Below are positions 1-64,000 of a stretch of 64,000 nucleotides of DNA, one piece after another. The stretch is taken from positions 13,268,001 to 13,332,000 of the forward strand of contig NC_135264.1 of assembly GCF_964204865.1 (NCBI RefSeq), given 5' to 3'. Numbering within the stretch: position 1 is the stretch's first letter; each line of letters opens with the position of its first letter. Origin of the DNA: Styela clava (Eukaryota). The notes under the pieces are model-generated. The model was not told the origin of the DNA. It searched no databases and saw only the letters and a list, made by a program, of their open reading frames with translations. The translations under genes were made by a program, and so were the position numbers.

Positions 1-2036
1 GCAAAATGCTCAATAACGCGCTGATTAAAGTCATGCATCCCAGAAATAACGTCTCTGTGAATGGATAAAACAGCCAAGGAATTTAATCTATCTTGCTTCA
101 TTGTGTTTCTGAGATACGTTTTAATACGCTTCAGCGTGCTGAATGTTCGCTCTGCGTCGGCGGAAGAAATAGGCGTCGTCAAAATGATGTCCAGAAATTT
201 TGCAGACGCCGCAAAGGTAGTTAGTTACTAGAGTGTTATCTATGAGGAACCCATAGAGCGCGCAAGTTGATGTGATGTTCAAAAAAGTTTGATTGGTGTA
301 TATACATCGCAATTCATTTTCCAATTTACCCACGTTTATCACGGGGTAAAATTTGGAGACAGTAGCCAACAAATGGATGGGAAATTGACGTGCAAATTTT
401 GAAAAATTTTTGGGGTTCATCAAAGAGAACGCTGTAAGGTGTTCAGTGCGCAGACGATCGCCTATTTGATTCACCAGAATGTCACAGCATTCCTTTGCAG
501 ACAAAATCAAACGCTGCGTTGTTTGCCCGCGGCGTAAAGAAGCACTCCATGTGTCGTCGTATTTTATTGTTTCCCGGATACGAGATACAGCATCGCAGAA
601 GTCTGAAATACGCGACTGCACAGACGCTCCATCCATTAGTCTTGACTGCAATGCGCCGTATAATACATCCACGTGATAGAATATTGTGGAGAAAAAAGCG
701 AGAAAAAATGAAAACTCACCATCTTCTAGCAGACGCTTTAGACCTGCTGCCTCCCTCACAGAGCGTTCGTCCCAAACCGGAGAGCTCTGAATGCCATTGA
801 AACACTCAATGAGCTCAGACCTAATTTCGGACACGCCCTGCACCACGCGTGATTGGAAGTTCCAACGCGTTGGTGCACAAGCTGGGAGACGGCGGCTACA
901 TATCTGGCGAAGGAGGTCAGAGCGCTTCGGCGAAACGGAAAAAAATGAAGAAAACCCCGAAACATTTGCAAAAAATATACGGACGAGAGGGGTATCAAGA
1001 CACATATTTTTAATAACGAGGTTAAATTGGTGTGCATAACAATGTAAAAAATGCGCATGAGGAAAATCTTCTTTTATATAAACTTGAACACCATGTTTCG
1101 ACCCATTCATGACTGCCGCGCCGTCATAAGTTTGAGCTATCAATTTTGACTTCGCGTTGTAAGGCTGTAACACTTCTTTCAGTACAGCCGATATCCCGCA
1201 AGCCGTGCGATCAACGATTGGTACAAAGCTGTGAAATCTCTCGGTAGGTTTACCATCTTTCACAAACTGAAAAATCACAGCCAGTTGGGAAACGCACGTG
1301 ATGTCAGTTGTCTCGTCAGACTGAATCGAAAGGAACTGGCAATTCTCAATTTCCAGAGCCAAATGTTGTAAATAAATTTTATACATTGAGTCGAGCAAAT
1401 CATTTTGGATATCCTTAGATGTCCCTTTCGAAACAGTTGCGGCATCAAGATGATCTCTCAATACTGTATCTAGGGATGCGGTGTATTCCACCATATCCAA
1501 AAATACCCCTCTATTAGAAGAGCCAGCCCGTTCATCGTGCCCACGGAGGGACAGCTCGTGACAACCAATGAACTTCAAAACATCTATCAATCGACCGAGA
1601 ACATGGCGGTTTTTCTCGACATTTTGGTTGTGCCGACGAATAGAAACCGCGCGTCCTTCATCCAACTGTGCTGCAATATTAACATTTCCGAATGTTCGGT
1701 ATTTTACTGCATTGTCCAGATGCTCCATAGAAGATTGATGATCCCTGGCACGCTCGGAAAGATGTTTAAGATCTCTAAAACCAAATTTACACCAACGTGA
1801 GTCACGGGCGGTAGCAAAAAGTAGGCAATAAAAACAAAAAAGTGCATTTGTGTCCTCGCTGTAACACAACCATTCTTGTTTTTTATACCAAGTTTCTGCG
1901 CAGAATGTACGCCGACGCTTTCCTCCGTCATGGGATTGTTCCAGTGAACAATTTTTTGGTTGATAAGGCCCAAGACGTTGTCTCTCTAATTTTTGTTCCG
2001 GCGGCAGCTGCGAAGTAGTGCATCAACCTTATTCAT
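1..2036 (-). pseudogene. hAT transposase with two frameshifts
   Basis: TTF-type Zn finger (WLCYSEDTNALFCFYCLLF), LRGHDE, SIQSDETTD (catalytic D), YDGAAVM, HCYAHQFNL and PTRWN. The C-terminal dimerisation domain (TPISSADAERTFSTLKRIKTYLRNTMKQDRLNSLAVLSIH) lies in a shifted frame below ~218. The N-terminal MNKVDALL (ATG ~2036) is also out of frame. Confidence 0.88.
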
Positions 2037-2496
2037 TATGAGGTCTAAGGCTAAGAAATGCGAAGCCGGAAAGAAGTGAGGAGCTCAAAAGGAATGTGGA
2101 AAATCGAAAGCAAATGGACTAAAGGTCTCTAACTGATTCAAATAAAGAAATAAGCGACAAAAACGAAGGCGAGGAAACTATCAACTCTTCAAGCAACCAA
2201 CGAACGAGAAGAAATGCGTGAATATATCAACACGTTGTTGTAAGAAACGTCGGCATTGTGTAGTCATAATTTCGGGGCTAGCCCCGATGATTTAGTAAAA
2301 GAGAGAATACGATATACAATGAGCAACCGGGGCAAAATCGGCGTCGCCCCGTCGACGTTCGGCGAAGGCTTTGCGAGCGAAAAATGAACCATGTCGGGAG
2401 AATATGGCTAGTGTAGACAGTCTGTGCAACCGATATTGAGGTATTTTTCGAATATTTTTTATTATACCGAAAAGCCCTATTGACGCGCCGCCACTG
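1..2496 (-). mobile_element. hAT-superfamily DNA transposon (ZMYM1/DUF4371-like transposase), continuing past the window's left edge
   Basis: Minus-strand terminus CAGTGGCGGCGCGTCAATAGGGC ends at 2496. The interior is GC-richer than the flanking DNA and holds a transposase ORF. Confidence 0.9.
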
Positions 2497-5376
2497 GTAG
2501 TTATGATATTATGAATAGGGTATAACCTGAATTCTATTTAACTTAAAAGCGCGCAAAACATTAATATTTGTATGTTAACGAAGTTCTCAACACAAGAATT
2601 AGAGCCAGTACATTTATTTGAAATTTATTGAATATCTTTTTCAGAGCTGCACATTTGGCCCGCGCAAATGACTCAACAAGACATAGATACTTCTTTCTGG
2701 AAATGATCATCTGCACTGGCAGCTTGTCTCTTAAGTTCTCATGACAAACTTTCATAAATCGCTAAGTATTATTAATGTGATTGTATTGACATTATTTCAA
2801 TTGTTGATATATTTCACGAAGAAAGTTAGAATTTTTCACAATGCGAAACAAAAAAGATCACACTAGTTACGTTTGAAAAATTGTACATGGGAACTAGATC
2901 AAATAGCTTACTTTCGTAAAAAAACGGGATGCTGGCGAAAACAAGACACTGCTTGGGTTGGTGATTACAAATCTAAAAGATGATCTTCCAACAACTCTGT
3001 AGGTATGAGTGAATGAAGTGAATAGCATATAGAGGGATTATATCTTCTATATGAAATTAAAATATAGATAACACAGCGCAAAGCATTGTCAGTTTCAAAA
3101 TACCCACTTTTGAATTAAATATGGAAACTGATCTATGAAATTAAAAAGAGGTCGGAGGTCATTCAATGATTTTCAAAAAACGTATTATTGGCATAAAAAA
3201 TCTAAATCAAAGTAGGGCAGGTACTACGTTAGATAAAGTACTCAATAGGCCAAAAAATATGATAATATAAAAAGACTCGTCTCATATGTAAATATAGTTA
3301 CATGAAAATTATAAACCCTGAAGATTCAACTGCAAACAGCACGAAATCATTCAAAAACATTTATCACAATTCTGTCAGAAATGGCAAACACTTCCAAACA
3401 TCTGTTATAGATAAGAATATGCAAAAGGAGCATTGTCATATCACTTTCCACTCTAAACCTACTTTTAACAAGAAGAGATCAGAAACCCCTGGAAAAACTT
3501 GACTGGTTTAAAATGTAAAACAAATTCAAATAGTCAGGTTTAGTCGCAATGTTAGTGCTGTATTATTATACCATGGTTGAAGTCTGCCACAAAAAAATAC
3601 CTAATTAGATACCTTCAAAAAAACTATAACCGAAATTTTTTGAGTTCAGTTTAAAAATTCAATTCTAATAATTAGCTTTTAAATGTAGTTGAAGAATATG
3701 TATAAACTGTGAGGTTAGGATTTATTAGCATAGGTTGTGATCAAATGCATTGTTAAAAGAAAAAAGCACAAAGCACAAAATAATTATGAACATGATATGC
3801 ATTGTATGGGCTATATGGTGATTAATAAAAAAGAAGTGCATTGTATACATAATTCTCTTCTTCAATGCAAAGAGGTGCATGCTAAAATAAGAAATCAAAA
3901 AAGGTTTCCATGGGAAATGTGACCACAAAATTATAGTATTATTAATCATATGTAAAATATCTTAATTGATTTAGTAAATATTTATGATAAAAAAAGTACT
4001 TTTGTCAGACTTTAGTATCATAACACATATTGGGGTTAGTGCATATTAATGACAGAAAACACAAATGCAGTAAAAAGTACTCAGTAAATTTACTATAAAT
4101 CCATAGTAAATCAGAAACTTCTAAAATCTCATATGGGTTGGCGTTTTTTAGGTTCAATGAACATAAGGAACACTTTTGAGATTGTTGAATAAAAATTCAA
4201 AATATTTCAAAAAAATAGAAAGTACAAAAGTATATATATCATTCAAATTACAGTACCTGGTAAACAAAAAATTGTGTTTGTACTAACCTTTATACAACAT
4301 TTTTTTATCTTAATTGTGCCAAGAAATTATTACCGAAATTTTTTAAATGCTATAAAATTATTTTTTATAAAATTTGTAGAACATTCCTAACACATAACAT
4401 TTGGCAGTTTTCTGTGAGTTGTGAGTTTTCTGTTTCTTTCATGATTTATATCTATTTTTGATCAAGTATATTTAAAAAAAAATATATTGTTATCTAACCA
4501 AATTAGGGCAAAATTGCCCCATTTCAGGAACATAATAAAATACCTTTTATTTATTTTTAAATTAATATGATAATAAAGGAGCACAAAGACCTGTGCAAAC
4601 TAACCAGACAATAAGAAACAATAGTAGTATTTATCAAGTGCCTGACAACATAAGACATCAAAAGCTGGTAAAAAAACTAGAAAAAAAAAGATGAAAAAAA
4701 AATTTAAAATATCATTAGTATCATAAAAGCAAATAGAAATTTGTGAAGAAAAAAATAACATATATACATTGCAAATGCAAAAAAATATCTAAATACTTTC
4801 TTAGAAGATATTTTGATGCACGTTTGCATCCATAAGACCTTTTTTATCTGATTTATACTCAAATTATAAGTGTAATAAAATTTAGCACTGTGACAACACG
4901 GCCATGAGGTATAATAGGTGACTGAAGAATCTAATATGATCAAAAACTCAAATTATTAGAATATGTACATTTCATGAATTTTTATAAAGATTTTCGAATA
5001 AAATGTACTTTCATGTGGGAGATTGGTAGAACAATGTTAAAGTTTACTATATTCTAAACTCAAGATGGAATTTGAAAAACAAATTCAAAAGAATTGAAGA
5101 TTGAGATTATGGGCAACTCTTTTTGATACAGTACTATTATCCTTATCTCCTTCAGTCAAGAAAGGACTGGATAGATAGGCTGAAATCGAAATTTTTGTGA
5201 GAATGACCAAAACATATAAAATATTGCAAAACAGAAAATGCATTATTTTTAAAATAAAAAAAGGGAAAATTTAAAAGCTTTACACACTAACTATACAACT
5301 TATACCAAATCATCATAAAAAAAAAACATTTCAATCAAGTTTCGCAAACAAAAACTCTCTTGTGCAATGATATTAA

Positions 5377-8300
5377 CTAGTCTCCTTCCTCTTCTGATAT
5401 TTCTTGAAGATAGATATTTGATTCAGACTTTATTCTTGATATTCTATGAGTTCGATGATGAATTCTCGCTGTTTCAGGAAGCCCACACGAACAAAGATGT
5501 TTACCTGCAAGTGAATATTATACTATACTGATTAGATTGTCCAAATGTCTACGGTGATTTAAGACAGGGTGACCCAAAAACAAAAAAAATAAAAAAAATT
5601 TTATTTAACACTTGAACATCTGTTCGTGTATTCTGATTGTTTAGTAATGTAGGACACTTTGCACGAAAGTTATGTTTTTTTCTAGAATATTTTCCACATG
5701 ATCTTGATGCTGTTATTTTTTTTGAAGAATGGATGCAATAAATTGCATGCAATAAAATCAACTATTTCATAATTAACAACAAATTTATTATAATAATTAT
5801 GATCTTTCGTATTAATTTGAAACCTAATACGGCACAAAACTTCATTATAAAGCTCTTTTGAAAAATTTGTAAAACAATACCTTGTAATAAAGGTTCCTCA
5901 TGTACATGATCATCTTTAACAGAAGAATGGATGACTTTTCCAACAATGTATCCATACATTACAATGATAATATAATAAACACATATTTCGAATAGTGTTG
6001 GATATTCTTCCTGCGAAAAAAGTAAAAATGATTTTTCAACTATTTAGTATTAGTTGAATATTTTTTACGCAGCTTTTAGAAGTCATTCAGGAAGTTTGAT
6101 ACATAATAACTACAGGAATAAACTCTAATTAAAGGTGAAATGGGGTACTTCCATAGTGTGTGGACCGCGTTAGGGTTAGGCCATAAATTTCCTTATTTTA
6201 GTTCTATTACGAGTTCGGAGACTGTCTGTGTTAGCCAAGTGAATATACCCCCTGCCCATAGGTTTCAGTTCCTTTACATAACTTGATGTAAAGTAGGTGA
6301 ACAAAATTAGTTACCTACATATTGGTACACACACTTCTGGTGTGCCGAAAATAGGATTGCCAAAACCAAATAATATATCAGTCAGTGTACATTCTGAAAT
6401 AATGGAGGCTCTACTTCCCAGTGGGTTGCGAGAAGGCTCAATGGGGGTGAAATCAATGAGGATAAAACCTTTTTCGACACTGACTTATGTTAAAACAAGA
6501 TATCAATCAAATTAGAAAGATTTGGACCCGGTACCGAGACCCACCATCATCGAAATGGAGCCAAGATTTTATTTTCTGTACGAGAATATGCAAGCAGTTT
6601 TAATAAAGGTATTGTCCATTTTATTTTTTTTTAATCTTCTCTGCATTATTAAATGTTACTTTATTTTTATTTTGGTTTCCGAGGGTTGCAAAACATTTTG
6701 GCTGTGTCAAGTGGGTCGTGATGATAAAAGTTTGAAAACACTGCTCTAATGTATTCTAAAACAATGTTTCATAAGCAATTCTAAAATGGCTTTTACAAAA
6801 TGTTTCATAATTTAAACAAATAAAAAACTGTGAAATGGGGTGTACTATTAACATTAGCAATCACATGAAACAAAACATAAGACACCTTTCATTAGATTAG
6901 TCAAATGGTAAAGCTGTGACGATTTCCTGTGACAAACTAAAACCAGATCATGTTGTGTAACAAGACGAACATCGTAATATCATACTAATATGACTCAAGT
7001 AATTATCTTGTAAAAAAATTTTTGCTTATGTTATACAATATTAAACGTCGATAGAGAAAAGTTATTTAAGCATGATTCATTCATGATCAAAGAAATGACT
7101 ACGCAAAACTCAGTGTGCGATACGTTATGAAAAAAAACAAATGGGTTCAAATAATAAAATTGTTTCAAATCATATGACATATTACAAAGCAAAAAATATA
7201 TATTTTACCTGTTGTTGCAAGACACTCCATGGCCCTTCTGTGACATCATAATACACTCCCCAAACTTCACAATAGGCAGCAAATGCAGTTAAAATGTGAA
7301 ACCACATATGCGAATGCCCTGTGAAAACAATAACTGAACCTTAGTAAATGTAGAGGGTGTTTTTGATACTTTTTTGTGTCTCATCGCACCAATAACATCT
7401 AAATTTGCTCAGCACACATAAACTATGCATTGAATTTTTTTTATGGAAATCTTCATATATCGGGGTTATCATTACTAAAACAGTAGAGATTTTCAAAATT
7501 TTTATGTGAACACACCGTGACGTCAGATTTGCTTTCTTTTATAGTCTGAAATATTTAATTTGGTTTGACCGCCCTCAAAAATAATATGTTACATAATGCC
7601 AAACAATATGAAAAGATAACAATGGTTAAAACGAATACCGAAAGCATCACTATTCATAGGTTAATGATAAACCGACGATATCTGATTGTGTTTGCTCTGT
7701 TTCTATTAATAGATTGATTGAACAAACATGCGAAAAAGAATATGGAGGATATGATTTTAACATATGTTCTTTGTGTCACCTAAAAATTAACTTCACAAAT
7801 TCAATTATGGTGGATCAAAATTGGGGAAAATTGAAGTTAATGAACTGTAACACAGGGTTAAAAATGAAATAATTTCCGGTAGGATAATTTTTTTTATCCA
7901 TAGACAAATTAGGGTCGATTACCTGAAGTAACTTGAAATAATGAAGAATAAAACTGTACAACAAGTATGGGACATATATGATGCATAAAGTAATATCATG
8001 CAATGATCGACCTCCATGCTTGTTTGAATTAAATTTCAGACATAATACATCATTATCCAATTACCAACATAAGGGTTTCAAGACAATAACTTTGTCTGCT
8101 AAAGAATTTCTTATTGTCTTATGATTTGTCTATTGGGAAAGAGGAAAGACCCTACATAAGGATCATAACACATAAAAGAACAGTATGGCATTGACTGAAT
8201 ACCATGGAATGGAAACATAAAACCGAACATTATTGGGATAAAAAACATATTCCCAATTTTTCAATAAAGATTATTTAATCAAAAAAGCAATGAGCATGCT

Positions 8301-11300
8301 AAGCCTATCAATATTTAACATTTTACAAATATTACTCGCACACCTAATAAAGGGTTTAGTTTCAGAATGCAGGCTGAGGAATGATAAATAATCAACTTAT
8401 AATAAATATAAAGGTAATGAAAATGTTTACCAGACAACTACCAATACTAAAGTACCATCATATTTAAAAAAAAGATTGATGGAAAAAAATTAGAATTTAT
8501 TATATTCCTGACAAAAAAAAATTGATCGTACCGAATACATCAAATTTTCCCGGAAAAAATCGTTGTGGGAAATCCAGCCCATACACGGCTGGTGCAAGAA
8601 ACATAGAAGGTAATGCAATACCATGCCACCATAAAGATGCTTCAGATTTACCGGTGGAGAAATTGTCGTACATTCTGAAGAAAAAAAAATAAAGATTTAG
8701 ACTTCGTAAGTAATTCCTAATGCACATGAAAGGAACACATAAAATATCCACAACAGATAAAATTTTGACGCATAATCAGAAAATTTTACATGCTTTATAT
8801 GGTACATACTTCAATAAGCGAAATTTTCAATTTTAGTATGAAATTTTCACATTCATAAAAAAAATATTCATATTAATACGAATAAGAAGGCTTAATCATA
8901 TGGCAAACTTGTCTGGCCTCTCGTCTGGTTACCGGTCCAAGCCAGGTATAAAAATATTTAACCAGTTACTCATTTCACATGTATGGACATTAAAACATTC
9001 TAGACATTCAGTATATTAGATTCGATTTTTTCAAAAACAGTGGTCCTTACCTAGATGTTCATAGAAAAACCTTGATCCGAGTGAAATGCATATAAAATAA
9101 CATATAAAAAATTTAATAAATTTTTTTTTAGGTTAGATTAAACATAGAAAATTATTCCTCTCACCTTAAATATAATGGTATAGCCCCAAAAGCATAGCCA
9201 AATCCATTAACGAAAACTTTTAATTGACGACTTAACTTTAAAGAAACCCATTTCCCTCCAGTTTGAGTCAGACAAAGGCAAGTATAACCGACGGTCACAA
9301 TCAAAGTGGAAATTTTGAGATAGTGACTTGAAAATCTAAAAAAAAGAGTAGCATATAATTTTATCCTGGGGGAGAGGAAAGCTGATAATACAGCTTGATC
9401 ACATGGCAAACCACAGCCTCTCGTCTGGTCTCGTTAAATTGTTTGTATTAATAGCTTATAAATGAAGACTTACATTTTAAAATATTCGAGATGTGCTCCA
9501 CTATAAAAATTAGTGGAAAGTGAAGCGAATGCAAATAGTGAGATTCCAAAATAATCAGCAACGAACCAACAACTATGGTGAAGACTTGATCTGAAAAATC
9601 AACAACGAAAAAGATAATTAGACAAAAGATTTTAAATTCATTTTGGAAGGAAAGAAAATAAACGTGACTCAAATTAATTTTGCACACCAGCAGGGCTGTA
9701 CACAGAATATTTGCGTCAATTATTAATTCCGAACACTTGGGTTAATTGAAAAAAAGATATTAATTCCCTGTCCAATGTTGACAAAAATCTCTTATTAAAT
9801 GTCAACAAGTAAAAATCAGAAATTTGGCTATTTGACTCGAGAGAGTCTGAAATGATATGACTCATATTATGCAGCCCTGCATATAATGTCATCTACTTAT
9901 CTCGTCCATTAGTCTGATATAAATAAACCAGTCATATTTATTCAATCTCAGCACCTCTGTGTATCGAATATCAATATAATTTTTCATAAATATTTATATT
10001 ATTCTTGGTTTTATCCTGAAGGCATTTTTAGGGAAGGCTTGACATTCCATCACTGAAATTTGATTATCTAACGATAAAACAAAGTGGTCAATTTTTTATT
10101 CAAGTTGAATCCGAAATCGAAAACTTTTTGAATGATGACCGAGTATTATGCCACTTTCATAACATATCTCAATGTGAGAGAGTTTTTTTACTCAAGAAGA
10201 GTTACTATCCCTGTTTGAGCCATTTTCAATGTCAATAATAAAATAATGTAAAAAACAGAAAATATTTACTTGGAGTGGAACAAATGAGCCGACGCACTGA
10301 AGAAACATAGCAATGTACCGGCCGTTAGAACAAGAAATAATGGCCAAGCATGAATGATGTTGATTTCCTGCAAAAAATTAAATCAAACTTATCATTTTAG
10401 GAATTGAAGAAAGAAGATTGTTCACAATATGTAGTTGAGGGTGTAATTTTCAGAATTCCGAATCTAAGCGATTCAAAGCATTGGCCCACTAATTAAAGCT
10501 CTATGGTGGCATCTTATAAATATTAATTAAGCAAAATGTTACATTCCATACCGTTTAAAGTTCCATGAATAAATGAATTTCATAATTTATAATTGAAGAA
10601 ACTGTACCTGAGAAAAGGCAAAAAGTAGATAGAAAAAGTATATTGAAGGTATAAGGTGCGTCCACACATTCATAAACTCATAGGAAGGAGTGTAAAGCCC
10701 TCTCAAGTAGTAACTGTTAAAATACAATTTAGAATTATTATACAAATTAAAATTATAAATTAAGAAAACATTAAAAATATAACAACTTATTACCTTTTTT
10801 TAAAACTTATTTTATTCAAAAGGTTTGATATTGCTACATGCCATAAAGTTTTACAGTTCGAATACATGCCTAAGGTGCCCCCAGAAAACAGGAACCAGGT
10901 CACCTAGCAAGAACATATTCTAAAGAGACCATAACAGTAGATTACTGAAACCTCTGGTTACAATCATACACAAATAAAAGTTCAAGTGTTAAATAAATAA
11001 TTTTCTTCATTTTTTGATCAAGAAATTTATGGGTTATGTTTTTTGGGGCCTCAATTAAGATTTTAATCTGGTATGTACTCATGGCTTCACATTCTGTAAC
11101 TAAACTTTTTTGATCATCTAGCGATAAAGCGAAGATTGTCCCTTCAATATTCCCCTTCCCATGACTGTGTTCGGCAATGTACAATTTCATCATAAATGTT
11201 AAAAAAGTCTCACCTCCATGGCATGAATGGTAAAAGATATCCATATTCGATATAAGGTTCTTGAATAACTTCTGGAACTTGAGACCGATGTACTTTCATT

Positions 11301-11809
11301 GCATGTTTCCAGCTTGAAATATGAGCATGATGGTCGTGATTGCATGTCCTAATGCAGCCTTGACTATGGCTTCGCCAAAGTCTTGCGTTCTTCGGATTAC
11401 GATGAACAACATTATTGTTTTCTTCATGTAATCGTTTGTTTGTTTCGAAAGACGTAAAGAGAACGTTATCATCGACAGTTTGTTTGTTTTCAACATTAAT
11501 TTTAACTTTGTTTTCATTGTATGGTGGTAAGACTATTTCAGCAATTTTAGTCTTCAGGTCGGTGAATACGTTCAATGCATTATCCAAAATAGAAAAGTTT
11601 CTGCTGTTTTTGTGTTTTGTTATTCCGTGCGATCCATTCCCGATAGCGTAATCTCGGACTCTATTTATTTTTTCAATTAGGCATGATATAATTTCTAGTC
11701 CTCCAATTGCCACTCTTAGACCTTGTATAGGACTCTGAATATTTCCTAGAAAATTTTCCTCATTAGAATTGCAATTCTTTGTTTCCTCATGTTTCATATG
11801 CGACGCCAT
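5377..11809 (-). CDS. PAQR-family (membrane progestin receptor-like) 7TM protein, ~532 aa. Coding exons 11809-11214, 10713-10608, 10367-10270, 9590-9474, 9335-9165, 8674-8532, 7318-7209, 6010-5881, 5504-5377
   Basis: All introns are GT-AG with consistent phases. PAQR motifs: VPEVIQEPYIEYGY, EFMNVWTH, SASAHLFHSK, ADYFGI, FPQRFFPGKFDVFGHSHMWFH. Confidence 0.9.
6144..6346. mobile_element. ~200-bp GGTAC...GCGCC MITE (putatively Merlin-like), copy in a PAQR intron
   Basis: Shares termini and interior (TTAGGGTTAGG, GTTCTATTACGAGTTCGG, AAAATTAGTTACCT) with more than 10 other copies in the window. Confidence 0.8.
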
Positions 11810-12444
11810 GACAACATACTTCAAAGAGAGACAACTAACTAATCAATACCTAAAAATATAGAAAGTTAACGTTAGATTTCACATTAAAGATTAATTAATG
11901 CTTAAAAGGTTGTGATTAACATGATCTATTCTTATCTTGAATTACTTTACTTATTAGATATAAAGATAGAGCAGTTAATGCACGTCAGTAGCCTAATCAA
12001 TGGTTAATTTAATTATGATATATGATTCATCATACGTTGTGGTATAAGTTATGTTGCGTCTACATGAATTCAAAATGAATCAGAGACGCTTTTTTTACAC
12101 TCGACTCAATAATTAAAATTTTAATCTCATTTGAATCATTTAAATTATGGAGGTCATATTTTGAAACATATTTATTACAGAAACAAATGGGTTATATTAA
12201 TATTTTAAAAAGCTGATAATTGGAAGATGATATCTGTAATGAATCACACATATCGGTAATATGTTCAATTTAAAAGTAGTTGATATTAGATATGGTAAAA
12301 TGTCGATTTTGTAAATAATTTAAAATAATTCCATATCAAAATTGTCAATTCCAGCATTGAGTTACAAAAAATAGAAATCATTTTACTTAGTTCCTTATAA
12401 AAATTAGGATATCAATAAAACAACAATTTTTATATCATATTAAA

Positions 12445-13161
12445 CGGTCTTACTACTTACTGAATACAGCGCGAAACACCGCAAAGAGCGCAAAACAGCG
12501 CAAAACAGAGGGAAACAACGCAAAACAGTGTGGAAACAGCGCAAAACAGCGCGAAAGAGCGCAAAACAGAGGGAAACAGTGTGAAGCAGAAAAAAATTTT
12601 GCAATGAGTTCGGGGCACCTTGTTTTGAGTTGGAGTACCACGGCAGCAAATTAAAAACACAAACCAACGTATGTAGCCAGTAATGCTGTAATGGCAGGTG
12701 CCCCTGTTGGTGACACATTTCGGGTACCATAATTTAGAACATTTTCCACATTGATATGGTTGGCTTTAGGGTTAGGGTTAGATAAAAAGGGACCTCCAGA
12801 AGTATGTGCACCAAGATGGCGCACAACCTGAAAATAGTATGTGTGTGTGTAGCGGATTCAGGTTGTGCGACATTTTGCTGCACATACTTTTGGAGCACCA
12901 AAAAGGTAGATAAAATTTCGCGTGATGACCTATACTCCGGTACATAACCTTGTAAATAGCGCCATAAAACCATGGCGAGAGGCGCCGTGGTTCTTTCGTG
13001 GCAGGAGGTGGTAATGACTGCGTCTTCTGTTTTGCGCTGTTTCCCTCTGTTTTGCGCTGGTTTCCTCTGTTTTGAGCTGTTTCGCGCTATTTTGCGCTGT
13101 TTCGCGCTCTTTTGCGCTGTTTTGCGGTGTTTCGCGCTGTATTCAGTAAGTAGTAAGACCC
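12445..13161. mobile_element. Foldback/Mutator-like non-autonomous element with long repetitive TIRs
   Basis: GGTCTTACTACTTACTGAATACAGCGCGAAACACCGCAAA is inverted at both ends, with arrays of ~10-bp GCGCAAAACA repeats. Perfect 9-bp TSD CATATTAAA at 12436-12444 and 13162-13170. Confidence 0.88.
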
Positions 13162-13896
13162 CATATTAAATTTCCACAAATTAAAAATATTTTTGTAAAA
13201 AAGGGTCTCCATTAATTAAATAATTAAAAACATATTCGATATTACATAAATCGAGAATACTATTTTGAAAATTTATTCAAAATAATGAATTAATCAATTT
13301 TTCACTATTTTTGATTGCCACTGTAGGCTATAATTTTAAAAAATATGATGCAAAAGTTTTTTTAAAATTTTGGTGGATTCAAGAATTCTTTCAAAGAAAC
13401 AGATGGACTTAGTAAATACTTGGAGTTATAAAAATTTGAGCTTGTCACTTCCCTCTCCTTCTACAGTTTTACGCATATGGCTCTGAACAAAGCTGTGCAA
13501 AAGCAGCCACTGCTAGGTACCATAAGGAGGTTCTATCGTTCAAATAACAAAAATCTTTCTAGTTTAGCATTACTTATCCGAAATATTGCTGTATTGGGTA
13601 GGTAGTGGGCACTGGATTTGAACCAAATATTCTGACGTTCAAGGCTTTTGCTGTATCAATGTGTACAAATATACCGCACATTCAGACATTTCTGTATTTG
13701 TACCGATACTAGTTCGCAGATGCCGTACGGTATGAGTTGATAATTACAGGTGACAAAACAAATTCTTGCCGAAAGCAAAAACTAGAGAAAGATAGGATTT
13801 CCATATTTCTGTATTTATTTGGCTAGTATTACTATTACATTGCCGTCGTGTTCCTGTATTACAGACTATTTGTAATATGAAAAGTCACACAAAAAG

Positions 13897-14253
13897 TAGG
13901 ATAGGAGGATAGGATTTACATATTTATCCCGGGGGAGAGGAAAACCGATAAGACGGCTTATCCATATGGCGAACCACGGCCTCTCGTCCGATTACCATTC
14001 CAAGTTTGGTATGGGATTAGTTTTTACTGTATTGTTTGTTTTCGGAAGCATGGACTTGGTGGTGGAGGAAGCCGTAACCGACCAGCGGTTACGTGAACCA
14101 CCCAACGACGGCGAGGAGTCCAGCAATCCTCTCGCACATAACCATCCCTGCATGGGATTCGAACCTGCGAACCCACGCAGAGTAATTAGAGGTGCGTGGC
14201 GAGCGTATTCCTAACGCAGTAACGCTTAGCCCGTTGAGCCACACCGCCGCGCC
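13897..14253 (-). mobile_element. tRNA-derived SINE, near full length
   Basis: On the minus strand: A box TGGCTCAACGG, B box GGTTCGAATCC and an (ATCCT)n-like tail. Truncated or decayed copies at ~8890-8950, 9350-9430, 16290-16520, 32040-32150 and 50750-50875. Confidence 0.85.
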
Positions 14254-15632
14254 AAAAGTCAAACCGTACACAGCTATCTCTTTTTCAATGAAAAAATAAC
14301 ATAAATAAAATACTATATTGTTAACAACAGAGCTATTTCTATTAACCGTACCTGAATTTTAAATGAACAATCCGTATCCCTGACTCCGCGCCCGACCAAA
14401 AGGTAAGCAACGCGCAACTGTGCAACGAAACGCCGCGCAGCAATAACGAAGGAGGTGACCGACGCCCACTATCATCTGTGTCAAAATCAAAACACCAACA
14501 AATTCGCCACAAAAAGCGCCAAATTGCTGGAATATGTTGAATCAGAATCTCTAACTTTGTGCTGGATTTCATGAACTGATTTCCTGAATACACAGCTTTT
14601 GTAGTGCGGAAGGTCTCTTATATCTTTTCAGCAAAATTTATCTTGTTAATTTTACATGTTATTTAATATCATAATGGCTCTGCTGATATCATATGTTAGG
14701 CACAAAGTGGTACATCATGTACAAAGGTTTTTCAACAAATTTCGAATTGAGAAATAGCACACAGCATGCACGATGCATGTTTTCTTGAGCATCAACTTTA
14801 TGATTGGCAACATTTATGATTGAGCACATGCTCTTGCATCGAAGGCGCATCTGTCCTCGGTATGAATTTTCCTTAAGACCACCGGTGTATAAGAAATCAA
14901 CAGCATCCCATGCCTTCCAGTTGGGCTTCGATCCCGAAGGCATGAAATACTCTTTCCATTGTCACGATCTCAAAATATAGTACAGTACTGTACAAGCCTC
15001 ATTACAAATTTGGTGTATAACACGAGCATTCGGACAATGTCCAGCTTTTCTCGAAAAATCTACATTGAAACTCAATTCTAATTAAGCAAACAAGTCTTTC
15101 TCTTGTAATCTTTTTTCAACAAAAAACCGAAACCATAACGAAAATTTTAAAGCCCGCGGTAAAAGTACTAACATGCAAAGAAGCTGTCACAATAAAGAAT
15201 TTCCATCAAGCTGACATCAAAACAACGACTTACCTAGCTAGCTGACCTGAGAAATCGGTCTCAGAAGTGAACTGAATATACAAAAATTTTATTTGGGTTG
15301 TTTTGAGCAGGACTACATCTAAAATTATCAGGTCGAACGATTTATTCTACCTTCGGAAAGGGTGACCAAAATGAGGGGGTCAGAAATCCAGCCACTGTAT
15401 TGTATCAAAATATTTTCAGCCCAATTAAATCTATGATCCCTGACAAAGCTTTGCAGATCCTAATCGAGCTCCAAGCAATAAATAATCAACCAGACTTGTT
15501 CCTATAACACAACGCATTCACCTTCCCCAAACTATTCACTATATACCCGGTTTCAATAAATAATGAACAAAAGAGAACGATTTTTTTGTTTTATTTTCTC
15601 GACTCTGCATATCCTGAGCATATTTTAGGACT

Positions 15633-18600
15633 TTAGTAATACTCCGGGAATTCAAAAGTCACATCTTTGCCGGTAAGTTTCTTGTAGACGGCTCCAAAAG
15701 TGTCCAACTAAAAAGCAAAACAATGGTTTGTGAACAAACATTGTAAAAACAAATTTCAAGTTGGAAGTATTATTTATGAACCTGATTGATTATACTTGTC
15801 AACTTAATGTCGACTGGGTATAATAATATCGCAAATATGGTATTCCAAATATATGATTATTTGTTTATATAGATCAGTGCTCCAAACTTACCCCAGGTTG
15901 TGTTGCTAGAGGGCTTAATGGGGGCTGCAGCGTATTGGCAGATTAATTACTCTTCTTCCATTTGCCTCCACCTATCTGTTTTTCGACACAACTCGTGTTA
16001 AACAAAATATCGTTCAAATTCAGAACCAATAACGAGACCAACCATCACCGAAATAGAGCACATCGTTCTCATTTAAAGTCTCTAACCGTCGCAAAAAATA
16101 TTGGCTGTGCCAAGTGGGTCATTATGAAATAAGTTTGAAGAACACTGATGCAGAATATAATACATTATGATCATTGATCAAATAACTTATAATAAAATAT
16201 CAATTCACCAAGGTGCCTTACCACATAAAAAGATACAGAAAAAAAGCATGGATTTACAGTGACAAAGCAGAGTTAAAAATTTCCTATTTATATCAGGAGA
16301 GAAAAGTCCATAAGACTAATCATATGATTAGCCATATGGTGAACCATGTCCTCTTGTCCGGTTACCAGTCCATGTCGAATATCGGAATAGTTATTTGTTT
16401 CAGACGCACGAATTGGAAGACGCCTAACCGACCACTGATTACATGAACCATCCTATGACAGCGAGGAGTCCAGTTATTCTCTCGTACATAATTACCCCCC
16501 CATAAAATTCAATTATGTGAACCCATGCAGGGTCCTCCTATAAAAAAACACGCCATGTTCAGTACCTTGTGTTCGACATTGTTTTGTTGGCTCTTATCTA
16601 AGTGTACTTTGATCAGCCTGGAACAATCCAACTTCACTCGAGTCCTCTTGCCAACGATCTCAGCAGGATAAACAATATCTTCAAGAATATTATCGTGTAC
16701 TGATGTCAGTGTACGACTGAAATGAAAAAGGTGAAATGACATTTATGTACAAAACCAGACTTTTGATAGAGCAGATATATAGCACCTAATCCTGCCCAAA
16801 CAAAGCAATGAAATAAGCAATTTGATGCAACTTCGAGCTTTGTATGGGAATACAGTGTTGTTGTTGGCAAGCGTATGGCTTGATAATCAGCTGACAACAG
16901 AGCATAAGTGCAACACCTCCAGAAAATGTAATTAACTAGGTTACACCAAAAGAAATATATCCATGTCCGAGCTTTCCAGGGACTTGTTAACAGCCAATGT
17001 TCAAAACATGTCATGAATAAGAGCTTCAAAGAGAATGCTTCCACCCCAGAACTAAATGAACTTGGGAATCCACCGTAACAAAAATAAAAGGTAAACCACA
17101 CAGTTATTTGAGTTAGTTCAAGGCAACATAGATTACTTTCTTGGTCTCTTTTGCTTGCTTTTCGACTTTGTCTTTCTTGTTGGCTTTGGGAGAATTCTCC
17201 TCTGTTAAAATACAGCACAAGGTTAACGTGACATTTTTTGTTATCAATGCCAAGGTAATTTTAATAACATACACTTATACGAAAAATAGTGAGTTCTGTT
17301 ACACTGCATGTTAATAATAATAGATATTAAATTTGTACAGTTTATTGATAGAAACCCTATTTCTTAATATACAAGGGAAAGCAAAAGATATGGACGAACA
17401 TCGAGCATTCAGAAAATAATAGATTCAGCAAAACGAAAATTTTCAAAAAATTCAAGCTTTATTTTACAGGGTGTAAAAAAAATTTTGCCTCATTTTTAAG
17501 TAATGACAATCATGAGTTAAAATAAATTTCATTGTATGATAAAAAAGAATTACAGGCACAATATAAACTATTATTAAACTACCAAAAAATGAAGGCAAAG
17601 AAATTTTTAATTGGTATACCATAAAACCAAGCGCAATTTTTTGGACACCCCGTGCAATGCCAGCGCCGACATAAGCTAAAATCTATCAATCTTAAAAAAA
17701 AGTTATACGAAAATGCAAAATATATGCAGTTCGATATACAATGATTAAATATATGGAAAATATTAGACATGCTATTCCATCAGTCCAAAGTTTGACAAAC
17801 ATACTTATATAGACCTGATTTTGTGTATTTAAAGCAATCCCCAAATCAATTTGCTGGCACTGTGGGTAAAATACATAAGCATTGCTGTTTTGACCTACCA
17901 GTAATCATGTAAAGTAAGATACACCACATATCTGCTGATAGGCTCGTGTACAAGGTATTTCTGACAACAAAAAAGTTTTGTCTCAATGCACCAAATTTAG
18001 TGATGAGTTGATCTCTAAGATTCTGAAACTGTGATCCAGCCAGCAGGTGTTATTTTTTCCAGCTCTCAATGCTTACAAGTTAATTTAAATTTGCAACTAG
18101 TGCCATATCTGAGACTAATAAATGGCTATACTTAGATATGTGACTTATCTCAATGACAATTTACAAATTTGAAATAATTCATAATAAGTTAACAAAGTAT
18201 AAGAATCTGACCTATCCATCCTTATACTAACAGTAGGGCACAATTCTCTGATTCCAAGAGGTCCAAGCATTTGGTTGAAAAAAAACACTAAACGAGGGCA
18301 TCTGGCATGACGCGCCATGCTCCCATTATTAATTTAAAACAGTCGTGTCAAGAGTCGGCCATCATGTGACCAAAACCCATCCCAACGACGACTAAAACGA
18401 ATAAATAGTAAAATTTTTTCCTTCGGTAAAACGGATAATTTTTTTCTGAGGAATCCAATGGTTTGGATGGTTTACCCTTTTTAGTTTATTGCGCAGTGCC
18501 GTTTTGCCGATATGGATGCCCAGACTGTCTTGTAAAAGAGGGGTTTGCATACAATTGCATTATAATTGATATCTTTTGCAGTGGATAGTAGGGTGGTGTA

Positions 18601-20043
18601 GCCAGTTTGCGGACGATTTCATTCAAACCGCTATAAAACAAAAACCAATATTTCTAACCCGTTAATTTTTTCACCATAGGTGCATTGGCATTTATTCTAC
18701 ACGCTAAACCTCGAATCAACTTTCTACGACCAGGGGTTAAAGCTATACAAACCACCAAAGTACGACACTCGGAAAACGTATTTGCGACCGAACGACCAGT
18801 GTGCGACGACGGATTTCAAGCCTTGAACATCGTTTCTGCTGCATCGAGACTAGAGCATACGCAGCCATGCGTGGAAAAATTGGGCTTCTAATTGCATTTC
18901 TGACCGTCATATATTTTAAGAACACGGTTATTTCGAACAAAACATGTCAAATTATATAAAAAACACCGCATCACAGCAATCAAACAGACAAAACCACGGT
19001 GGTCGCAAATTGGTCGACAAAGATACTATCGATGTATTGGAAATGCGCACCCCCCTATTCCCCCTCCTTTAAATGTAGAAACGCGAAAATTTGAAAATGG
19101 TTAAAAGAAACACAACTCCACCCCCTTGCCAAGTTTCATCTTTTTATCTCTTATATTTGTATGGATTTTCAAGTTTTTTTAATGAGACAATGGAGTTGGC
19201 GACATGAAAAAAAATGATCCGTTTTTTTTCTTTGGTCGGGTTTTCAGTCGTAACTTTTTTGTTTGTGGCCGCATTTTAGTGTAATTTCGCAGAGCTATGA
19301 GGGACAAGTGGACGATTACGCATGAGAAATATCGTTGCGGTTCGTTAATTTTTTTGGCATTAATTAGATCGATGAAGTTGATAGCCGCAAATAGGTCGTG
19401 GCCGCAAAGTGGGTAAGCCACCCTATTCTTGCGGAATCGGAAGACTGTGCCGTACTGACTGATGCAGAGACATCAATCACTATATTAAAAAACAAAATAC
19501 AAACCTGCGCAATAAACACGATATGTTTTCCGCTGAATTTCTTTTCCAACTCTCTGACCAATCTGACTTGGATTCTTTGGAACGATCTGAGTTGAGGAAA
19601 TGGAACGAATATCACGATCGCATGTCTACCACTTCCCACATCGACTTCCTTTAAAAATAAAATAGCGTCATGTATTTCTCTTTAGGAGTCGGTTTGCCAA
19701 AAAGTTTTGTAAGAAAAAAAAAGCTAATAAAACGAATGACCTGTCTTCACACTGTCACACAATAGAACAAAGATTTTTCGAAACATTCAGACTACAGGAC
19801 TATCAAGAAAAGATATTTTGAAAGCATAGGTCACACCGAATCCAATGAATTTTACGAACTAAACCCAAGAATTGTAGTCTAATGCTTGCAACCTACCTTT
19901 GCCGCCGTGATATATAACTCCCGTAATTGGGTTTTCAGATCACTGTTACTCTCTAATTCAAGAAGAGCTTGAGAAATTGAGGACTCAAAAGCATCCGGCC
20001 TTTCATTATTGGCCTTGACTATCTTTGACCCACCGGGGTACAT
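15633..20043 (-). CDS. RPS7: 40S ribosomal protein S7 (eS7), 193 aa. Exons 20043-19897, 19648-19505, 17201-17137, 16716-16566, 15707-15633
   Basis: Spliced protein [31 protein letters not shown]...[31 protein letters not shown]...[22 protein letters not shown] introns, and AATAAA ~40 nt downstream. Confidence 0.98.
15874..16148. mobile_element. hAT/Charlie-like MITE (CAGTG...AAACT / AGTTT...CACTG)
   Basis: Imperfect TIRs CAGTGCTCCAAACTT and AAGTTTGAAGAACACTG. Related ends occur at ~6743 and 28324-28645. Confidence 0.6.
17466..17654. mobile_element. Tc1/mariner-like MITE
   Basis: TA-CAGGGTGT...AAAAA and TTTTTGGACACCCCGTG inverted ends. A similar element lies at ~56935-57144. Confidence 0.55.
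18231..19457. mobile_element. ~1.2-kb non-autonomous TIR element in rps7 intron 3
   Basis: Left end CAGTAGGGCACAATTCTCTGATTCC versus the reverse complement of the right end, CAGTACGGCACAGTCTTCCGATTCC. Flanks are ACTAA / ACTGA. Confidence 0.65.
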
Positions 20044-20309
20044 GGCTTCTGTTGTTTGCTAAGCTGAAAACAAAAGATAATTATTTAAAACTAGGATTTC
20101 AACAAGAACGCTGTACAAGCAGAAAAGAGGAGCCGTAACGCCATCGCTTCTATGTCAAATTGATCTCTTACTCTAAAGTGAATAAAAGTAAAATTGTCAT
20201 AAATCACAACAAAATGAATCAAAGAAACTTAATGTATATCAAAAATAGTTATTCATCGTGTAAAATTCGTGATTACTACGGATTTATTCAATGAAATTAA
20301 AAAACCAAC

Positions 20310-20338
20310 CAAGTCCAGCCATCCACCATAAAAAGGAC
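20310..20338 (-). promoter_or_regulatory. rps7 non-coding exon 1 with 5' TOP/TCT-type initiator
   Basis: Minus strand TCCTTTTTATGGTGGATGGCTGGACTTG|gttggt: a pyrimidine-tract start followed by a splice donor, as typical of ribosomal protein genes. Confidence 0.65.
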
Positions 20339-21172
20339 CTCGACACGGTTGATCTGCTGCGATCCCTACAGTGTTACGCATGAAGGAATATGGCTCAAAC
20401 TGAAATTAGAAATGGATAAAGTTTATTATGTTTCTCAATCATTATGAAATCAGATGAAAACGAATATTTATATAACATATATTATCATTTACTTTAAGCT
20501 TTGACTGGTTTTTGCTTGGCATATCGGGCAAGACCCGTGAGTGCCACAAGCAAGTAAAAATAGCCGCAAATTTGAATCACGAAATTAAAATTACAGTTTC
20601 TCTAACTTATTCTTCGATTCTAAATTATTTTTATGTAAATTATGAATAGTCATCGGTGTGAAATTTGTAGCCAAGTTGAGACGAAGCAAGCGGAAGCCAG
20701 AAAACAATGACTAGAGAGCAAAATAGAAGCAGTTTAGGGACAGGTCGACATACCGAACCTTTCTGCGTGATTGTTTGAGACTTTTCTCGCAACACCTCCA
20801 CCACTCAACTACCTTTGCGGAAAAAATGAAATTATTATGTACGGTCATTTATGACACCAATTATAACGCATGACCATAAAAAAAGTATCGACAATCATGC
20901 TGAATAAAGTAGATTGTTCAGTCAAGTTTGCAATACGTCGTTTTTAGTGTGTTAATTAAATCAGTAATGACGTCTCGAAAATTCAAGACGAATATGGCGA
21001 TTTGAATCAAGGCTGGAGTTATTTCGAAATAATTTGGCAAACAATTTCTTGGATTTGTTGAATTTGCATACTTCTTTTTTAGTCTTTTTCCGTAGTATTT
21101 AGTATTTTTCTGCATTTGTGCCTTGACTCCAGGAATGATTGTTTGTTTTCAGTAGATGTATTGTGCCGATAG

Positions 21173-21375
21173 GGTTCCATTACATTTGAACCCACGTACA
21201 TTTGAACCCATGACAATTGCACCTGTATGCTATTGCACCTATGAAATTTTTTTTGTTTCACGGATAGTTAAACCCATACTAACCCTAACCCATGGGTTTT
21301 AGCACCAGCATATAGATTGAACCCGTGGATATACGCATGGGTTCAAATGTACATGGGTTCAAATGTACGGTCACC
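21173..21375. mobile_element. MITE with 9-bp TSD (Mutator-like)
   Basis: TSD TGCCGATAG at 21164-21172 and 21376-21384. TIRs are built from TACATTTGAACCCA repeats, and the interior carries CTAACCCTAACCC. Confidence 0.85.
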
Positions 21376-23034
21376 TGCCGATAGCAATGGAAGGATCTAT
21401 TATGTCCCGCTAACATCGCAAATACAAAAGCGTAAAATGTGGCTTTAGTTGGTACGGCCCATGTGACTCTCAAGACTATCTGTGAATCGTAAAATCGACT
21501 GAAAAACGAAAATAAATGACTGGATTCAACGAGTTCGCACGGGTTCGGTGAAACGATGACATGTCATGCAGTAAACCTGGTCAGAATTACAGTGAGGAGT
21601 TGTGTAAAAAATGTGGAAAGGAAGTCGAAATCATATAACGAAACAAAAAATCGAGAATAAAAATATCCGAAAAGGCTAGTTGCAAATGTGACAAATTGAG
21701 AAAGGAACTGGGGAACGGAGTTCAGATTACCGGACCCTCTTTTTTGTTCTTTTTCAACCAGAGTGTGAGAATTTGAAATGATATTAACGCAAACCTAAAA
21801 ACAATTTTAAGTTTTTTAAATAATTTTTCAAGAAGTATTTCAAGTCTTTTCTGAATAATTACTGATTCATAACTTTTCAACTTGTACGTTTATATTTTTA
21901 TCTGTGTGATATAAAATTAAACGCTTTTTCTTACCGCTGCTGTTTTAGATTATGTGCCAAAGGTGTCACATTACTCTTGTTACATGATTATTAGTTACAA
22001 CAAATTATCATGATTTATGATTGTAATAATATAAAATGTAAACTGTCAACCTTATTTATACTAGGAGTGTTGTTTTGATTTAGTGACCGTATGATCCTTC
22101 CGACCTCCTGTCCATCCCGTTGTTAGTCGATTTTTTTCTTTTATATATTGAGTGCTATTATTTGTGTTTCTTGTTTGATCTATTGGCTGATGACTGAATG
22201 ATGATTAAAATTCTATCTATCTATGTTAATATTAATATAACATATAACTAATTAACTTCATGATGGGTTTACCAACTGCGTAAAACGCTGGCTTCGGATT
22301 ATGGTTATCCCAATACTGCCAAAAAATAAAATAAAAGTTTCAAACACATTTATATTACAGCGTTCTCACCCTATTACAGCATTTCAAAAATGAATCATCG
22401 CACACATATGTATGATTGAAAGTATAAACAGGCTAATGGTGTAAAAATATTGTTAATATTGGTGTAAAAGTAATTGGCGCACTCATGAACGCGAAAAAAA
22501 TTGTTCACAATCGAATTGAGTATTGTTTTATAACATTGCATATTTCGATTCTATAGATACCGAATAAGCATCGTTTTGATTATTACGTTATGTAGAGTAA
22601 AGTCAATGCTGTTTGTATCAAAACGGTTAAATACGTCAAATTTTAAATATTTGAATCCGATTTAACTGATGCCAATTTCGATATCCGCAATGAAATCAAA
22701 CAGTAACAGATAACATCTTCTAAATCTTCGATTTCATATGTTTATTGTTTTTACTTATTATATGTCAATTCGAACTTTCAGTTCGTATTTTCGCCGTTGA
22801 TAAATGATCAATTTTTGAATACAATTTCAATTTTTCCATATATATACATTGTGGTTTTTCAATTTCATGCATTATCAATATTGGGATGCGTCAGGATTCT
22901 TATTCACAACTTGGTTTACATTTACATAGTTTAAGTTGGTCATTTATTTAGCATTAGGTAGACTTTGTCTAAATTCATTCGGTGGTATTTTTTTCTAGAA
23001 GAAATCCACGTCAAAAACGTTGAAGTAATTCCTA

Positions 23035-24096
23035 ATGTATTCTGGAGATGATATAGAACAGCTGTCGGAACATGAAAATATACAAAATCAAACCAGCGGA
23101 TACGCTCAGGGATACAATTGGGAGGCTGAATATTTATCTCTAAAAATATTGCGTCCTATTGCAACTTCATTCTCTCTGTACATGGCAGTAACACAAACAA
23201 TATACTGCTTCATCCAAAGGAAGAAGGATAAATCAAGAAATTGCAAAGTACCCGAAGCTAGAAGATTTGGTTTACGACTCAAATTCCTCATGAATGCATT
23301 TTTGGCAGCGTCCTGTATATTCACTACGCTTCGAGGTGCTCTTACATTTCAATATCCCTTGCTGACCAACCTCGAATGCAAACAATGGACATCGGCAACG
23401 TTTGTCTTTTATGATGTTGCGATGCTTCTGGCATACGCGGTGTTGTGGTTGCGACAACTCTCCTTCTATGCCAACCCTTCTCTCAAGCAATTGGAATCTA
23501 AATTCACCAGATTCATAAGCTGGTGTATTATAATATCCATGGTGGCATCGTCGATGTCTGTTATATGCTCTGGACTTATTTTACACGAATACCAATCATC
23601 TGAATATGGATGTATAGCGGTGCCAACTACGTTTGCTTACGAATATGGTCTTCTTATAGGTTTCACTGTGCTGTATCAAGGCAGCCTGCTTGGACTCTTC
23701 ATCTATCCATTAATTAAACACAATAAGAACGCTGGAGTGAACTACATTCGGGATTTGATCAGACGTGTCGCTGTAGCTGCAGTGATTTGCGTTGTTACGG
23801 ATGCCTCATGTGCAGTGTTTTCTGTTGTAAAACCAGAGAGAGAAATTGAATTAGCTTTCTTTATGTATTTCGTGAATCTGAATGCCAATGTTGCCTGCGT
23901 AATTTTCTCCTTTTCTGACTGGAGAAAACGACTTTTACCATTCAGGAGGAAGTCAAAAAGGACGAAAAATGGGCGAATATTCAAGATTTCTTTTGTGTAT
24001 AATCCAAATAAATCAACAATGAGTGGAATGCGAATACGTCGCGTTGCTCCAACTTGTAATAAAGGGACTAAAATTCCAGGAATAACAACTGATTAA
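23035..24096 (+). CDS. Intronless 7TM GPCR-like protein, 353 aa (paralog A)
   Basis: Seven hydrophobic segments, Cys at the top of TM3 and in ECL2 (LEC...YGCI), LWLRQ at the end of TM3, DWRKRL after TM7. Confidence 0.8.
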   Translation: MYSGDDIEQLSEHENIQNQTSGYAQGYNWEAEYLSLKILRPIATSFSLYMAVTQTIYCFIQRKKDKSRNCKVPEARRFGLRLKFLMNAFLAASCIFTTLRGALTFQYPLLTNLECKQWTSATFVFYDVAMLLAYAVLWLRQLSFYANPSLKQLESKFTRFISWCIIISMVASSMSVICSGLILHEYQSSEYGCIAVPTTFAYEYGLLIGFTVLYQGSLLGLFIYPLIKHNKNAGVNYIRDLIRRVAVAAVICVVTDASCAVFSVVKPEREIELAFFMYFVNLNANVACVIFSFSDWRKRLLPFRRKSKRTKNGRIFKISFVYNPNKSTMSGMRIRRVAPTCNKGTKIPGITTD

Positions 24097-24829
24097 GAGA
24101 CAATGGCGCGATTAAGAGACAATGGCGCACTTACCCCAAAAAATAGCTTGTTACGAAAATGCATTGAAGACGTTAGTGCCCTGAACTTAAATCGAAGAAC
24201 ATCATCACAAAAAATTATGAAAAAAAAAATTCTTATAATAATCAATTGTGGAGTTGAATGTTGTCACACATTTTCGTAAGCAAGCTCGTGTCATGTAAGC
24301 GTAAGAATATTCAATGTGCAGTAGTATGGATATATTTCAATTTTGTCCAAGTTTTGTTTTTAAGCTGCATTAAATATTTCAATAAAAAACCTCACTTTGA
24401 ATTTCGTATTTTTTCTGGTTGTTCAACATTTCATTACGGCGAATGAGAAATATATTAGGCCTCATAGTTTTAGTTTGTTCTAAGTTAAGTGATGTTCGTT
24501 ATCTCATATCAAACGTTTGGTATATTTTAAAACTTATTTTCACTTTGAGTCATGTTCTGTTTAATTTTTATTTTTTGGTGATCATGCATTAATTAAAGAG
24601 CTTGTGCTCTATACTTGATTTAAAAACAAATCATTCAATATTTTTAAATTTTTATCGAATAGCCTCAAATCGAATATTTGAGCAACAAATATTACTAGTT
24701 ATGTATATATTCTTATTATTTGATTAAAACTGACTTTTTTCTGACAGCCAATAGGGACACGTACGTTGGTATTTGGCCGGCAAACGGTTGGGTTTTGAAA
24801 CAGTTACTAGTATTTTCGTTGAAATACAA

Positions 24830-25924
24830 ATGTCGTCTTCAGAGTTGGACATCAATGGTGTCAATAATGATGCAAGAACGTCCCACCATATACTAATCAA
24901 TCAATCATCAATTACCTCTCAAAATTACGACTGGGAAACTGAATATTTTGCTCTTAAGATATTGCGACCAGTTGCAACATTATTTTCAGTTTATATGTCC
25001 GTGACACAAACTATGTATTCTGTTAAGCAAAAAAGGAAAGATTTTTTACGCGCCAGGAAGAAAAACCGCAACGGTAATTCTGCACTACGTCTAAAATTTT
25101 TGATGAATTTAGCCATTGCTTCATCTTGCGTATTTGCATCTATCAGAGGAGCAATGGCGTTCCAGTATCCTTTACTGATAGACGCGCAATGCGAGCTATG
25201 GACCTCAGTTACCTTTGTCCTTTACGATATGTCAATGTTTCTTGCATACGCTGTACTATGGATGAGACAATTGTCGTTTTATGCCAACCCGTCGCTAGGA
25301 AAATTGGCTTCAAAATGGACAAAAATGATTAGTTGGTTTATTTTACTTTGTATGACAACATCCTGTCTTTCAATAATATGCTCCGCACTGATCGTCCATG
25401 AGTACAAAGCTTCTATGTATGGGTGCATTGTAGTGCCTCCCACCTATCCATATGAGTACGTCTTTCTGGTTTTCACAACGATACTTTATCAAGGCAGTTT
25501 GCTTGGCCTTTTTATCTATCCACTGGTGAAGAATAATAACAACATGGGAATAAATTATGTGCGAAATCTAATCAAGCGTGTCGTCATAGCAGCAGTAGTC
25601 TGCATTGTCACGGACGCGTCATGTGCTTTGATTTCATTTATAATGACAAGAGACGAGGTGGAATTATCCTTTTTCGTGTACTTTGTGAATCTCAACATGA
25701 ACATTGTTTTTGTTGTATGCTCTTTCGGCGACTGGAGAAAACGTTTCTTTCCCTTCAGCACGAAGGAAAAGGAAGTCAAGTATAGTGTGAATATTTTTCA
25801 CATTTCTGCGGTGTTCAAATCAAATTTATCGAATACACAGGGAATACGGATTCGTCAACTTAGGAAGCATTGCAAGAATCAGTCGACCACCATTGCAGAG
25901 GGAAAACAGCGATCCGAAAACTAA
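24830..25924 (+). CDS. Intronless 7TM GPCR-like protein, ~364 aa (paralog B)
   Basis: Colinear with paralog A (YxWExEY, LKILRP, AYAVLWxRQLSFYANPSL, LYQGSLLGLFIYPL, DWRKR). First ATG is at 24830; the ORF track starts at an upstream TTG. Confidence 0.8.
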   Translation: MSSSELDINGVNNDARTSHHILINQSSITSQNYDWETEYFALKILRPVATLFSVYMSVTQTMYSVKQKRKDFLRARKKNRNGNSALRLKFLMNLAIASSCVFASIRGAMAFQYPLLIDAQCELWTSVTFVLYDMSMFLAYAVLWMRQLSFYANPSLGKLASKWTKMISWFILLCMTTSCLSIICSALIVHEYKASMYGCIVVPPTYPYEYVFLVFTTILYQGSLLGLFIYPLVKNNNNMGINYVRNLIKRVVIAAVVCIVTDASCALISFIMTRDEVELSFFVYFVNLNMNIVFVVCSFGDWRKRFFPFSTKEKEVKYSVNIFHISAVFKSNLSNTQGIRIRQLRKHCKNQSTTIAEGKQRSEN

Positions 25925-28698
25925 TTTCCCATCTCGCATATTAATTATATGCAAGCCTGGATTTTGTCAAAGCGAAGTGGCGTAAAAGAAGATTCTTAAT
26001 CAAAACTGTGCTTGCCATCAAATAATATGTCTAGACATCAAAAATCCGTCATTTTCATTTCAAAATTTATGAAAATGGTACTTAAAGAAATGGTAAAATC
26101 TTTGTAAATTGGACGCACTCTACGAAATAAACGGTATTCATCTTGATACAATCTCTGTGGGCTGGATATAATTTTAATCCTTTTTTCCGGGTTTGGCTAA
26201 CCTCAGACATAATTACGGTTTTTTCCAGACGGCAATGATAACTTCATTTTAGCGAAGTTTATTTTACCTGCGGATTATTCAGTATAATTGAATCGACCCC
26301 AATTGTTATATCTTTTGACGTTTGATTCTTGCTTTCCATAGAGTAACCAATTTCACAAATTATTGGATTTTAACGTTAGATATATTTTGCTGTATATTTT
26401 TATTACTGTGGAATTTATTTTTTTTTTGTCAAAACTGATAATTGCCATCACAACTAATTCCAATACAATGTGACAATTGTCCCAAACATACTACGTCATC
26501 AGCCAAGGCAGTGTTCCAAGCAAGATTCACCAAACTATCTTAAAACTAATATGGATGTATGATAGATACTCTGTCGTGTGAATGAAAGAATTATGAGTTT
26601 CGCATAGTGGATTGAAAAAATGCAATAACCCATTGGAAAGCACAAGAAATTGTAATTGTACTTGGCTCCTTACATATTTTTCTCCTATGCCCGAAAAAGA
26701 TTCTACATTGCTCCATTTATATTGAGATTGAAATATAAGTCAACCATCTTTTTGCCATACTCGCATCACATCACTTTACACAATTCAATTCTCTTGAAGT
26801 TCACAGAAATTTTTAATATGAGTAAAAGTAATAGCCCTCTGACAAAAAAAAAATCAATCTTCAACCACTGAAAATTTGAAAGCATTTGGTCCATTATTCG
26901 GAGAGAAAAGAGATCATTTTATCATGACGAAGGAGAAGAATATCAACAAGAACAACAACAAAAATACCAAAACGATCGTTATGTCCATTGACGTGTCCAA
27001 AAAACGATTTTTTCATAACGATAAGAAGAAAATACCAACAAGAGCAACAACAACTTAATAACAAAACGATTCATATATAAATTTTCTGTCGAATAAATAT
27101 ATGCAACATCGTAGAATCTATAAACATGAAAGTGACGTCATAATCACATCACATTGAATACACATTTGATGGCTATTTCACAGATATATTCTGTGGCGAC
27201 AGTACACATGATTCAGAAAATTTATCATGCATGCAATCTCTGTAATAAAATGAAGGAGTATAATCAATATTTATTCAAGTCTGAGTCGTTACGCAATAAC
27301 TGTGCCAGCAAAGTTTATTTTGTTGTCGGTGAATACGCTGACACTGTGGTTAACTTCAACAATGTAAGACAGTAATATCGTTGTAAAGGCACGCTTGTTG
27401 TTTTGAGAAGCAGACAAGGATGATTGCAAGTCGTATTGTCAAGAGCAAGGCAGTGTGTAGCAGACTTCCATTTGAAGGTAAAGTGTGTTTTATTGTTTGA
27501 TAAAAATAAGCAGATTATGCCCATTATACAGCAGGCAAAAATGCGCTACCAGATGCAATCGAATTGAACGTGGTTTGGTAAAAAAGAAGGCGCAATTTCA
27601 GAAATATTTTTAATGGAAAATGACGAATCAAATTCCCAAATATCCAAAGCTGTTCAGACGCTTTTTATTCACCAGATTTTAGAATTACTTTCTTGTGATG
27701 TCGCATACGGATAGTTGCTATTATATACTTCAATACTATAACCACATATTGATAAGAGCGCATGTTGTTTGTCGGAAATAAACTTGTCTCGCAATGTCAT
27801 TTCCTATATGATAATTTCATGCAGCGTTTTATGCGGCGAAAAATTTGATGACGTATTTCCGTATGATACAGGGAATAAGAACACGCAGCAGGGACCCATC
27901 TTCTCCATTGAGGCAATGTTCGTGTTGTACCTAAGCATAGTTTATTACTATAATGAGTGTTTTATACATGCACAAAATAGTCTGTCTGCGACGTGCTTGT
28001 GTGCATTTCCCCGGAAGAAAATGGTTGAAGCATCCTCCAAATGTTTTCTTATATATCATTATCTGTGTTACAAATATGCTTAAGCGTCACGGATAGAAAC
28101 CATTGGAGGCTTGTACAATGCGACAGAGCTTGTGTAAATGATAGAAAACATCGTGGTCATATTAGTTTAGTTGAATAAAATTTCAGAATCGCTTTCTGGA
28201 GAATTTGTTGGTAACCGTTCAGCGTTGTAGTTATTGTTTGTTGATTTGGAAGTTTTAAAATTTCGAATACCGATATTGAGAAATTTAAAGTAAAATATTT
28301 GCAAATTAGTACAGGCATTTAAAACATCTGTTCCCACCGAGGGCCCGTGGTCTTCAAGCGGGTCACAGAAAAACCGGAGGGGCCATAATGCTAGGCGCAA
28401 AACTGATTTTACCTTTCTTTTTACAAAACAAACTTTCCGTTCATCTTAGTTTCATTGCTTGATAAGTTTATTTCACAGGGTGTTTTTCACTTTGTTGCGC
28501 ATGAATTGTTTGCACATAATGAACTTGGAATCTACCAAGTTAAATAACACTATAAATACCACTGGTATGATAAACCGAGGGGCTATAAATGCAAAAAAAG
28601 CTTTCAGAAGGGGGTCACGAGCCATAAAAGTTTGAGAACCACTCATTTAAAGCAATGTACAAAACAAGGAAATAAAACTTATTGAATTATTGAACTTG

Positions 28699-31600
28699 AT
28701 GAAACGGGCACTGTCTATTATTTACTTACGAATTTATTCAGTTTTCCAGCAAAGATGTTTGTCTTCTGTCATCTTGGATTCGTCTTCCCTAAAGAGCAGA
28801 TACGATGCCATTGTTATCGGAGCCGGACACAACGGTCTAATATCGGTAAAATAAATTAGTAATATAACTCTGTATTTTATTGATGAAAACGGTAGAAACG
28901 AATGTCATGAAATAATCTCAACAGTATAGCTGTGTACCGAAATCCAGATATTGTGACTCCCAAGGCCAAGATGCCGCACAACCTGAGCATAGTATGTGTA
29001 CCAGGTTAGGGTTCAGGTTATGCGATATCTTGGTGCACATACTTCAGGAGCACCGCCATTACAGCCTTCATGCCTTGGTTTGTGGAAGCACAGTTCTAAC
29101 CACAATGGTTTTCAATTTACTGCCGTGGTACCCCGCCTCACGCCATTGGTTTGTGGCAGCTAAAATAAAATGTCACCCGCCATGGTTTGACCATAGCGGC
29201 CATGATTTGGAAATCCCGCTGTGGTTTTGCTGCAGCATCAGACGCTAATTTCTCATGTTGTTCTTAGAATACGAATCTACCTTTTCTTATTACAGGCAAC
29301 ATACTTAGCAATGAAAGGTCTTAAAGTAGGTGTTTTTGAAAGAAGACATGTAGTAGGAGGGGCAGCGGTCACCGAAGAAATAGTTCCTGGCTACAAATTT
29401 TCAAGAGCTTCGTATGTATTAAGCTTACTACGACCTCGAATAATAAAAGAATTGAATTTAGAAGTAGGTAAAGCAGTTACTTATATTTTGCTACTCCTGT
29501 TTTCTAATGTCTCACTTTCAAACATTTATTTTATAAATTACGAACTTTATTCATCAGAAACATGGACTAAAAGTTCATTTAAGACAAACGGTCGCCTTTA
29601 CTCCAATATTGGAGGATGGAGTAAACGGCAAACCACCGAGATCACTTTGCCTTTATCCAGATGAAAAAATGAATGAAGAAGAGTTGAAGAAATTTTCAAT
29701 GAAAGATGCAAAGGTGCTTGTCAATTTCTTCCCATTGTCATCCCCTTTTGTAAACTCATTTTACAAGTAACTTTTCAGTCTTTAGCTGCCTATGACAAAT
29801 ATATACTGGACATCGCATCAGCAGTGTCGCCTCTCCTAGAAACGCCTCCTCCAAACTTGAAGGAAGGATTTTGGAAAGCACTGAAAACGTCTAAACCTCT
29901 TCTGGATACAGGTATTTTTTACTAAACCTGATTGTACGGAATATTGTTCGCCGACGCCGACAGTGAATTTCCCATCACTCACGCAGATTTTGTATCGATG
30001 TTTTTTTTTTACAAAGAGCCGTATTTAATGAAAATGAGTGTAATGCGGTATCAGATACCTAAATTAGACGTCTTTTTCAATTCAAATGGTTGGCAATAAT
30101 TTGTTTACAACCGTGCTGTTACATTTATGTTGCATCATATCATTAAGAATTGTTAACAAACTGCGGTACTCCCGTAGTTTGTGTACCAGGTTAGGGTTGG
30201 GCCATAATTTTATTCCGATTTTATTTTTATTTTAGTTCTATTACGAGTTCGGAGACTGTCTGTGTTAGTCAAGTGAATATACTCCCTGTTCATAGTAATC
30301 CGTCTCTTTACACAATTTGATGTAAAGTAAGCGAACAAAATTAGTTTCCTCCATATTGGTACACACACTTATGGAGCGCCATAATTTGTGTACCATCTTG
30401 CTGTTACATTTTTGGTACATCATAAAAAGAAAAATTGTTATAAAACTGCAGCACTATACCACTATTAAATAACCCAATTTTTTGCTTTTTTAGTAAGAAA
30501 ACTTGACGATGTTTCCTCATTTTATGATTTTATTACATCTCCCATTACAAAGGTAAAGTTTGAAATTTTACATCATCATGGTGCAACTTATTCTTTGACA
30601 AAAAGTATTGTGATTGAATACTATATACCTACCGATCTTTTTTGTAGACTCTCGATAGATGGTTTGAGACTGATGTACTGAAAGCAACCCTGGCTACTGA
30701 CGGCGTAATTGGGGCCATGGTAAGTCCCCATACACCAGGAAGCAGGTGGGACATTCATTCTACGAAATTAAAACCACAATTACGTTATATTCAAATTCAC
30801 AATAAAAACGCGATTGGTCATTTCTAGGTTGATATATCGGGCTCATATTTCAGGCCTATTTTCCAATAGAGGATAGCAAACTCGAGGAATTCATATACTG
30901 TATTAATAGGTTATTATTCTTTTACTTTGCTTGCGCAGAGTGGCGCATCCAGGGTATGTCATTCAGGACGCCGAATTGAATTGGGCGCAAAATAGGTAAA
31001 AAGTTTTAATTGTAAAATGTTTCAATAAAATAATTTCAAATTAAAAATAATTAAAACTTGTATTTTTTCTTGAATAATAACGTAGAATATCTCAATTCAA
31101 CAATTGGTTGAAAATTGGGCGCATTTTCAAACTTTGCCATGGGCGCCCTTTTTCGTAGATACGCCACTGCTTGCGGCCATTCACCAAACTGATGGGAATA
31201 CATTTATAACAAAATTTATTCGTAAATCTTTTACCAGTTATGTTCTACTTCATCATATGATTGGGGAAGCGGAAGGAATAAAAGGAGCATGGGGGTTTGT
31301 TGAAGGGGGCATGGGGGCTGTTTCAAACGCAATCGCAGCTTCGGCAAAAGAACACGGAGTGGATATATTTGTCGATCATGTAAGTGTCATTAAGGCTTGA
31401 TTATCAAAACAACTTCGAAAATTTCTTGAGATAATCAACTCTAGATTCGGTTAGGCTATAACTTCAGGTACAAATATTACGGGAGTCACTTGGCTAGTCT
31501 CCGAACTCGTAGTAAACTAAAATAAGGGAAAATTGGAATAAACTTATGGCCTAACCCTAACCTGGTACACATCCGGTGTCCGCCATCTTGGTTCACATAC

Positions 31601-34600
31601 TTCGGGAGTATCCAAACTTTTAATATTTACCCTATTCAGGAAGTTCAAAAAATTGACATCATCGGCGGAAATTGTGGCGGAATCACTTTATCTAATGGAA
31701 ATAACGTGAAGAGCAACATTGTTCTATCCAACGCCACCCCTCATGTCACCTTTCAAAAATTACTAGCAGAAGATTTTGATGTTTTACCAGAAAAATACAG
31801 GAAACAAATAACAAGTTTTGACTATACTTCTCCGGTGACAAAATTAAATAGTGAGATATGGGTTATTCGTATTGGTCTTTCTCATTGAAATAAATAAAAG
31901 TATTAGTTTTCTGGTGACAAATACAATTTTCAACCACTGAAAACTTCAAAGCAAGTGGTCCAGTTATTAAAGAAAAGCGATTATTTTATAACAGCAAGAA
32001 AAAGAGTCCATGCTTCTGAAAACTAATACCTGTCTTACTATTCCCATAACCGACATGGACTGGTATCCGAAAGAAAGGCCATCATAGTAGTATCAGTAAG
32101 CCGTCTCGGCTCTATCGGCTCTCATCCGGGATAACTATGTAAATCCTATTCTAAGAACATTCTATAACAACAACAACAACATAGTACAGATCTATAAGTC
32201 AACTTCGTGTCCAAAAAGCGCTCTTACTTTTTAACAGTCGCTGTGGACCGAATTCCAAAATTTTTAGCTCTACAAAGCAGCAAGCCAACTGAGGTGCCAA
32301 ATCAGTTAAAAGGAACGATACATTTAAACTGCGAAGACATTGGATGCATTAACGATGCTTATTTGGATGCCATGCAGGGCAGGTTTTCTAGGAGGTTAGA
32401 TTCGAACATTAGTTTTAATTAATAGAATTCAAGTAAATTTCAAAGAAAAAAAGGTTGCATCCCCTTTTATTCCAGATATTCCGGACAACATGCCTAACAG
32501 GTAATGCTGGGCATTTTGAATCGAATAGCAAATTTGAATAGGTTTAGACAAAATTTCGAATCGTTGCAATCTTTTTTTTTGTCCGCCAAAGATTGAATTG
32601 AATTCCTAATTTATTTTTATTGAAGCCCTATTTTAACAATGTAATTCTGACATATGACTCTTCCGTCCTAGTGGGTTATTGATGAAACACATTTTTCTCA
32701 TTGTGTGTGAACGGATTCTATGCCCTAGGTAATTTATGTGTGTGGAGGAACCCATTACAATAAAATAGTCACATTCAATTACATATCTTATCAGTATTCG
32801 AGATTCGAAAAATTTCGATTATTTCAAAATTATTCGATTTGAAAAAAAAATATTTGATTCAGTTCTGAAATCATCAGGTATTCGAAAATGCTTAGCCCTA
32901 CAAACAGGAAGGGTACTAGTTCTGCACTTGTGTCGTACACATATGTATTTATTTACTAATCCCACATTCAGGCCTATGATTGAACTATGTATACCATCAA
33001 CTGTGGACACCACACTTGCACCGAAAGGCCATCACGTTCTATCTGTATTTACTCAATATACACCTTATTACTTGAATGGAACACAAGAATGGACGGACTC
33101 TGATCGCGACGATTATCGTAAAATAGGTAATAGATAAAGTTTCTCTATTCCTCTAACGAATCTGCGGTACTACCGTAGTGTGTGTACCAGGTTTGGATAT
33201 TCCAATTTTCCTTGTTTTAGTTCTATTACGAGTTTGGGGACTGTCTGTGTTATCCAAGTGAATATACCCCCTGCCCACAGGCTTCAGTCACTTCACACAA
33301 CTTGATGTAGAATAGGCGAACAAAATTAGTTACCTCCATATTGGTGCACACACTTTTGAAGCGCCGAATCTGCAACGGAGCGTCCTGCTGCACACTAACA
33401 CAAATATTTTCTGTACCAAACCAAAGTCTGACTTCCTTCGACATAGATTATTATTCAACTACAACATGTAGAGAAATTACATGCACATTTAAACAATAGG
33501 TGTCATAGCAACATAACAATGTCATACCAATGGGAGTTAAGCAATTTGACGAATCACTAGAGTCGGTGATTGTATAATTAATTAACAGCGGGACACTGCG
33601 ATGATGTATTTGATAGATTGTACAGATCTAACCTATTGCAGTATTTCAAACTTACATACTTTCCATTTATTTTTAAAAGTTTCCACACAAAATGTTGACT
33701 TGCTTGTTTTTAACTATCTGTTTGTCAGTGTTCAAAAGTATTGAAGATTATGCACCTGGCTTCATTGATAGTGTTGTTGGTTACGAGGTTCTGACGCCGA
33801 TGGATTTAGAAAATACATTTGGATTAACAGGAGGGGTAAGCAATAATTTGGTTATTTGGAAGTTTTGGCCTGACGGACATTTGGTTGGCTTGGTTAACTG
33901 AATAAGTTAAGTGGGCAAAAGCTGCAAAAAACACGCTAAAACGTGCAAAAATTGTGTTTTTTTGGTTTTAGACGGCTTTTGCACGTTTTGGACACGTTAA
34001 ATGGGTATAAACCGTCCAAAACACGCTAAAACGTACAAAAAAAAGCGTATTTTTGGTGGTTTTAGACGGCTTTTGCACGTTTTAGACACGCTCATACGTG
34101 TATAAACCGTCCAAAACACGCTAAAACGTGCAAAAGGCGTGTTTTGGTAGTTTTAGACTATTTAAAACACACTAAAAAGAAATTTCAATGAAACATAGCA
34201 CTGTTTGATTACATATCTAGAATATTTTCCACGGTGCAATTGGTTTGGATCAGCTTTTTCTATCTCGACCAACCTCGTTCATGGCATCTCAGAGAACGCC
34301 CTTACAAGGATTATACATATGTGGAAGTGGAACACATCCCGGTATGTTTTTACATTTGTCTTACACTCTTAAAAGTTGAATATAACTTTATACTTTTCTA
34401 ACGTACATCTTTCAGTGCTATGTATTTTCAATAATGTTATCATGCGTATACTTTAAAAGTCTCTAGTTTTTCTCAAATACTAAAAAAATATTCAATGTAA
34501 TATATCTACGACTGTAAAATTAGAAAATTGTTTAAACTGATATTTTTAATCAATTTATATAAATTCTCGTACCAACAAAACAAAATCCTAAAAATCAGTT

Positions 34601-34708
34601 TTCTTGTTATTTATAGGCGGAGGAGTCATGGGCGCATGTGGAAGACTGGGAGCAATGGCTGTTTTATCTGATCTCAAATCGAAAAAAATATCCAAGAATT
34701 CATCGTAA
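28699..34708 (+). CDS. PYROXD2: Pyridine nucleotide-disulfide oxidoreductase domain-containing protein 2 (phytoene-desaturase-like flavoprotein), multi-exon
   Basis: [13 protein letters not shown] dinucleotide-binding motif, [51 protein letters not shown]...[49 protein letters not shown], all on GT-AG exons. Confidence 0.93.
30165..30380. mobile_element. GGTAC...GCGCC MITE copy
   Basis: Same family as 6144-6346. Confidence 0.8.
30938..31169. mobile_element. hAT-type MITE with AGTGGCG termini
   Basis: AGTGGCGCATCC ... GATACGCCACTG inverted ends; partial flank duplication CTTGCG. Confidence 0.6.
33166..33365. mobile_element. GGTAC...GCGCC MITE with perfect 8-bp TSD (duplicated copy at 37531-37730)
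   Basis: TSD GAATCTGC on both flanks. Confidence 0.88.
33925..34175. repeat. ~95-bp-unit minisatellite, ~2.5 copies (duplicated at ~38295-38535)
   Basis: Repeating AAACACGCTAAAACGT(G/A)CAAAA...GGTTTTAGACGGCTTTTGCACG...GTATAAACCGTCC. Confidence 0.8.
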
Positions 34709-34997
34709 AACGATTGACTTGAAAAATTCAGCTTTTCAATTCTAGTAGCATTTCAGGCAAATCGTACAGTTGAAATTGATATATTGATATTTACAACCAA
34801 CTAAACATAAGATCTATTTTTTCGCAAAACGTCTCATCTGTAATTGTGATATCCTTCACAGCTGCACTTTTCCCCTATGTTTGGGTCTAATAATTTAAAG
34901 TTTTTTGATAACAAATAAGACGGAGAATGCTTCACTTAGAAATATATTGTGATGAAAAAATAAAATTGGAAAAATTCAAACACGAAAGATCATTCTT

Positions 34998-35836
34998 TTA
35001 TATTGCGGTTTGTGGTGTTTCTAGTAAGAATTTACTGAACTTGTCGTAGTTAAGAATTCCATTTGTTTCCTCCTGTCCTTGCATCATTGCTGATACTTGA
35101 GCAGATGTCAACTTTTCTCCTGAAAGAGAAATCATATAACAAGATAAGATTTGTTCTTCCAAACGATTCTAAATTAATTCCAAATGATGAACCGATAAGA
35201 CGATATAAGTTGTTTCATGGGGCTGTCAGGTATGGCATGAGAATAGCTTAGAAAAGTCAAAATGTTTCACTAAACACGAAATTAATTATTGCATTATCAA
35301 AAGTATTGGATTAAGGATTTAATATTAAAGGTTTATTTTAGTAGCCGCTTTTAACTCTGGGGAATTTTGAGTTTGTAGTATTCAGTGAAATTGTAGAAAT
35401 GGTGTTTTAATATAATCAAAACATGTTGTTACAATAATATTTCATGCGTTTGTTTGTTTAAAGAAAAAAATCAATTGAAAAAATTACCCAGAGTTGTCAG
35501 AACGTGTCTGATTTCAGCACCCATGACAGTGCCGTTGCCGTCTTTGTCAAAAACTCTCAATCCTTCCATGAAATCTTCATAAGTTCCTTTGACAGATTCT
35601 TGAATAATTTTAGTGTAGATAGGCAAAAATTCTTCAAGTCCTATTTTCTTTGCCAAGTCGTCTTTACACGGATTTCCCAGCATTTTATCAACATCTTCGT
35701 TCGTTGGACATTCTCCCAAAGCTCTCACGATGTCACCGACTTGATTGAGAGCGATCTTGTTGTCGCCGTCTTTATCGAAAAGCTCAATGGCTTCCTTGAT
35801 GTCTTCCATTTGTTGTTCGTTGAATTCGATTGCCAT
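34998..35836 (-). CDS. Alkali (essential) myosin light chain, copy 1, 156 aa. Exons 35836-35488, 35119-34998
   Basis: [61 protein letters not shown] (MYL1/3/6-type). Confidence 0.95.
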
Positions 35837-37330
35837 TGTTTAGTTGTGATGGTTACTTCTTGCTAGGATATCCAAAGTTAGAATGATAATTTCAGGAAGC
35901 CCTGAGCGGTATTTATACCTAATCGTACACCATTCATTAACACCCCAACCAACACCAATTTGTGCTAAACAGTGTTAAATAGTACTTCCACCGCGAACTT
36001 CCATTCACCCCAAAAGGGGAAAATCATTTAAGACCATGACCGTTGTTTTATAATAAAGTATATTGACTTAAAAGAATTCGTCAACATGCTCGGTAAATAT
36101 TTACGAATAAAATGAAGAAGTGCGATATCTCAGAAATTTAGACAAAATAGAGTTAAATCAACAATAGTGTCTCCAGCTTGTTAATGCCTGCAGACAATTG
36201 ATCAAATATTTATTCATTCGCCGTATTCGGGTATTATTTAAATTGAAAGTTAAAGATGTTTAAGTAATAGCAGATTGATCACGATTCTCTTCATAACTTC
36301 TCACAGGGGAGAGTAATTTTTATAATACTCCATGAATCTTTAATAAAGATTAGATCCGTAGAACTTCGTAACGCTTGCCCGTTTGTTTGTTTCATTGTGT
36401 GTATTTTTTTCAGTAAAATCAATGACCACGTCGTAACGCTGACCTCCACAGAATTTCCCTCGCTTTTTAGAGGGGGGGGGGGGGGGGGGGGGGAGGGGGG
36501 CACATGTGAATTTGCGTCAAATATTTCATCAAATATTTATCTTTTATCACAAACATCCTACGCGAAAAAACACACATACATGTTCGAATAGAGATAGTTC
36601 GTCGTTTAACATGGGTTGCAATGTACATTCTTTACAGACAATAGGTAATACTCATTTCAACTTCAACAAAAAGGAATTGTCAATCTGATATTAAATTTTT
36701 TTTTATATGATTCAAGTAAACGGATTTATGTTTCAACCTGCAATGCTAAGTAAATTCCTAAAATGCGTTTTAGTAGCATTAAAACTAGTTTTAAATATTG
36801 AATTACTTATCTCGACCATTCAAGCTATGAAAGTCCGCGTAATTCATTTCAAACCTAACTTGAAAATGGATGAAAACCTGGCAATAATAAGTACTCACTC
36901 ATCTCCTAATATATATCAACCGTTTTGAAATATTGTTGAAACCCTTGTTAAAATTCACAAAATTAATGGAACTTTATGACGAGGTTCATAGAGATTATGT
37001 CTTTTATTGAAAAGCTTCGGACAGCATTCACAAAAGTCGAAATACTCGATAAAAATATCACCATCCTCCATCATATCCAAAACCAGCGAATATTTTCAAG
37101 TCATTATTTCCCTATTGCACTTTATTAAAGGGCAAAGGTCGTACATAGTCTTAGGCTATTTATCACCTTTTAGGATAAAGAAAAGTTCAGGTTCAATAAA
37201 GAAAAGTTCAGAAAGATTCAGTTCTGAAATCATCAGGTATTCGAAAATGCTTAGCCCTACAAACAGGAAGGGTACTAGTTCTGCACTTGTGTCGTACACA
37301 TATGTATTTATTTACTAATCCCACATTCAG

Positions 37331-39101
37331 GCCTATGATTGAACTATGTATACCATCAACTGTGGACACCACACTTGCACCGAAAGGCCATCACGTTCTA
37401 TCTGTATTTACTCAATATACACCTTATTACTTGAATGGAACACAAGAATGGACAGACTCTGATCGCGACAATTATCGTAAAATAGGTGACCGTGATAGAT
37501 AAAGTTTCACTTTTCCTCTAACGAATCTGCGGTACTACCGTAGTGTGTGTACCAGGTTTGGATATTCCAATTTTCCTTGTTTTAGTTCTATTACGAGTTT
37601 GGGGACTGTCTGTGTTATCCAAGTGAATATACCCCCTGCCCACAGGCTTCAGTCACTTCACACAACTTGATGTAGAATAGGCGAACAAAATTAGTTACCT
37701 CCATATTGGTGCACACACTTTTGAAGCGCCGAATCTGCAACGGAGCGTCCTGCTGCACACTAACACAAATATTTTCTGTACCAAACCAAAGTCTGACTTC
37801 CTTCGACATATATTATTATTCAACTACAACAAGTAGAGAAATTACATGCACATTTAAACAATGGGTGTCATAGCAACATAACAATGTCATACCAATGGGA
37901 GTTAAGCAATTTGACGAATCACTAGAGTCGGTGATTGTATAATCAATTAACAGCGGGACACTGCGATGATGTATTTGATAGATTGTACAGATCTAACCTA
38001 TTGCAGTATTTTAAACTTACATACTTTCCATTTATTTTTAAAAGTGTCCATACAAAATGTTGACTTGTTTTCTTTTAACACTAACTATCTGTTTGTCAGT
38101 GTTCAAAAGTATTGAAGATTATGCACCTGGTTTCATTGATAGCGTTGTTGGTTACGAAGTTCTGACGCCGATGGATTTAGAAAATACTTTTGGATTAACA
38201 GGAGGGGTAAGCAATAATTAAGTTATTTGGAAGTTTTGAGCTGACGGACATTTGGTTGGTTAATTGAATATGTTGAGTGGGCAAAAACTGCAAAAAAACA
38301 CGCTAAAACGTGCAAAAAGTGTGTTTTTGTGGTTTTAGACGGCTTTTGCACGTTTTGGACACGCTAAAATGGGTATAAACCGTCCAAAACACGCTAAAAC
38401 GTACAAAAAAGCGTATTTTTGGTGGTTTTAGACGGCTTTTGCACGTATTAGACACGCTAGTACGTGTATAAACCGTCCAAAACACGCTAAAACGTGCAAA
38501 AGGCGTGTTTTGATAGTTTTAGACTCTTAAAACACAATGAATAGAAATTTCAATGAAACATAGCACTGTTTGAATACATATTTAGAATATTTTCCACGGT
38601 GCAATTGGTTTGGATCAGCTTTTTCTATCTCGACCAACCTCGTTCATGGCATCGCAGAGAACGCCCTTACAAGGATTATACATATGTGGAAGTGGAACAC
38701 ATCCCGGTATGTTTTTACATTTGTCTTACACTCTTAAAAGTTTAATCTAACTTTATACTTTAACGTACGTACATCTTTCAGTGCTACATCTTAACGTACA
38801 TCTTTCAGTGCTATGTATTTTCAATAATGTTATTATGCGTATACTTGAAAAGTCTCTAGTTTTTCTCAAATACTTAAAAACTATTCAATGTAATATATCT
38901 ACGACTGTAAAATTAGAAAACTCTTTAATCTGGTATTTTTTACCAATTTATATAAATTCTTGTACCAACAAAACAAAATCCTAAAAATCAGTTTTCTTGT
39001 TATTTATAGGCGGAGGAGTCATGGGCGCATGTGGAAGACTGGGAGCAATGGCGGTTTTATCTGATCTCAAATCGAAAAAAATATCAAAGAATTTATCGTA
39101 A
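37331..39101 (+). other. Duplicated last four PYROXD2 exons (promoterless, reading frames and splice sites intact)
   Basis: Copy of 32971-34708; ends in KKISKNLS* versus KKISKNSS*. Confidence 0.85.
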
Positions 39102-39408
39102 AATAACTGAACTGGGAAATTCAGCTTTTCGATTCTAGTAGCATTTCAGGCGATCAGTATAGCAAAAATTGATTATATGGTGAACACACTGAATATATTT
39201 ACACCCAACTAAATCTAAGATCTATCTTTGCGCAAAACGTTTCATATGTAATTGTGATTTCCTTCACAGCTGCACTTTTCCCTTATGTTTGAGTCTAATA
39301 ATTTAAAGTTTTTTGATAACACAAAAGACGGAGAATGCTTCACTTAGAAATATATTGTGATGGAAAGATAAAATCATTGGAAAAATTCAAACACGGAAGA
39401 TCATTCTT

Positions 39409-40253
39409 TTATATGGCGGTTTGTGGTGTCTCCAGTAAGAATTTACTGAATTTGTCGTAGTTAAGAATTCCATTTGTTTCCTCCTGTCCTTGCATCATTG
39501 CTGACACTTGAGCAGATGTCAACTTTTCTCCTGAAAGAGAAATCATATTACAAGATAAGATTTGTTCTTCCAAACGATTCTAAATTAATTCCAAATGATG
39601 AACCGATAAGACGACATAATGAGATGTTTCATCGGGTTGTCAGGTATGGTATGAGAATAGCTTAGAAAAGTCAAAATGTTTCACTAAATACGAAATTAAT
39701 TATTGCATTATCAAAAGTATTGGAATAAGGATTTAATATTAAAGGTTTATTTTAGTAGCCGCTTTCAACTGTGGTGAATTTTGAGTTTGTATAGTTTTCA
39801 GTGAAATAGTAGAAATGGTGTTTTAATATAATCAAAACATGTTGTTATAATAAAATTTCATGCGTTTGTTTGTTTAAAGAAATAAATCAATTAAAACAAA
39901 TTACCCAGAGTTGTCAGAACGTGTCTGATTTCAGCTCCCATGACAGTGCCGTTGCCGTCTTTGTCAAAAACTCTCAATCCTTCCATGAAATCTTCATAAG
40001 TTCCTTTGACAGATTCTTGAATAATTTTAGTGTAGATAGGCAAAAATTCTTCAAGTCCTATTTTCTTTGCCAAGTCGTCTTTACACGGATTTCCCAGCAT
40101 TTTATCGACATCTTCGTTCGTTGGACATTCTCCCAAAGCTCTCACGATGTCACCGACTTGATTGAGAGCGATCTTGTTGTCGCCGTCTTTATCGAAAAGC
40201 TCAATGGCTTCCTTGATGTCTTCCATTTGTTGTTCGTTGAATTCGATTGCCAT
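39409..40253 (-). CDS. Alkali myosin light chain, copy 2. Exons 40253-39905, 39530-39409
   Basis: Protein reads identical to copy 1; only synonymous changes seen. Confidence 0.95.
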
Positions 40254-41537
40254 TGTTATGATGTGATGGTTACTTCTTGCTAGGATATCCAAAGTTAGAA
40301 TGATAATTTCAGGAAGCCCTGAGCGGTATTTATACCTAATCGTACACCATTCATTAACACCCCAACACCAATTTGTGCTAAATAGTACTTCCACCGCGAA
40401 CTTTTATCCACCCCAAAAGGGGTAAAATCATTTAAGACTATGACCGTTGTTTTATAATAAAGTATATTGAGTTAAAAGAATTCGTCAACATGCCCGGTAA
40501 ATATTTACGAATAAAATAAAGAAGTGCAAAATCGCAGAGATATAGCCGGAATAGAGACAATTCCACTAGAAAGGCCATAAGCCTTTTAATGCCTACAGAG
40601 AATTTATCAATTTTTTATTCATTCGACTTAGTCGGGTATTATTTGAATTGAAAGTTAAAGATGTTCAAGTAATAGCAGATTGATCACGATTCTCTTCATA
40701 ACTTCTTAGAAAATTAGATCCTTAGAACTTCGTAACGCTTGCCCGTTTGTTTTGTTTCATTGTGGGTATTTTTTTCAGTAAAATCAATGACCGCGTCGTA
40801 ACGCTGACCACCACAGAATTTCCCTCGCTTTTTAGAGGGGGGGGGGGGGAGGCACATGTGAATTTGCGTCAAATATTTTAATCTTTTTTCACAAACATCC
40901 TACGCGACAAAACACACATACATGTTTGAATAGATATAGTTCGTCGTTTAACATGGGTTGCAATGTACATTCTTTACAGACAATCGATAATACTCATTTC
41001 AACCTCAACAAAAAGGAATTGTCAATTTGATATTAAACTAAAATCGAAAATGTTTTTATATGATTCAAGTAAACGGATTTATGTTTCAACCTGCAATGCT
41101 AAGTAAATTCCTAAAATGCGTTTTAGTAGCATTAAAACTAGTTTAAATATTGAATTACTTATCTCGACCATTCAAGCTATGAAAGTCCGCGTAATTCATT
41201 TCAGACCTAACTTGAAAATGAATGGTACTCACTCATCTCCTAATATATATCAACTGTTTTAGAATATTGTTGAAACTCTAGTTAAAATTAACAAAATTAA
41301 TGGAACTTTATGACGAGGGTCATAGAGCTTATGTCGTTTATTGAAAAGTCGGTGTTGTGGACAGCATCCACAAAAGTCGAAACACTCGATACAAATATCA
41401 CCATCCTTCATCATATCCAAAACCAGCGAATATTTTCAAGTTATTATTTCCCTATTGCACTTTATTAAAGGGCAAAGGTCGTACATAGTCTTAAGCTATT
41501 TATCACCTTTTAGGATAAAGAAAAGTTCAGGTCGGAA

Positions 41538-41608
41538 GTGCCAACACCTTTTCAAGACAGCAAACGGTGCTGGGGTGTTAATGAACGGTATGCGATTAAG
41601 TATAAATA
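41538..41608 (+). promoter_or_regulatory. MLC proximal promoter: T-box-like GGGGTGTTAATGAA plus TATAAATA (equivalents at ~35910-35946, 40327-40363, 45258-45293)
   Basis: The same 14-mer sits 14-15 bp upstream of TATAAATA in all four MLC copies, although the intervening and flanking DNA of copies 3 and 4 has diverged. Confidence 0.7.
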
Positions 41609-41681
41609 ATGCTCAGTTCTCCAAAAAGTTATCATTCTAACTTTGGATATCCCATCAAGAAGTAACCATCACAACAGAACA

Positions 41682-42470
41682 ATGGCAATCGAATTCAACG
41701 AACAGCAAATGGAAGACATCAAGGAAGCCATTGAGCTTTTCGACAAAGACGGCGACAACAAGATCGCTCTCAATCAAGTCGGTGACATCGTGAGAGCTTT
41801 GGGGGAATGTCCAACGAACGAAGATGTTGATAAAATGTTGGGAAATCCGTGTAAAGAAGACCTGGCAAAAAAGATAGGAATTGAAGAATTTTTGCCTATC
41901 TTCACTAAAATTATTCAAGAATCTGTCAAAGGAACTTATGAAGATTTCATGGAGGGATTGAGAGTTTTCGACAAAGACGGTAACGGCACTGTCATGGGAG
42001 CTGAAATCCGACACGTTTTGACAACTCTAGGTAATTTGCGTTAATTGATTTATTCCTTTAACCAAACAAACGTGTTAAATTTCAAATGATGAATATTATT
42101 TTGCAACAACGAGTCTTGATTTAAATAAAACACCATCTCTACTATTTCACTGAAAACTACGAACGAAAATTTACCACAGTTGTAAGCTATTACTCGACTG
42201 AACCTTTAATACTGAGCAATGAATTCAATATTAAATTCTTGATTGTTCAGCTATTCTCATACCAGACCTAATAACTCTGTGAATTGACATGGTTAACTCT
42301 CTAATTATTGCCACTGTCAAGTAGAATGAAAAAATTTTTTTTTTGCAGGAGAAAAGTTGACATCTGCTCAAGTATCAGCAATGATGCAAGGACAGGAAGA
42401 AACGAATGGAAGTCTCAACTATGACAAATTTAGTAAATACCTTCTAGAAACACCACAAACTGCCATATAG
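41682..42470 (+). CDS. Alkali myosin light chain, copy 3. Exons 41682-42030, 42349-42470
   Basis: Same exon sizes (349+122) as the other copies; head-to-head with copy 2. Confidence 0.95.
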
Positions 42471-43978
42471 AAAAGAGAAACGATTTTTCGTGTTTGACTT
42501 TGTGAAATGATATGATTCTGTAGAACAATATAATATTCTGCTATTGGATATTTGGACTAGAAGTTTTAAGTTTTGGCGAGTGTAGAATCCGGACAGGCTG
42601 CTTTGCTTAATCAGTAAGCTGGACTTCGAAAGACTCAGTTCAATTGATTTGAATCTGATATTGGAAATGTACTAGGTACACATAATTGCAACGTTAAAAT
42701 TAAATTTGAGTAGTTAAATCAAAGAAGCAATAGCAGTGAATTTACTCAGGTCAAGTTAATACTCTGATAAACACGACGGAAAAGCAAGTAGAATGACGGC
42801 TACTATAAAAAAAATTAAAAATTATTAATAAACATTTAGCAGATTAAAAACTCCTAAACAAGTCAGGAAAATTTGACTCCCGTAAACAAAACAACATTGA
42901 AATAACCAAATGCGAGAACCAGAGATCCAACGTGCGCCTCGAATGTAGATTGCAGGAATGCGGTTGTAAAGCGTGATGGAGCCAAACACACGTGACAGAG
43001 TATAATGCGTTGCCAGATTTCATAAAAAGGTGGCAATGATTTAAAATGAAACAGCAATTTTTTTGGTTGATATGTCGGATTTTTAAAACTCGGAAAATTT
43101 GAAAAATAAAATAAAAATAATAGCTTTTCAGCTGCTTCAATCATCTTTGGGCACTGATTTAATTTAAAATCAATTGAGGTCGACTAGTTACGAAAAAGGC
43201 GATTTTTTACAAACGTTTTCTATGAAGCTAATCTCGACGCGCGCACATCCAATTGGGGCCGTTTTCTAGGGTGACACTTTTATCACTTCTTTACCGGTAT
43301 TGAATAAAACGCCACTGGGAAACACAATCCCCACCGTGTTAACAATATCGATCCATAGTATGCATATTATTCCTATTCAACAAGACCAATTCATGAACAT
43401 AACTACCATAAGCGTTGATATCTTTAGTAGGAAGCCCAAGGCAAAAAAGGTGAGATATCAGAAAAACACGTCATGTTATAAGTACTGAAAATTGCGTTCG
43501 AACCGTTTTAATTAATCGTGTGTTCGCTTTTCCAAACCCTGACACTGCTGATTTCGATCAATGAATAGAAAATTGTAACTGGTTAATTACATTTTTTATT
43601 TAGAGTGGTGACGGGGGTGAGAACTGTCCGCCTTGAGGTTCACTGATGAAGTATTTTCCGTCAGTTGGCACAATGCCCATTAGTTGGCTGTGCAATTTTT
43701 CAAGTCCAAATCGTCTTTTATTCAGCGCTCAACTTGCTACTCCATGCAGCTGTTGGTGAGTTGCGATATTTACCACCTTTGACAAATTCATAGTTTTGCA
43801 CCGATTGGTACGATTTATCGACTAATGGATGCAAAGTAAGACTAATCTACCACTAACGTCACAATAAAAAAATTCCGCTTAAAAGATACTTTTTTGGGAC
43901 CAAACTCTTTTCCTTTTTTTATTCACCAACAGTGTTTTACAGGCTTGTCCACGAGAATGAAATTTCCTATGAGAAACG

Positions 43979-44274
43979 TCCTATGTGATGGAATGGGACA
44001 GCAAACATTTGTATTTCCCATGGCACAATAGACATGATAGAGCAATTTGATTACGTCGAAGCTAACTTCTGTCTTTATACTTTTTCACCTTTCAAGTGTT
44101 TTCACTCTCCTCTTTCTTGATATACTTGTATATATCTATTATTTATTTTGTGATGAGGCACAGACAGGGTTGTCTATGTCTATGAGACTGGGGTTCGCAT
44201 GGAAATCTCCAGGCTTGTTCTGGGAAACATCCCTTGGATGGAATGAGACAAAAATATGTCCTTTGGACGAGCCT
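43979..44274. mobile_element. hAT-like MITE
   Basis: CAGGCTTGTCCA ... TGGACGAGCCTG inverted ends. Confidence 0.55.
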
Positions 44275-44506
44275 GGTGTTTCATACACCAGATGCTTCAT
44301 ATATACTGGATTTATATACCCAACCATGTAATAAATTTCGATTCATCAAGTTCATTTTTAAGCTTTAATTAGAAATAATAATAAATAACATACAATAACA
44401 GAAGTATATAGTGTAAGAATTCATTTTGTTCAGTATAACCCAAACAAGTAAAAATCCATACACTAACATAAAAAGTCAAGCTAGTTCGTTCTCAACGTTT
44501 TTAAAG

Positions 44507-45175
44507 TTATATTGCCGATTGTGGGTTCTCCAATAAGAATTTGGAGAATTTGTCGTAGTTAAGAATTCCGTTTGTTTCTTCCTGGCCTTGCATCATTGCT
44601 GAAACTTGGGCTGATGTCAACTTTTCTCCTGAAATATATAAATGAATATTGATAAACAAATTGTATTCTTTGCAGTAGAAGAAGCTCTTCATTGCTAATA
44701 AAGATTCCTCGCGAACTGCAGCATATTGTTTGCTGTAAGTGTAAACAATACCCATTTTGTAAGCGTTCGTAGAATCAAACTGTATTTAAAAAAGAAATAA
44801 AGCGAAGTAAAATTAAATAAGTTTACCTAGAGTTGTCAAAACGTGTCTGATTTCAGCTCCCATGACAGTGCCGTTGCCGTCTTTGTCGAAAACTCTCAAT
44901 CCTTCCATGAAATCTTCATAAGTTCCTTTAACAGATTCTTGCATAACTTTAGTGTAGATAGGCAAAAATTCTTCAACTCCTATCTTTTTTGCCAAGTCTT
45001 CTTTACACGGATTTCCCAGCATTTTATCAACATCTTCGTTCGTTGGACATTCTCCCAAAGCTCTCACGATGTCACCGACTTGGTTGAGAGCGATCATGTT
45101 GTCGCCGTCTTTATCGAAAAGCTCAATGGCTTCCTTGATGTCTTCCATTTGTTGATCGCTGAATTCGACGGCCAT
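44507..45175 (-). CDS. Alkali myosin light chain, copy 4 (most divergent). Exons 45175-44827, 44628-44507
   Basis: [25 protein letters not shown]...LLENPQSAI; same intron position. Confidence 0.95.
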
Positions 45176-46346
45176 GTTTTTTTTTCGCTGTTCTATTTGC
45201 TGACTAGACAAGTGAGATCTCTTAGTTGTGAGTGATGCTATCTACTGAACTACAAGGTATTTATACAGAATTGTAGTGTTCATTAACACCCCCGAAAACA
45301 GCTTCAAGCAAAAGGTGTCGGAATATCCGGCGCCACATTGTTAGAAATTGATAAAGGCGTGAAAGTCGAAAGGTAATTCCACGTGTGAAAATGGCTATAC
45401 TGGTGAGATTGCTGCTGCGAAAAAGAACTTTTAATGTAACCTAAATTTGAAACCCACGATTTTATGTGTCATCTCACTACATTCAGTTTGAGCTATTTTA
45501 TTAATAGATATCACATATGATCCTACAGATACATCGCTACTGCAATTTTAAATTGAAGAATTGTCCTGAATGGAATTCCCGATAAACAGGGATACTGGAC
45601 TGATTGAGCGTTTCCGCATTTGCTATAAGCATTGGGTGTAGAGGTAAGATCGAGCCCCAAAAAAATTCAAACCCGGCCCGACTCAGGCCTGTGGGTAATA
45701 AACCCGACTCGAGCCCGATTAATTAACTGGATTTGCAGGCTCGAGTCCGAAGCAAACACGAAATTTCATATTTTACTTAAGAGTATTTTGAATTCCACAC
45801 ATAATTTTAGTATATATATATTTTTTTAAATATATATTTATTTAAAAAAAAGTCCGAGATAGAGGGGCCCAACCCGACCCGAACGTAATGGTTGACATTT
45901 CAGGCTCGGGTCTTCAGATCTTAGCTCCAATTGGGTGGTATGAGCTAGGCAAGGGTCGGCAAACTGCGTCCCGCGTGCCTAATTATTAGCTGCACTCTGA
46001 TTTATGTCGTAACGATGGCTTCTGTACGGCATTTCCTTTGTAGTAAGTAAGCGAAAGCACATGTTAGTTGTATGTAGTTCGCTCTCCGAACGTGCTTTCT
46101 ACTGTCTTATTTGTTATCATCAGTTAAGTTCAGCTTGATATTTAAAATTTGAAAATGGATGGAAAACGTCGAAAAGTCAATGCGGCCCGCACACTACCGG
46201 AAATGTGTATATTTGGCCCATTATTGCATAAAGTTTGCGGCCACAGAGCTATAGAGTAACATGCAATAATGAACCACTGCGCTGAACAAAACGACAATAA
46301 ATCAACAAATTTCCATATAATTTGAAAATTAGTAAACTTAAAATAC

Positions 46347-49300
46347 TCAATAAGATAAATATTTAAGCATCAATAACACAAAAAAACTGGATGTGTAATA
46401 CAATGAACTTGTAAGTTTCCCAGCCCCGTTACGTGATATTGGTTTAGTGGCTTTTGTTAACCAATCATAAACTTCTTGTTTTCCTTGCTTCTTTGCTTCG
46501 GCGCCAACCTTTTCTAGGACTTTGGCGTGGTAATCATTCAAGTAGTTTAACTGTAATATATATCAAAATGATTTTACGGCTATAAAATGGTGTGTAATAA
46601 GACGGTGATCGAGCTGCGAAACCCAAGGTTCAAATATCTAATTAAAAAATTTTCATTTCTAATTAATCGTATCCTACGTAAATATTATCAATTCGCTAGA
46701 ATTTTAATATCTAACAGGACATATCATAGTTTTGGTGCACAAATTATGGCAATTACAAGGACGGAAGCGTTGTTGAAATTTCAATTTTCGACTTGGTTGA
46801 TGAAAAAATGACGCGTTTTCTTTGCTGTTGTCGTGGAAACGAGACTTCAATTCGGATTTTCGATGAAACGAACATTACTAGTGTAACAGGATAACCCACA
46901 AGAAAAATTTCGTACAGATCGGCCCAGCCGTTTAGACGCTACAGCTTCGACAGACATACAGAACGACTGAGAATACGAGTCTCCTAGAGCGGAGATTCGA
47001 TAATAATAATTTTTATAATAACCTACCTGTTTGTCACTAAGTAGGTCCGAATCAATCATTTTAGCTTGAAAAGGAACCAGGGTTGCCGATTCAAATGTTA
47101 AATACTGATATTCTCCAAATTGATACTGTAAATATAATTTGTGAATTTGCATAATCTGTATCATGTGTAACATTGATTTCGAGGTACGCACGTAGTATGT
47201 GTACCAGGTTAGGGTTAGGTCATAATTATATTTCACTTTTCTTATTTTAGTTCTCTTACGAGGTCGGGGACTGTTTGTGTTAGCCAAGTGAATATACCCG
47301 CCTGCCCATAGGCTTCCATATAGATACACATACTTCTGGAGCGCCGATCTCGAACCATTGTGAATATTTTGTGTCAAAAGTATCGAATAGTATTAATATT
47401 TGAACAGTACCTCCGTGTTTGCATAAGTAACCATTATGTTATTCTCGTGTCGTATTCCAAATTCACCATCGTGATAATAACCTGGTTCTGTAATTTGAAT
47501 AGTAAAATAATTGATACGTCTTTCAAGAATCACATTAACGAGAAAACATGCAATACAAGTAAGCACCGTATTATACGGCGAGCGAACTGTCAATAAATTG
47601 CTTAGATTGGGTTTTTATTCAAACACAAGGGGCAACGGCTTTTAAAACAATACCGGTACTGGGTTTGAGTGTAGGCAAAGCATAAAACAGGCGCACCGGC
47701 TTACAAGGCGCATGATCGATTTTTGAGAAGAAAAAAGGTACTCCCGAAGTATGTGAACCAAGATGGCGGACACCGGAACGTAATATGTGTACCAGGTTAG
47801 GGTCAGACCATAATTTTATTCCAATTTTTCTTATTTTAGTTCTATTACAAGTTCGGGGACTAGCCAAGTCACTCCCATAGTATTTGTACCTGGAATTATG
47901 GCCTAACCTGGTACACATACTACGTTCCGGTGTTCGCCATCCTGGTTCCTTACTTCGGGAGAACCCTATAAAATACGGTAAGTTGTCACGATACTCGATG
48001 ATTTTTAATCGCGTGACTTAGTTCTTGTCTGCCGCCATTTTACGCTTTCTTGGTGGGGATGTTACTGAGTACCGGTAACGACAGATTATCAGTTAAACAT
48101 TGGAAGCGCCGTGTGTCCATTTCAAAATTGTTTAAACATGAGACTCGTGATAAAGTGTCAGATTGATGAAATCTTTTAACGGTTTCATATAAATAAAAGG
48201 GAAAAGGCTCACCTATGCTTGTGAACATACCAACTTGCAAAGGATATCCGGCGGCTCCTGACGTTCCAATTCCGGGCGGGTCTGCAAAAATATATTTAAT
48301 ATGCTACAGTGCTTATTCAATCTGGTTCACGTTGCAGCACAATACTGAAATGGTTTATTTTAAGGGCGACTTACACTCATGTATACCCAAATAGTGTCCA
48401 ATACCATGGCCGCTACCATGGTTGAAATCCAATCCCACGTCATAAAGGGGCTGTCTTGCCAAAATACCGATATCGTTGCCATCCAAATATTCAGGAAAGA
48501 CAGCAGTTTCAATATCGATTACTCCCATCAAAACTCGTGTAAATGTTTCCTGTCAAAGTTTAAAAAATCAGTGCAGTAGTTCCTACGTTGTTTACCGTCT
48601 TTCCCCGAAAATAAGACCTAGCCTGAATTTTAAAAATGATTTCAATAGCCTTCCCTTTCAAATAAGACCTAGTCGTCGATCTCGTCCCATTTTCGGGGAA
48701 ACGCGGTAGTTATTTTGTGTTACAATGCATACCTTCTGAAAATCTGATGGTGTACCGAAATGCAAGGTTCGTGTTATATCTGTTGTACCCTCAAAATAAT
48801 GTCCACCTGAATCTAACAGATATATTTCATCCAGTGTAAGATTTCGATTCGTGTCTCCAGAGGTCCTAAACATAGACTAGCATTGTGACATTTTAAATAG
48901 AAGATTAGCAGAAGACAGGTAGACACTCACGAATAATGTGGCAAGGCAGCGTTCGGGCCACTTGCTGAGATTGCACCAAAGCTTAGTCCTTTATTAGCTT
49001 GTTGGCTCCGCCTTAAATTGGCAATTTTATTAGCTCCAGTAATTTCATCCACGACACCTTTAGGAACATTTTCCTCCAGCCAGATGAAATATTCGCAAAG
49101 AGCAATGGCATCAAATATCTGAACATTTGGAAGAACTTTATTAAACTGTCATATATATATCGAGATTTATATTAACAGAATCGGAATAAACTAAACGAGG
49201 CATGTATTTGCGTAGTAGATTGAAATCGTAAAAGTTTTCTCGATTCCAGAAATATCTATTTCACATTTCTGTGCGTTTGGTTACTTGCTTTTCAGTATGC

Positions 49301-52300
49301 ACCATGTCCACAGATGGTGGAGTCTTAAATTTGCACCGACTTGATAAGGCGTTTCGGATATTCGTAGTAAATGTACATTTGGTCTTCAGGGGCAGTGTTG
49401 AACTTAATTTATCATATTTTTGTAAATAGACTGCATACTCTATTTCTTCTGCATGGGCAATGACGACAGCAGCATATATACATATATATGTTAAAAAGCG
49501 GATCCATTGATAGTTTTTCATAGAAGCATACCTGAGCTTGCTTCATCCCCTGTCTTTCTATCTCGTTTTTGATTGTTTTTGGTACTTTGATTGGAGATTC
49601 GTCTTGTATTTGTTTGTCCTTAATTAAATGAGGATGGTATGAAGTTAAATTACGCATTTTTTAAAATTAGTTCAAGATAAATATCTAATCTTACCTCAGG
49701 TACAGCGCTAAACATTCCATACGTTGTGCTTGCTGTGCTCATCCATACTGTACTTTGTGTTGGTAACGAGAGCAAGTCATTCCGCGCCTGTGCATAATCA
49801 ATCAATTGGACACAGAGATTCCCGCAACCTGAAACATATCTTGTATATATTATAAATGTGAACGTGTACAGGCTGTTCAGTACAGCATCAAATTAGCCTC
49901 TTTTATTGGACACGAGATGGACCTATAAATCGTTTGTCATTCATATATTTTTCTTCTTCTTGTTGCTGTGAAAAAAAATCGCCTTTCTCTTCAACTACTG
50001 GACCAATTTCAGTGGTTAAAGGTTATTGTTTTCGATAGAAGGCTATTAATTTTATTGATTTGAAAAATATCTATGAGCTATATATATGATATTCGTTTTC
50101 CACTTTGAAGTTTTGTGTGATGTCACTGATGACGTCATCAAATTGAAAAAATTGCGTGCCATGGTTCCTTGATCACATCTCAGTGATATGTCGGTCAGAC
50201 TACCGGTACTGTGAAAGATTTGGAACTACTTCGTTTTAGCTTTCGTGTCTATATATTTGAGCATTGCTCTCATTTTGACATACCTGTCGGTTGTAAGTGG
50301 GCAGTAACTTCTGATGTCTCTGCGAGTGATAGGTTAACGTATAAACGCACATCAGTTCGTCCAACTAGTGCATATGATTCAAATACAGGTGTGTATGGAA
50401 TATCTGTTCCTCGTAAATTGAATAACCCTAAAATATATGTTAAATATATCTTAAAGATTCACAATATCATGCTGATTTCTTTATCTCAGATGCTGACTTG
50501 TTCTCAACCTAGGGCCAACTAAGCAAAGACTTTGCTTGACAATCCTCGCGTGTGCAGAATACACATGCTTGCCTATATACACAGGGTTATAATGGTTAAC
50601 TTTAAAAATTTACACCTAGAAGTTGCGCGGGACCTATGGTGCAACTCACATGCTATTTCATCAAGGAGTGTTAGTAACAGGTAATCGGCGCTCTTTTCTT
50701 CCATTGCTTTTCTTGCGTCGGTAACTTTTTCCTAAATTTGATTATATAATAGGATAGGGTTTACATATTTAGCCCCTGAGGCGAGGAAAATCGGTAAAAC
50801 GGCTATATATATTTTATGGCGAACCACGGCCTCTCGCTCGGGTACCAGTCCACGTCAAGTGTGGGATTAGTTAGCTAGTTTATTATGCAAGTCTCTTACA
50901 GTGATTACGATCTTTATCAGTTGGAAGTGAAAATACAAAGTACAACATTACCTTCCACTCTTTACCGGCATATGCAATTGGAAAAACAATGATTTCCGAT
51001 CCCATTGGTCCTGGTCGATCTGTCCATATACGATCGATAAGATCCGGTATACTTTGGTTAAAGGCAATTCCCGCCTTACTGAACTCGCGTTCGTAGAACT
51101 GCCACCGACCTAAATATAGACATGGTGAAATTGAAGTGGGAAAATTGTATTAACTGCCGTTTTTAGAAATGATGCACTTGAAAAATAGGCGCTTCAGGAG
51201 TATGTGTACCAATATGGAGGTAACTAATTTTGTTTACCTACTTTACATCAAGTTGTGTGATGGAAATAAAACCTAAGGGCATGGGGTATAATCACTTGGC
51301 CAACACAGACAGTCCCCGAACTCGTAATAAAACTAAAATATAGAAAATCGGAATAACATTATGCCCTAACCTGGTACACATACTACGGGAGTACCGAAAA
51401 ATATACACTTCTTACCTATTGAAAGTACAAACGGATTTGCGGCGACTATTGAAGAATTCTCAAGGGATTGTTCTAACCATGCTTGTATAGTTGGAGTTTC
51501 TGGATCGCCTGGAAATGATCGCACATTTAACAAACAAAAAACAGATTTGTTACAGCTGATAAAATATTGACAAATTTGATGACCTGTTCGCATTAATTTC
51601 CAGTTGCAATCCATTTCTCTTTCAGCTTGTATATAATATCGCCCATCAGCCCACAAGGCTGCGTCTGTTTCTGTGATCACGGCTATACCTTGCGATCCAG
51701 AAAATCCCGAAATCCATTCTCTTCGTTTGTATTTCGGTGCGATGTATTCTGACTAGAAAAAGACAAGATTTTTTAGTATTGAATATAAAAATTCCATGAA
51801 TCGACAAGACGAATCATACCAAATGCTCATCTTCTGATGGTACCATGTATGCGTTATATTCAGAACTTCTCATTTCTTGTCGTAGAGAAGATAATCTTGC
51901 TGATGTAATTACCGTAGTTGGGGGTAGATATATATTCTGAAATCAACAATTTAACCGAGTCTGAAGTTACATATTTTTATTGGTACTCCCGTAGTATGTG
52001 AACCAAGATGGCGGACACCGGAACGTAGTATGTGTACCAGGTTAGGATTAGGCTATAATTATATGCCGATTTTCCGTATTTTAGTTCTATTACGAGTTCG
52101 GGGACTAGCCAAGTGACTCCCGTAGTATTTGTACCTGAAATTATGTCGCAACCCTAACTTGGTACACAAAATACGTTCGGTGTCCGCCATATTGGTCCAC
52201 ATACTACGGGAGTACCTTTTTATTTTCAACATACATATTATCTTTCTTACGTTTGGATCGCTGCAATCTCTAATAGAATTATCGTTCTCCCGTAAACTGC

Positions 52301-52577
52301 GTTTAACATGGTGGTGTGAAGTGGTCTCATCCCATATTAGCGAATCCATATGGCTCGGTGAAATTGGCACGCAACATACTGCCAAAATGGAAACTGGAAA
52401 AAAGTAAATATGATTAAAGTATCACAAAGTAAAATGAGTTATCAAGATTTGTAGAATAAAATTAACTTCAAATTTACAATAGGAGAACTTAAACTACCAT
52501 GCCTTAATCTTGATTATATACCTCTGTATAAAACGGCACTTACCGTACACTAGTAAGATCAAACGCAATGCCATCAT
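46347..52577 (-). CDS. Xaa-Pro aminopeptidase, secreted/GPI-anchored type (XPNPEP2-like), multi-exon
   Basis: Signal peptide ([11 protein letters not shown]...), [86 protein letters not shown]. Hydrophobic C-terminal GPI-like signal after SRNG. Confidence 0.92.
47183..47345. mobile_element. GGTAC...GCGCC MITE (internally deleted)
   Basis: TSD GATTTCGA / GATCTCGA. Confidence 0.8.
47737..47965. mobile_element. GGTAC MITE subfamily B with longer TIRs (further copies at 51982-52216, ~31448-31613, ~55104-55300)
   Basis: GGTACTCCCG(A/T)AGTATGTGAACCAAGATGGCGGACACCGGAACG is inverted at both ends. The 51982 copy has TSD TTTTTATT. Confidence 0.85.
48593..48709. mobile_element. pogo/Tigger-like MITE
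   Basis: TA-CCGTCTTTCCCCGAAAAT ... ATTTTCGGGGAAACGCGG-TA. Confidence 0.7.
51188..51395. mobile_element. GGTAC...GCGCC MITE (reverse orientation); further copies at 56577-56788 and ~60872-61086
   Basis: Perfect 8-bp TSD GAAAAATA. Confidence 0.88.
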
Positions 52578-54181
52578 AGGTTCATCAAGCTTTCTTTTAA
52601 ATGTTAATGAATATCAAACTAACCTATCCTAAAGCAAAACAAGATCATCGGTTTTGTTCATTTGAAGCTGCACATATTCTGTGCTCGCTAATAATTTAGT
52701 CACGTCAAGCCTATCACTTTAATCACGTAATATGACTGCCTCTCAGTGAATTATAGAAATGTGGTCTTGAAATGTGGAAATGTGAAAATCGTCTGATTTA
52801 ATTATTCTACTCAAAAATGAATTTATAATAGACCTTCTTTTTATACAAATATCTATCTTCGCTTAGTCATAGCTTCGCACTGTCCTTTCAGCCTCTCGCA
52901 CAACCGACAATGATAAGCATTCGGCACCTATGCAATCAGCGACAATTTGTGCAAACAGACACCATGCAGATCAGCATGCAGGGTACATTATACTGGAAGT
53001 TAATGTTTAACGACTAAAGACTAATGCTTACTTAGATTGATGAAGTCGTAAAGTCACATTTCTAAATAAGGGTATAGAACTGACATGGGCGAACTACGGC
53101 CCGCGGGCCAAATCCGGCCCGTTGGGTGATTTAGTCTGGCCCGCCTGATGCTGCCACAACCAAACTAAAACCATATTTTGATGTTTTAGCTAAAAAATAT
53201 CTCAAGGCATTTGTTTAGATTGTGAATAAATTTAGTTGGGGAACGAGGCTTATTGTTTTCAGTTTCGCTTTTGTGACACTGTAAAAATTGTTCATAAAAT
53301 GTAACTTTTTACGTCACACTTACATGACCCGTCAGAGTAGGTGAGCAAAATTTGTTTGAATTGTAGCTGGTTAAAGATCAGTTTTCAAGGTAATTCGTTC
53401 TGGATAATTGCAATTACTCCTGCGCAAGTTTGATTTTGAGATAATGAACGCCCGTTGTTTTGAACTGACGGAAAAAGTGGGGCATCAACGATAAGAACAA
53501 ATATACGAATCAGTCAGACCATAACGACCATGCACTGCACTTTATTTTGGACACAAACAAAAGACAATATATACCAATTTAAATTCGGGTATATCGAACT
53601 TTATCTTAAAACTTCAATAAGTGATCTCGTGTTCGTAAAAAAAATAATTGAAAAAGAAAAAACACAGGAAGTTAATACTCCAAAAACTGATTTCACAGTG
53701 TATCTAATGTATTAAAATTAAATGGCTACAAAACAAAGACGAACTTATCTACAATATGTTCATCCGATAGAATAAGATAAATATCCGTATTTCGTCGTAC
53801 AAAATAACATACCGAAGTCCAGTTTTGGGCCTGGTTTAAACTAATATTAGATATTCAGGTACATGGATATTGATTTGAATCGATGAATTGATAAAGCATA
53901 TACCGGTACAAGAAAAACACTATGGATATCATTTTCTAAACTTTGATTTTGGTTGCACTTTTCAGTTTTTGTGAGCAGTTTGGTACCTTATGGCTTATGG
54001 ACATTTGTACCGGAGAAATTCGAAAATTTTGAAGTCGAAATGTCGAAGAGTAATGTAAATTTATAGAAATGGTTCGCCGTAATCAGACAACTATGTTATA
54101 TGTGGCGGGACGTTCATTTTATTCTAACGCACCCGAAAAAAAAAAACGAGAATTTCGAAACTTGTTTTATCCTACTAAACT

Positions 54182-55993
54182 TTACATTGACCATTTAGTT
54201 TTCACACAAGCGGATGATACTCTCCTTGTCGGGGAAGATGACATTTTTGAACGCTTGTTGGTGTGAAATTCTTCTGGTATTGTTGGGAAACCAAAAGAAA
54301 TTATCGTTGCCCTTCTATTCAATGATATAGTATCCTTTTTTGTTGTGGTTTTTCCGTTAGTTTGAATGTTCACACTTTCATTTGTCCTATTTTCCCAAAC
54401 TCTTGCCGATCTTAAGCACGGTACATCTGAATGCCTTCGCATTGAACTTGTGGTTGGTCTTCTGTAACTACTGAGTGATTTCGATCTTTCCTTGTTTTGC
54501 CATTGTTCAGCAATATTTGACGATCGTCCCGTACGTCTTACATCACTTTGATTGTTGCTTGTAGTCAAGTCTGGATGAGCTGAAAGGGTAATATTTACGA
54601 ACGTGTAATTGTATCGTTCGAAGATAAATACTTTTATTGTTGATGATTGGGGAAGTTTACTAATATGGTGGAGTGAATGAAGTGAGTAGCTTATCATAAT
54701 AACGGTTCTTAGTCCGATTATGGGTATCAAAATAACAAAGTCAAAAGAATCGATATTTGATACAAGATTATAATTAGGTTCAAAGTTATAGATGACCTTA
54801 GCAGCGCTAAAGTTTCAAATTATATAGTTTTAGAAATATGTCAATAATATCACATTTACTGAAAAACTAAAAATCACCTGTTTTAGGACGATATTTAAAG
54901 CGATTAAAATCGTCCGAAAATGTATTATCAGTCTTTCCGGCCCATGATAAAAGTGCGCTGCCTCTCCTGTTTCGATTGCTGTAAACTGGACTTGTTTGAG
55001 GTCTTTCTGGTAAATGGTTCTAAAATAACACCGACAAGTTTTGATTCAGTTTTGGATCGAATTGTAAGAACGTGCGATTGACTACATACCTAAAAAGTTG
55101 GTCCTGAACGTAGTATGTGTACCAGGTTAGAGTTAGGCCATAATTTCAAGTACAAATACTAAGGGTGTCACTTGGCTAGTTCCAAAACTCGTGATATAAC
55201 TAAAATAAGGAAAATTGGGAATAAAATTATGGCCTAACCCTAACATGGTACACATACTACGTTCCGGTGTCCGCCATCTTGATTCACATACTTCGGTAGT
55301 ACGAAGAGTTTCATTAGTTATGTCATATTGTGTGAGGTACTCAAACCCATACATAATTTCTATTTATATATTTCTGATCTCATATATATTATATATCCTT
55401 CACTCAGCTTGTACGTGGGTAAATGAAAACTCCAGAGAAACGCTCGCCAAGATTGATTAAGTTATAAAAGTGGGAAAAACTATCTTTTATAAATTCATAC
55501 AACCAAAGTTAATTGATTGCACTCCGCTGCAAGAAAGCTGGCAACGAACGTTTAATATATTAACATATATGCACTGAGGTACTCCTACCGTTGTTTGTTT
55601 ATCTGCAATGTTTGGAGGTAACGGTTTGTTTTTTTATGACATGTATGAGATTTAACCAAATGTGGCACAGCGTGGGGGTACGGGTAGAAAATTATAAATT
55701 ACCTCCTCGGATTCTGACTGTGAATCACTTCCATTCAATATATCCATTTCGGACGTTTTACGTTGCATCATCGCCAACTTTTCCATCTGTTGGGACATTA
55801 ATTCTGCTCGGATTTGGTAAATTTCGGACGACAAAATCCTGCGAGATGTTCTTTGCTCGTCGTCAAGTTTTTTCATTTGGTTACTGAGCCGTCTTCCCAA
55901 GTGCTGGTTTAAAGAAGCTGCCCTCTTCCCAGCTGTCTCGGGTAGCCTCGAATATCTTTTCTCGTTTTCATCAGTCATGATCCCTTTTGACAT
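54182..55993 (-). CDS. Uncharacterised 276-aa protein with an N-terminal coiled coil and a Ser/Arg-rich disordered tail. Exons 55993-55703, 55019-54878, 54579-54182
   Basis: Three GT-AG exons in compatible phases (0, 1) give one open frame. Weak resemblance to CCDC190-type N-termini, not confirmed. Confidence 0.7.
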
Positions 55994-58900
55994 CAGTTGG
56001 GCGTATCCTATGTGTACGACTGAAAGCCTATAAAGCTATTTTACCCTATTGTGTCAAGACGTTTACTTAGATCGTCGAATACCCTTCAAATTAAATGCAC
56101 GCAATGGTCATACAATTTTATGGTTAGTATATAAACGCTGCCCGTAAATTTATGTTCCTTCCGGGAAAGTCCATTAAATCGAATTGTAATCATCGGCGTG
56201 GAAGGTAAATCATGTTTTTATTCGAACTGTGAAAACATGTGTTGACTTTGTCAATAATGGAACTAGAGAATTAATCTATAATTATATAAAAAGAAAATAT
56301 ACTAATGTGCGGTACACACTATACAGCAAACAAAGGGTTGTCGAACATAATTTGAACACAAAGGCATACACCCCTCGTAACCGCTTATAACTTGTTAGCT
56401 CAGCGGTAACGTTAGGATCGCCCTCGTTATAAAACACCACTTGTGGTAATCGACATCACGAATCTCTCATAAACATCACATATAAATGTAGTAAAGCAGG
56501 TTACACTGATTCACCAATTACTATTTTCATTTATGACATTATAGTAGTATTCTTAATAAGGTAAATTTCTTAATAAGATACTCCCGTAATGTGTGTACCA
56601 GGTTAGGGTTAGGGTATAATTTTATTCCGATCTTCCCCTATTTTAGTTCTATTACGAGTTCGGGAATTGTCTGTGTAAGCCAAGTGAATACAACCCCTGT
56701 CTATAGGTTTCAATCCCTTTACGCAACTTGAGGGTAAGGCGGACAAAATTAGTTACCTCCATATTGGTACACACACTTCTGCAGCTCTCATAATAATTTA
56801 AATTCTTTCTACACCATTCTAAACAAAAGTCGTTAGAAATTTATCTAATCATTTGTTTCAAGTTAATAATAGCAATGAATAAAATTCATCAACAATAAAG
56901 TCTTAGAATGTTAGTTGGCATTTATCACAGACAATATAGGATGTCCATAAAGTCCTGAAAAAATTTAAAAAATTGCAAAGGGAATTTACCGATACCATAT
57001 ATTGTTGTGGCCCTCACAGATGTATTAAATGAGGTAAAAATACTTGAACAATTACTGATTAAAAAACAAACCTGATTGAGATATATTGAGAACTGATTTC
57101 ATGACAAAATTGAAATTGTAAAGCGACTCTATGGACACCCTGTATATTTATTAGTTTTGCCTAGCGGAAAGCGATCGTTATAGTAATAGTAACTTTAGCA
57201 CGCTTGTGTGACAGCATATATTTTGACGCGTTTTTAACCAATGAATTCAATATTTCATTGCAATTTCGCTGAAACTGTTTATAAATCTTAATGAAAATTT
57301 CAAAAAAATTCCCATGCGTGCCTGCGGTCTCATTATTCTATTGACAAAGTTCGTTTCACAAAAGATTGACAAAAAGTGCCATGTAGACCTAACGCGATGT
57401 CATTGTGTTTGACGCAGAATATTTACCTTCCTAACAAACTAATGAATCAAATAAAACGCCGAACAGTAGAAATCGTTGTATGATGGAAGAGCGGATAAAA
57501 GTTCACGTTTGAGAAAATATGGTGAATAATTTAGCTACCTCGCCACTCGCCGATATGTATACCTCTATATGTAACTGATTTATTCCAATGTCACCATGCA
57601 AATGTATATACAGTTGTGGGACATGAAGTGGACGTATGGATCGCGTTGTTGAAAAAAATCGCTTCTTTTTCTTGGTATTATGCACAAATAGTAGTTCGAC
57701 TCTTAATAGTTCTCAATACGATAACAATAAAAGTAATACAATTCATTGAAGTGTGAATAGCTTGCGTCGAATATTTCGTCTAATCTATATGGCGGCACAT
57801 CATCGATACTTGGGCGACAAGCGAACAGCGAATAATGGAGACCATTCATCATTCAAGGGTGCGTACTGACAGTGATAACTGAGGCTACGTGAGCGTACAT
57901 AGATTGCCTCTCACAGTTGACTAAAATTTATAATGATTAATCTTTCGAAGCTTGCTAAACCGAGGCCAAGACTTATAAATGAATCCATTTTTGCCTTCGG
58001 TCGTGTTGGCGATTCTTTTGCTGACTTTTAAACACAAATTTATGAAAATTTATGGGGATTTCTCATTTATGCCGAGACAAATCCACCCTACATCAAACAA
58101 AATCTTGTCATCATTTGGCTTTTATGATCGTGATTTTTTTACGTCGTTTTACCTAGGTGTAAGGGTAAGTATCGGGGTCTGATAAATTGGATTGATGGAT
58201 GATTCCGATTTCATTGACTCAATCACCTGATTCAGTGTTTTTCTCGTTATACTTCTCTAGGCTTCTATATAAACAGATCACTCTGATATCTAGTAATACT
58301 TGAAACATTGAACTAGATATTCCATCTATTTGGTATATACAGAGGTATACAGAGGTAAGCGAATCTATTGGAAAAAAATTGTCGCTAGTGGTCTTGTACG
58401 ACCTTTATTCGTATCTTAGTTAGCACAACTGCAGAGTCGATATTCTCACGTTTTTGTTGATATCAAATCCGGAGCAAATATTTTAATCCGGTGTAAAGAA
58501 TTTGACTTTCTTGTGTTAAGTTGGTCTACAAACATGGAAAGTCGTGAGTTTGAATTATTTTCAAATGAAACAAGAAAGCAATACTCAAATATATGGACAC
58601 GAGGAACAAAACGAAGTAGTACTGGTATCTAATTTTTCACAGTTGACGACCGGTACGGACGCGTATTCGTCGCGACTTCGACTGACTATTTTGGTAACGT
58701 CATCACACACAAAAAACGAATCCCATATAGCGCCCACAGAAAATTTGAAAAAAAAATAATAATAATAGCCCTCTAGCGACATCAACGATTTTTAACCACA
58801 CTGTTAATTTCAAAGAAATTGGGCCTAATACCAAAACTATCCACATGAACACTTAGTGCCGAATTATTTTCAAATAAAAAAAAAATTGTTTGATGACGCT

Positions 58901-58997
58901 AAAGTATAGGGAGTGAGATTTAGTTAACCTGTAGATGGTGGGAAATTCGGTTGATAGGAGATAACTTTAGTCTACGTCTGCCGCTTATTTTTGTCAA

Positions 58998-59001
<4 letters not shown>

Positions 59002-59028
<27 letters not shown>
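59002..59028. repeat. (AT)n microsatellite
   Basis: Direct reading. Confidence 0.95.
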
Positions 59029-59862
59029 CTGACTTCATACGTTTAAATTACATTCTTAGGACCATTTATTCTATTCCGACGCGTAAAAATTTTGCGTTCG
59101 TCTTCTTCAGCTGCGAAAAACCGCGAATACACACAAAACAAATCGTAGATAACTAAATTGACAATGTCTGACAATCAACGCGTCTGGAAAGAAGGTGACT
59201 GCAAACAACTTCCCCGTACAAATGAAACAGAGTCAGTACTATGCGTAAAACTCTTTTAATATAATAAATAATTACAGTGCGTATAATTAAAATGTGCAAT
59301 TAAAATTTACGGATTCAAATTTCCATAATAGTCGATTTAAACCATATATATATTGAGAAAAATACTCAAATTATTTCGATTAATGAAAATATGCCGAATA
59401 AACAGTATTACGTATATAATATTTCAGTGAATTATGTAATTGTACATTGAAAAATTATGTTTACGATTATGTAAGTAAATATGACATCATAACAACGAAT
59501 TATCATCATTGGCGTATCTGTTTGCTCCTTTTTTAGCTATATATTATTTAATGTAACTAATCATAAAATGGTCCATGGCCGAGAAAATAGGCAGTCAAGT
59601 GGGATTTAAATTATAATTGGACGATATAATTTCAATTAATATAAAGCTCAGGTAAAATTTCTACAGTTTAATTACAGTAAATAGTGAAACATTCTAAGAA
59701 TTAAGAAAAATAACAAAATAATGACATGTATAATTCATAAGAAAAATTTGCCCGTGTGGCCAACAATGGGTTATATTAAGCAAATCTTGTGAAATTTGAT
59801 TCATTTTCTATGAGCCATTGTGGGTCTTAATATTTAGTGACGTATTGCATCCGTTTGACCTT

Positions 59863-61689
59863 CTATCGGCTTCCGCCTCCAACTTCCGCCATTACGACCT
59901 CTCCATTCATAACATCATCCATAATGTCATCTGTGATTTTTCCAACAAGAAGTAAGTAACCATGCACGTCACCGAAAGCAGTAGATGGTAGTGCGTTAAG
60001 GTTTTCTCCAGAGCGTTTTTCTTGCGTCATTTCAGCACTTCTGCGTAAAAATAGAACGTAAAAACGTGAATGTATCCTACTTTGAATCAAGTTATTTTCG
60101 TTATCTTTTTACGTACATAAATAGAATAATTTGAAAACGTAAATTATCCGCGTGCGTGAAATTGTGGGTAGACGGCATAGTACATGTTATCTCATAACTA
60201 TCGGTATAGGTACTATGAATATTAGATAAGTAAGCTACCCTGTTGTGTATTAACAGAGTCATATAATGTTTCATATATATCGCATTAAAATAAATGTATA
60301 TAATAAAAGATCTCTATTCAATTTCCGACCCTCCGTATTAATAGAAAGCACACAATAACAAATATATTAATTTTGTCAATACATTTGAATTATTTATGTG
60401 AAAAAAAACAAGGTATTATTTTCTTGTCTGTGTTAAGAATAACAACTTGGCTCACTTTGAAAATTACCGATCTTTTGTCAGCGGATTAATTCTTAATTCA
60501 AGATATAAAGTTAGGCATGAGCAAAAGACGTCTGTACCCGTTTGTGGGCATTGGTTTAGCTTTGTGTTTATATTAATAATTACAGTGGATTATGATATTC
60601 TCATCACGTTTCTGCGAAACACATTTGCAAGGCAAATGTCTGTAGTCTTTGAATGATTTGAATAGATTTTGTTTTAAACTTAATTCTAATATTGTTGACC
60701 TAAATTTGCAAATGCAATGTCAGTATTCTCACTTATAGTCTTTTTCAAAGCCACCATCACCAATGCAAAAATATGAGATTTTGGGAAAACATCCCTGCCA
60801 CTTTGTGAGATAAAAAATTATGGAGTATCCAGGGTTAGAGTTACGAATGACTTGAAAATTTGAATTTCCAGTGTACTCCCGTAATATGTGTACCAGGTTA
60901 AGGTTGAGCCATAATTTTATTCAGATTTTCCTTTTTTTTAATTCTATTAAGAGTTTGCGGACTGTTTGTGTCAGCCAGGTGAATACACCCCCTGCCCATA
61001 GGCTTCCGTCCCTTTACTCAACTTGACATAAAGTAGGCTGACAAAATTAGTTACCTCTATATTGGTACAAAAACTTCTGGAGCGCTGTTTCTTAATATAG
61101 AAATCTATACCTTTTGCCGACAAGCATGCTCAAGAGGCGTCTGACAGCAGCACGGTCTTCTCCTCGTCCTCTTTCAGAAGTGTACATTGCATGTGAATAT
61201 CTTTTTTCGGCGATTTCATGTTCTTGACCTGATCGTTTTGCTTCGGATTCTTCGAGTGATGCCAGTTGTCTGAATTAAAGTTGGATTTTAAATTGACACC
61301 AGGCTTTAAGGGAGAAATCTTAACACGTCACATTAATGACAAAATGCTGAGTTCATGGGGATATTTAACAGCTTGCGCTGTATCCAGCCATGTTTGTTTC
61401 AAATATTAGAAACTTCGGGCTAACGATTCATCTTTAGCACGCATCTCCAGAGATGAAATACCACGCTGAATGTAAGACTTGTATTCCCCTAAATGGGAGA
61501 GCTTCTTCTGCATTAAATGCTTATTTGTTCAGTTCACAAATATAAATTATGTCGTAATAATACAAACAGAATTTACCTCATAATTCGTTCCTGTTCAATT
61601 GGTACAATGCTAGCTGATTCTGACAATTTGATGTACGTTGATATCATAAGTAACGCAGTGATGCAGAGAGTAGAAGAAATCGAATTCAT
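59863..61689 (-). CDS. Secretin/PACAP/VIP/glucagon-superfamily prepropeptide, 149 aa. Exons 61689-61577, 61269-61111, 60040-59863
   Basis: MNSISSTLCITALLMISTYIKLSESASIVPIEQERIMR|QLASLEESEAKRSGQEHEIAEKR-YSHAMYTSERGRGEDRAAVRRLLSMLV-GKR|SAEMTQEKRSGENL...: signal peptide, dibasic sites, a 27-mer with amidation signal, and both introns phase 2 GT-AG. Confidence 0.85.
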
Positions 61690-62226
61690 GTTTATAGTTA
61701 GTAGACTTTGAAATACTGTTAAATTATACTTATCTATACTAAAAATAAAACATTGAGTCAAAAATCAGCAGAATATCGTGCTCTCGAGGGTAGAGGTGTT
61801 TACTACATTACAGTTGTTAGTGTGGCATACCAACTGATAAACGTAAAGAAAACAAAATATGAACCATTTCCCTTGGTGAAGCTTCATTGCCATAAAAGTC
61901 AGTAGGTTTTTTCAGAAGATCAAATCTCAATAATCACGTAATGATCCAACTATAAAATCATTTTGCCGTCGAGAAAAGCATTTGTAAATTGGAAAATGCA
62001 CGGAGTATTGAAATAACCCAGACGAGTTTAGTTTTGTTGATCGACAAACGAGCTAATCAACAATACCGATTCCAGATAGCAAAAGAATCGATTCAGTATC
62101 ATATTAAAGTTGTGGTAATCCTGTAAACAGACAACTCATCCAAGTACAATCTGAATAAAAGCATTTAATCTATAAAATTCAGTCCTTAGCTAGTCTAGAT
62201 GTTGCTTCTTGGCTTGTCCAGACGCT

Positions 62227-62363
62227 TGAATGACAATGACAAGATGCGCCCCTGTATTTATACCCGCCAGAAGATGGAGGGTTGAATTTTTCTTATCGCT
62301 GTGTATTCACTGGTTGCTGGGGCAACAGAAAAAAATGTGCGTGTCGTGCGTCATTTTTTGACG
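62227..62363 (-). promoter_or_regulatory. Promoter of the peptide gene: Inr-like TCATTC (~62227-62232), TATAAATA (62255-62262), inverted CRE half-sites (62349-62363)
   Basis: Motifs read directly; TATA-to-Inr spacing is canonical. A splice acceptor (TTTAACAG) ~27 nt before the ATG implies a non-coding first exon. Confidence 0.65.
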
Positions 62364-64000
62364 CAAACGGAAATCTTCGTGCTAATTTTCTGAGTGGACA
62401 AGATGGCTATATGCTATAAATGACCACTATGTAAACTGACACCATATGGAGTCGGATTTTTCACAATATCTAAGAGGACTCTTTCGAAATATTAAAACAA
62501 AGTTACGCATTCTGAAGAAATCAAATAGCTCAACAATTGTTTGCAAATCGTCATAATCGGAAGATTGAATTTTTCTTGTCACCTGTTCGGTTGTCACACC
62601 CTGCATTACTTAGCAACACAGGAAATTTTGATCCAATCGCGTGCTTGACCTCGTTCACGACGGTTCATTTTAATCACGTCATCGAGATAATTATCATACA
62701 ATTAATTGGTGGCAAGTAGACTTGCACGTAATTGACAAAAATCAATTCCGTAATTACGGCCAAATCGATTACGTAATGACCCCGTAATTGCGATATTTTT
62801 TTCACACATTTAAACCTATCATAACAATCAATTTAATCTACTTCTATTCCGAATGGGACATCGAAGTTTGGTTTTCATATTCCCGGCAGTAGGACTACAC
62901 GCCGGCGACAGATGTTAAAGAAAAATATCAAGGAGTGAATTCAAAATAATTTTATTCTGATTTTTATCTTTTGTATTAGTTTTGATTTTTTTTTACCCAC
63001 TTTATCACCAAATTTTATGCGATCAATTTTATCATTACCAACACTGGTAATATATTTAAGAAACGATAGTTCGCTTTTTTAAAATCGTATTAACGTATTA
63101 ATACGACCTTCGTATTAAATAAAAATTCCGGGTTGCTAATTTATTAATCAACTACAAGCGTATTCTCTCGTTTGATTATACTTTCGCTTGCCTCGCGACG
63201 AAGACTTGTTATTTCACCGTTTTTTACAATATCCGATTTTACTACTTAGTTAGCATTTTATATTAATTATTGATGCCGACTTATTGACGATATTCCGAAT
63301 TCCATGCTTCATTTTACATTAAATCATTTCGCGGCCTAAAAGTTATAACATTATTTGCGATAAATTTAGATCAAATATTAATTATTTGCGCATTATTTAA
63401 AATACGGTACTTATATGACATGCCTTCTCCGAAAATACAAAGTTATATCGCAAAACAATGCATTTTGTGGCATTTATTTTTCTAATTCAAGTCGACAATC
63501 CTATTTGCCAAGATTGACACAAGTTTGGTCGAGTGCCGGTGGTATTCGAGTCGACGATGAATCAAAATAAGTTGCGCATTTGGTAAAGACAGGTAATCAT
63601 ATTTGGCCGAAAATATTGCGATGCATTGTGAAAAACATATTGAGCAATGCCAAGTCCGGACAGATATGTAACGATAAAATCGGTAACAGAACATCAAGAT
63701 TTTGTAATAGAAAATGGATCTCGCGCAGAATAAACTGGGGAAATCCCGTCGTATTGTTGTTTCTCTGCCGTCTCAATCGCTTTACCGATGCCGAAATGAC
63801 TAAGTTGCGTTGGTTCATTATGCAATTTCTTTTCCGTCTTTATATTGCTGTTTGATAAGCGAGACATTAATTATCACGGCATTTACAAATAGACCATGTT
63901 TTATAAGTTGATCTCTTACATTCTTTAGTCATTTCACCCGAAGAAGTTGAAACCAGGTGTGTTGACGTCCATCGGTCTCAACACAGTTCTATTCCTTATC

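What the first reader, a model, noticed from the sequence alone, without database searches (positions are those of the whole stretch)
59863..61689. Hidden secretin/PACAP/VIP/glucagon-family neuropeptide precursor in an invertebrate chordate
Seen: three small exons splice into a 149-aa protein with a signal peptide and a KR-flanked 27-mer (61199-61119), YSHAMYTSERGRGEDRAAVRRLLSMLV, followed by GKR (amidation plus cleavage). The peptide exon is absent from the ORF track. Known: secretin and PACAP27 are 27-aa amidated peptides followed by GKR. Ungapped against human secretin ([27 protein letters not shown], from memory) it shares 11/27 residues: S2, T7, S8, E9, R12, A17, R21, L22, L23, L26, V27. 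It has PACAP/VIP-like A18-V19-basic-basic-x-L23, and Y1/A4 as in GHRH. The peptide sits on its own exon, as in the vertebrate genes. Inference: a genuine, divergent ascidian ligand for class B1 GPCRs that automated annotation would probably call uncharacterised. Invertebrate-chordate members of this family are few, and early near-vertebrate-identical tunicate PACAP reports have been questioned, so a genomic copy with introns is informative for the origin of the family. H3 in place of the usual D/E/Q and Y6 in place of F are unusual.
Basis: partly seen in the sequence, partly recalled or inferred. Interest (0 to 1): 0.92.

Follow-up and report, generated by a model that had tools for sequence, protein, structure and literature searches.

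The report
Secretin-like hormone gene in Styela
A small three-exon gene of the sea squirt Styela clava, so far labelled only "uncharacterized", encodes a secreted precursor whose 27-residue amidated peptide resembles secretin/PACAP-type hormones. No genuine tunicate gene of that family is on record, and here the likeness is measurable but not yet backed by profile, expression or cross-species evidence.

Summary
Three minus-strand exons (61689-61577, 61269-61111, 60040-59863; GT-AG introns, both phase 2) give a 149-aa protein with a hydrophobic N-terminus and KR-27mer-GKR. The same model is already in RefSeq as XP_039257621, "uncharacterized protein LOC120334221 [Styela clava]". No paper found mentions it.

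For a secretin/PACAP/glucagon-type ligand:
- Aligned end to end with human secretin, it shares 11/27 residues (1 of 2,000,000 shuffles reach the score; 21 when the hydrophobic pattern is kept).
- The likeness sits in residues 1-9 and 17-27.
- It is as close to secretin as the receptor-validated amphioxus PACAP/GCGa peptide, whose precursor has the same three-exon layout.
- ESM Atlas features place the whole precursor nearest VIP/GHRH precursors (25 of 30 hits Hormone_2).
- The genome carries a secretin/GLP-1-receptor-like class B1 receptor.

Against:
- Pfam Hormone_2 and PDB sequence searches find nothing.
- Position 3 is His, not Asp/Glu/Gln.
- No homologue turned up anywhere.
- RNA and cross-species conservation could not be tested.

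Verdict: a real, probably peptidergic gene. It is a credible but unproven divergent secretin-superfamily ligand (about 0.55). The scan noted this same stretch before, not other DNA.

The parts
62349..62363 (.). Palindromic pair of CRE half-sites (CGTCA-N5-TGACG), about 660 bp upstream of the ATG
   Evidence: One match in the window against 0.03 expected from shuffles. A function as a cAMP-response element is inferred, not shown.
62255..62262 (-). TATAAATA box about 90 bp downstream of the CRE pair; candidate core promoter of a non-coding first exon
   Evidence: Read directly. The transcription start site and any first-exon donor could not be placed without RNA data.
61690..61738 (-). Candidate 5' UTR. 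It follows a strong acceptor (TTTTATTTTTAG ending at 61739), which could be a cis-splice or an SL trans-splice site
   Evidence: Read directly; inferred.
61577..61689 (-). Coding exon 1: ATG, signal peptide (about residues 1-25, likely cleavage Ser25|Ala26) and the start of the N-terminal spacer
   Evidence: The signal peptide is judged from the hydrophobic core (residues 7-20) and the small residues at -3/-1. No SignalP was available.
61270..61576 (-). Intron 1 (GT...AG, phase 2)
61111..61269 (-). Coding exon 2: acidic spacer with an internal KR, then KR, the 27-mer and GK(R)
   Evidence: identical to residues 39-90 of XP_039257621.
61119..61199 (-). Predicted mature 27-residue peptide (residues 62-88), C-terminally amidated through the following Gly
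   Evidence: Dibasic cleavage and amidation are inferred from the KR and GKR sites.
60041..61110 (-). Intron 2 (GT...AG, phase 2); no second hormone-like exon seen in it
59863..60040 (-). Coding exon 3: short acidic spacer, KR, a 49-residue acidic C-terminal peptide, and the stop codon
59667..59672 (-). ATTAAA, a candidate polyadenylation signal about 190 nt after the stop
   Evidence: inferred.

Best explanation
LOC120334221 of Styela clava is a real single-copy gene for a small secreted prohormone.

Proposed mechanism (inferred, not shown):
- The signal peptide is removed.
- Prohormone convertases cut at the two dibasic sites.
- Carboxypeptidase trims the basic residues.
- Amidation of the exposed Gly gives a 27-residue amidated peptide.

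I read this peptide as a divergent secretin/PACAP/glucagon-superfamily ligand and the tunicate counterpart of amphioxus PACAP/GCG. Its C-terminal amphipathic helix (Val19, Leu22, Leu23, Leu26, Val27-amide) would dock in the extracellular domain of a class B1 receptor, and its N-terminus (Tyr-Ser-His-Ala-Met-Tyr-Thr-Ser-Glu) would activate the transmembrane core and raise cAMP. The likeliest receptor is the secretin/GLP-1-receptor-like gene at C2:15.78 Mb of the same genome.

Shown: the gene model, the processing sites, the sequence likeness and the presence of the receptor. Inferred: processing, amidation, binding and homology.
For: Gene reality:
- Canonical GT-AG introns keep the frame.
- The same 149-aa model is in RefSeq. 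From my knowledge of NCBI's pipeline, models with no SwissProt hit are kept only if they have transcript support.

Architecture:
- The layout is signal peptide, spacer, KR, 27-mer, GKR, acidic C-peptide, with the hormone on its own exon.
- The amphioxus PACAP/GCGa transcript has the same three-coding-exon layout and the same basic-site/peptide/GKR order.

Sequence:
- At fixed register against human secretin: score 43, 11/27 identical. This is reached by 1 of 2,000,000 shuffles, by 10 of 1,000,000 if any offset is allowed, and by 21 of 2,000,000 if the hydrophobic pattern is preserved.
- Against PACAP27: score 30, reached by 100 of 2,000,000 shuffles.
- The likeness lies in residues 1-9 and 17-27 (each about 1e-4). 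These are the receptor-activating and ECD-binding segments. Residues 10-16 show none.
- Calibration: amphioxus PACAP/GCGa scores 40 against secretin and only 12 against PACAP27. It shares TSE-x10-RRLL-x2-L with the Styela peptide at identical spacing.

Protein language model:
- Whole precursor: the best hits are VIP-like and somatoliberin precursor clusters (0.91; 181/178/173 shared features), and 25 of 30 hits are Hormone_2.
- Peptide part alone: the top three hits are Hormone_2.

Receptor:
- The own genome has a class B1 gene whose ECD exon best matches GLP2R/GLP1R.
- Its TM3 exon best matches the secretin receptor (2.2e-13).
- Its TM2 keeps Arg2.60 and the IKD motif.

Literature: tunicates have GCGR-subfamily receptors but no confirmed ligand gene (PMC7251081).

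Promoter: a CRE pair and a TATA box lie upstream.
Against: - Pfam Hormone_2 gives no hit at E<=10 for exon 2 or the whole protein. The same profile run over the genome does not return this locus.
- phmmer against all PDB chains, including the solved hormones, finds nothing.
- A crude HMM built from five family peptides ranks the exon first of 3,988 open frames, but at only 9.2 bits, E 0.22.
- Position 3 is His where all family members have Asp, Glu or Gln. The candidate receptor keeps the Arg2.60 that normally pairs with that acidic residue.
- Phe6 is Tyr, Tyr10 and Gln16 are absent, and two Gly residues sit in the central helix.
- No homologue was found in 1.8 and 5.8 billion proteins or in metagenome contigs. 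Conservation of the 27-mer is therefore unknown.
- The secretin comparison was chosen after the fact from many possible hormones. The ESM evidence is not independent of the same sequence likeness.
Confidence: 0.55

Rival explanations
1. A real but lineage-specific (orphan) neuropeptide or peptide-hormone precursor. The 27-mer is an amidated amphipathic helix, and its likeness to secretin/PACAP is convergent or due to chance. It would act on some other receptor, for example a rhodopsin-type GPCR.
For: - No profile match to Hormone_2 or to any other Pfam family, and none to PDB hormones.
- No homologue anywhere.
- His3 breaks the most conserved pharmacophore position.
- Ascidians are known for many taxon-specific peptides, as reviewed in PMC5818035.
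- The ESM hit list also contains galanin and tachykinin precursors at 0.86-0.87, so part of the signal is generic 'neuropeptide precursor'.
Against: - The end-to-end likeness survives a shuffle that keeps the hydrophobic pattern (about 1e-5). It sits in both functional ends at the right register, with the same length and the same GKR.
- 25 of 30 ESM hits are one family.
- An orphan secretin/GLP-1-type receptor needs a ligand (PMC7251081).
Confidence: 0.28
2. The peptide is a class B1 ligand, but for the PTH1R-like receptor at C14:6.70-6.72 Mb (a PTH/TIP39-type system) rather than for the secretin/GLP-1-type receptor.
For: - A clear PTH1R-like ECD exon exists in the genome (1.4e-11).
- In amphioxus both systems exist side by side (On et al. 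2015, as cited in PMC7251081).
- The Arg/Leu-rich C-terminal helix is generic among class B ligands.
Against: - ESM hits are Hormone_2, not the Parathyroid family.
- PTH-type peptides are not amidated 27-mers with an x-S-x-x-x-aromatic-T-S start (established knowledge of the family).
Confidence: 0.07
3. The gene encodes a host-defence (antimicrobial) peptide precursor of the clavanin/styelin style: signal peptide, amidated helical peptide and an anionic C-terminal propiece.
For: - Styela clava is a classical source of amidated helical antimicrobial peptides with acidic propieces (own knowledge; reviews listed).
- The C-terminal peptide is strongly acidic.
- PACAP itself is antimicrobial (PMC6248945).
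Against: - The net charge is only +2 and amphipathicity is moderate.
- No antimicrobial-peptide family appears among the ESM hits.
- The N-terminal half is polar.
Confidence: 0.04
4. The model is an annotation artefact or a non-functional transcript, and no bioactive peptide is made.
For: - No direct RNA evidence could be obtained.
- No homologues were found.
- The AlphaFold2 single-sequence model has low confidence.
Against: - Three open pieces join in frame through canonical splice sites, with a signal peptide and four well-placed dibasic sites.
- The model was kept through two RefSeq versions.
- The ESM 'recognition' value, 2325, is in the range of real families.
Confidence: 0.06

Closest known systems
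Amphioxus PACAP/GCGa precursor (Branchiostoma floridae/belcheri; Mirabeau & Joly 2013; On et al. 2015; PMC9049855)
   Same: - An invertebrate-chordate gene with three coding exons in the 'a' transcript: signal, peptide, C-terminal.
- A basic pair, one amidated peptide and GKR, followed by an acidic C-peptide.
- Shared TSE-x10-RRLL-x2-L at identical spacing: 9 identities over 27 aligned residues.
- Both are far from Pfam-typical vertebrate sequences.
   Different: - The amphioxus peptide is 31 residues, has one extra N-terminal residue, and keeps Asp at the position equivalent to residue 3.
- The amphioxus gene also has an alternative exon with two further peptides.
- Its receptor pairing has been shown experimentally; the Styela peptide is untested.
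- The overall score between the two peptides is modest (23; about 1 in 100 shuffles).
Vertebrate secretin (human SCT, 27 aa, amidated, GKR)
   Same: - Same length, the same GKR signal, and the hormone on its own exon within a small single-hormone precursor.
- 11/27 identical at fixed register, including Ser2, Thr7-Ser8-Glu9, Arg12, Ala17, Arg21-Leu22-Leu23 and Leu26-Val27.
   Different: - Tyr1 for His1, His3 for Asp3, Tyr6 for Phe6, and a Gly-rich centre.
- No Pfam Hormone_2 match.
- Secretin itself is recorded only from tetrapods in PMC2880984.
PACAP27 / VIP / GHRH (PACAP-like subfamily of Hormone_2)
   Same: - Ala18-Val19-basic-basic-x-Leu23 as in PACAP/VIP.
- Tyr1 and Ala4 as in GHRH.
- ESM Atlas places the whole precursor nearest VIP-like and somatoliberin precursors.
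   Different: - Only 6/27 identical to PACAP27.
- Lacks Asp3, Tyr10, Arg14-Lys15 and Gln16, listed as conserved in PMC2880984.
- One hormone per precursor, not two.
Chelyosoma productum / Halocynthia roretzi 'PACAP' cDNAs (McRory & Sherwood 1997)
   Same: Claimed tunicate members of the same family.
   Different: - Those sequences are 85-96% identical to vertebrate PACAP and have never been found in any tunicate genome, so their authenticity is questioned (PMC7251081, PMC2880984).
- The Styela gene is genomic, has introns, and is highly divergent.

Membership tests
Secretin/PACAP/glucagon superfamily (Pfam Hormone_2, PF00123) | Match to the Hormone_2 profile at or above its gathering score (21.2 bits) | tested here: not met
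   No hit at E<=10 for exon 2 or for the whole 149-aa protein. The profile run over the own genome returns two other weak places (19 and 18.5 bits), not this locus.
Secretin/PACAP/glucagon superfamily | Secreted precursor with an N-terminal signal peptide | tested here: met
   Hydrophobic core at residues 7-20 and Ser-x-Ser before Ala26; helix 4-23 in the AlphaFold2 model. This is a rule-of-thumb reading; SignalP was not available.
Secretin/PACAP/glucagon superfamily | Hormone of about 27-44 residues, set off by basic cleavage sites and encoded on its own exon | tested here: met
   KR + 27 residues + GKR, all within exon 2 (61269-61111).
Secretin/PACAP27/VIP type | C-terminal Gly-Lys-Arg amidation and cleavage signal directly after residue 27 or 28 | tested here: met
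   GGC AAA AG|A follows Val27. Amidation itself is inferred.
Secretin/PACAP/glucagon superfamily | Asp, Glu or Gln at position 3 (H1, D3 and L23 are present in all PACAP-like groups; PMC2880984) | tested here: not met
   Position 3 is His.
Secretin/PACAP/glucagon superfamily | N-terminal pharmacophore: His/Tyr1, small residue 2, Gly/Ala4, Phe6-Thr7 | tested here: inconclusive
   Tyr1, Ser2, Ala4, Thr7 and Ser8 fit; Phe6 is replaced by Tyr. Residues 1-9 against secretin are reached by 177 of 2,000,000 shuffles.
Secretin/PACAP/glucagon superfamily | C-terminal amphipathic helix with Leu23 and hydrophobic residues at positions 19/22/26/27 for ECD binding | tested here: met
   Val19, Leu22, Leu23, Leu26 and Val27 are at the same positions as secretin's Leu19, Leu22, Leu23, Leu26 and Val27. 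Residues 17-27 are reached by 230 of 2,000,000 shuffles.
Secretin/PACAP/glucagon superfamily | A cognate-type class B1 receptor in the same genome | tested here: met
   The gene at C2:15.78 Mb. ECD exon best matches GLP2R/GLP1R at 5e-6; TM3 exon best matches the secretin receptor at 2.2e-13; TM2 keeps R2.60/IKD. A PTH1R-like gene is also present.
Secretin/PACAP/glucagon superfamily | Activates a class B1 receptor (cAMP) | not testable with these tools
   The one structure-prediction job (ECD given as three exon chains plus the peptide) returned 'no answer'. That is no evidence either way.
Secretin/PACAP/glucagon superfamily | Hormone region conserved more than the spacers in related species | not testable with these tools
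   No other tunicate sequence could be reached. Protein and metagenome searches returned only the gene itself.
Expressed gene | Spliced transcript with both junctions | not testable with these tools
The only support is indirect: the RefSeq model.

The most novel reading that the evidence does not exclude
This is the long-missing tunicate orthologue of the chordate PACAP/glucagon/secretin gene, and the natural ligand of the orphan secretin/GLP-1-receptor-like receptor of ascidians. Its secretin-type signature (Thr7-Ser8-Glu9, Arg21-Leu22-Leu23, Leu26-Val27-amide) is partly shared with amphioxus PACAP/GCGa. That would mean the ancestral chordate peptide was secretin-like and that 'secretin' features predate vertebrates. 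His3 would mark a lineage-specific change in how the ligand activates the receptor.
Probability: 0.4. Interest if true: 0.8.

Novelty: new variant of a known kind. Interest (0 to 1): 0.62.

Why it matters
Reviews of this hormone family conclude that no genuine secretin-superfamily gene has been shown in any tunicate. The early near-vertebrate tunicate PACAP cDNAs have never been found in a genome. Amphioxus is the only invertebrate with a validated PACAP/GCG-like system, yet Ciona carries GCGR-subfamily receptors with no known ligand (PMC7251081, PMC2880984, PMC9049855).

A genomic, intron-containing candidate in Styela clava, together with a candidate receptor in the same genome, makes that open question directly testable:
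- synthesise one 27-residue amide;
- clone one or two receptors;
- measure cAMP.

If the peptide is confirmed, it fills the gap between amphioxus and vertebrates in the origin of the secretin/VIP/PACAP/glucagon hormones. It would also show which residues of the pharmacophore are ancestral. If the test fails, the gene is still an uncharacterised ascidian peptide precursor worth a name.

Tried and rejected
Sequence and profile searches
- Pfam on each exon and on the whole protein: nothing.
- phmmer of exon 2 against all PDB chains: nothing.
- Hormone_2 over the own genome: two weak places elsewhere. L001 (19 bits) is an RLLGQL...KWIL stretch with no hormone N-terminus, next to a repeat. L002 contains a stop. 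Both were rejected as chance.
- Paralogue search in the own genome with exons 2 and 3: only the gene itself.
- Homologue searches returned only XP_039257621. These covered 1.84 billion representatives with exon 2, 5.8 billion proteins with the whole protein and with residues 50-95, and metagenome contigs.
- A home-made HMM of five family peptides: the exon ranked first of 3,988 open frames but was not significant (9.2 bits).

Structure
- AlphaFold2 on the single sequence: mean pLDDT 40, uninformative, so no fold search was run.
- Complex prediction, with the receptor ECD given as three separate exon chains plus peptide residues 62-91: 'no answer' (score 0.01). This is no evidence for or against binding.

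Context
- Synteny: the window's neighbours are a DUF4371 ORF, a Peptidase_M24_C exon, an NAD-binding fragment and an EF-hand cluster. None is among the genes I recall flanking the vertebrate family genes (recalled, not looked up).
- C13:20.37 Mb, which had the strongest 7tm_2 hits, proved to be an adhesion GPCR with a GPS motif, not a class B1 receptor.
- ECD exon C of the receptor has no PDB match on its own.

Tools not available
Full report
**1. What is in the sequence**

- Exon 1 (61689-61577) starts with ATG and ends AG|GTAAAT.
- Exon 2 (61269-61111) follows the acceptor TTAATTCAG and ends AAAAG|GTATAG.
- Exon 3 (60040-59863) follows TTTTTACGCAG and ends in TAG.
- Both introns split an AG|A arginine codon, so the three pieces join in frame to 37+1+52+1+58 = 149 residues.
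- The N-terminus has a 14-residue hydrophobic core, with Ser at -3 and -1 before Ala26.
- Exon 2 carries an acidic spacer, KR, a short acidic piece, KR, the 27-mer (61199-61119) and GK(R).
- Exon 3 carries a 7-residue acidic piece, KR and a 49-residue acidic tail.
- An ATTAAA lies about 190 nt after the stop.
- The peptide exon is invisible to ORF lists because its ATG-initiated ORF is only 31 aa.

**2. Whose gene it is**

Exon 2 alone, run against 1.84 billion representative proteins, returned one hit. It is a 149-aa protein, 100% identical over its residues 39-90. That protein is RefSeq XP_039257621.1/.2, "uncharacterized protein LOC120334221 [Styela clava]". Version .2 (P0002) equals the window's spliced product throughout. 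Version .1 differs by one residue in the C-terminal peptide (Pro for Leu106).

The organism is therefore the stolidobranch ascidian Styela clava. The gene is single copy in its 377-Mb genome. No paper in the library mentions the locus, the accession or the start of the peptide.

**3. Tests of the family assignment that failed**

- Pfam finds no family at E<=10 for any exon or for P0002.
- The Hormone_2 profile run over the whole genome does not return this locus. Its best places, 19 and 18.5 bits elsewhere, look like chance.
- phmmer of exon 2 against all PDB chains finds nothing at E<=10. I expect solved secretin, PACAP, VIP and glucagon chains to be among them, but I did not check.
- No homologue appears among 5.8 billion proteins, either with the whole protein or with residues 50-95 alone, or in metagenome contigs.
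- An HMM I built from five family peptides ranks the exon first of 3,988 open frames, but at only 9.2 bits.

**4. Tests that support it**

(a) Fixed-register comparison. The peptide's ends are set by KR and GKR, independently of any comparison, so it can be laid end to end on a 27-mer.
Only 1 of 2,000,000 composition-preserving shuffles reaches that score.
- If all offsets are allowed, 10 of 1,000,000 shuffles reach it.
- If the positions of hydrophobic residues are kept fixed, a conservative null for amphipathic helices, 21 of 2,000,000 reach it.
- Against PACAP27 it scores 30, reached by 100 of 2,000,000 shuffles.
- The signal is in residues 1-9 and 17-27, each about 1e-4 against secretin. 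Residues 10-16 show none. From established knowledge of class B1 ligands, those two ends are the receptor-activating N-terminus and the ECD-binding C-terminal helix.
- The hydrophobic face Val19/Leu22/Leu23/Leu26/Val27 coincides with that of secretin.

(b) Calibration with amphioxus. The three B. floridae PACAP/GCG peptides are in Table S4 of PMC9049855. PACAP/GCGa is reported to activate the amphioxus receptor (On et al. 2015, cited).
- PACAP/GCGa scores 40 against secretin and only 12 against PACAP27. By the same measure the Styela peptide is at least as vertebrate-like as an accepted family member.
- It shares TSE-x10-RRLL-x2-L with PACAP/GCGa at identical spacing: 9 identities, about 1% of shuffles.
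- The amphioxus 'a' transcript has the same layout of signal exon, peptide exon and C-terminal exon, with a basic pair, the peptide and then GKR.

(c) Protein language model features.
- For the whole precursor, the nearest ESM Atlas clusters are "VIP peptides-like" and "somatoliberin" precursors (0.91, with 181/178/173 of 256 features shared).
- 25 of the 30 hits are Hormone_2. Galanin and tachykinin precursors follow at 0.86-0.87.
- For residues 58-92 alone, the top three hits are Hormone_2.
- By the tool's own calibration, 170 or more shared features is typical of true family members. The evidence is not independent of (a), since both read the same sequence.

(d) A receptor is there.
- The own genome has two class B1-type ECD exons. 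One is clearly PTH1R-like. The other, at C2:15.786 Mb, is closest to GLP2R/GLP1R.
- In the C2 gene, TM2 reads ...SFIIRYVVILIKD..., which keeps Arg2.60 and the IKD motif. Its TM3 exon is closest to the human secretin receptor (2.2e-13).
- The literature says Ciona has GCGR-subfamily receptors but that no tunicate ligand gene is known (PMC7251081).

(e) Upstream.
- A CGTCA-N5-TGACG pair at 62349-62363 is unique in the window (0.03 expected).
- A TATAAATA box lies about 90 bp downstream of it.
- A strong acceptor lies 50 nt before the ATG.
- This fits a cAMP-responsive neuroendocrine promoter with a non-coding first exon, but without RNA it is only a reading.

**5. Weighing**

The negative profile results are real but weak as disproof. 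The profile has 28 positions, and the accepted amphioxus peptides share under 17% identity with vertebrate PACAP.

The positive statistics are strong for a single planned comparison. However, secretin was picked after the fact from many hormones, and the peptide was picked from many windows. Allowing some 10^4-10^5 implicit comparisons leaves the end-to-end match suggestive rather than conclusive.

His3 is a true anomaly. Asp, Glu or Gln at position 3 is among the most conserved features, and the candidate receptor keeps the arginine that usually pairs with it.

My estimates:
- about 0.9 that this is a real expressed gene for a processed secreted peptide;
- about 0.55 that the peptide is a divergent member, or at least a functional analogue, of the secretin/PACAP/glucagon ligands acting on a class B1 receptor;
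- about 0.28 that it is an unrelated lineage-specific neuropeptide.

Because two defining features were tested and not met (the profile and residue 3), I do not file it as a Hormone_2 member. I call it a new variant of that kind of hormone precursor, pending tests.

**6. What did not help**

- The AlphaFold2 single-sequence model is of low confidence.
- The one complex prediction gave 'no answer' and counts neither way. In it the receptor ECD was given as three exon chains by reference, because the exons may not be joined.
- The window shows no synteny with the genes I recall flanking the vertebrate family genes; that comparison rests on memory, not a look-up.

**7. Typed letters**

They are human secretin as quoted in the finding, PACAP27, and the three amphioxus peptides. 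They were used in my scripts; the secretin and PACAP27 strings were also used as terms in two paper searches. They were not sent to sequence-search tools, so the Pfam control on the amphioxus peptides was left out.

**8. Verdict**

This is a credible, cheaply testable candidate for the first genome-encoded secretin-superfamily ligand of a tunicate. It is already present in RefSeq but unrecognised. Interest 0.62.

Noticed in passing
window 62349-62363 and 62255-62262: A palindromic CGTCA-N5-TGACG pair, the arrangement I recall for the VIP gene's cAMP-response element. A TATAAATA box lies about 90 bp downstream on the minus strand. A strong acceptor ends at 61739, 50 nt before the ATG. Together they suggest a non-coding first exon or an SL trans-splice site.
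   Followed up: partly
own genome C2:15756000-15787000 (loci L006, L011, L012): A secretin/GLP-1-receptor-like class B1 gene. Its exon for 7tm_2 positions 161-246 occurs three times, about 9-10 kb apart (15760005, 15770041, 15778892). Two copies are about 99.5% identical over 551 bp, intron included. This is either a recent partial tandem duplication or an assembly artefact.
   Followed up: partly
own genome C14:6702300-6724163 (L005): A PTH1R-like class B1 receptor gene. Its ECD exon matches human PTH1R at 1.4e-11. Its ligand in ascidians is also undescribed as far as I found.
   Followed up: no
window 34500-46000: At least three tandem copies of a unit of about 4.4 kb (88-98% identical). Each carries an exon for an EF-hand (calmodulin-like) protein. 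In each copy the opposite strand is also open.
   Followed up: partly
window 121-1869 (minus): A 582-aa open frame with a DUF4371 domain (4.5e-17). I take it for a transposase-derived gene or a transposon remnant.
   Followed up: no
window 23035-24096 and 24773-25924 (plus): Two long open frames (353 and 383 aa) with no Pfam match.
   Followed up: no
window 60040-59863, residue 106 of the protein: RefSeq version .1 has Pro where the window and version .2 have Leu. This is the only difference between the two records, and it lies in the C-terminal peptide, not in the 27-mer.
   Followed up: yes
L001 (own genome C14:4708289-4708339): The best Hormone_2 profile hit in the genome (19 bits, E 0.86). 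It is an RLLGQL...KWIL stretch after QKRK, without a hormone-like N-terminus, and it lies beside a tandemly repeated ORF. Probably chance.
   Followed up: partly
window 59000-59030: An (AT)n microsatellite about 830 bp downstream of the gene's stop codon.
   Followed up: no

What the first reader, a model, noticed from the sequence alone, without database searches (positions are those of the whole stretch)
62349..62363. VIP-type bipartite CRE (CGTCA-N5-TGACG) upstream of the peptide gene
Seen: CGTCA-TTTTT-TGACG (extended palindrome TGCGTCA...TGACGCA) about 90 bp upstream of the TATA box. Known (from memory): the human VIP cAMP-responsive element consists of two inverted CGTCA motifs 5 bp apart (CGTCATACTGTGACG) in the proximal promoter. 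Inference: conserved or convergent cAMP/CREB control, possibly a feed-forward loop with a Gs-coupled receptor. It is independent support for the family assignment.
Basis: partly seen in the sequence, partly recalled or inferred. Interest (0 to 1): 0.7.

Follow-up and report, generated by a model that had tools for sequence, protein, structure and literature searches.

The report
CRE-like pair before sea-squirt hormone gene
Two facing cAMP-response-type half-sites lie 86 bases upstream of a TATA box in front of a spliced sea-squirt gene for a likely secretin-family hormone; they likely bind a CREB-type protein, but their likeness to the human VIP element is probably convergence or chance and does not show kinship.

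Summary
The motif is real (62349-62363; arms extend to 7 bp) and lies in single-copy DNA, 86 nt upstream of a TATAAATA on the minus strand. An initiator-like TCATTC follows at TATA spacing (predicted start 62231), the only such pair in 82 kb. The gene is spliced in RNA-like contigs of three studies and encodes a 149-aa Styela clava precursor with a predicted 27-residue amidated peptide. A language-model search places it with VIP/GHRH precursors (0.91); Pfam and phmmer do not. The genome has two CREB genes with the PKA site. A functional bZIP site is plausible (about 60%; CREB-led about 40%). Against: 5-nt spacing is not favoured (241 copies against 279 and 205 for 4 and 6 nt), nor enriched near TATA boxes. 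The arms also fit C/EBP-ATF and JUN-ATF3 sites. The start site is unmapped and conservation could not be tested. The motif does not support the family assignment: the peptide has 0 of 4 VIP signature residues and CREs are generic. The mRNA is likely trans-spliced, so ordinary 5'RACE or CAGE would miss this promoter. An ordinary kind of element; the gene is the more interesting thing.

The parts
62349..62363 (.). CGTCA-N5-TGACG, two facing CRE half-sites; predicted position -118 to -132
   Evidence: position from the predicted start 62231
62346..62353 (-). TATA-proximal arm, reads TGACGCAC (6 of 8 to the full CRE; one base from the JUN-ATF3 site TGACGCAT)
   Evidence: sequence; site class from PMC5349851 passages
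62359..62366 (+). distal arm, reads TGACGCAA (6 of 8 to the full CRE; the CRE-CAAT site of ATF/FOS-C/EBP heterodimers); only copy on this strand in the window
   Evidence: PMC5349851 passages
62255..62262 (-). TATAAATA with G+C-rich flanks (0.92); the only minus-strand TATAWA between 61739 and 62750
62228..62233 (-). initiator-like TCATTC; predicted start at the A, 62231, TATA at -31, CA dinucleotide
   Evidence: Ciona TATA at -32 to -29 and CA/TA starts, PMC4691747 passages; TCAKTY consensus recalled
61739..62231 (-). 493-nt 5' segment with no good splice donor and 11 ATGs: likely an outron removed by spliced-leader trans-splicing (inferred)
   Evidence: best donor 6 of 9; 14 unlaid letters beyond the AG at 61740-61739 in one contig; a low-depth unspliced contig over 62003-62141
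61577..61738 (-). first retained exon; ATG at 61689; signal-peptide-like N-terminus (judged by eye)
61111..61269 (-). peptide exon; both borders seen as GT-AG joints in RNA-like contigs
61119..61199 (-). predicted 27-residue mature peptide between KR and GKR (amidation signal), secretin/glucagon-superfamily-like
59251..60040 (-). last exon: C-terminal tail, stop at 59865-59863, 3' UTR covered by contigs to 59251
62415..62422 (+). second TATA-like TATAAATG, 51 nt from the motif, facing a repeat; no transcript seen

Best explanation
The motif is a pair of facing CRE half-sites that likely acts as a proximal CREB-type element of a TATA promoter, which is predicted to drive a spliced gene for a likely secretin-family peptide, and it likely arose independently of the human VIP element. 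Each arm could hold one bZIP dimer (centres 13 bp apart, T-tract between). PKA phosphorylation of one of the two S. clava CREB proteins would recruit co-activators and raise transcription from the predicted start at 62231, so that peptide synthesis follows cAMP or calcium signals in the secreting cell. The primary transcript likely loses a 493-nt outron by trans-splicing. Shown: motif, TATA, initiator-like spacing, single-copy context, two splice joints, CREB genes. Inferred: start site, binding, inducibility, trans-splicing, convergence.
For: Exact pattern has a chance of about 1.3e-4 in a given 200 bp; any half-site pair within 15 nt in any orientation about 0.8%. It is the only facing pair among three non-overlapping half-site pairs within 40 nt in the window. 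It lies 86 nt from the only strict TATA+TCAKTY pair in 82 kb; a slightly stricter form of that pair occurs about once per Mb per strand (779 in the genome), so one within 1 kb upstream of this gene on the right strand is about a 1e-3 event. It meets the CRE/TATA definition (half-site, TATA within 300 bp; PMC5740062 passages) and lies in the 1-150 bp zone where mammalian CREs cluster (PMC1796609). Two CREB-type ORFs with RRPSY and a bZIP exist. The gene is spliced in contigs of 4 of the 4 RNA-like runs laid, from 3 studies (X5, X7, X6, X10).
Against: N5 is not favoured: 279, 241, 205 sites for N4, N5, N6. Among 65 distinct sites with a TATA-like word 65-95 nt away, N5 has 17 against about 14-15 expected (counted by hand; N3 23, N4 8, N6 5, N7 12). 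TGACG 75-105 nt before TATA+initiator patterns is not enriched (8 against 13 control), and those patterns are themselves at chance level genome-wide (779 against 730). Ciona shows no promoter-proximal bias of canonical CREs (PMC1796609; trans-splicing may have blurred that survey, my inference). Neither arm is a full CRE. The motif was picked after the fact. No RNA contig reaches the TATA, and no run gave a listed contig piece over the motif. One of 11 other N5+TATA sites examined also has a strict initiator, and it points antisense into another gene.
Confidence: 0.42

Rival explanations
1. Chance: two common pentamers happen to face each other in a real promoter region and do nothing.
For: 81 half-sites in the window, about a 19% chance of one in any 170 bp; 12 inverted repeats with arms of 7 or more and a 5-nt spacer in this window alone; no spacing preference and no link to TATA patterns genome-wide; selection after the fact.
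Against: The facing pair sits in a short G+C-rich, single-copy stretch at a typical distance from the only TATA+initiator in 82 kb; the 7-bp-arm form occurs only twice in 377 Mb.
Confidence: 0.33
2. A functional bZIP element read by other dimers than CREB: ATF4- or FOS-C/EBP on TGACGCAA and JUN-ATF3 or AP-1 types on TGACGCAC, giving nutrient, stress or PKC control and not cAMP control.
For: TGACGCAA is the conjoined CRE-CAAT site preferred by FOS-CEBPG and used as seed for ATF4-CEBPG; TGACGCAT is an emergent JUN-ATF3 site (PMC5349851 passages). Both arms carry GCA, not the GTCA of a full CRE.
Against: Human specificities; S. clava C/EBP, ATF4 and JUN were not searched for here. CREB also works at half-sites.
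Confidence: 0.18
3. Inherited element: the last common ancestor of tunicates and vertebrates had this two-half-site CRE in its secretin-family gene, and human VIP and this gene both kept it.
For: Same half-site orientation and spacing as the recalled VIP element, in a gene whose product groups with VIP/GHRH precursors by language-model features.
Against: The peptide has 0 of 4 VIP signature residues, 2 of 7 PACAP-like and 2 of 15 GCG-like consensus residues (lists), so it is not a VIP orthologue. No PACAP gene homologue or PACAP receptor was found in tunicate genomes (PMC7251081 passages). Spacer and flanks differ from the recalled VIP element, which lies closer to its TATA. Other vertebrate family genes use other proximal elements (recalled).
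Confidence: 0.04
4. The palindrome acts as a DNA hairpin, or serves the plus-strand TATA at 62415.
For: 7-bp stem with a 5-nt loop; the single strand 62341-62372 folds at -7.7 kcal/mol; TATAAATG 51 nt away with CA at the right spacing.
Against: Such stems are common in the window and too short to extrude from duplex DNA (general knowledge). No RNA contig lies at 62345-62540, a repeat begins near 62700, and the nearest plus-strand gene starts about 6 kb away.
Confidence: 0.03

Closest known systems
Human VIP gene cAMP-responsive enhancer (Tsukada 1987, seen only as a reference entry; Fink 1988, recalled; sequence recalled, not seen in any paper read)
   Same: Two inverted CGTCA motifs 5 nt apart, upstream of a TATA box, in a gene for a secreted class B1-type peptide.
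   Different: Spacer is a T-tract; arms extend to TGACGCA, whereas one VIP arm is nearly a full CRE (recalled); it lies about 86 nt from the TATA, further out than in VIP (recalled); the gene is not a VIP orthologue; no function shown.
CRE/TATA promoters of the CREB Target Gene database (half CRE with a TATA box within 300 bp; PMC5740062)
   Same: Half-sites, TATA within 300 bp, predicted proximal position.
   Different: Conservation class unknown; tunicate, where no positional bias of canonical CREs was found (PMC1796609).
CRE-CAAT site of ATF4-CEBPG and FOS-CEBPG; emergent JUN-ATF3 site (PMC5349851)
   Same: TGACGCAA exact on the distal arm; TGACGCAC one base from TGACGCAT on the proximal arm.
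   Different: Lacks the final T of the 10-bp ATF4-CEBPG seed and its first A; human in vitro data only.
Proenkephalin ENKCRE-2 (TGCGTCA; recalled)
   Same: Both arms carry this heptamer; neuropeptide gene promoter.
   Different: Here an inverted pair; not checked in any paper.
Secretin/glucagon superfamily precursors (Pfam PF00123); amphioxus PACAP/GCG
   Same: Signal-like start, KR...GKR-flanked 27-mer on its own exon, T7, S8, E9, A18, V19, L23, L26; nearest Atlas clusters.
   Different: Lacks H1, D3, F6; no HMM match; one peptide, not three.

Membership tests
VIP-type bipartite CRE | Two inverted CGTCA motifs 5 nt apart | tested here: met
   the reference geometry is recalled
VIP-type bipartite CRE | Lies in the proximal promoter | tested here: inconclusive
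   86 nt from a TATA with initiator-like spacing; start not mapped, contigs end at or before 61740 apart from one low-depth piece at 62003-62141
VIP-type bipartite CRE | Belongs to a VIP gene or orthologue | tested here: not met
   0 of 4 VIP signature residues, 2 of 7 PACAP/VIP shared residues (against lists)
VIP-type bipartite CRE | Conserved in orthologous promoters | not testable with these tools
   no related genomes held; no protein homologue found; no listed contig piece covers the motif
VIP-type bipartite CRE | Both half-sites needed for cAMP induction; binds CREB/ATF | not testable with these tools
   needs reporter and binding assays
CRE/TATA CREB target promoter | [quoted passage not shown] | tested here: met
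   definition from PMC5740062
CRE/TATA CREB target promoter | Organism has CREB with the PKA site | tested here: met
   two pKID matches over the cut-off, both ORFs with RRPSY and a C-terminal bZIP
CRE/TATA CREB target promoter | CRE half-sites enriched before TATA promoters in this genome | tested here: not met
   8 against 13 control; weak test, since most TATA+initiator patterns are chance
CRE-CAAT (ATF/FOS-C/EBP) site | TGACGCAA octamer | tested here: met
   62359-62366; PMC5349851
Secretin/glucagon superfamily precursor (the gene) | Secreted precursor with a dibasic-flanked peptide of about 27 residues on one exon | tested here: met
   signal peptide judged by eye
Secretin/glucagon superfamily precursor (the gene) | Match to PF00123 | tested here: not met
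   no Pfam family at E up to 10 for the exon pieces; the genome scan's 2 weak hits are elsewhere; no PDB hit
Secretin/glucagon superfamily precursor (the gene) | Language-model feature similarity to family precursors | tested here: met
   top hits 0.91, 180-181 of 256 features shared; 25 of 30 hits carry PF00123; shuffles reach 0.9 in 4-10 of 100
Secretin/glucagon superfamily precursor (the gene) | H1 and F6 (and D3) of the receptor-activating N-terminus | tested here: not met
   Y1, H3, Y6; Y1 also occurs in GIP
Secretin/glucagon superfamily precursor (the gene) | Activates a class B1 receptor | not testable with these tools
   candidate PTHR-like and GLP/glucagon-receptor-like exons exist

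The most novel reading that the evidence does not exclude
A two-half-site cAMP element has been kept in front of the secretin-family gene since the tunicate-vertebrate ancestor, so this sea-squirt gene shares peptide, promoter and a receptor-cAMP-CREB self-boosting loop with vertebrate VIP.
Probability: 0.04. Interest if true: 0.8.

Novelty: new member of a known kind. Interest (0 to 1): 0.3.

Why it matters
If functional, it would tie a candidate tunicate secretin-family hormone to cAMP/CREB control and give a compact promoter (about 150 bp) for reporters in ascidian neuroendocrine cells. It would be one counter-example to the report that promoter-proximal CREs are a vertebrate feature. The larger point is the gene: a 2010 and a 2020 survey found no genuine secretin-family gene in tunicate genomes, and this spliced, unnamed precursor is a candidate. 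The motif adds little to that case.

Tried and rejected
Conservation: no relatives held; X11 (labelled as another organism) has near-identical pieces, one over 62167-62317 with the TATA unchanged and two differences (62233, 62264), but none over the motif; X12 raw reads were about 1-2 deep there, too thin to list differences. No listed holder is on record as RNA; RNA status of X5-X10 is the tool's guess, backed by the spliced contigs. Paralogue promoters: the peptide exon finds only itself in the genome; no homologue in two word-based searches and one exhaustive search. Repeat or transposon origin: rejected, single copy. Acceptor at 61716: rejected, contigs of X5, X7 and X10 read through it. 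The other 7-bp-arm site (C4) has no TATA within 200 nt. VIP element in print: four searches; none of the 15 listed of 34 papers held the 15-mer, and three look-ups by id were not held. PMC9744568 uses 'CRE' for cis-regulatory element and was not relevant; PMC4223603 passages confirm only that the VIP promoter responds to forskolin. A spliced-leader length for Styela was not found in the listing. The neighbour peptide could not be read by the Atlas and shows no pairwise similarity to P0001 (E 0.86). No fold or complex was predicted: it would not bear on a DNA element. No supplements were opened.

Full report
Observation. CGTCA-TTTTT-TGACG stands at 62349-62363 and is the only match in the window; 3 of 100 shuffles had one. 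The arms extend to TGCGTCA and TGACGCA. The TATA box meant is on the minus strand at 62262-62255, 86 nt away. The stretch 62100-62700 is single copy, and read depth shows a repeat beginning near 62700.

The gene. Three coding exons on the minus strand (61689-61577, 61269-61111, 60040-59863) give a 149-residue open frame. The joint 61269/61577 is seen in contigs of X5, X7, X6 and X10, and the joint 60040/61111 in X5 and X7, all with GT-AG ends; these are 4 of the 4 RNA-like runs laid, from three studies, and their RNA status is the tool's guess. A stored protein matches: an uncharacterised Styela clava protein of 149 aa (one residue differs from the window). It holds a 27-mer between KR and GKR. 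The ESM Atlas places it with VIP and GHRH precursors (0.91; 25 of 30 hits carry PF00123). Pfam, the genome-wide PF00123 scan, PDB and phmmer over 1.8 billion proteins give nothing. Against the residue lists of PMC2880984 (passages) the peptide has 2 of 7 PACAP-like, 2 of 15 GCG-like and 0 of 4 VIP signature residues. It is a likely, divergent superfamily member and not a VIP orthologue. PMC7251081 (passages) found no PACAP gene homologue and no PACAP receptor in tunicate genomes, but two glucagon-receptor-type genes in Ciona.

The promoter. TATAAATA is followed by TCATTC so that the TATA lies at -31 from an A in a CA dinucleotide (62231). Ciona TATA boxes lie at -32 to -29 and starts favour CA and TA (PMC4691747, passages). 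This is the only strict TATA+TCAKTY pair in 82 kb and the only minus-strand TATAWA between 61739 and 62750. It does not match the longer YYANWYY form. Genome-wide a slightly stricter pattern is at chance level (779 against 730 control), so the evidence is its place: about a 1e-3 event within 1 kb upstream of a given gene. No contig reaches it. Spliced contigs stop at 61635-61740. The 493 nt between the predicted start and the acceptor at 61738 hold no good donor and 11 ATGs. One X5 contig has 14 unlaid letters beyond the acceptor AG; with the AG that is 16, the length of the Ciona leader, but the letters were not shown and that contig ends in an inverted artefact. Ciona outrons average 438 nt. 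I infer trans-splicing. Then the mature 5' end cannot map the start (PMC3074122, passages), which undercuts the ordinary CAGE/5'RACE test.

Is the motif more than chance? Locally yes, modestly: 1.3e-4 for the exact pattern in a given 200 bp, about 0.8% for any close pair, about 19% for one half-site in 170 bp, before allowing for choice after the fact. Genome-wide the spacing has no standing: 279, 241 and 205 sites for 4, 5 and 6 nt (the reversed controls were 145, 1537 and 138, so the N5 control is uninformative). One search listed 75 rows, which I reduced by hand to 65 sites with a TATA-like word 65-95 nt away: N3 23, N4 8, N5 17, N6 5, N7 12; about 14-15 N5 were expected, and 6 of the 17 are copies of one repeat. 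I fetched 11 of the other 16 N5 sites (10 unique, 1 of the repeat). One has a strict initiator, and it points antisense into a homeobox gene. None has TATA flanks above 0.50 G+C, against 0.92 here. TGACG 75-105 nt before TATA+initiator patterns: 8 against 13 control. PMC1796609 (abstract and passages) reports no positional bias of canonical CREs in Ciona.

Who would bind? Two CREB-type genes with RRPSY and a bZIP exist, and CREB works at half-sites. The site fits the CRE/TATA class (PMC5740062, passages). But both arms read TGACGCA: one is the CRE-CAAT octamer of FOS-CEBPG and ATF4-CEBPG, the other is one base from a JUN-ATF3 site (PMC5349851, passages). I put function at about 60%: CREB-led 0.42, other bZIP dimers 0.18.

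Family support and loop. CRE half-sites before TATA boxes are a broad class, so the motif cannot assign a family. Only the exact geometry could, and that geometry is not special here, is recalled and was not seen in print, and belongs to one vertebrate paralogue that the peptide does not resemble most. Five HRM matches were found; of the two short ones, one is closest to PTH receptors and one about equally to GLP-2, PTH and GLP-1 receptors. A loop needs pairing, Gs coupling and co-expression, none tested.

Novelty. A candidate CRE/TATA element is a known kind. I saw no paper on this gene or promoter in the listings (none of the 15 listed of 3,172 names Styela clava), a limited search. The bioRxiv paper 10.64898/2026.05.04.722589 (passages) still relies on the doubted Chelyosoma sequences. 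Earlier notes of this scan describe secretin-like peptide genes in another ascidian; they are leads, not support. Verdict: observation confirmed, interpretation partly supported, interest 0.3.

Noticed in passing
window 59251-61738, minus strand: The gene itself: a spliced, unnamed Styela clava precursor of a likely secretin/glucagon-superfamily 27-mer, in a group where published surveys found no such gene. More interesting than the motif.
   Followed up: partly
L001:6620-7102 and L002 about 1319-2000, plus strand (6 and 11 kb beyond the motif): Two tandem, mutually similar two-exon genes for small secreted precursors with dibasic sites, head-to-head with the secretin-like gene. The layout (signal peptide split by an intron) recalls PTH-family genes; no Pfam match for the first, no similarity to P0001.
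   Followed up: partly
L025:9333 region (C9) and L026:9263 region (C19): Two complete CREs in tandem, 5 nt apart (TGACGTCA-N5-TGACGTCA). The C9 one lies 3.4 kb downstream of an exon of an Islet-type homeobox gene (family recognised by recall) and may be an enhancer.
   Followed up: partly
L011:829-1863 and L012:1237-2190: Both CREB-type genes read as single open frames of over 300 codons from before the pKID to the bZIP, so they look intronless.
   Followed up: no
window 35471-45241: At least four near-identical myosin light chain-like exons in tandem, interleaved with repeated pieces of the neighbouring oxidoreductase gene (PYROXD2-like by recall, 29206-33901, partly copied at 37200-37502).
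   Followed up: no
window 23029-24096 and 24755-25924, plus strand: Two tandem, intronless multi-pass membrane ORFs of 355 and 389 codons that look like orphan seven-helix receptors.
   Followed up: no
window about 46300-52400, minus strand: Exons of an aminopeptidase P-like gene (recognised by recall) downstream of the peptide gene.
   Followed up: no
window 121-2022, minus strand: A 633-codon hAT-type transposase-like frame (recognised by recall).
   Followed up: no
window 62329-62335, 62336-62348 and 62367-62374: An A-tract, GCGTG/TCGTG words (bHLH-PAS-type cores, recalled) and a CGGAA word (ETS-type core, recalled) flank the motif; they may be co-sites or chance.
   Followed up: no
G000 genome-wide: Several repeat families carry CGTCA-Nk-TGACG (N5 copies on C1, N6 copies on C2, an N3 family with a TATA-like word), which inflates all counts.
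   Followed up: partly
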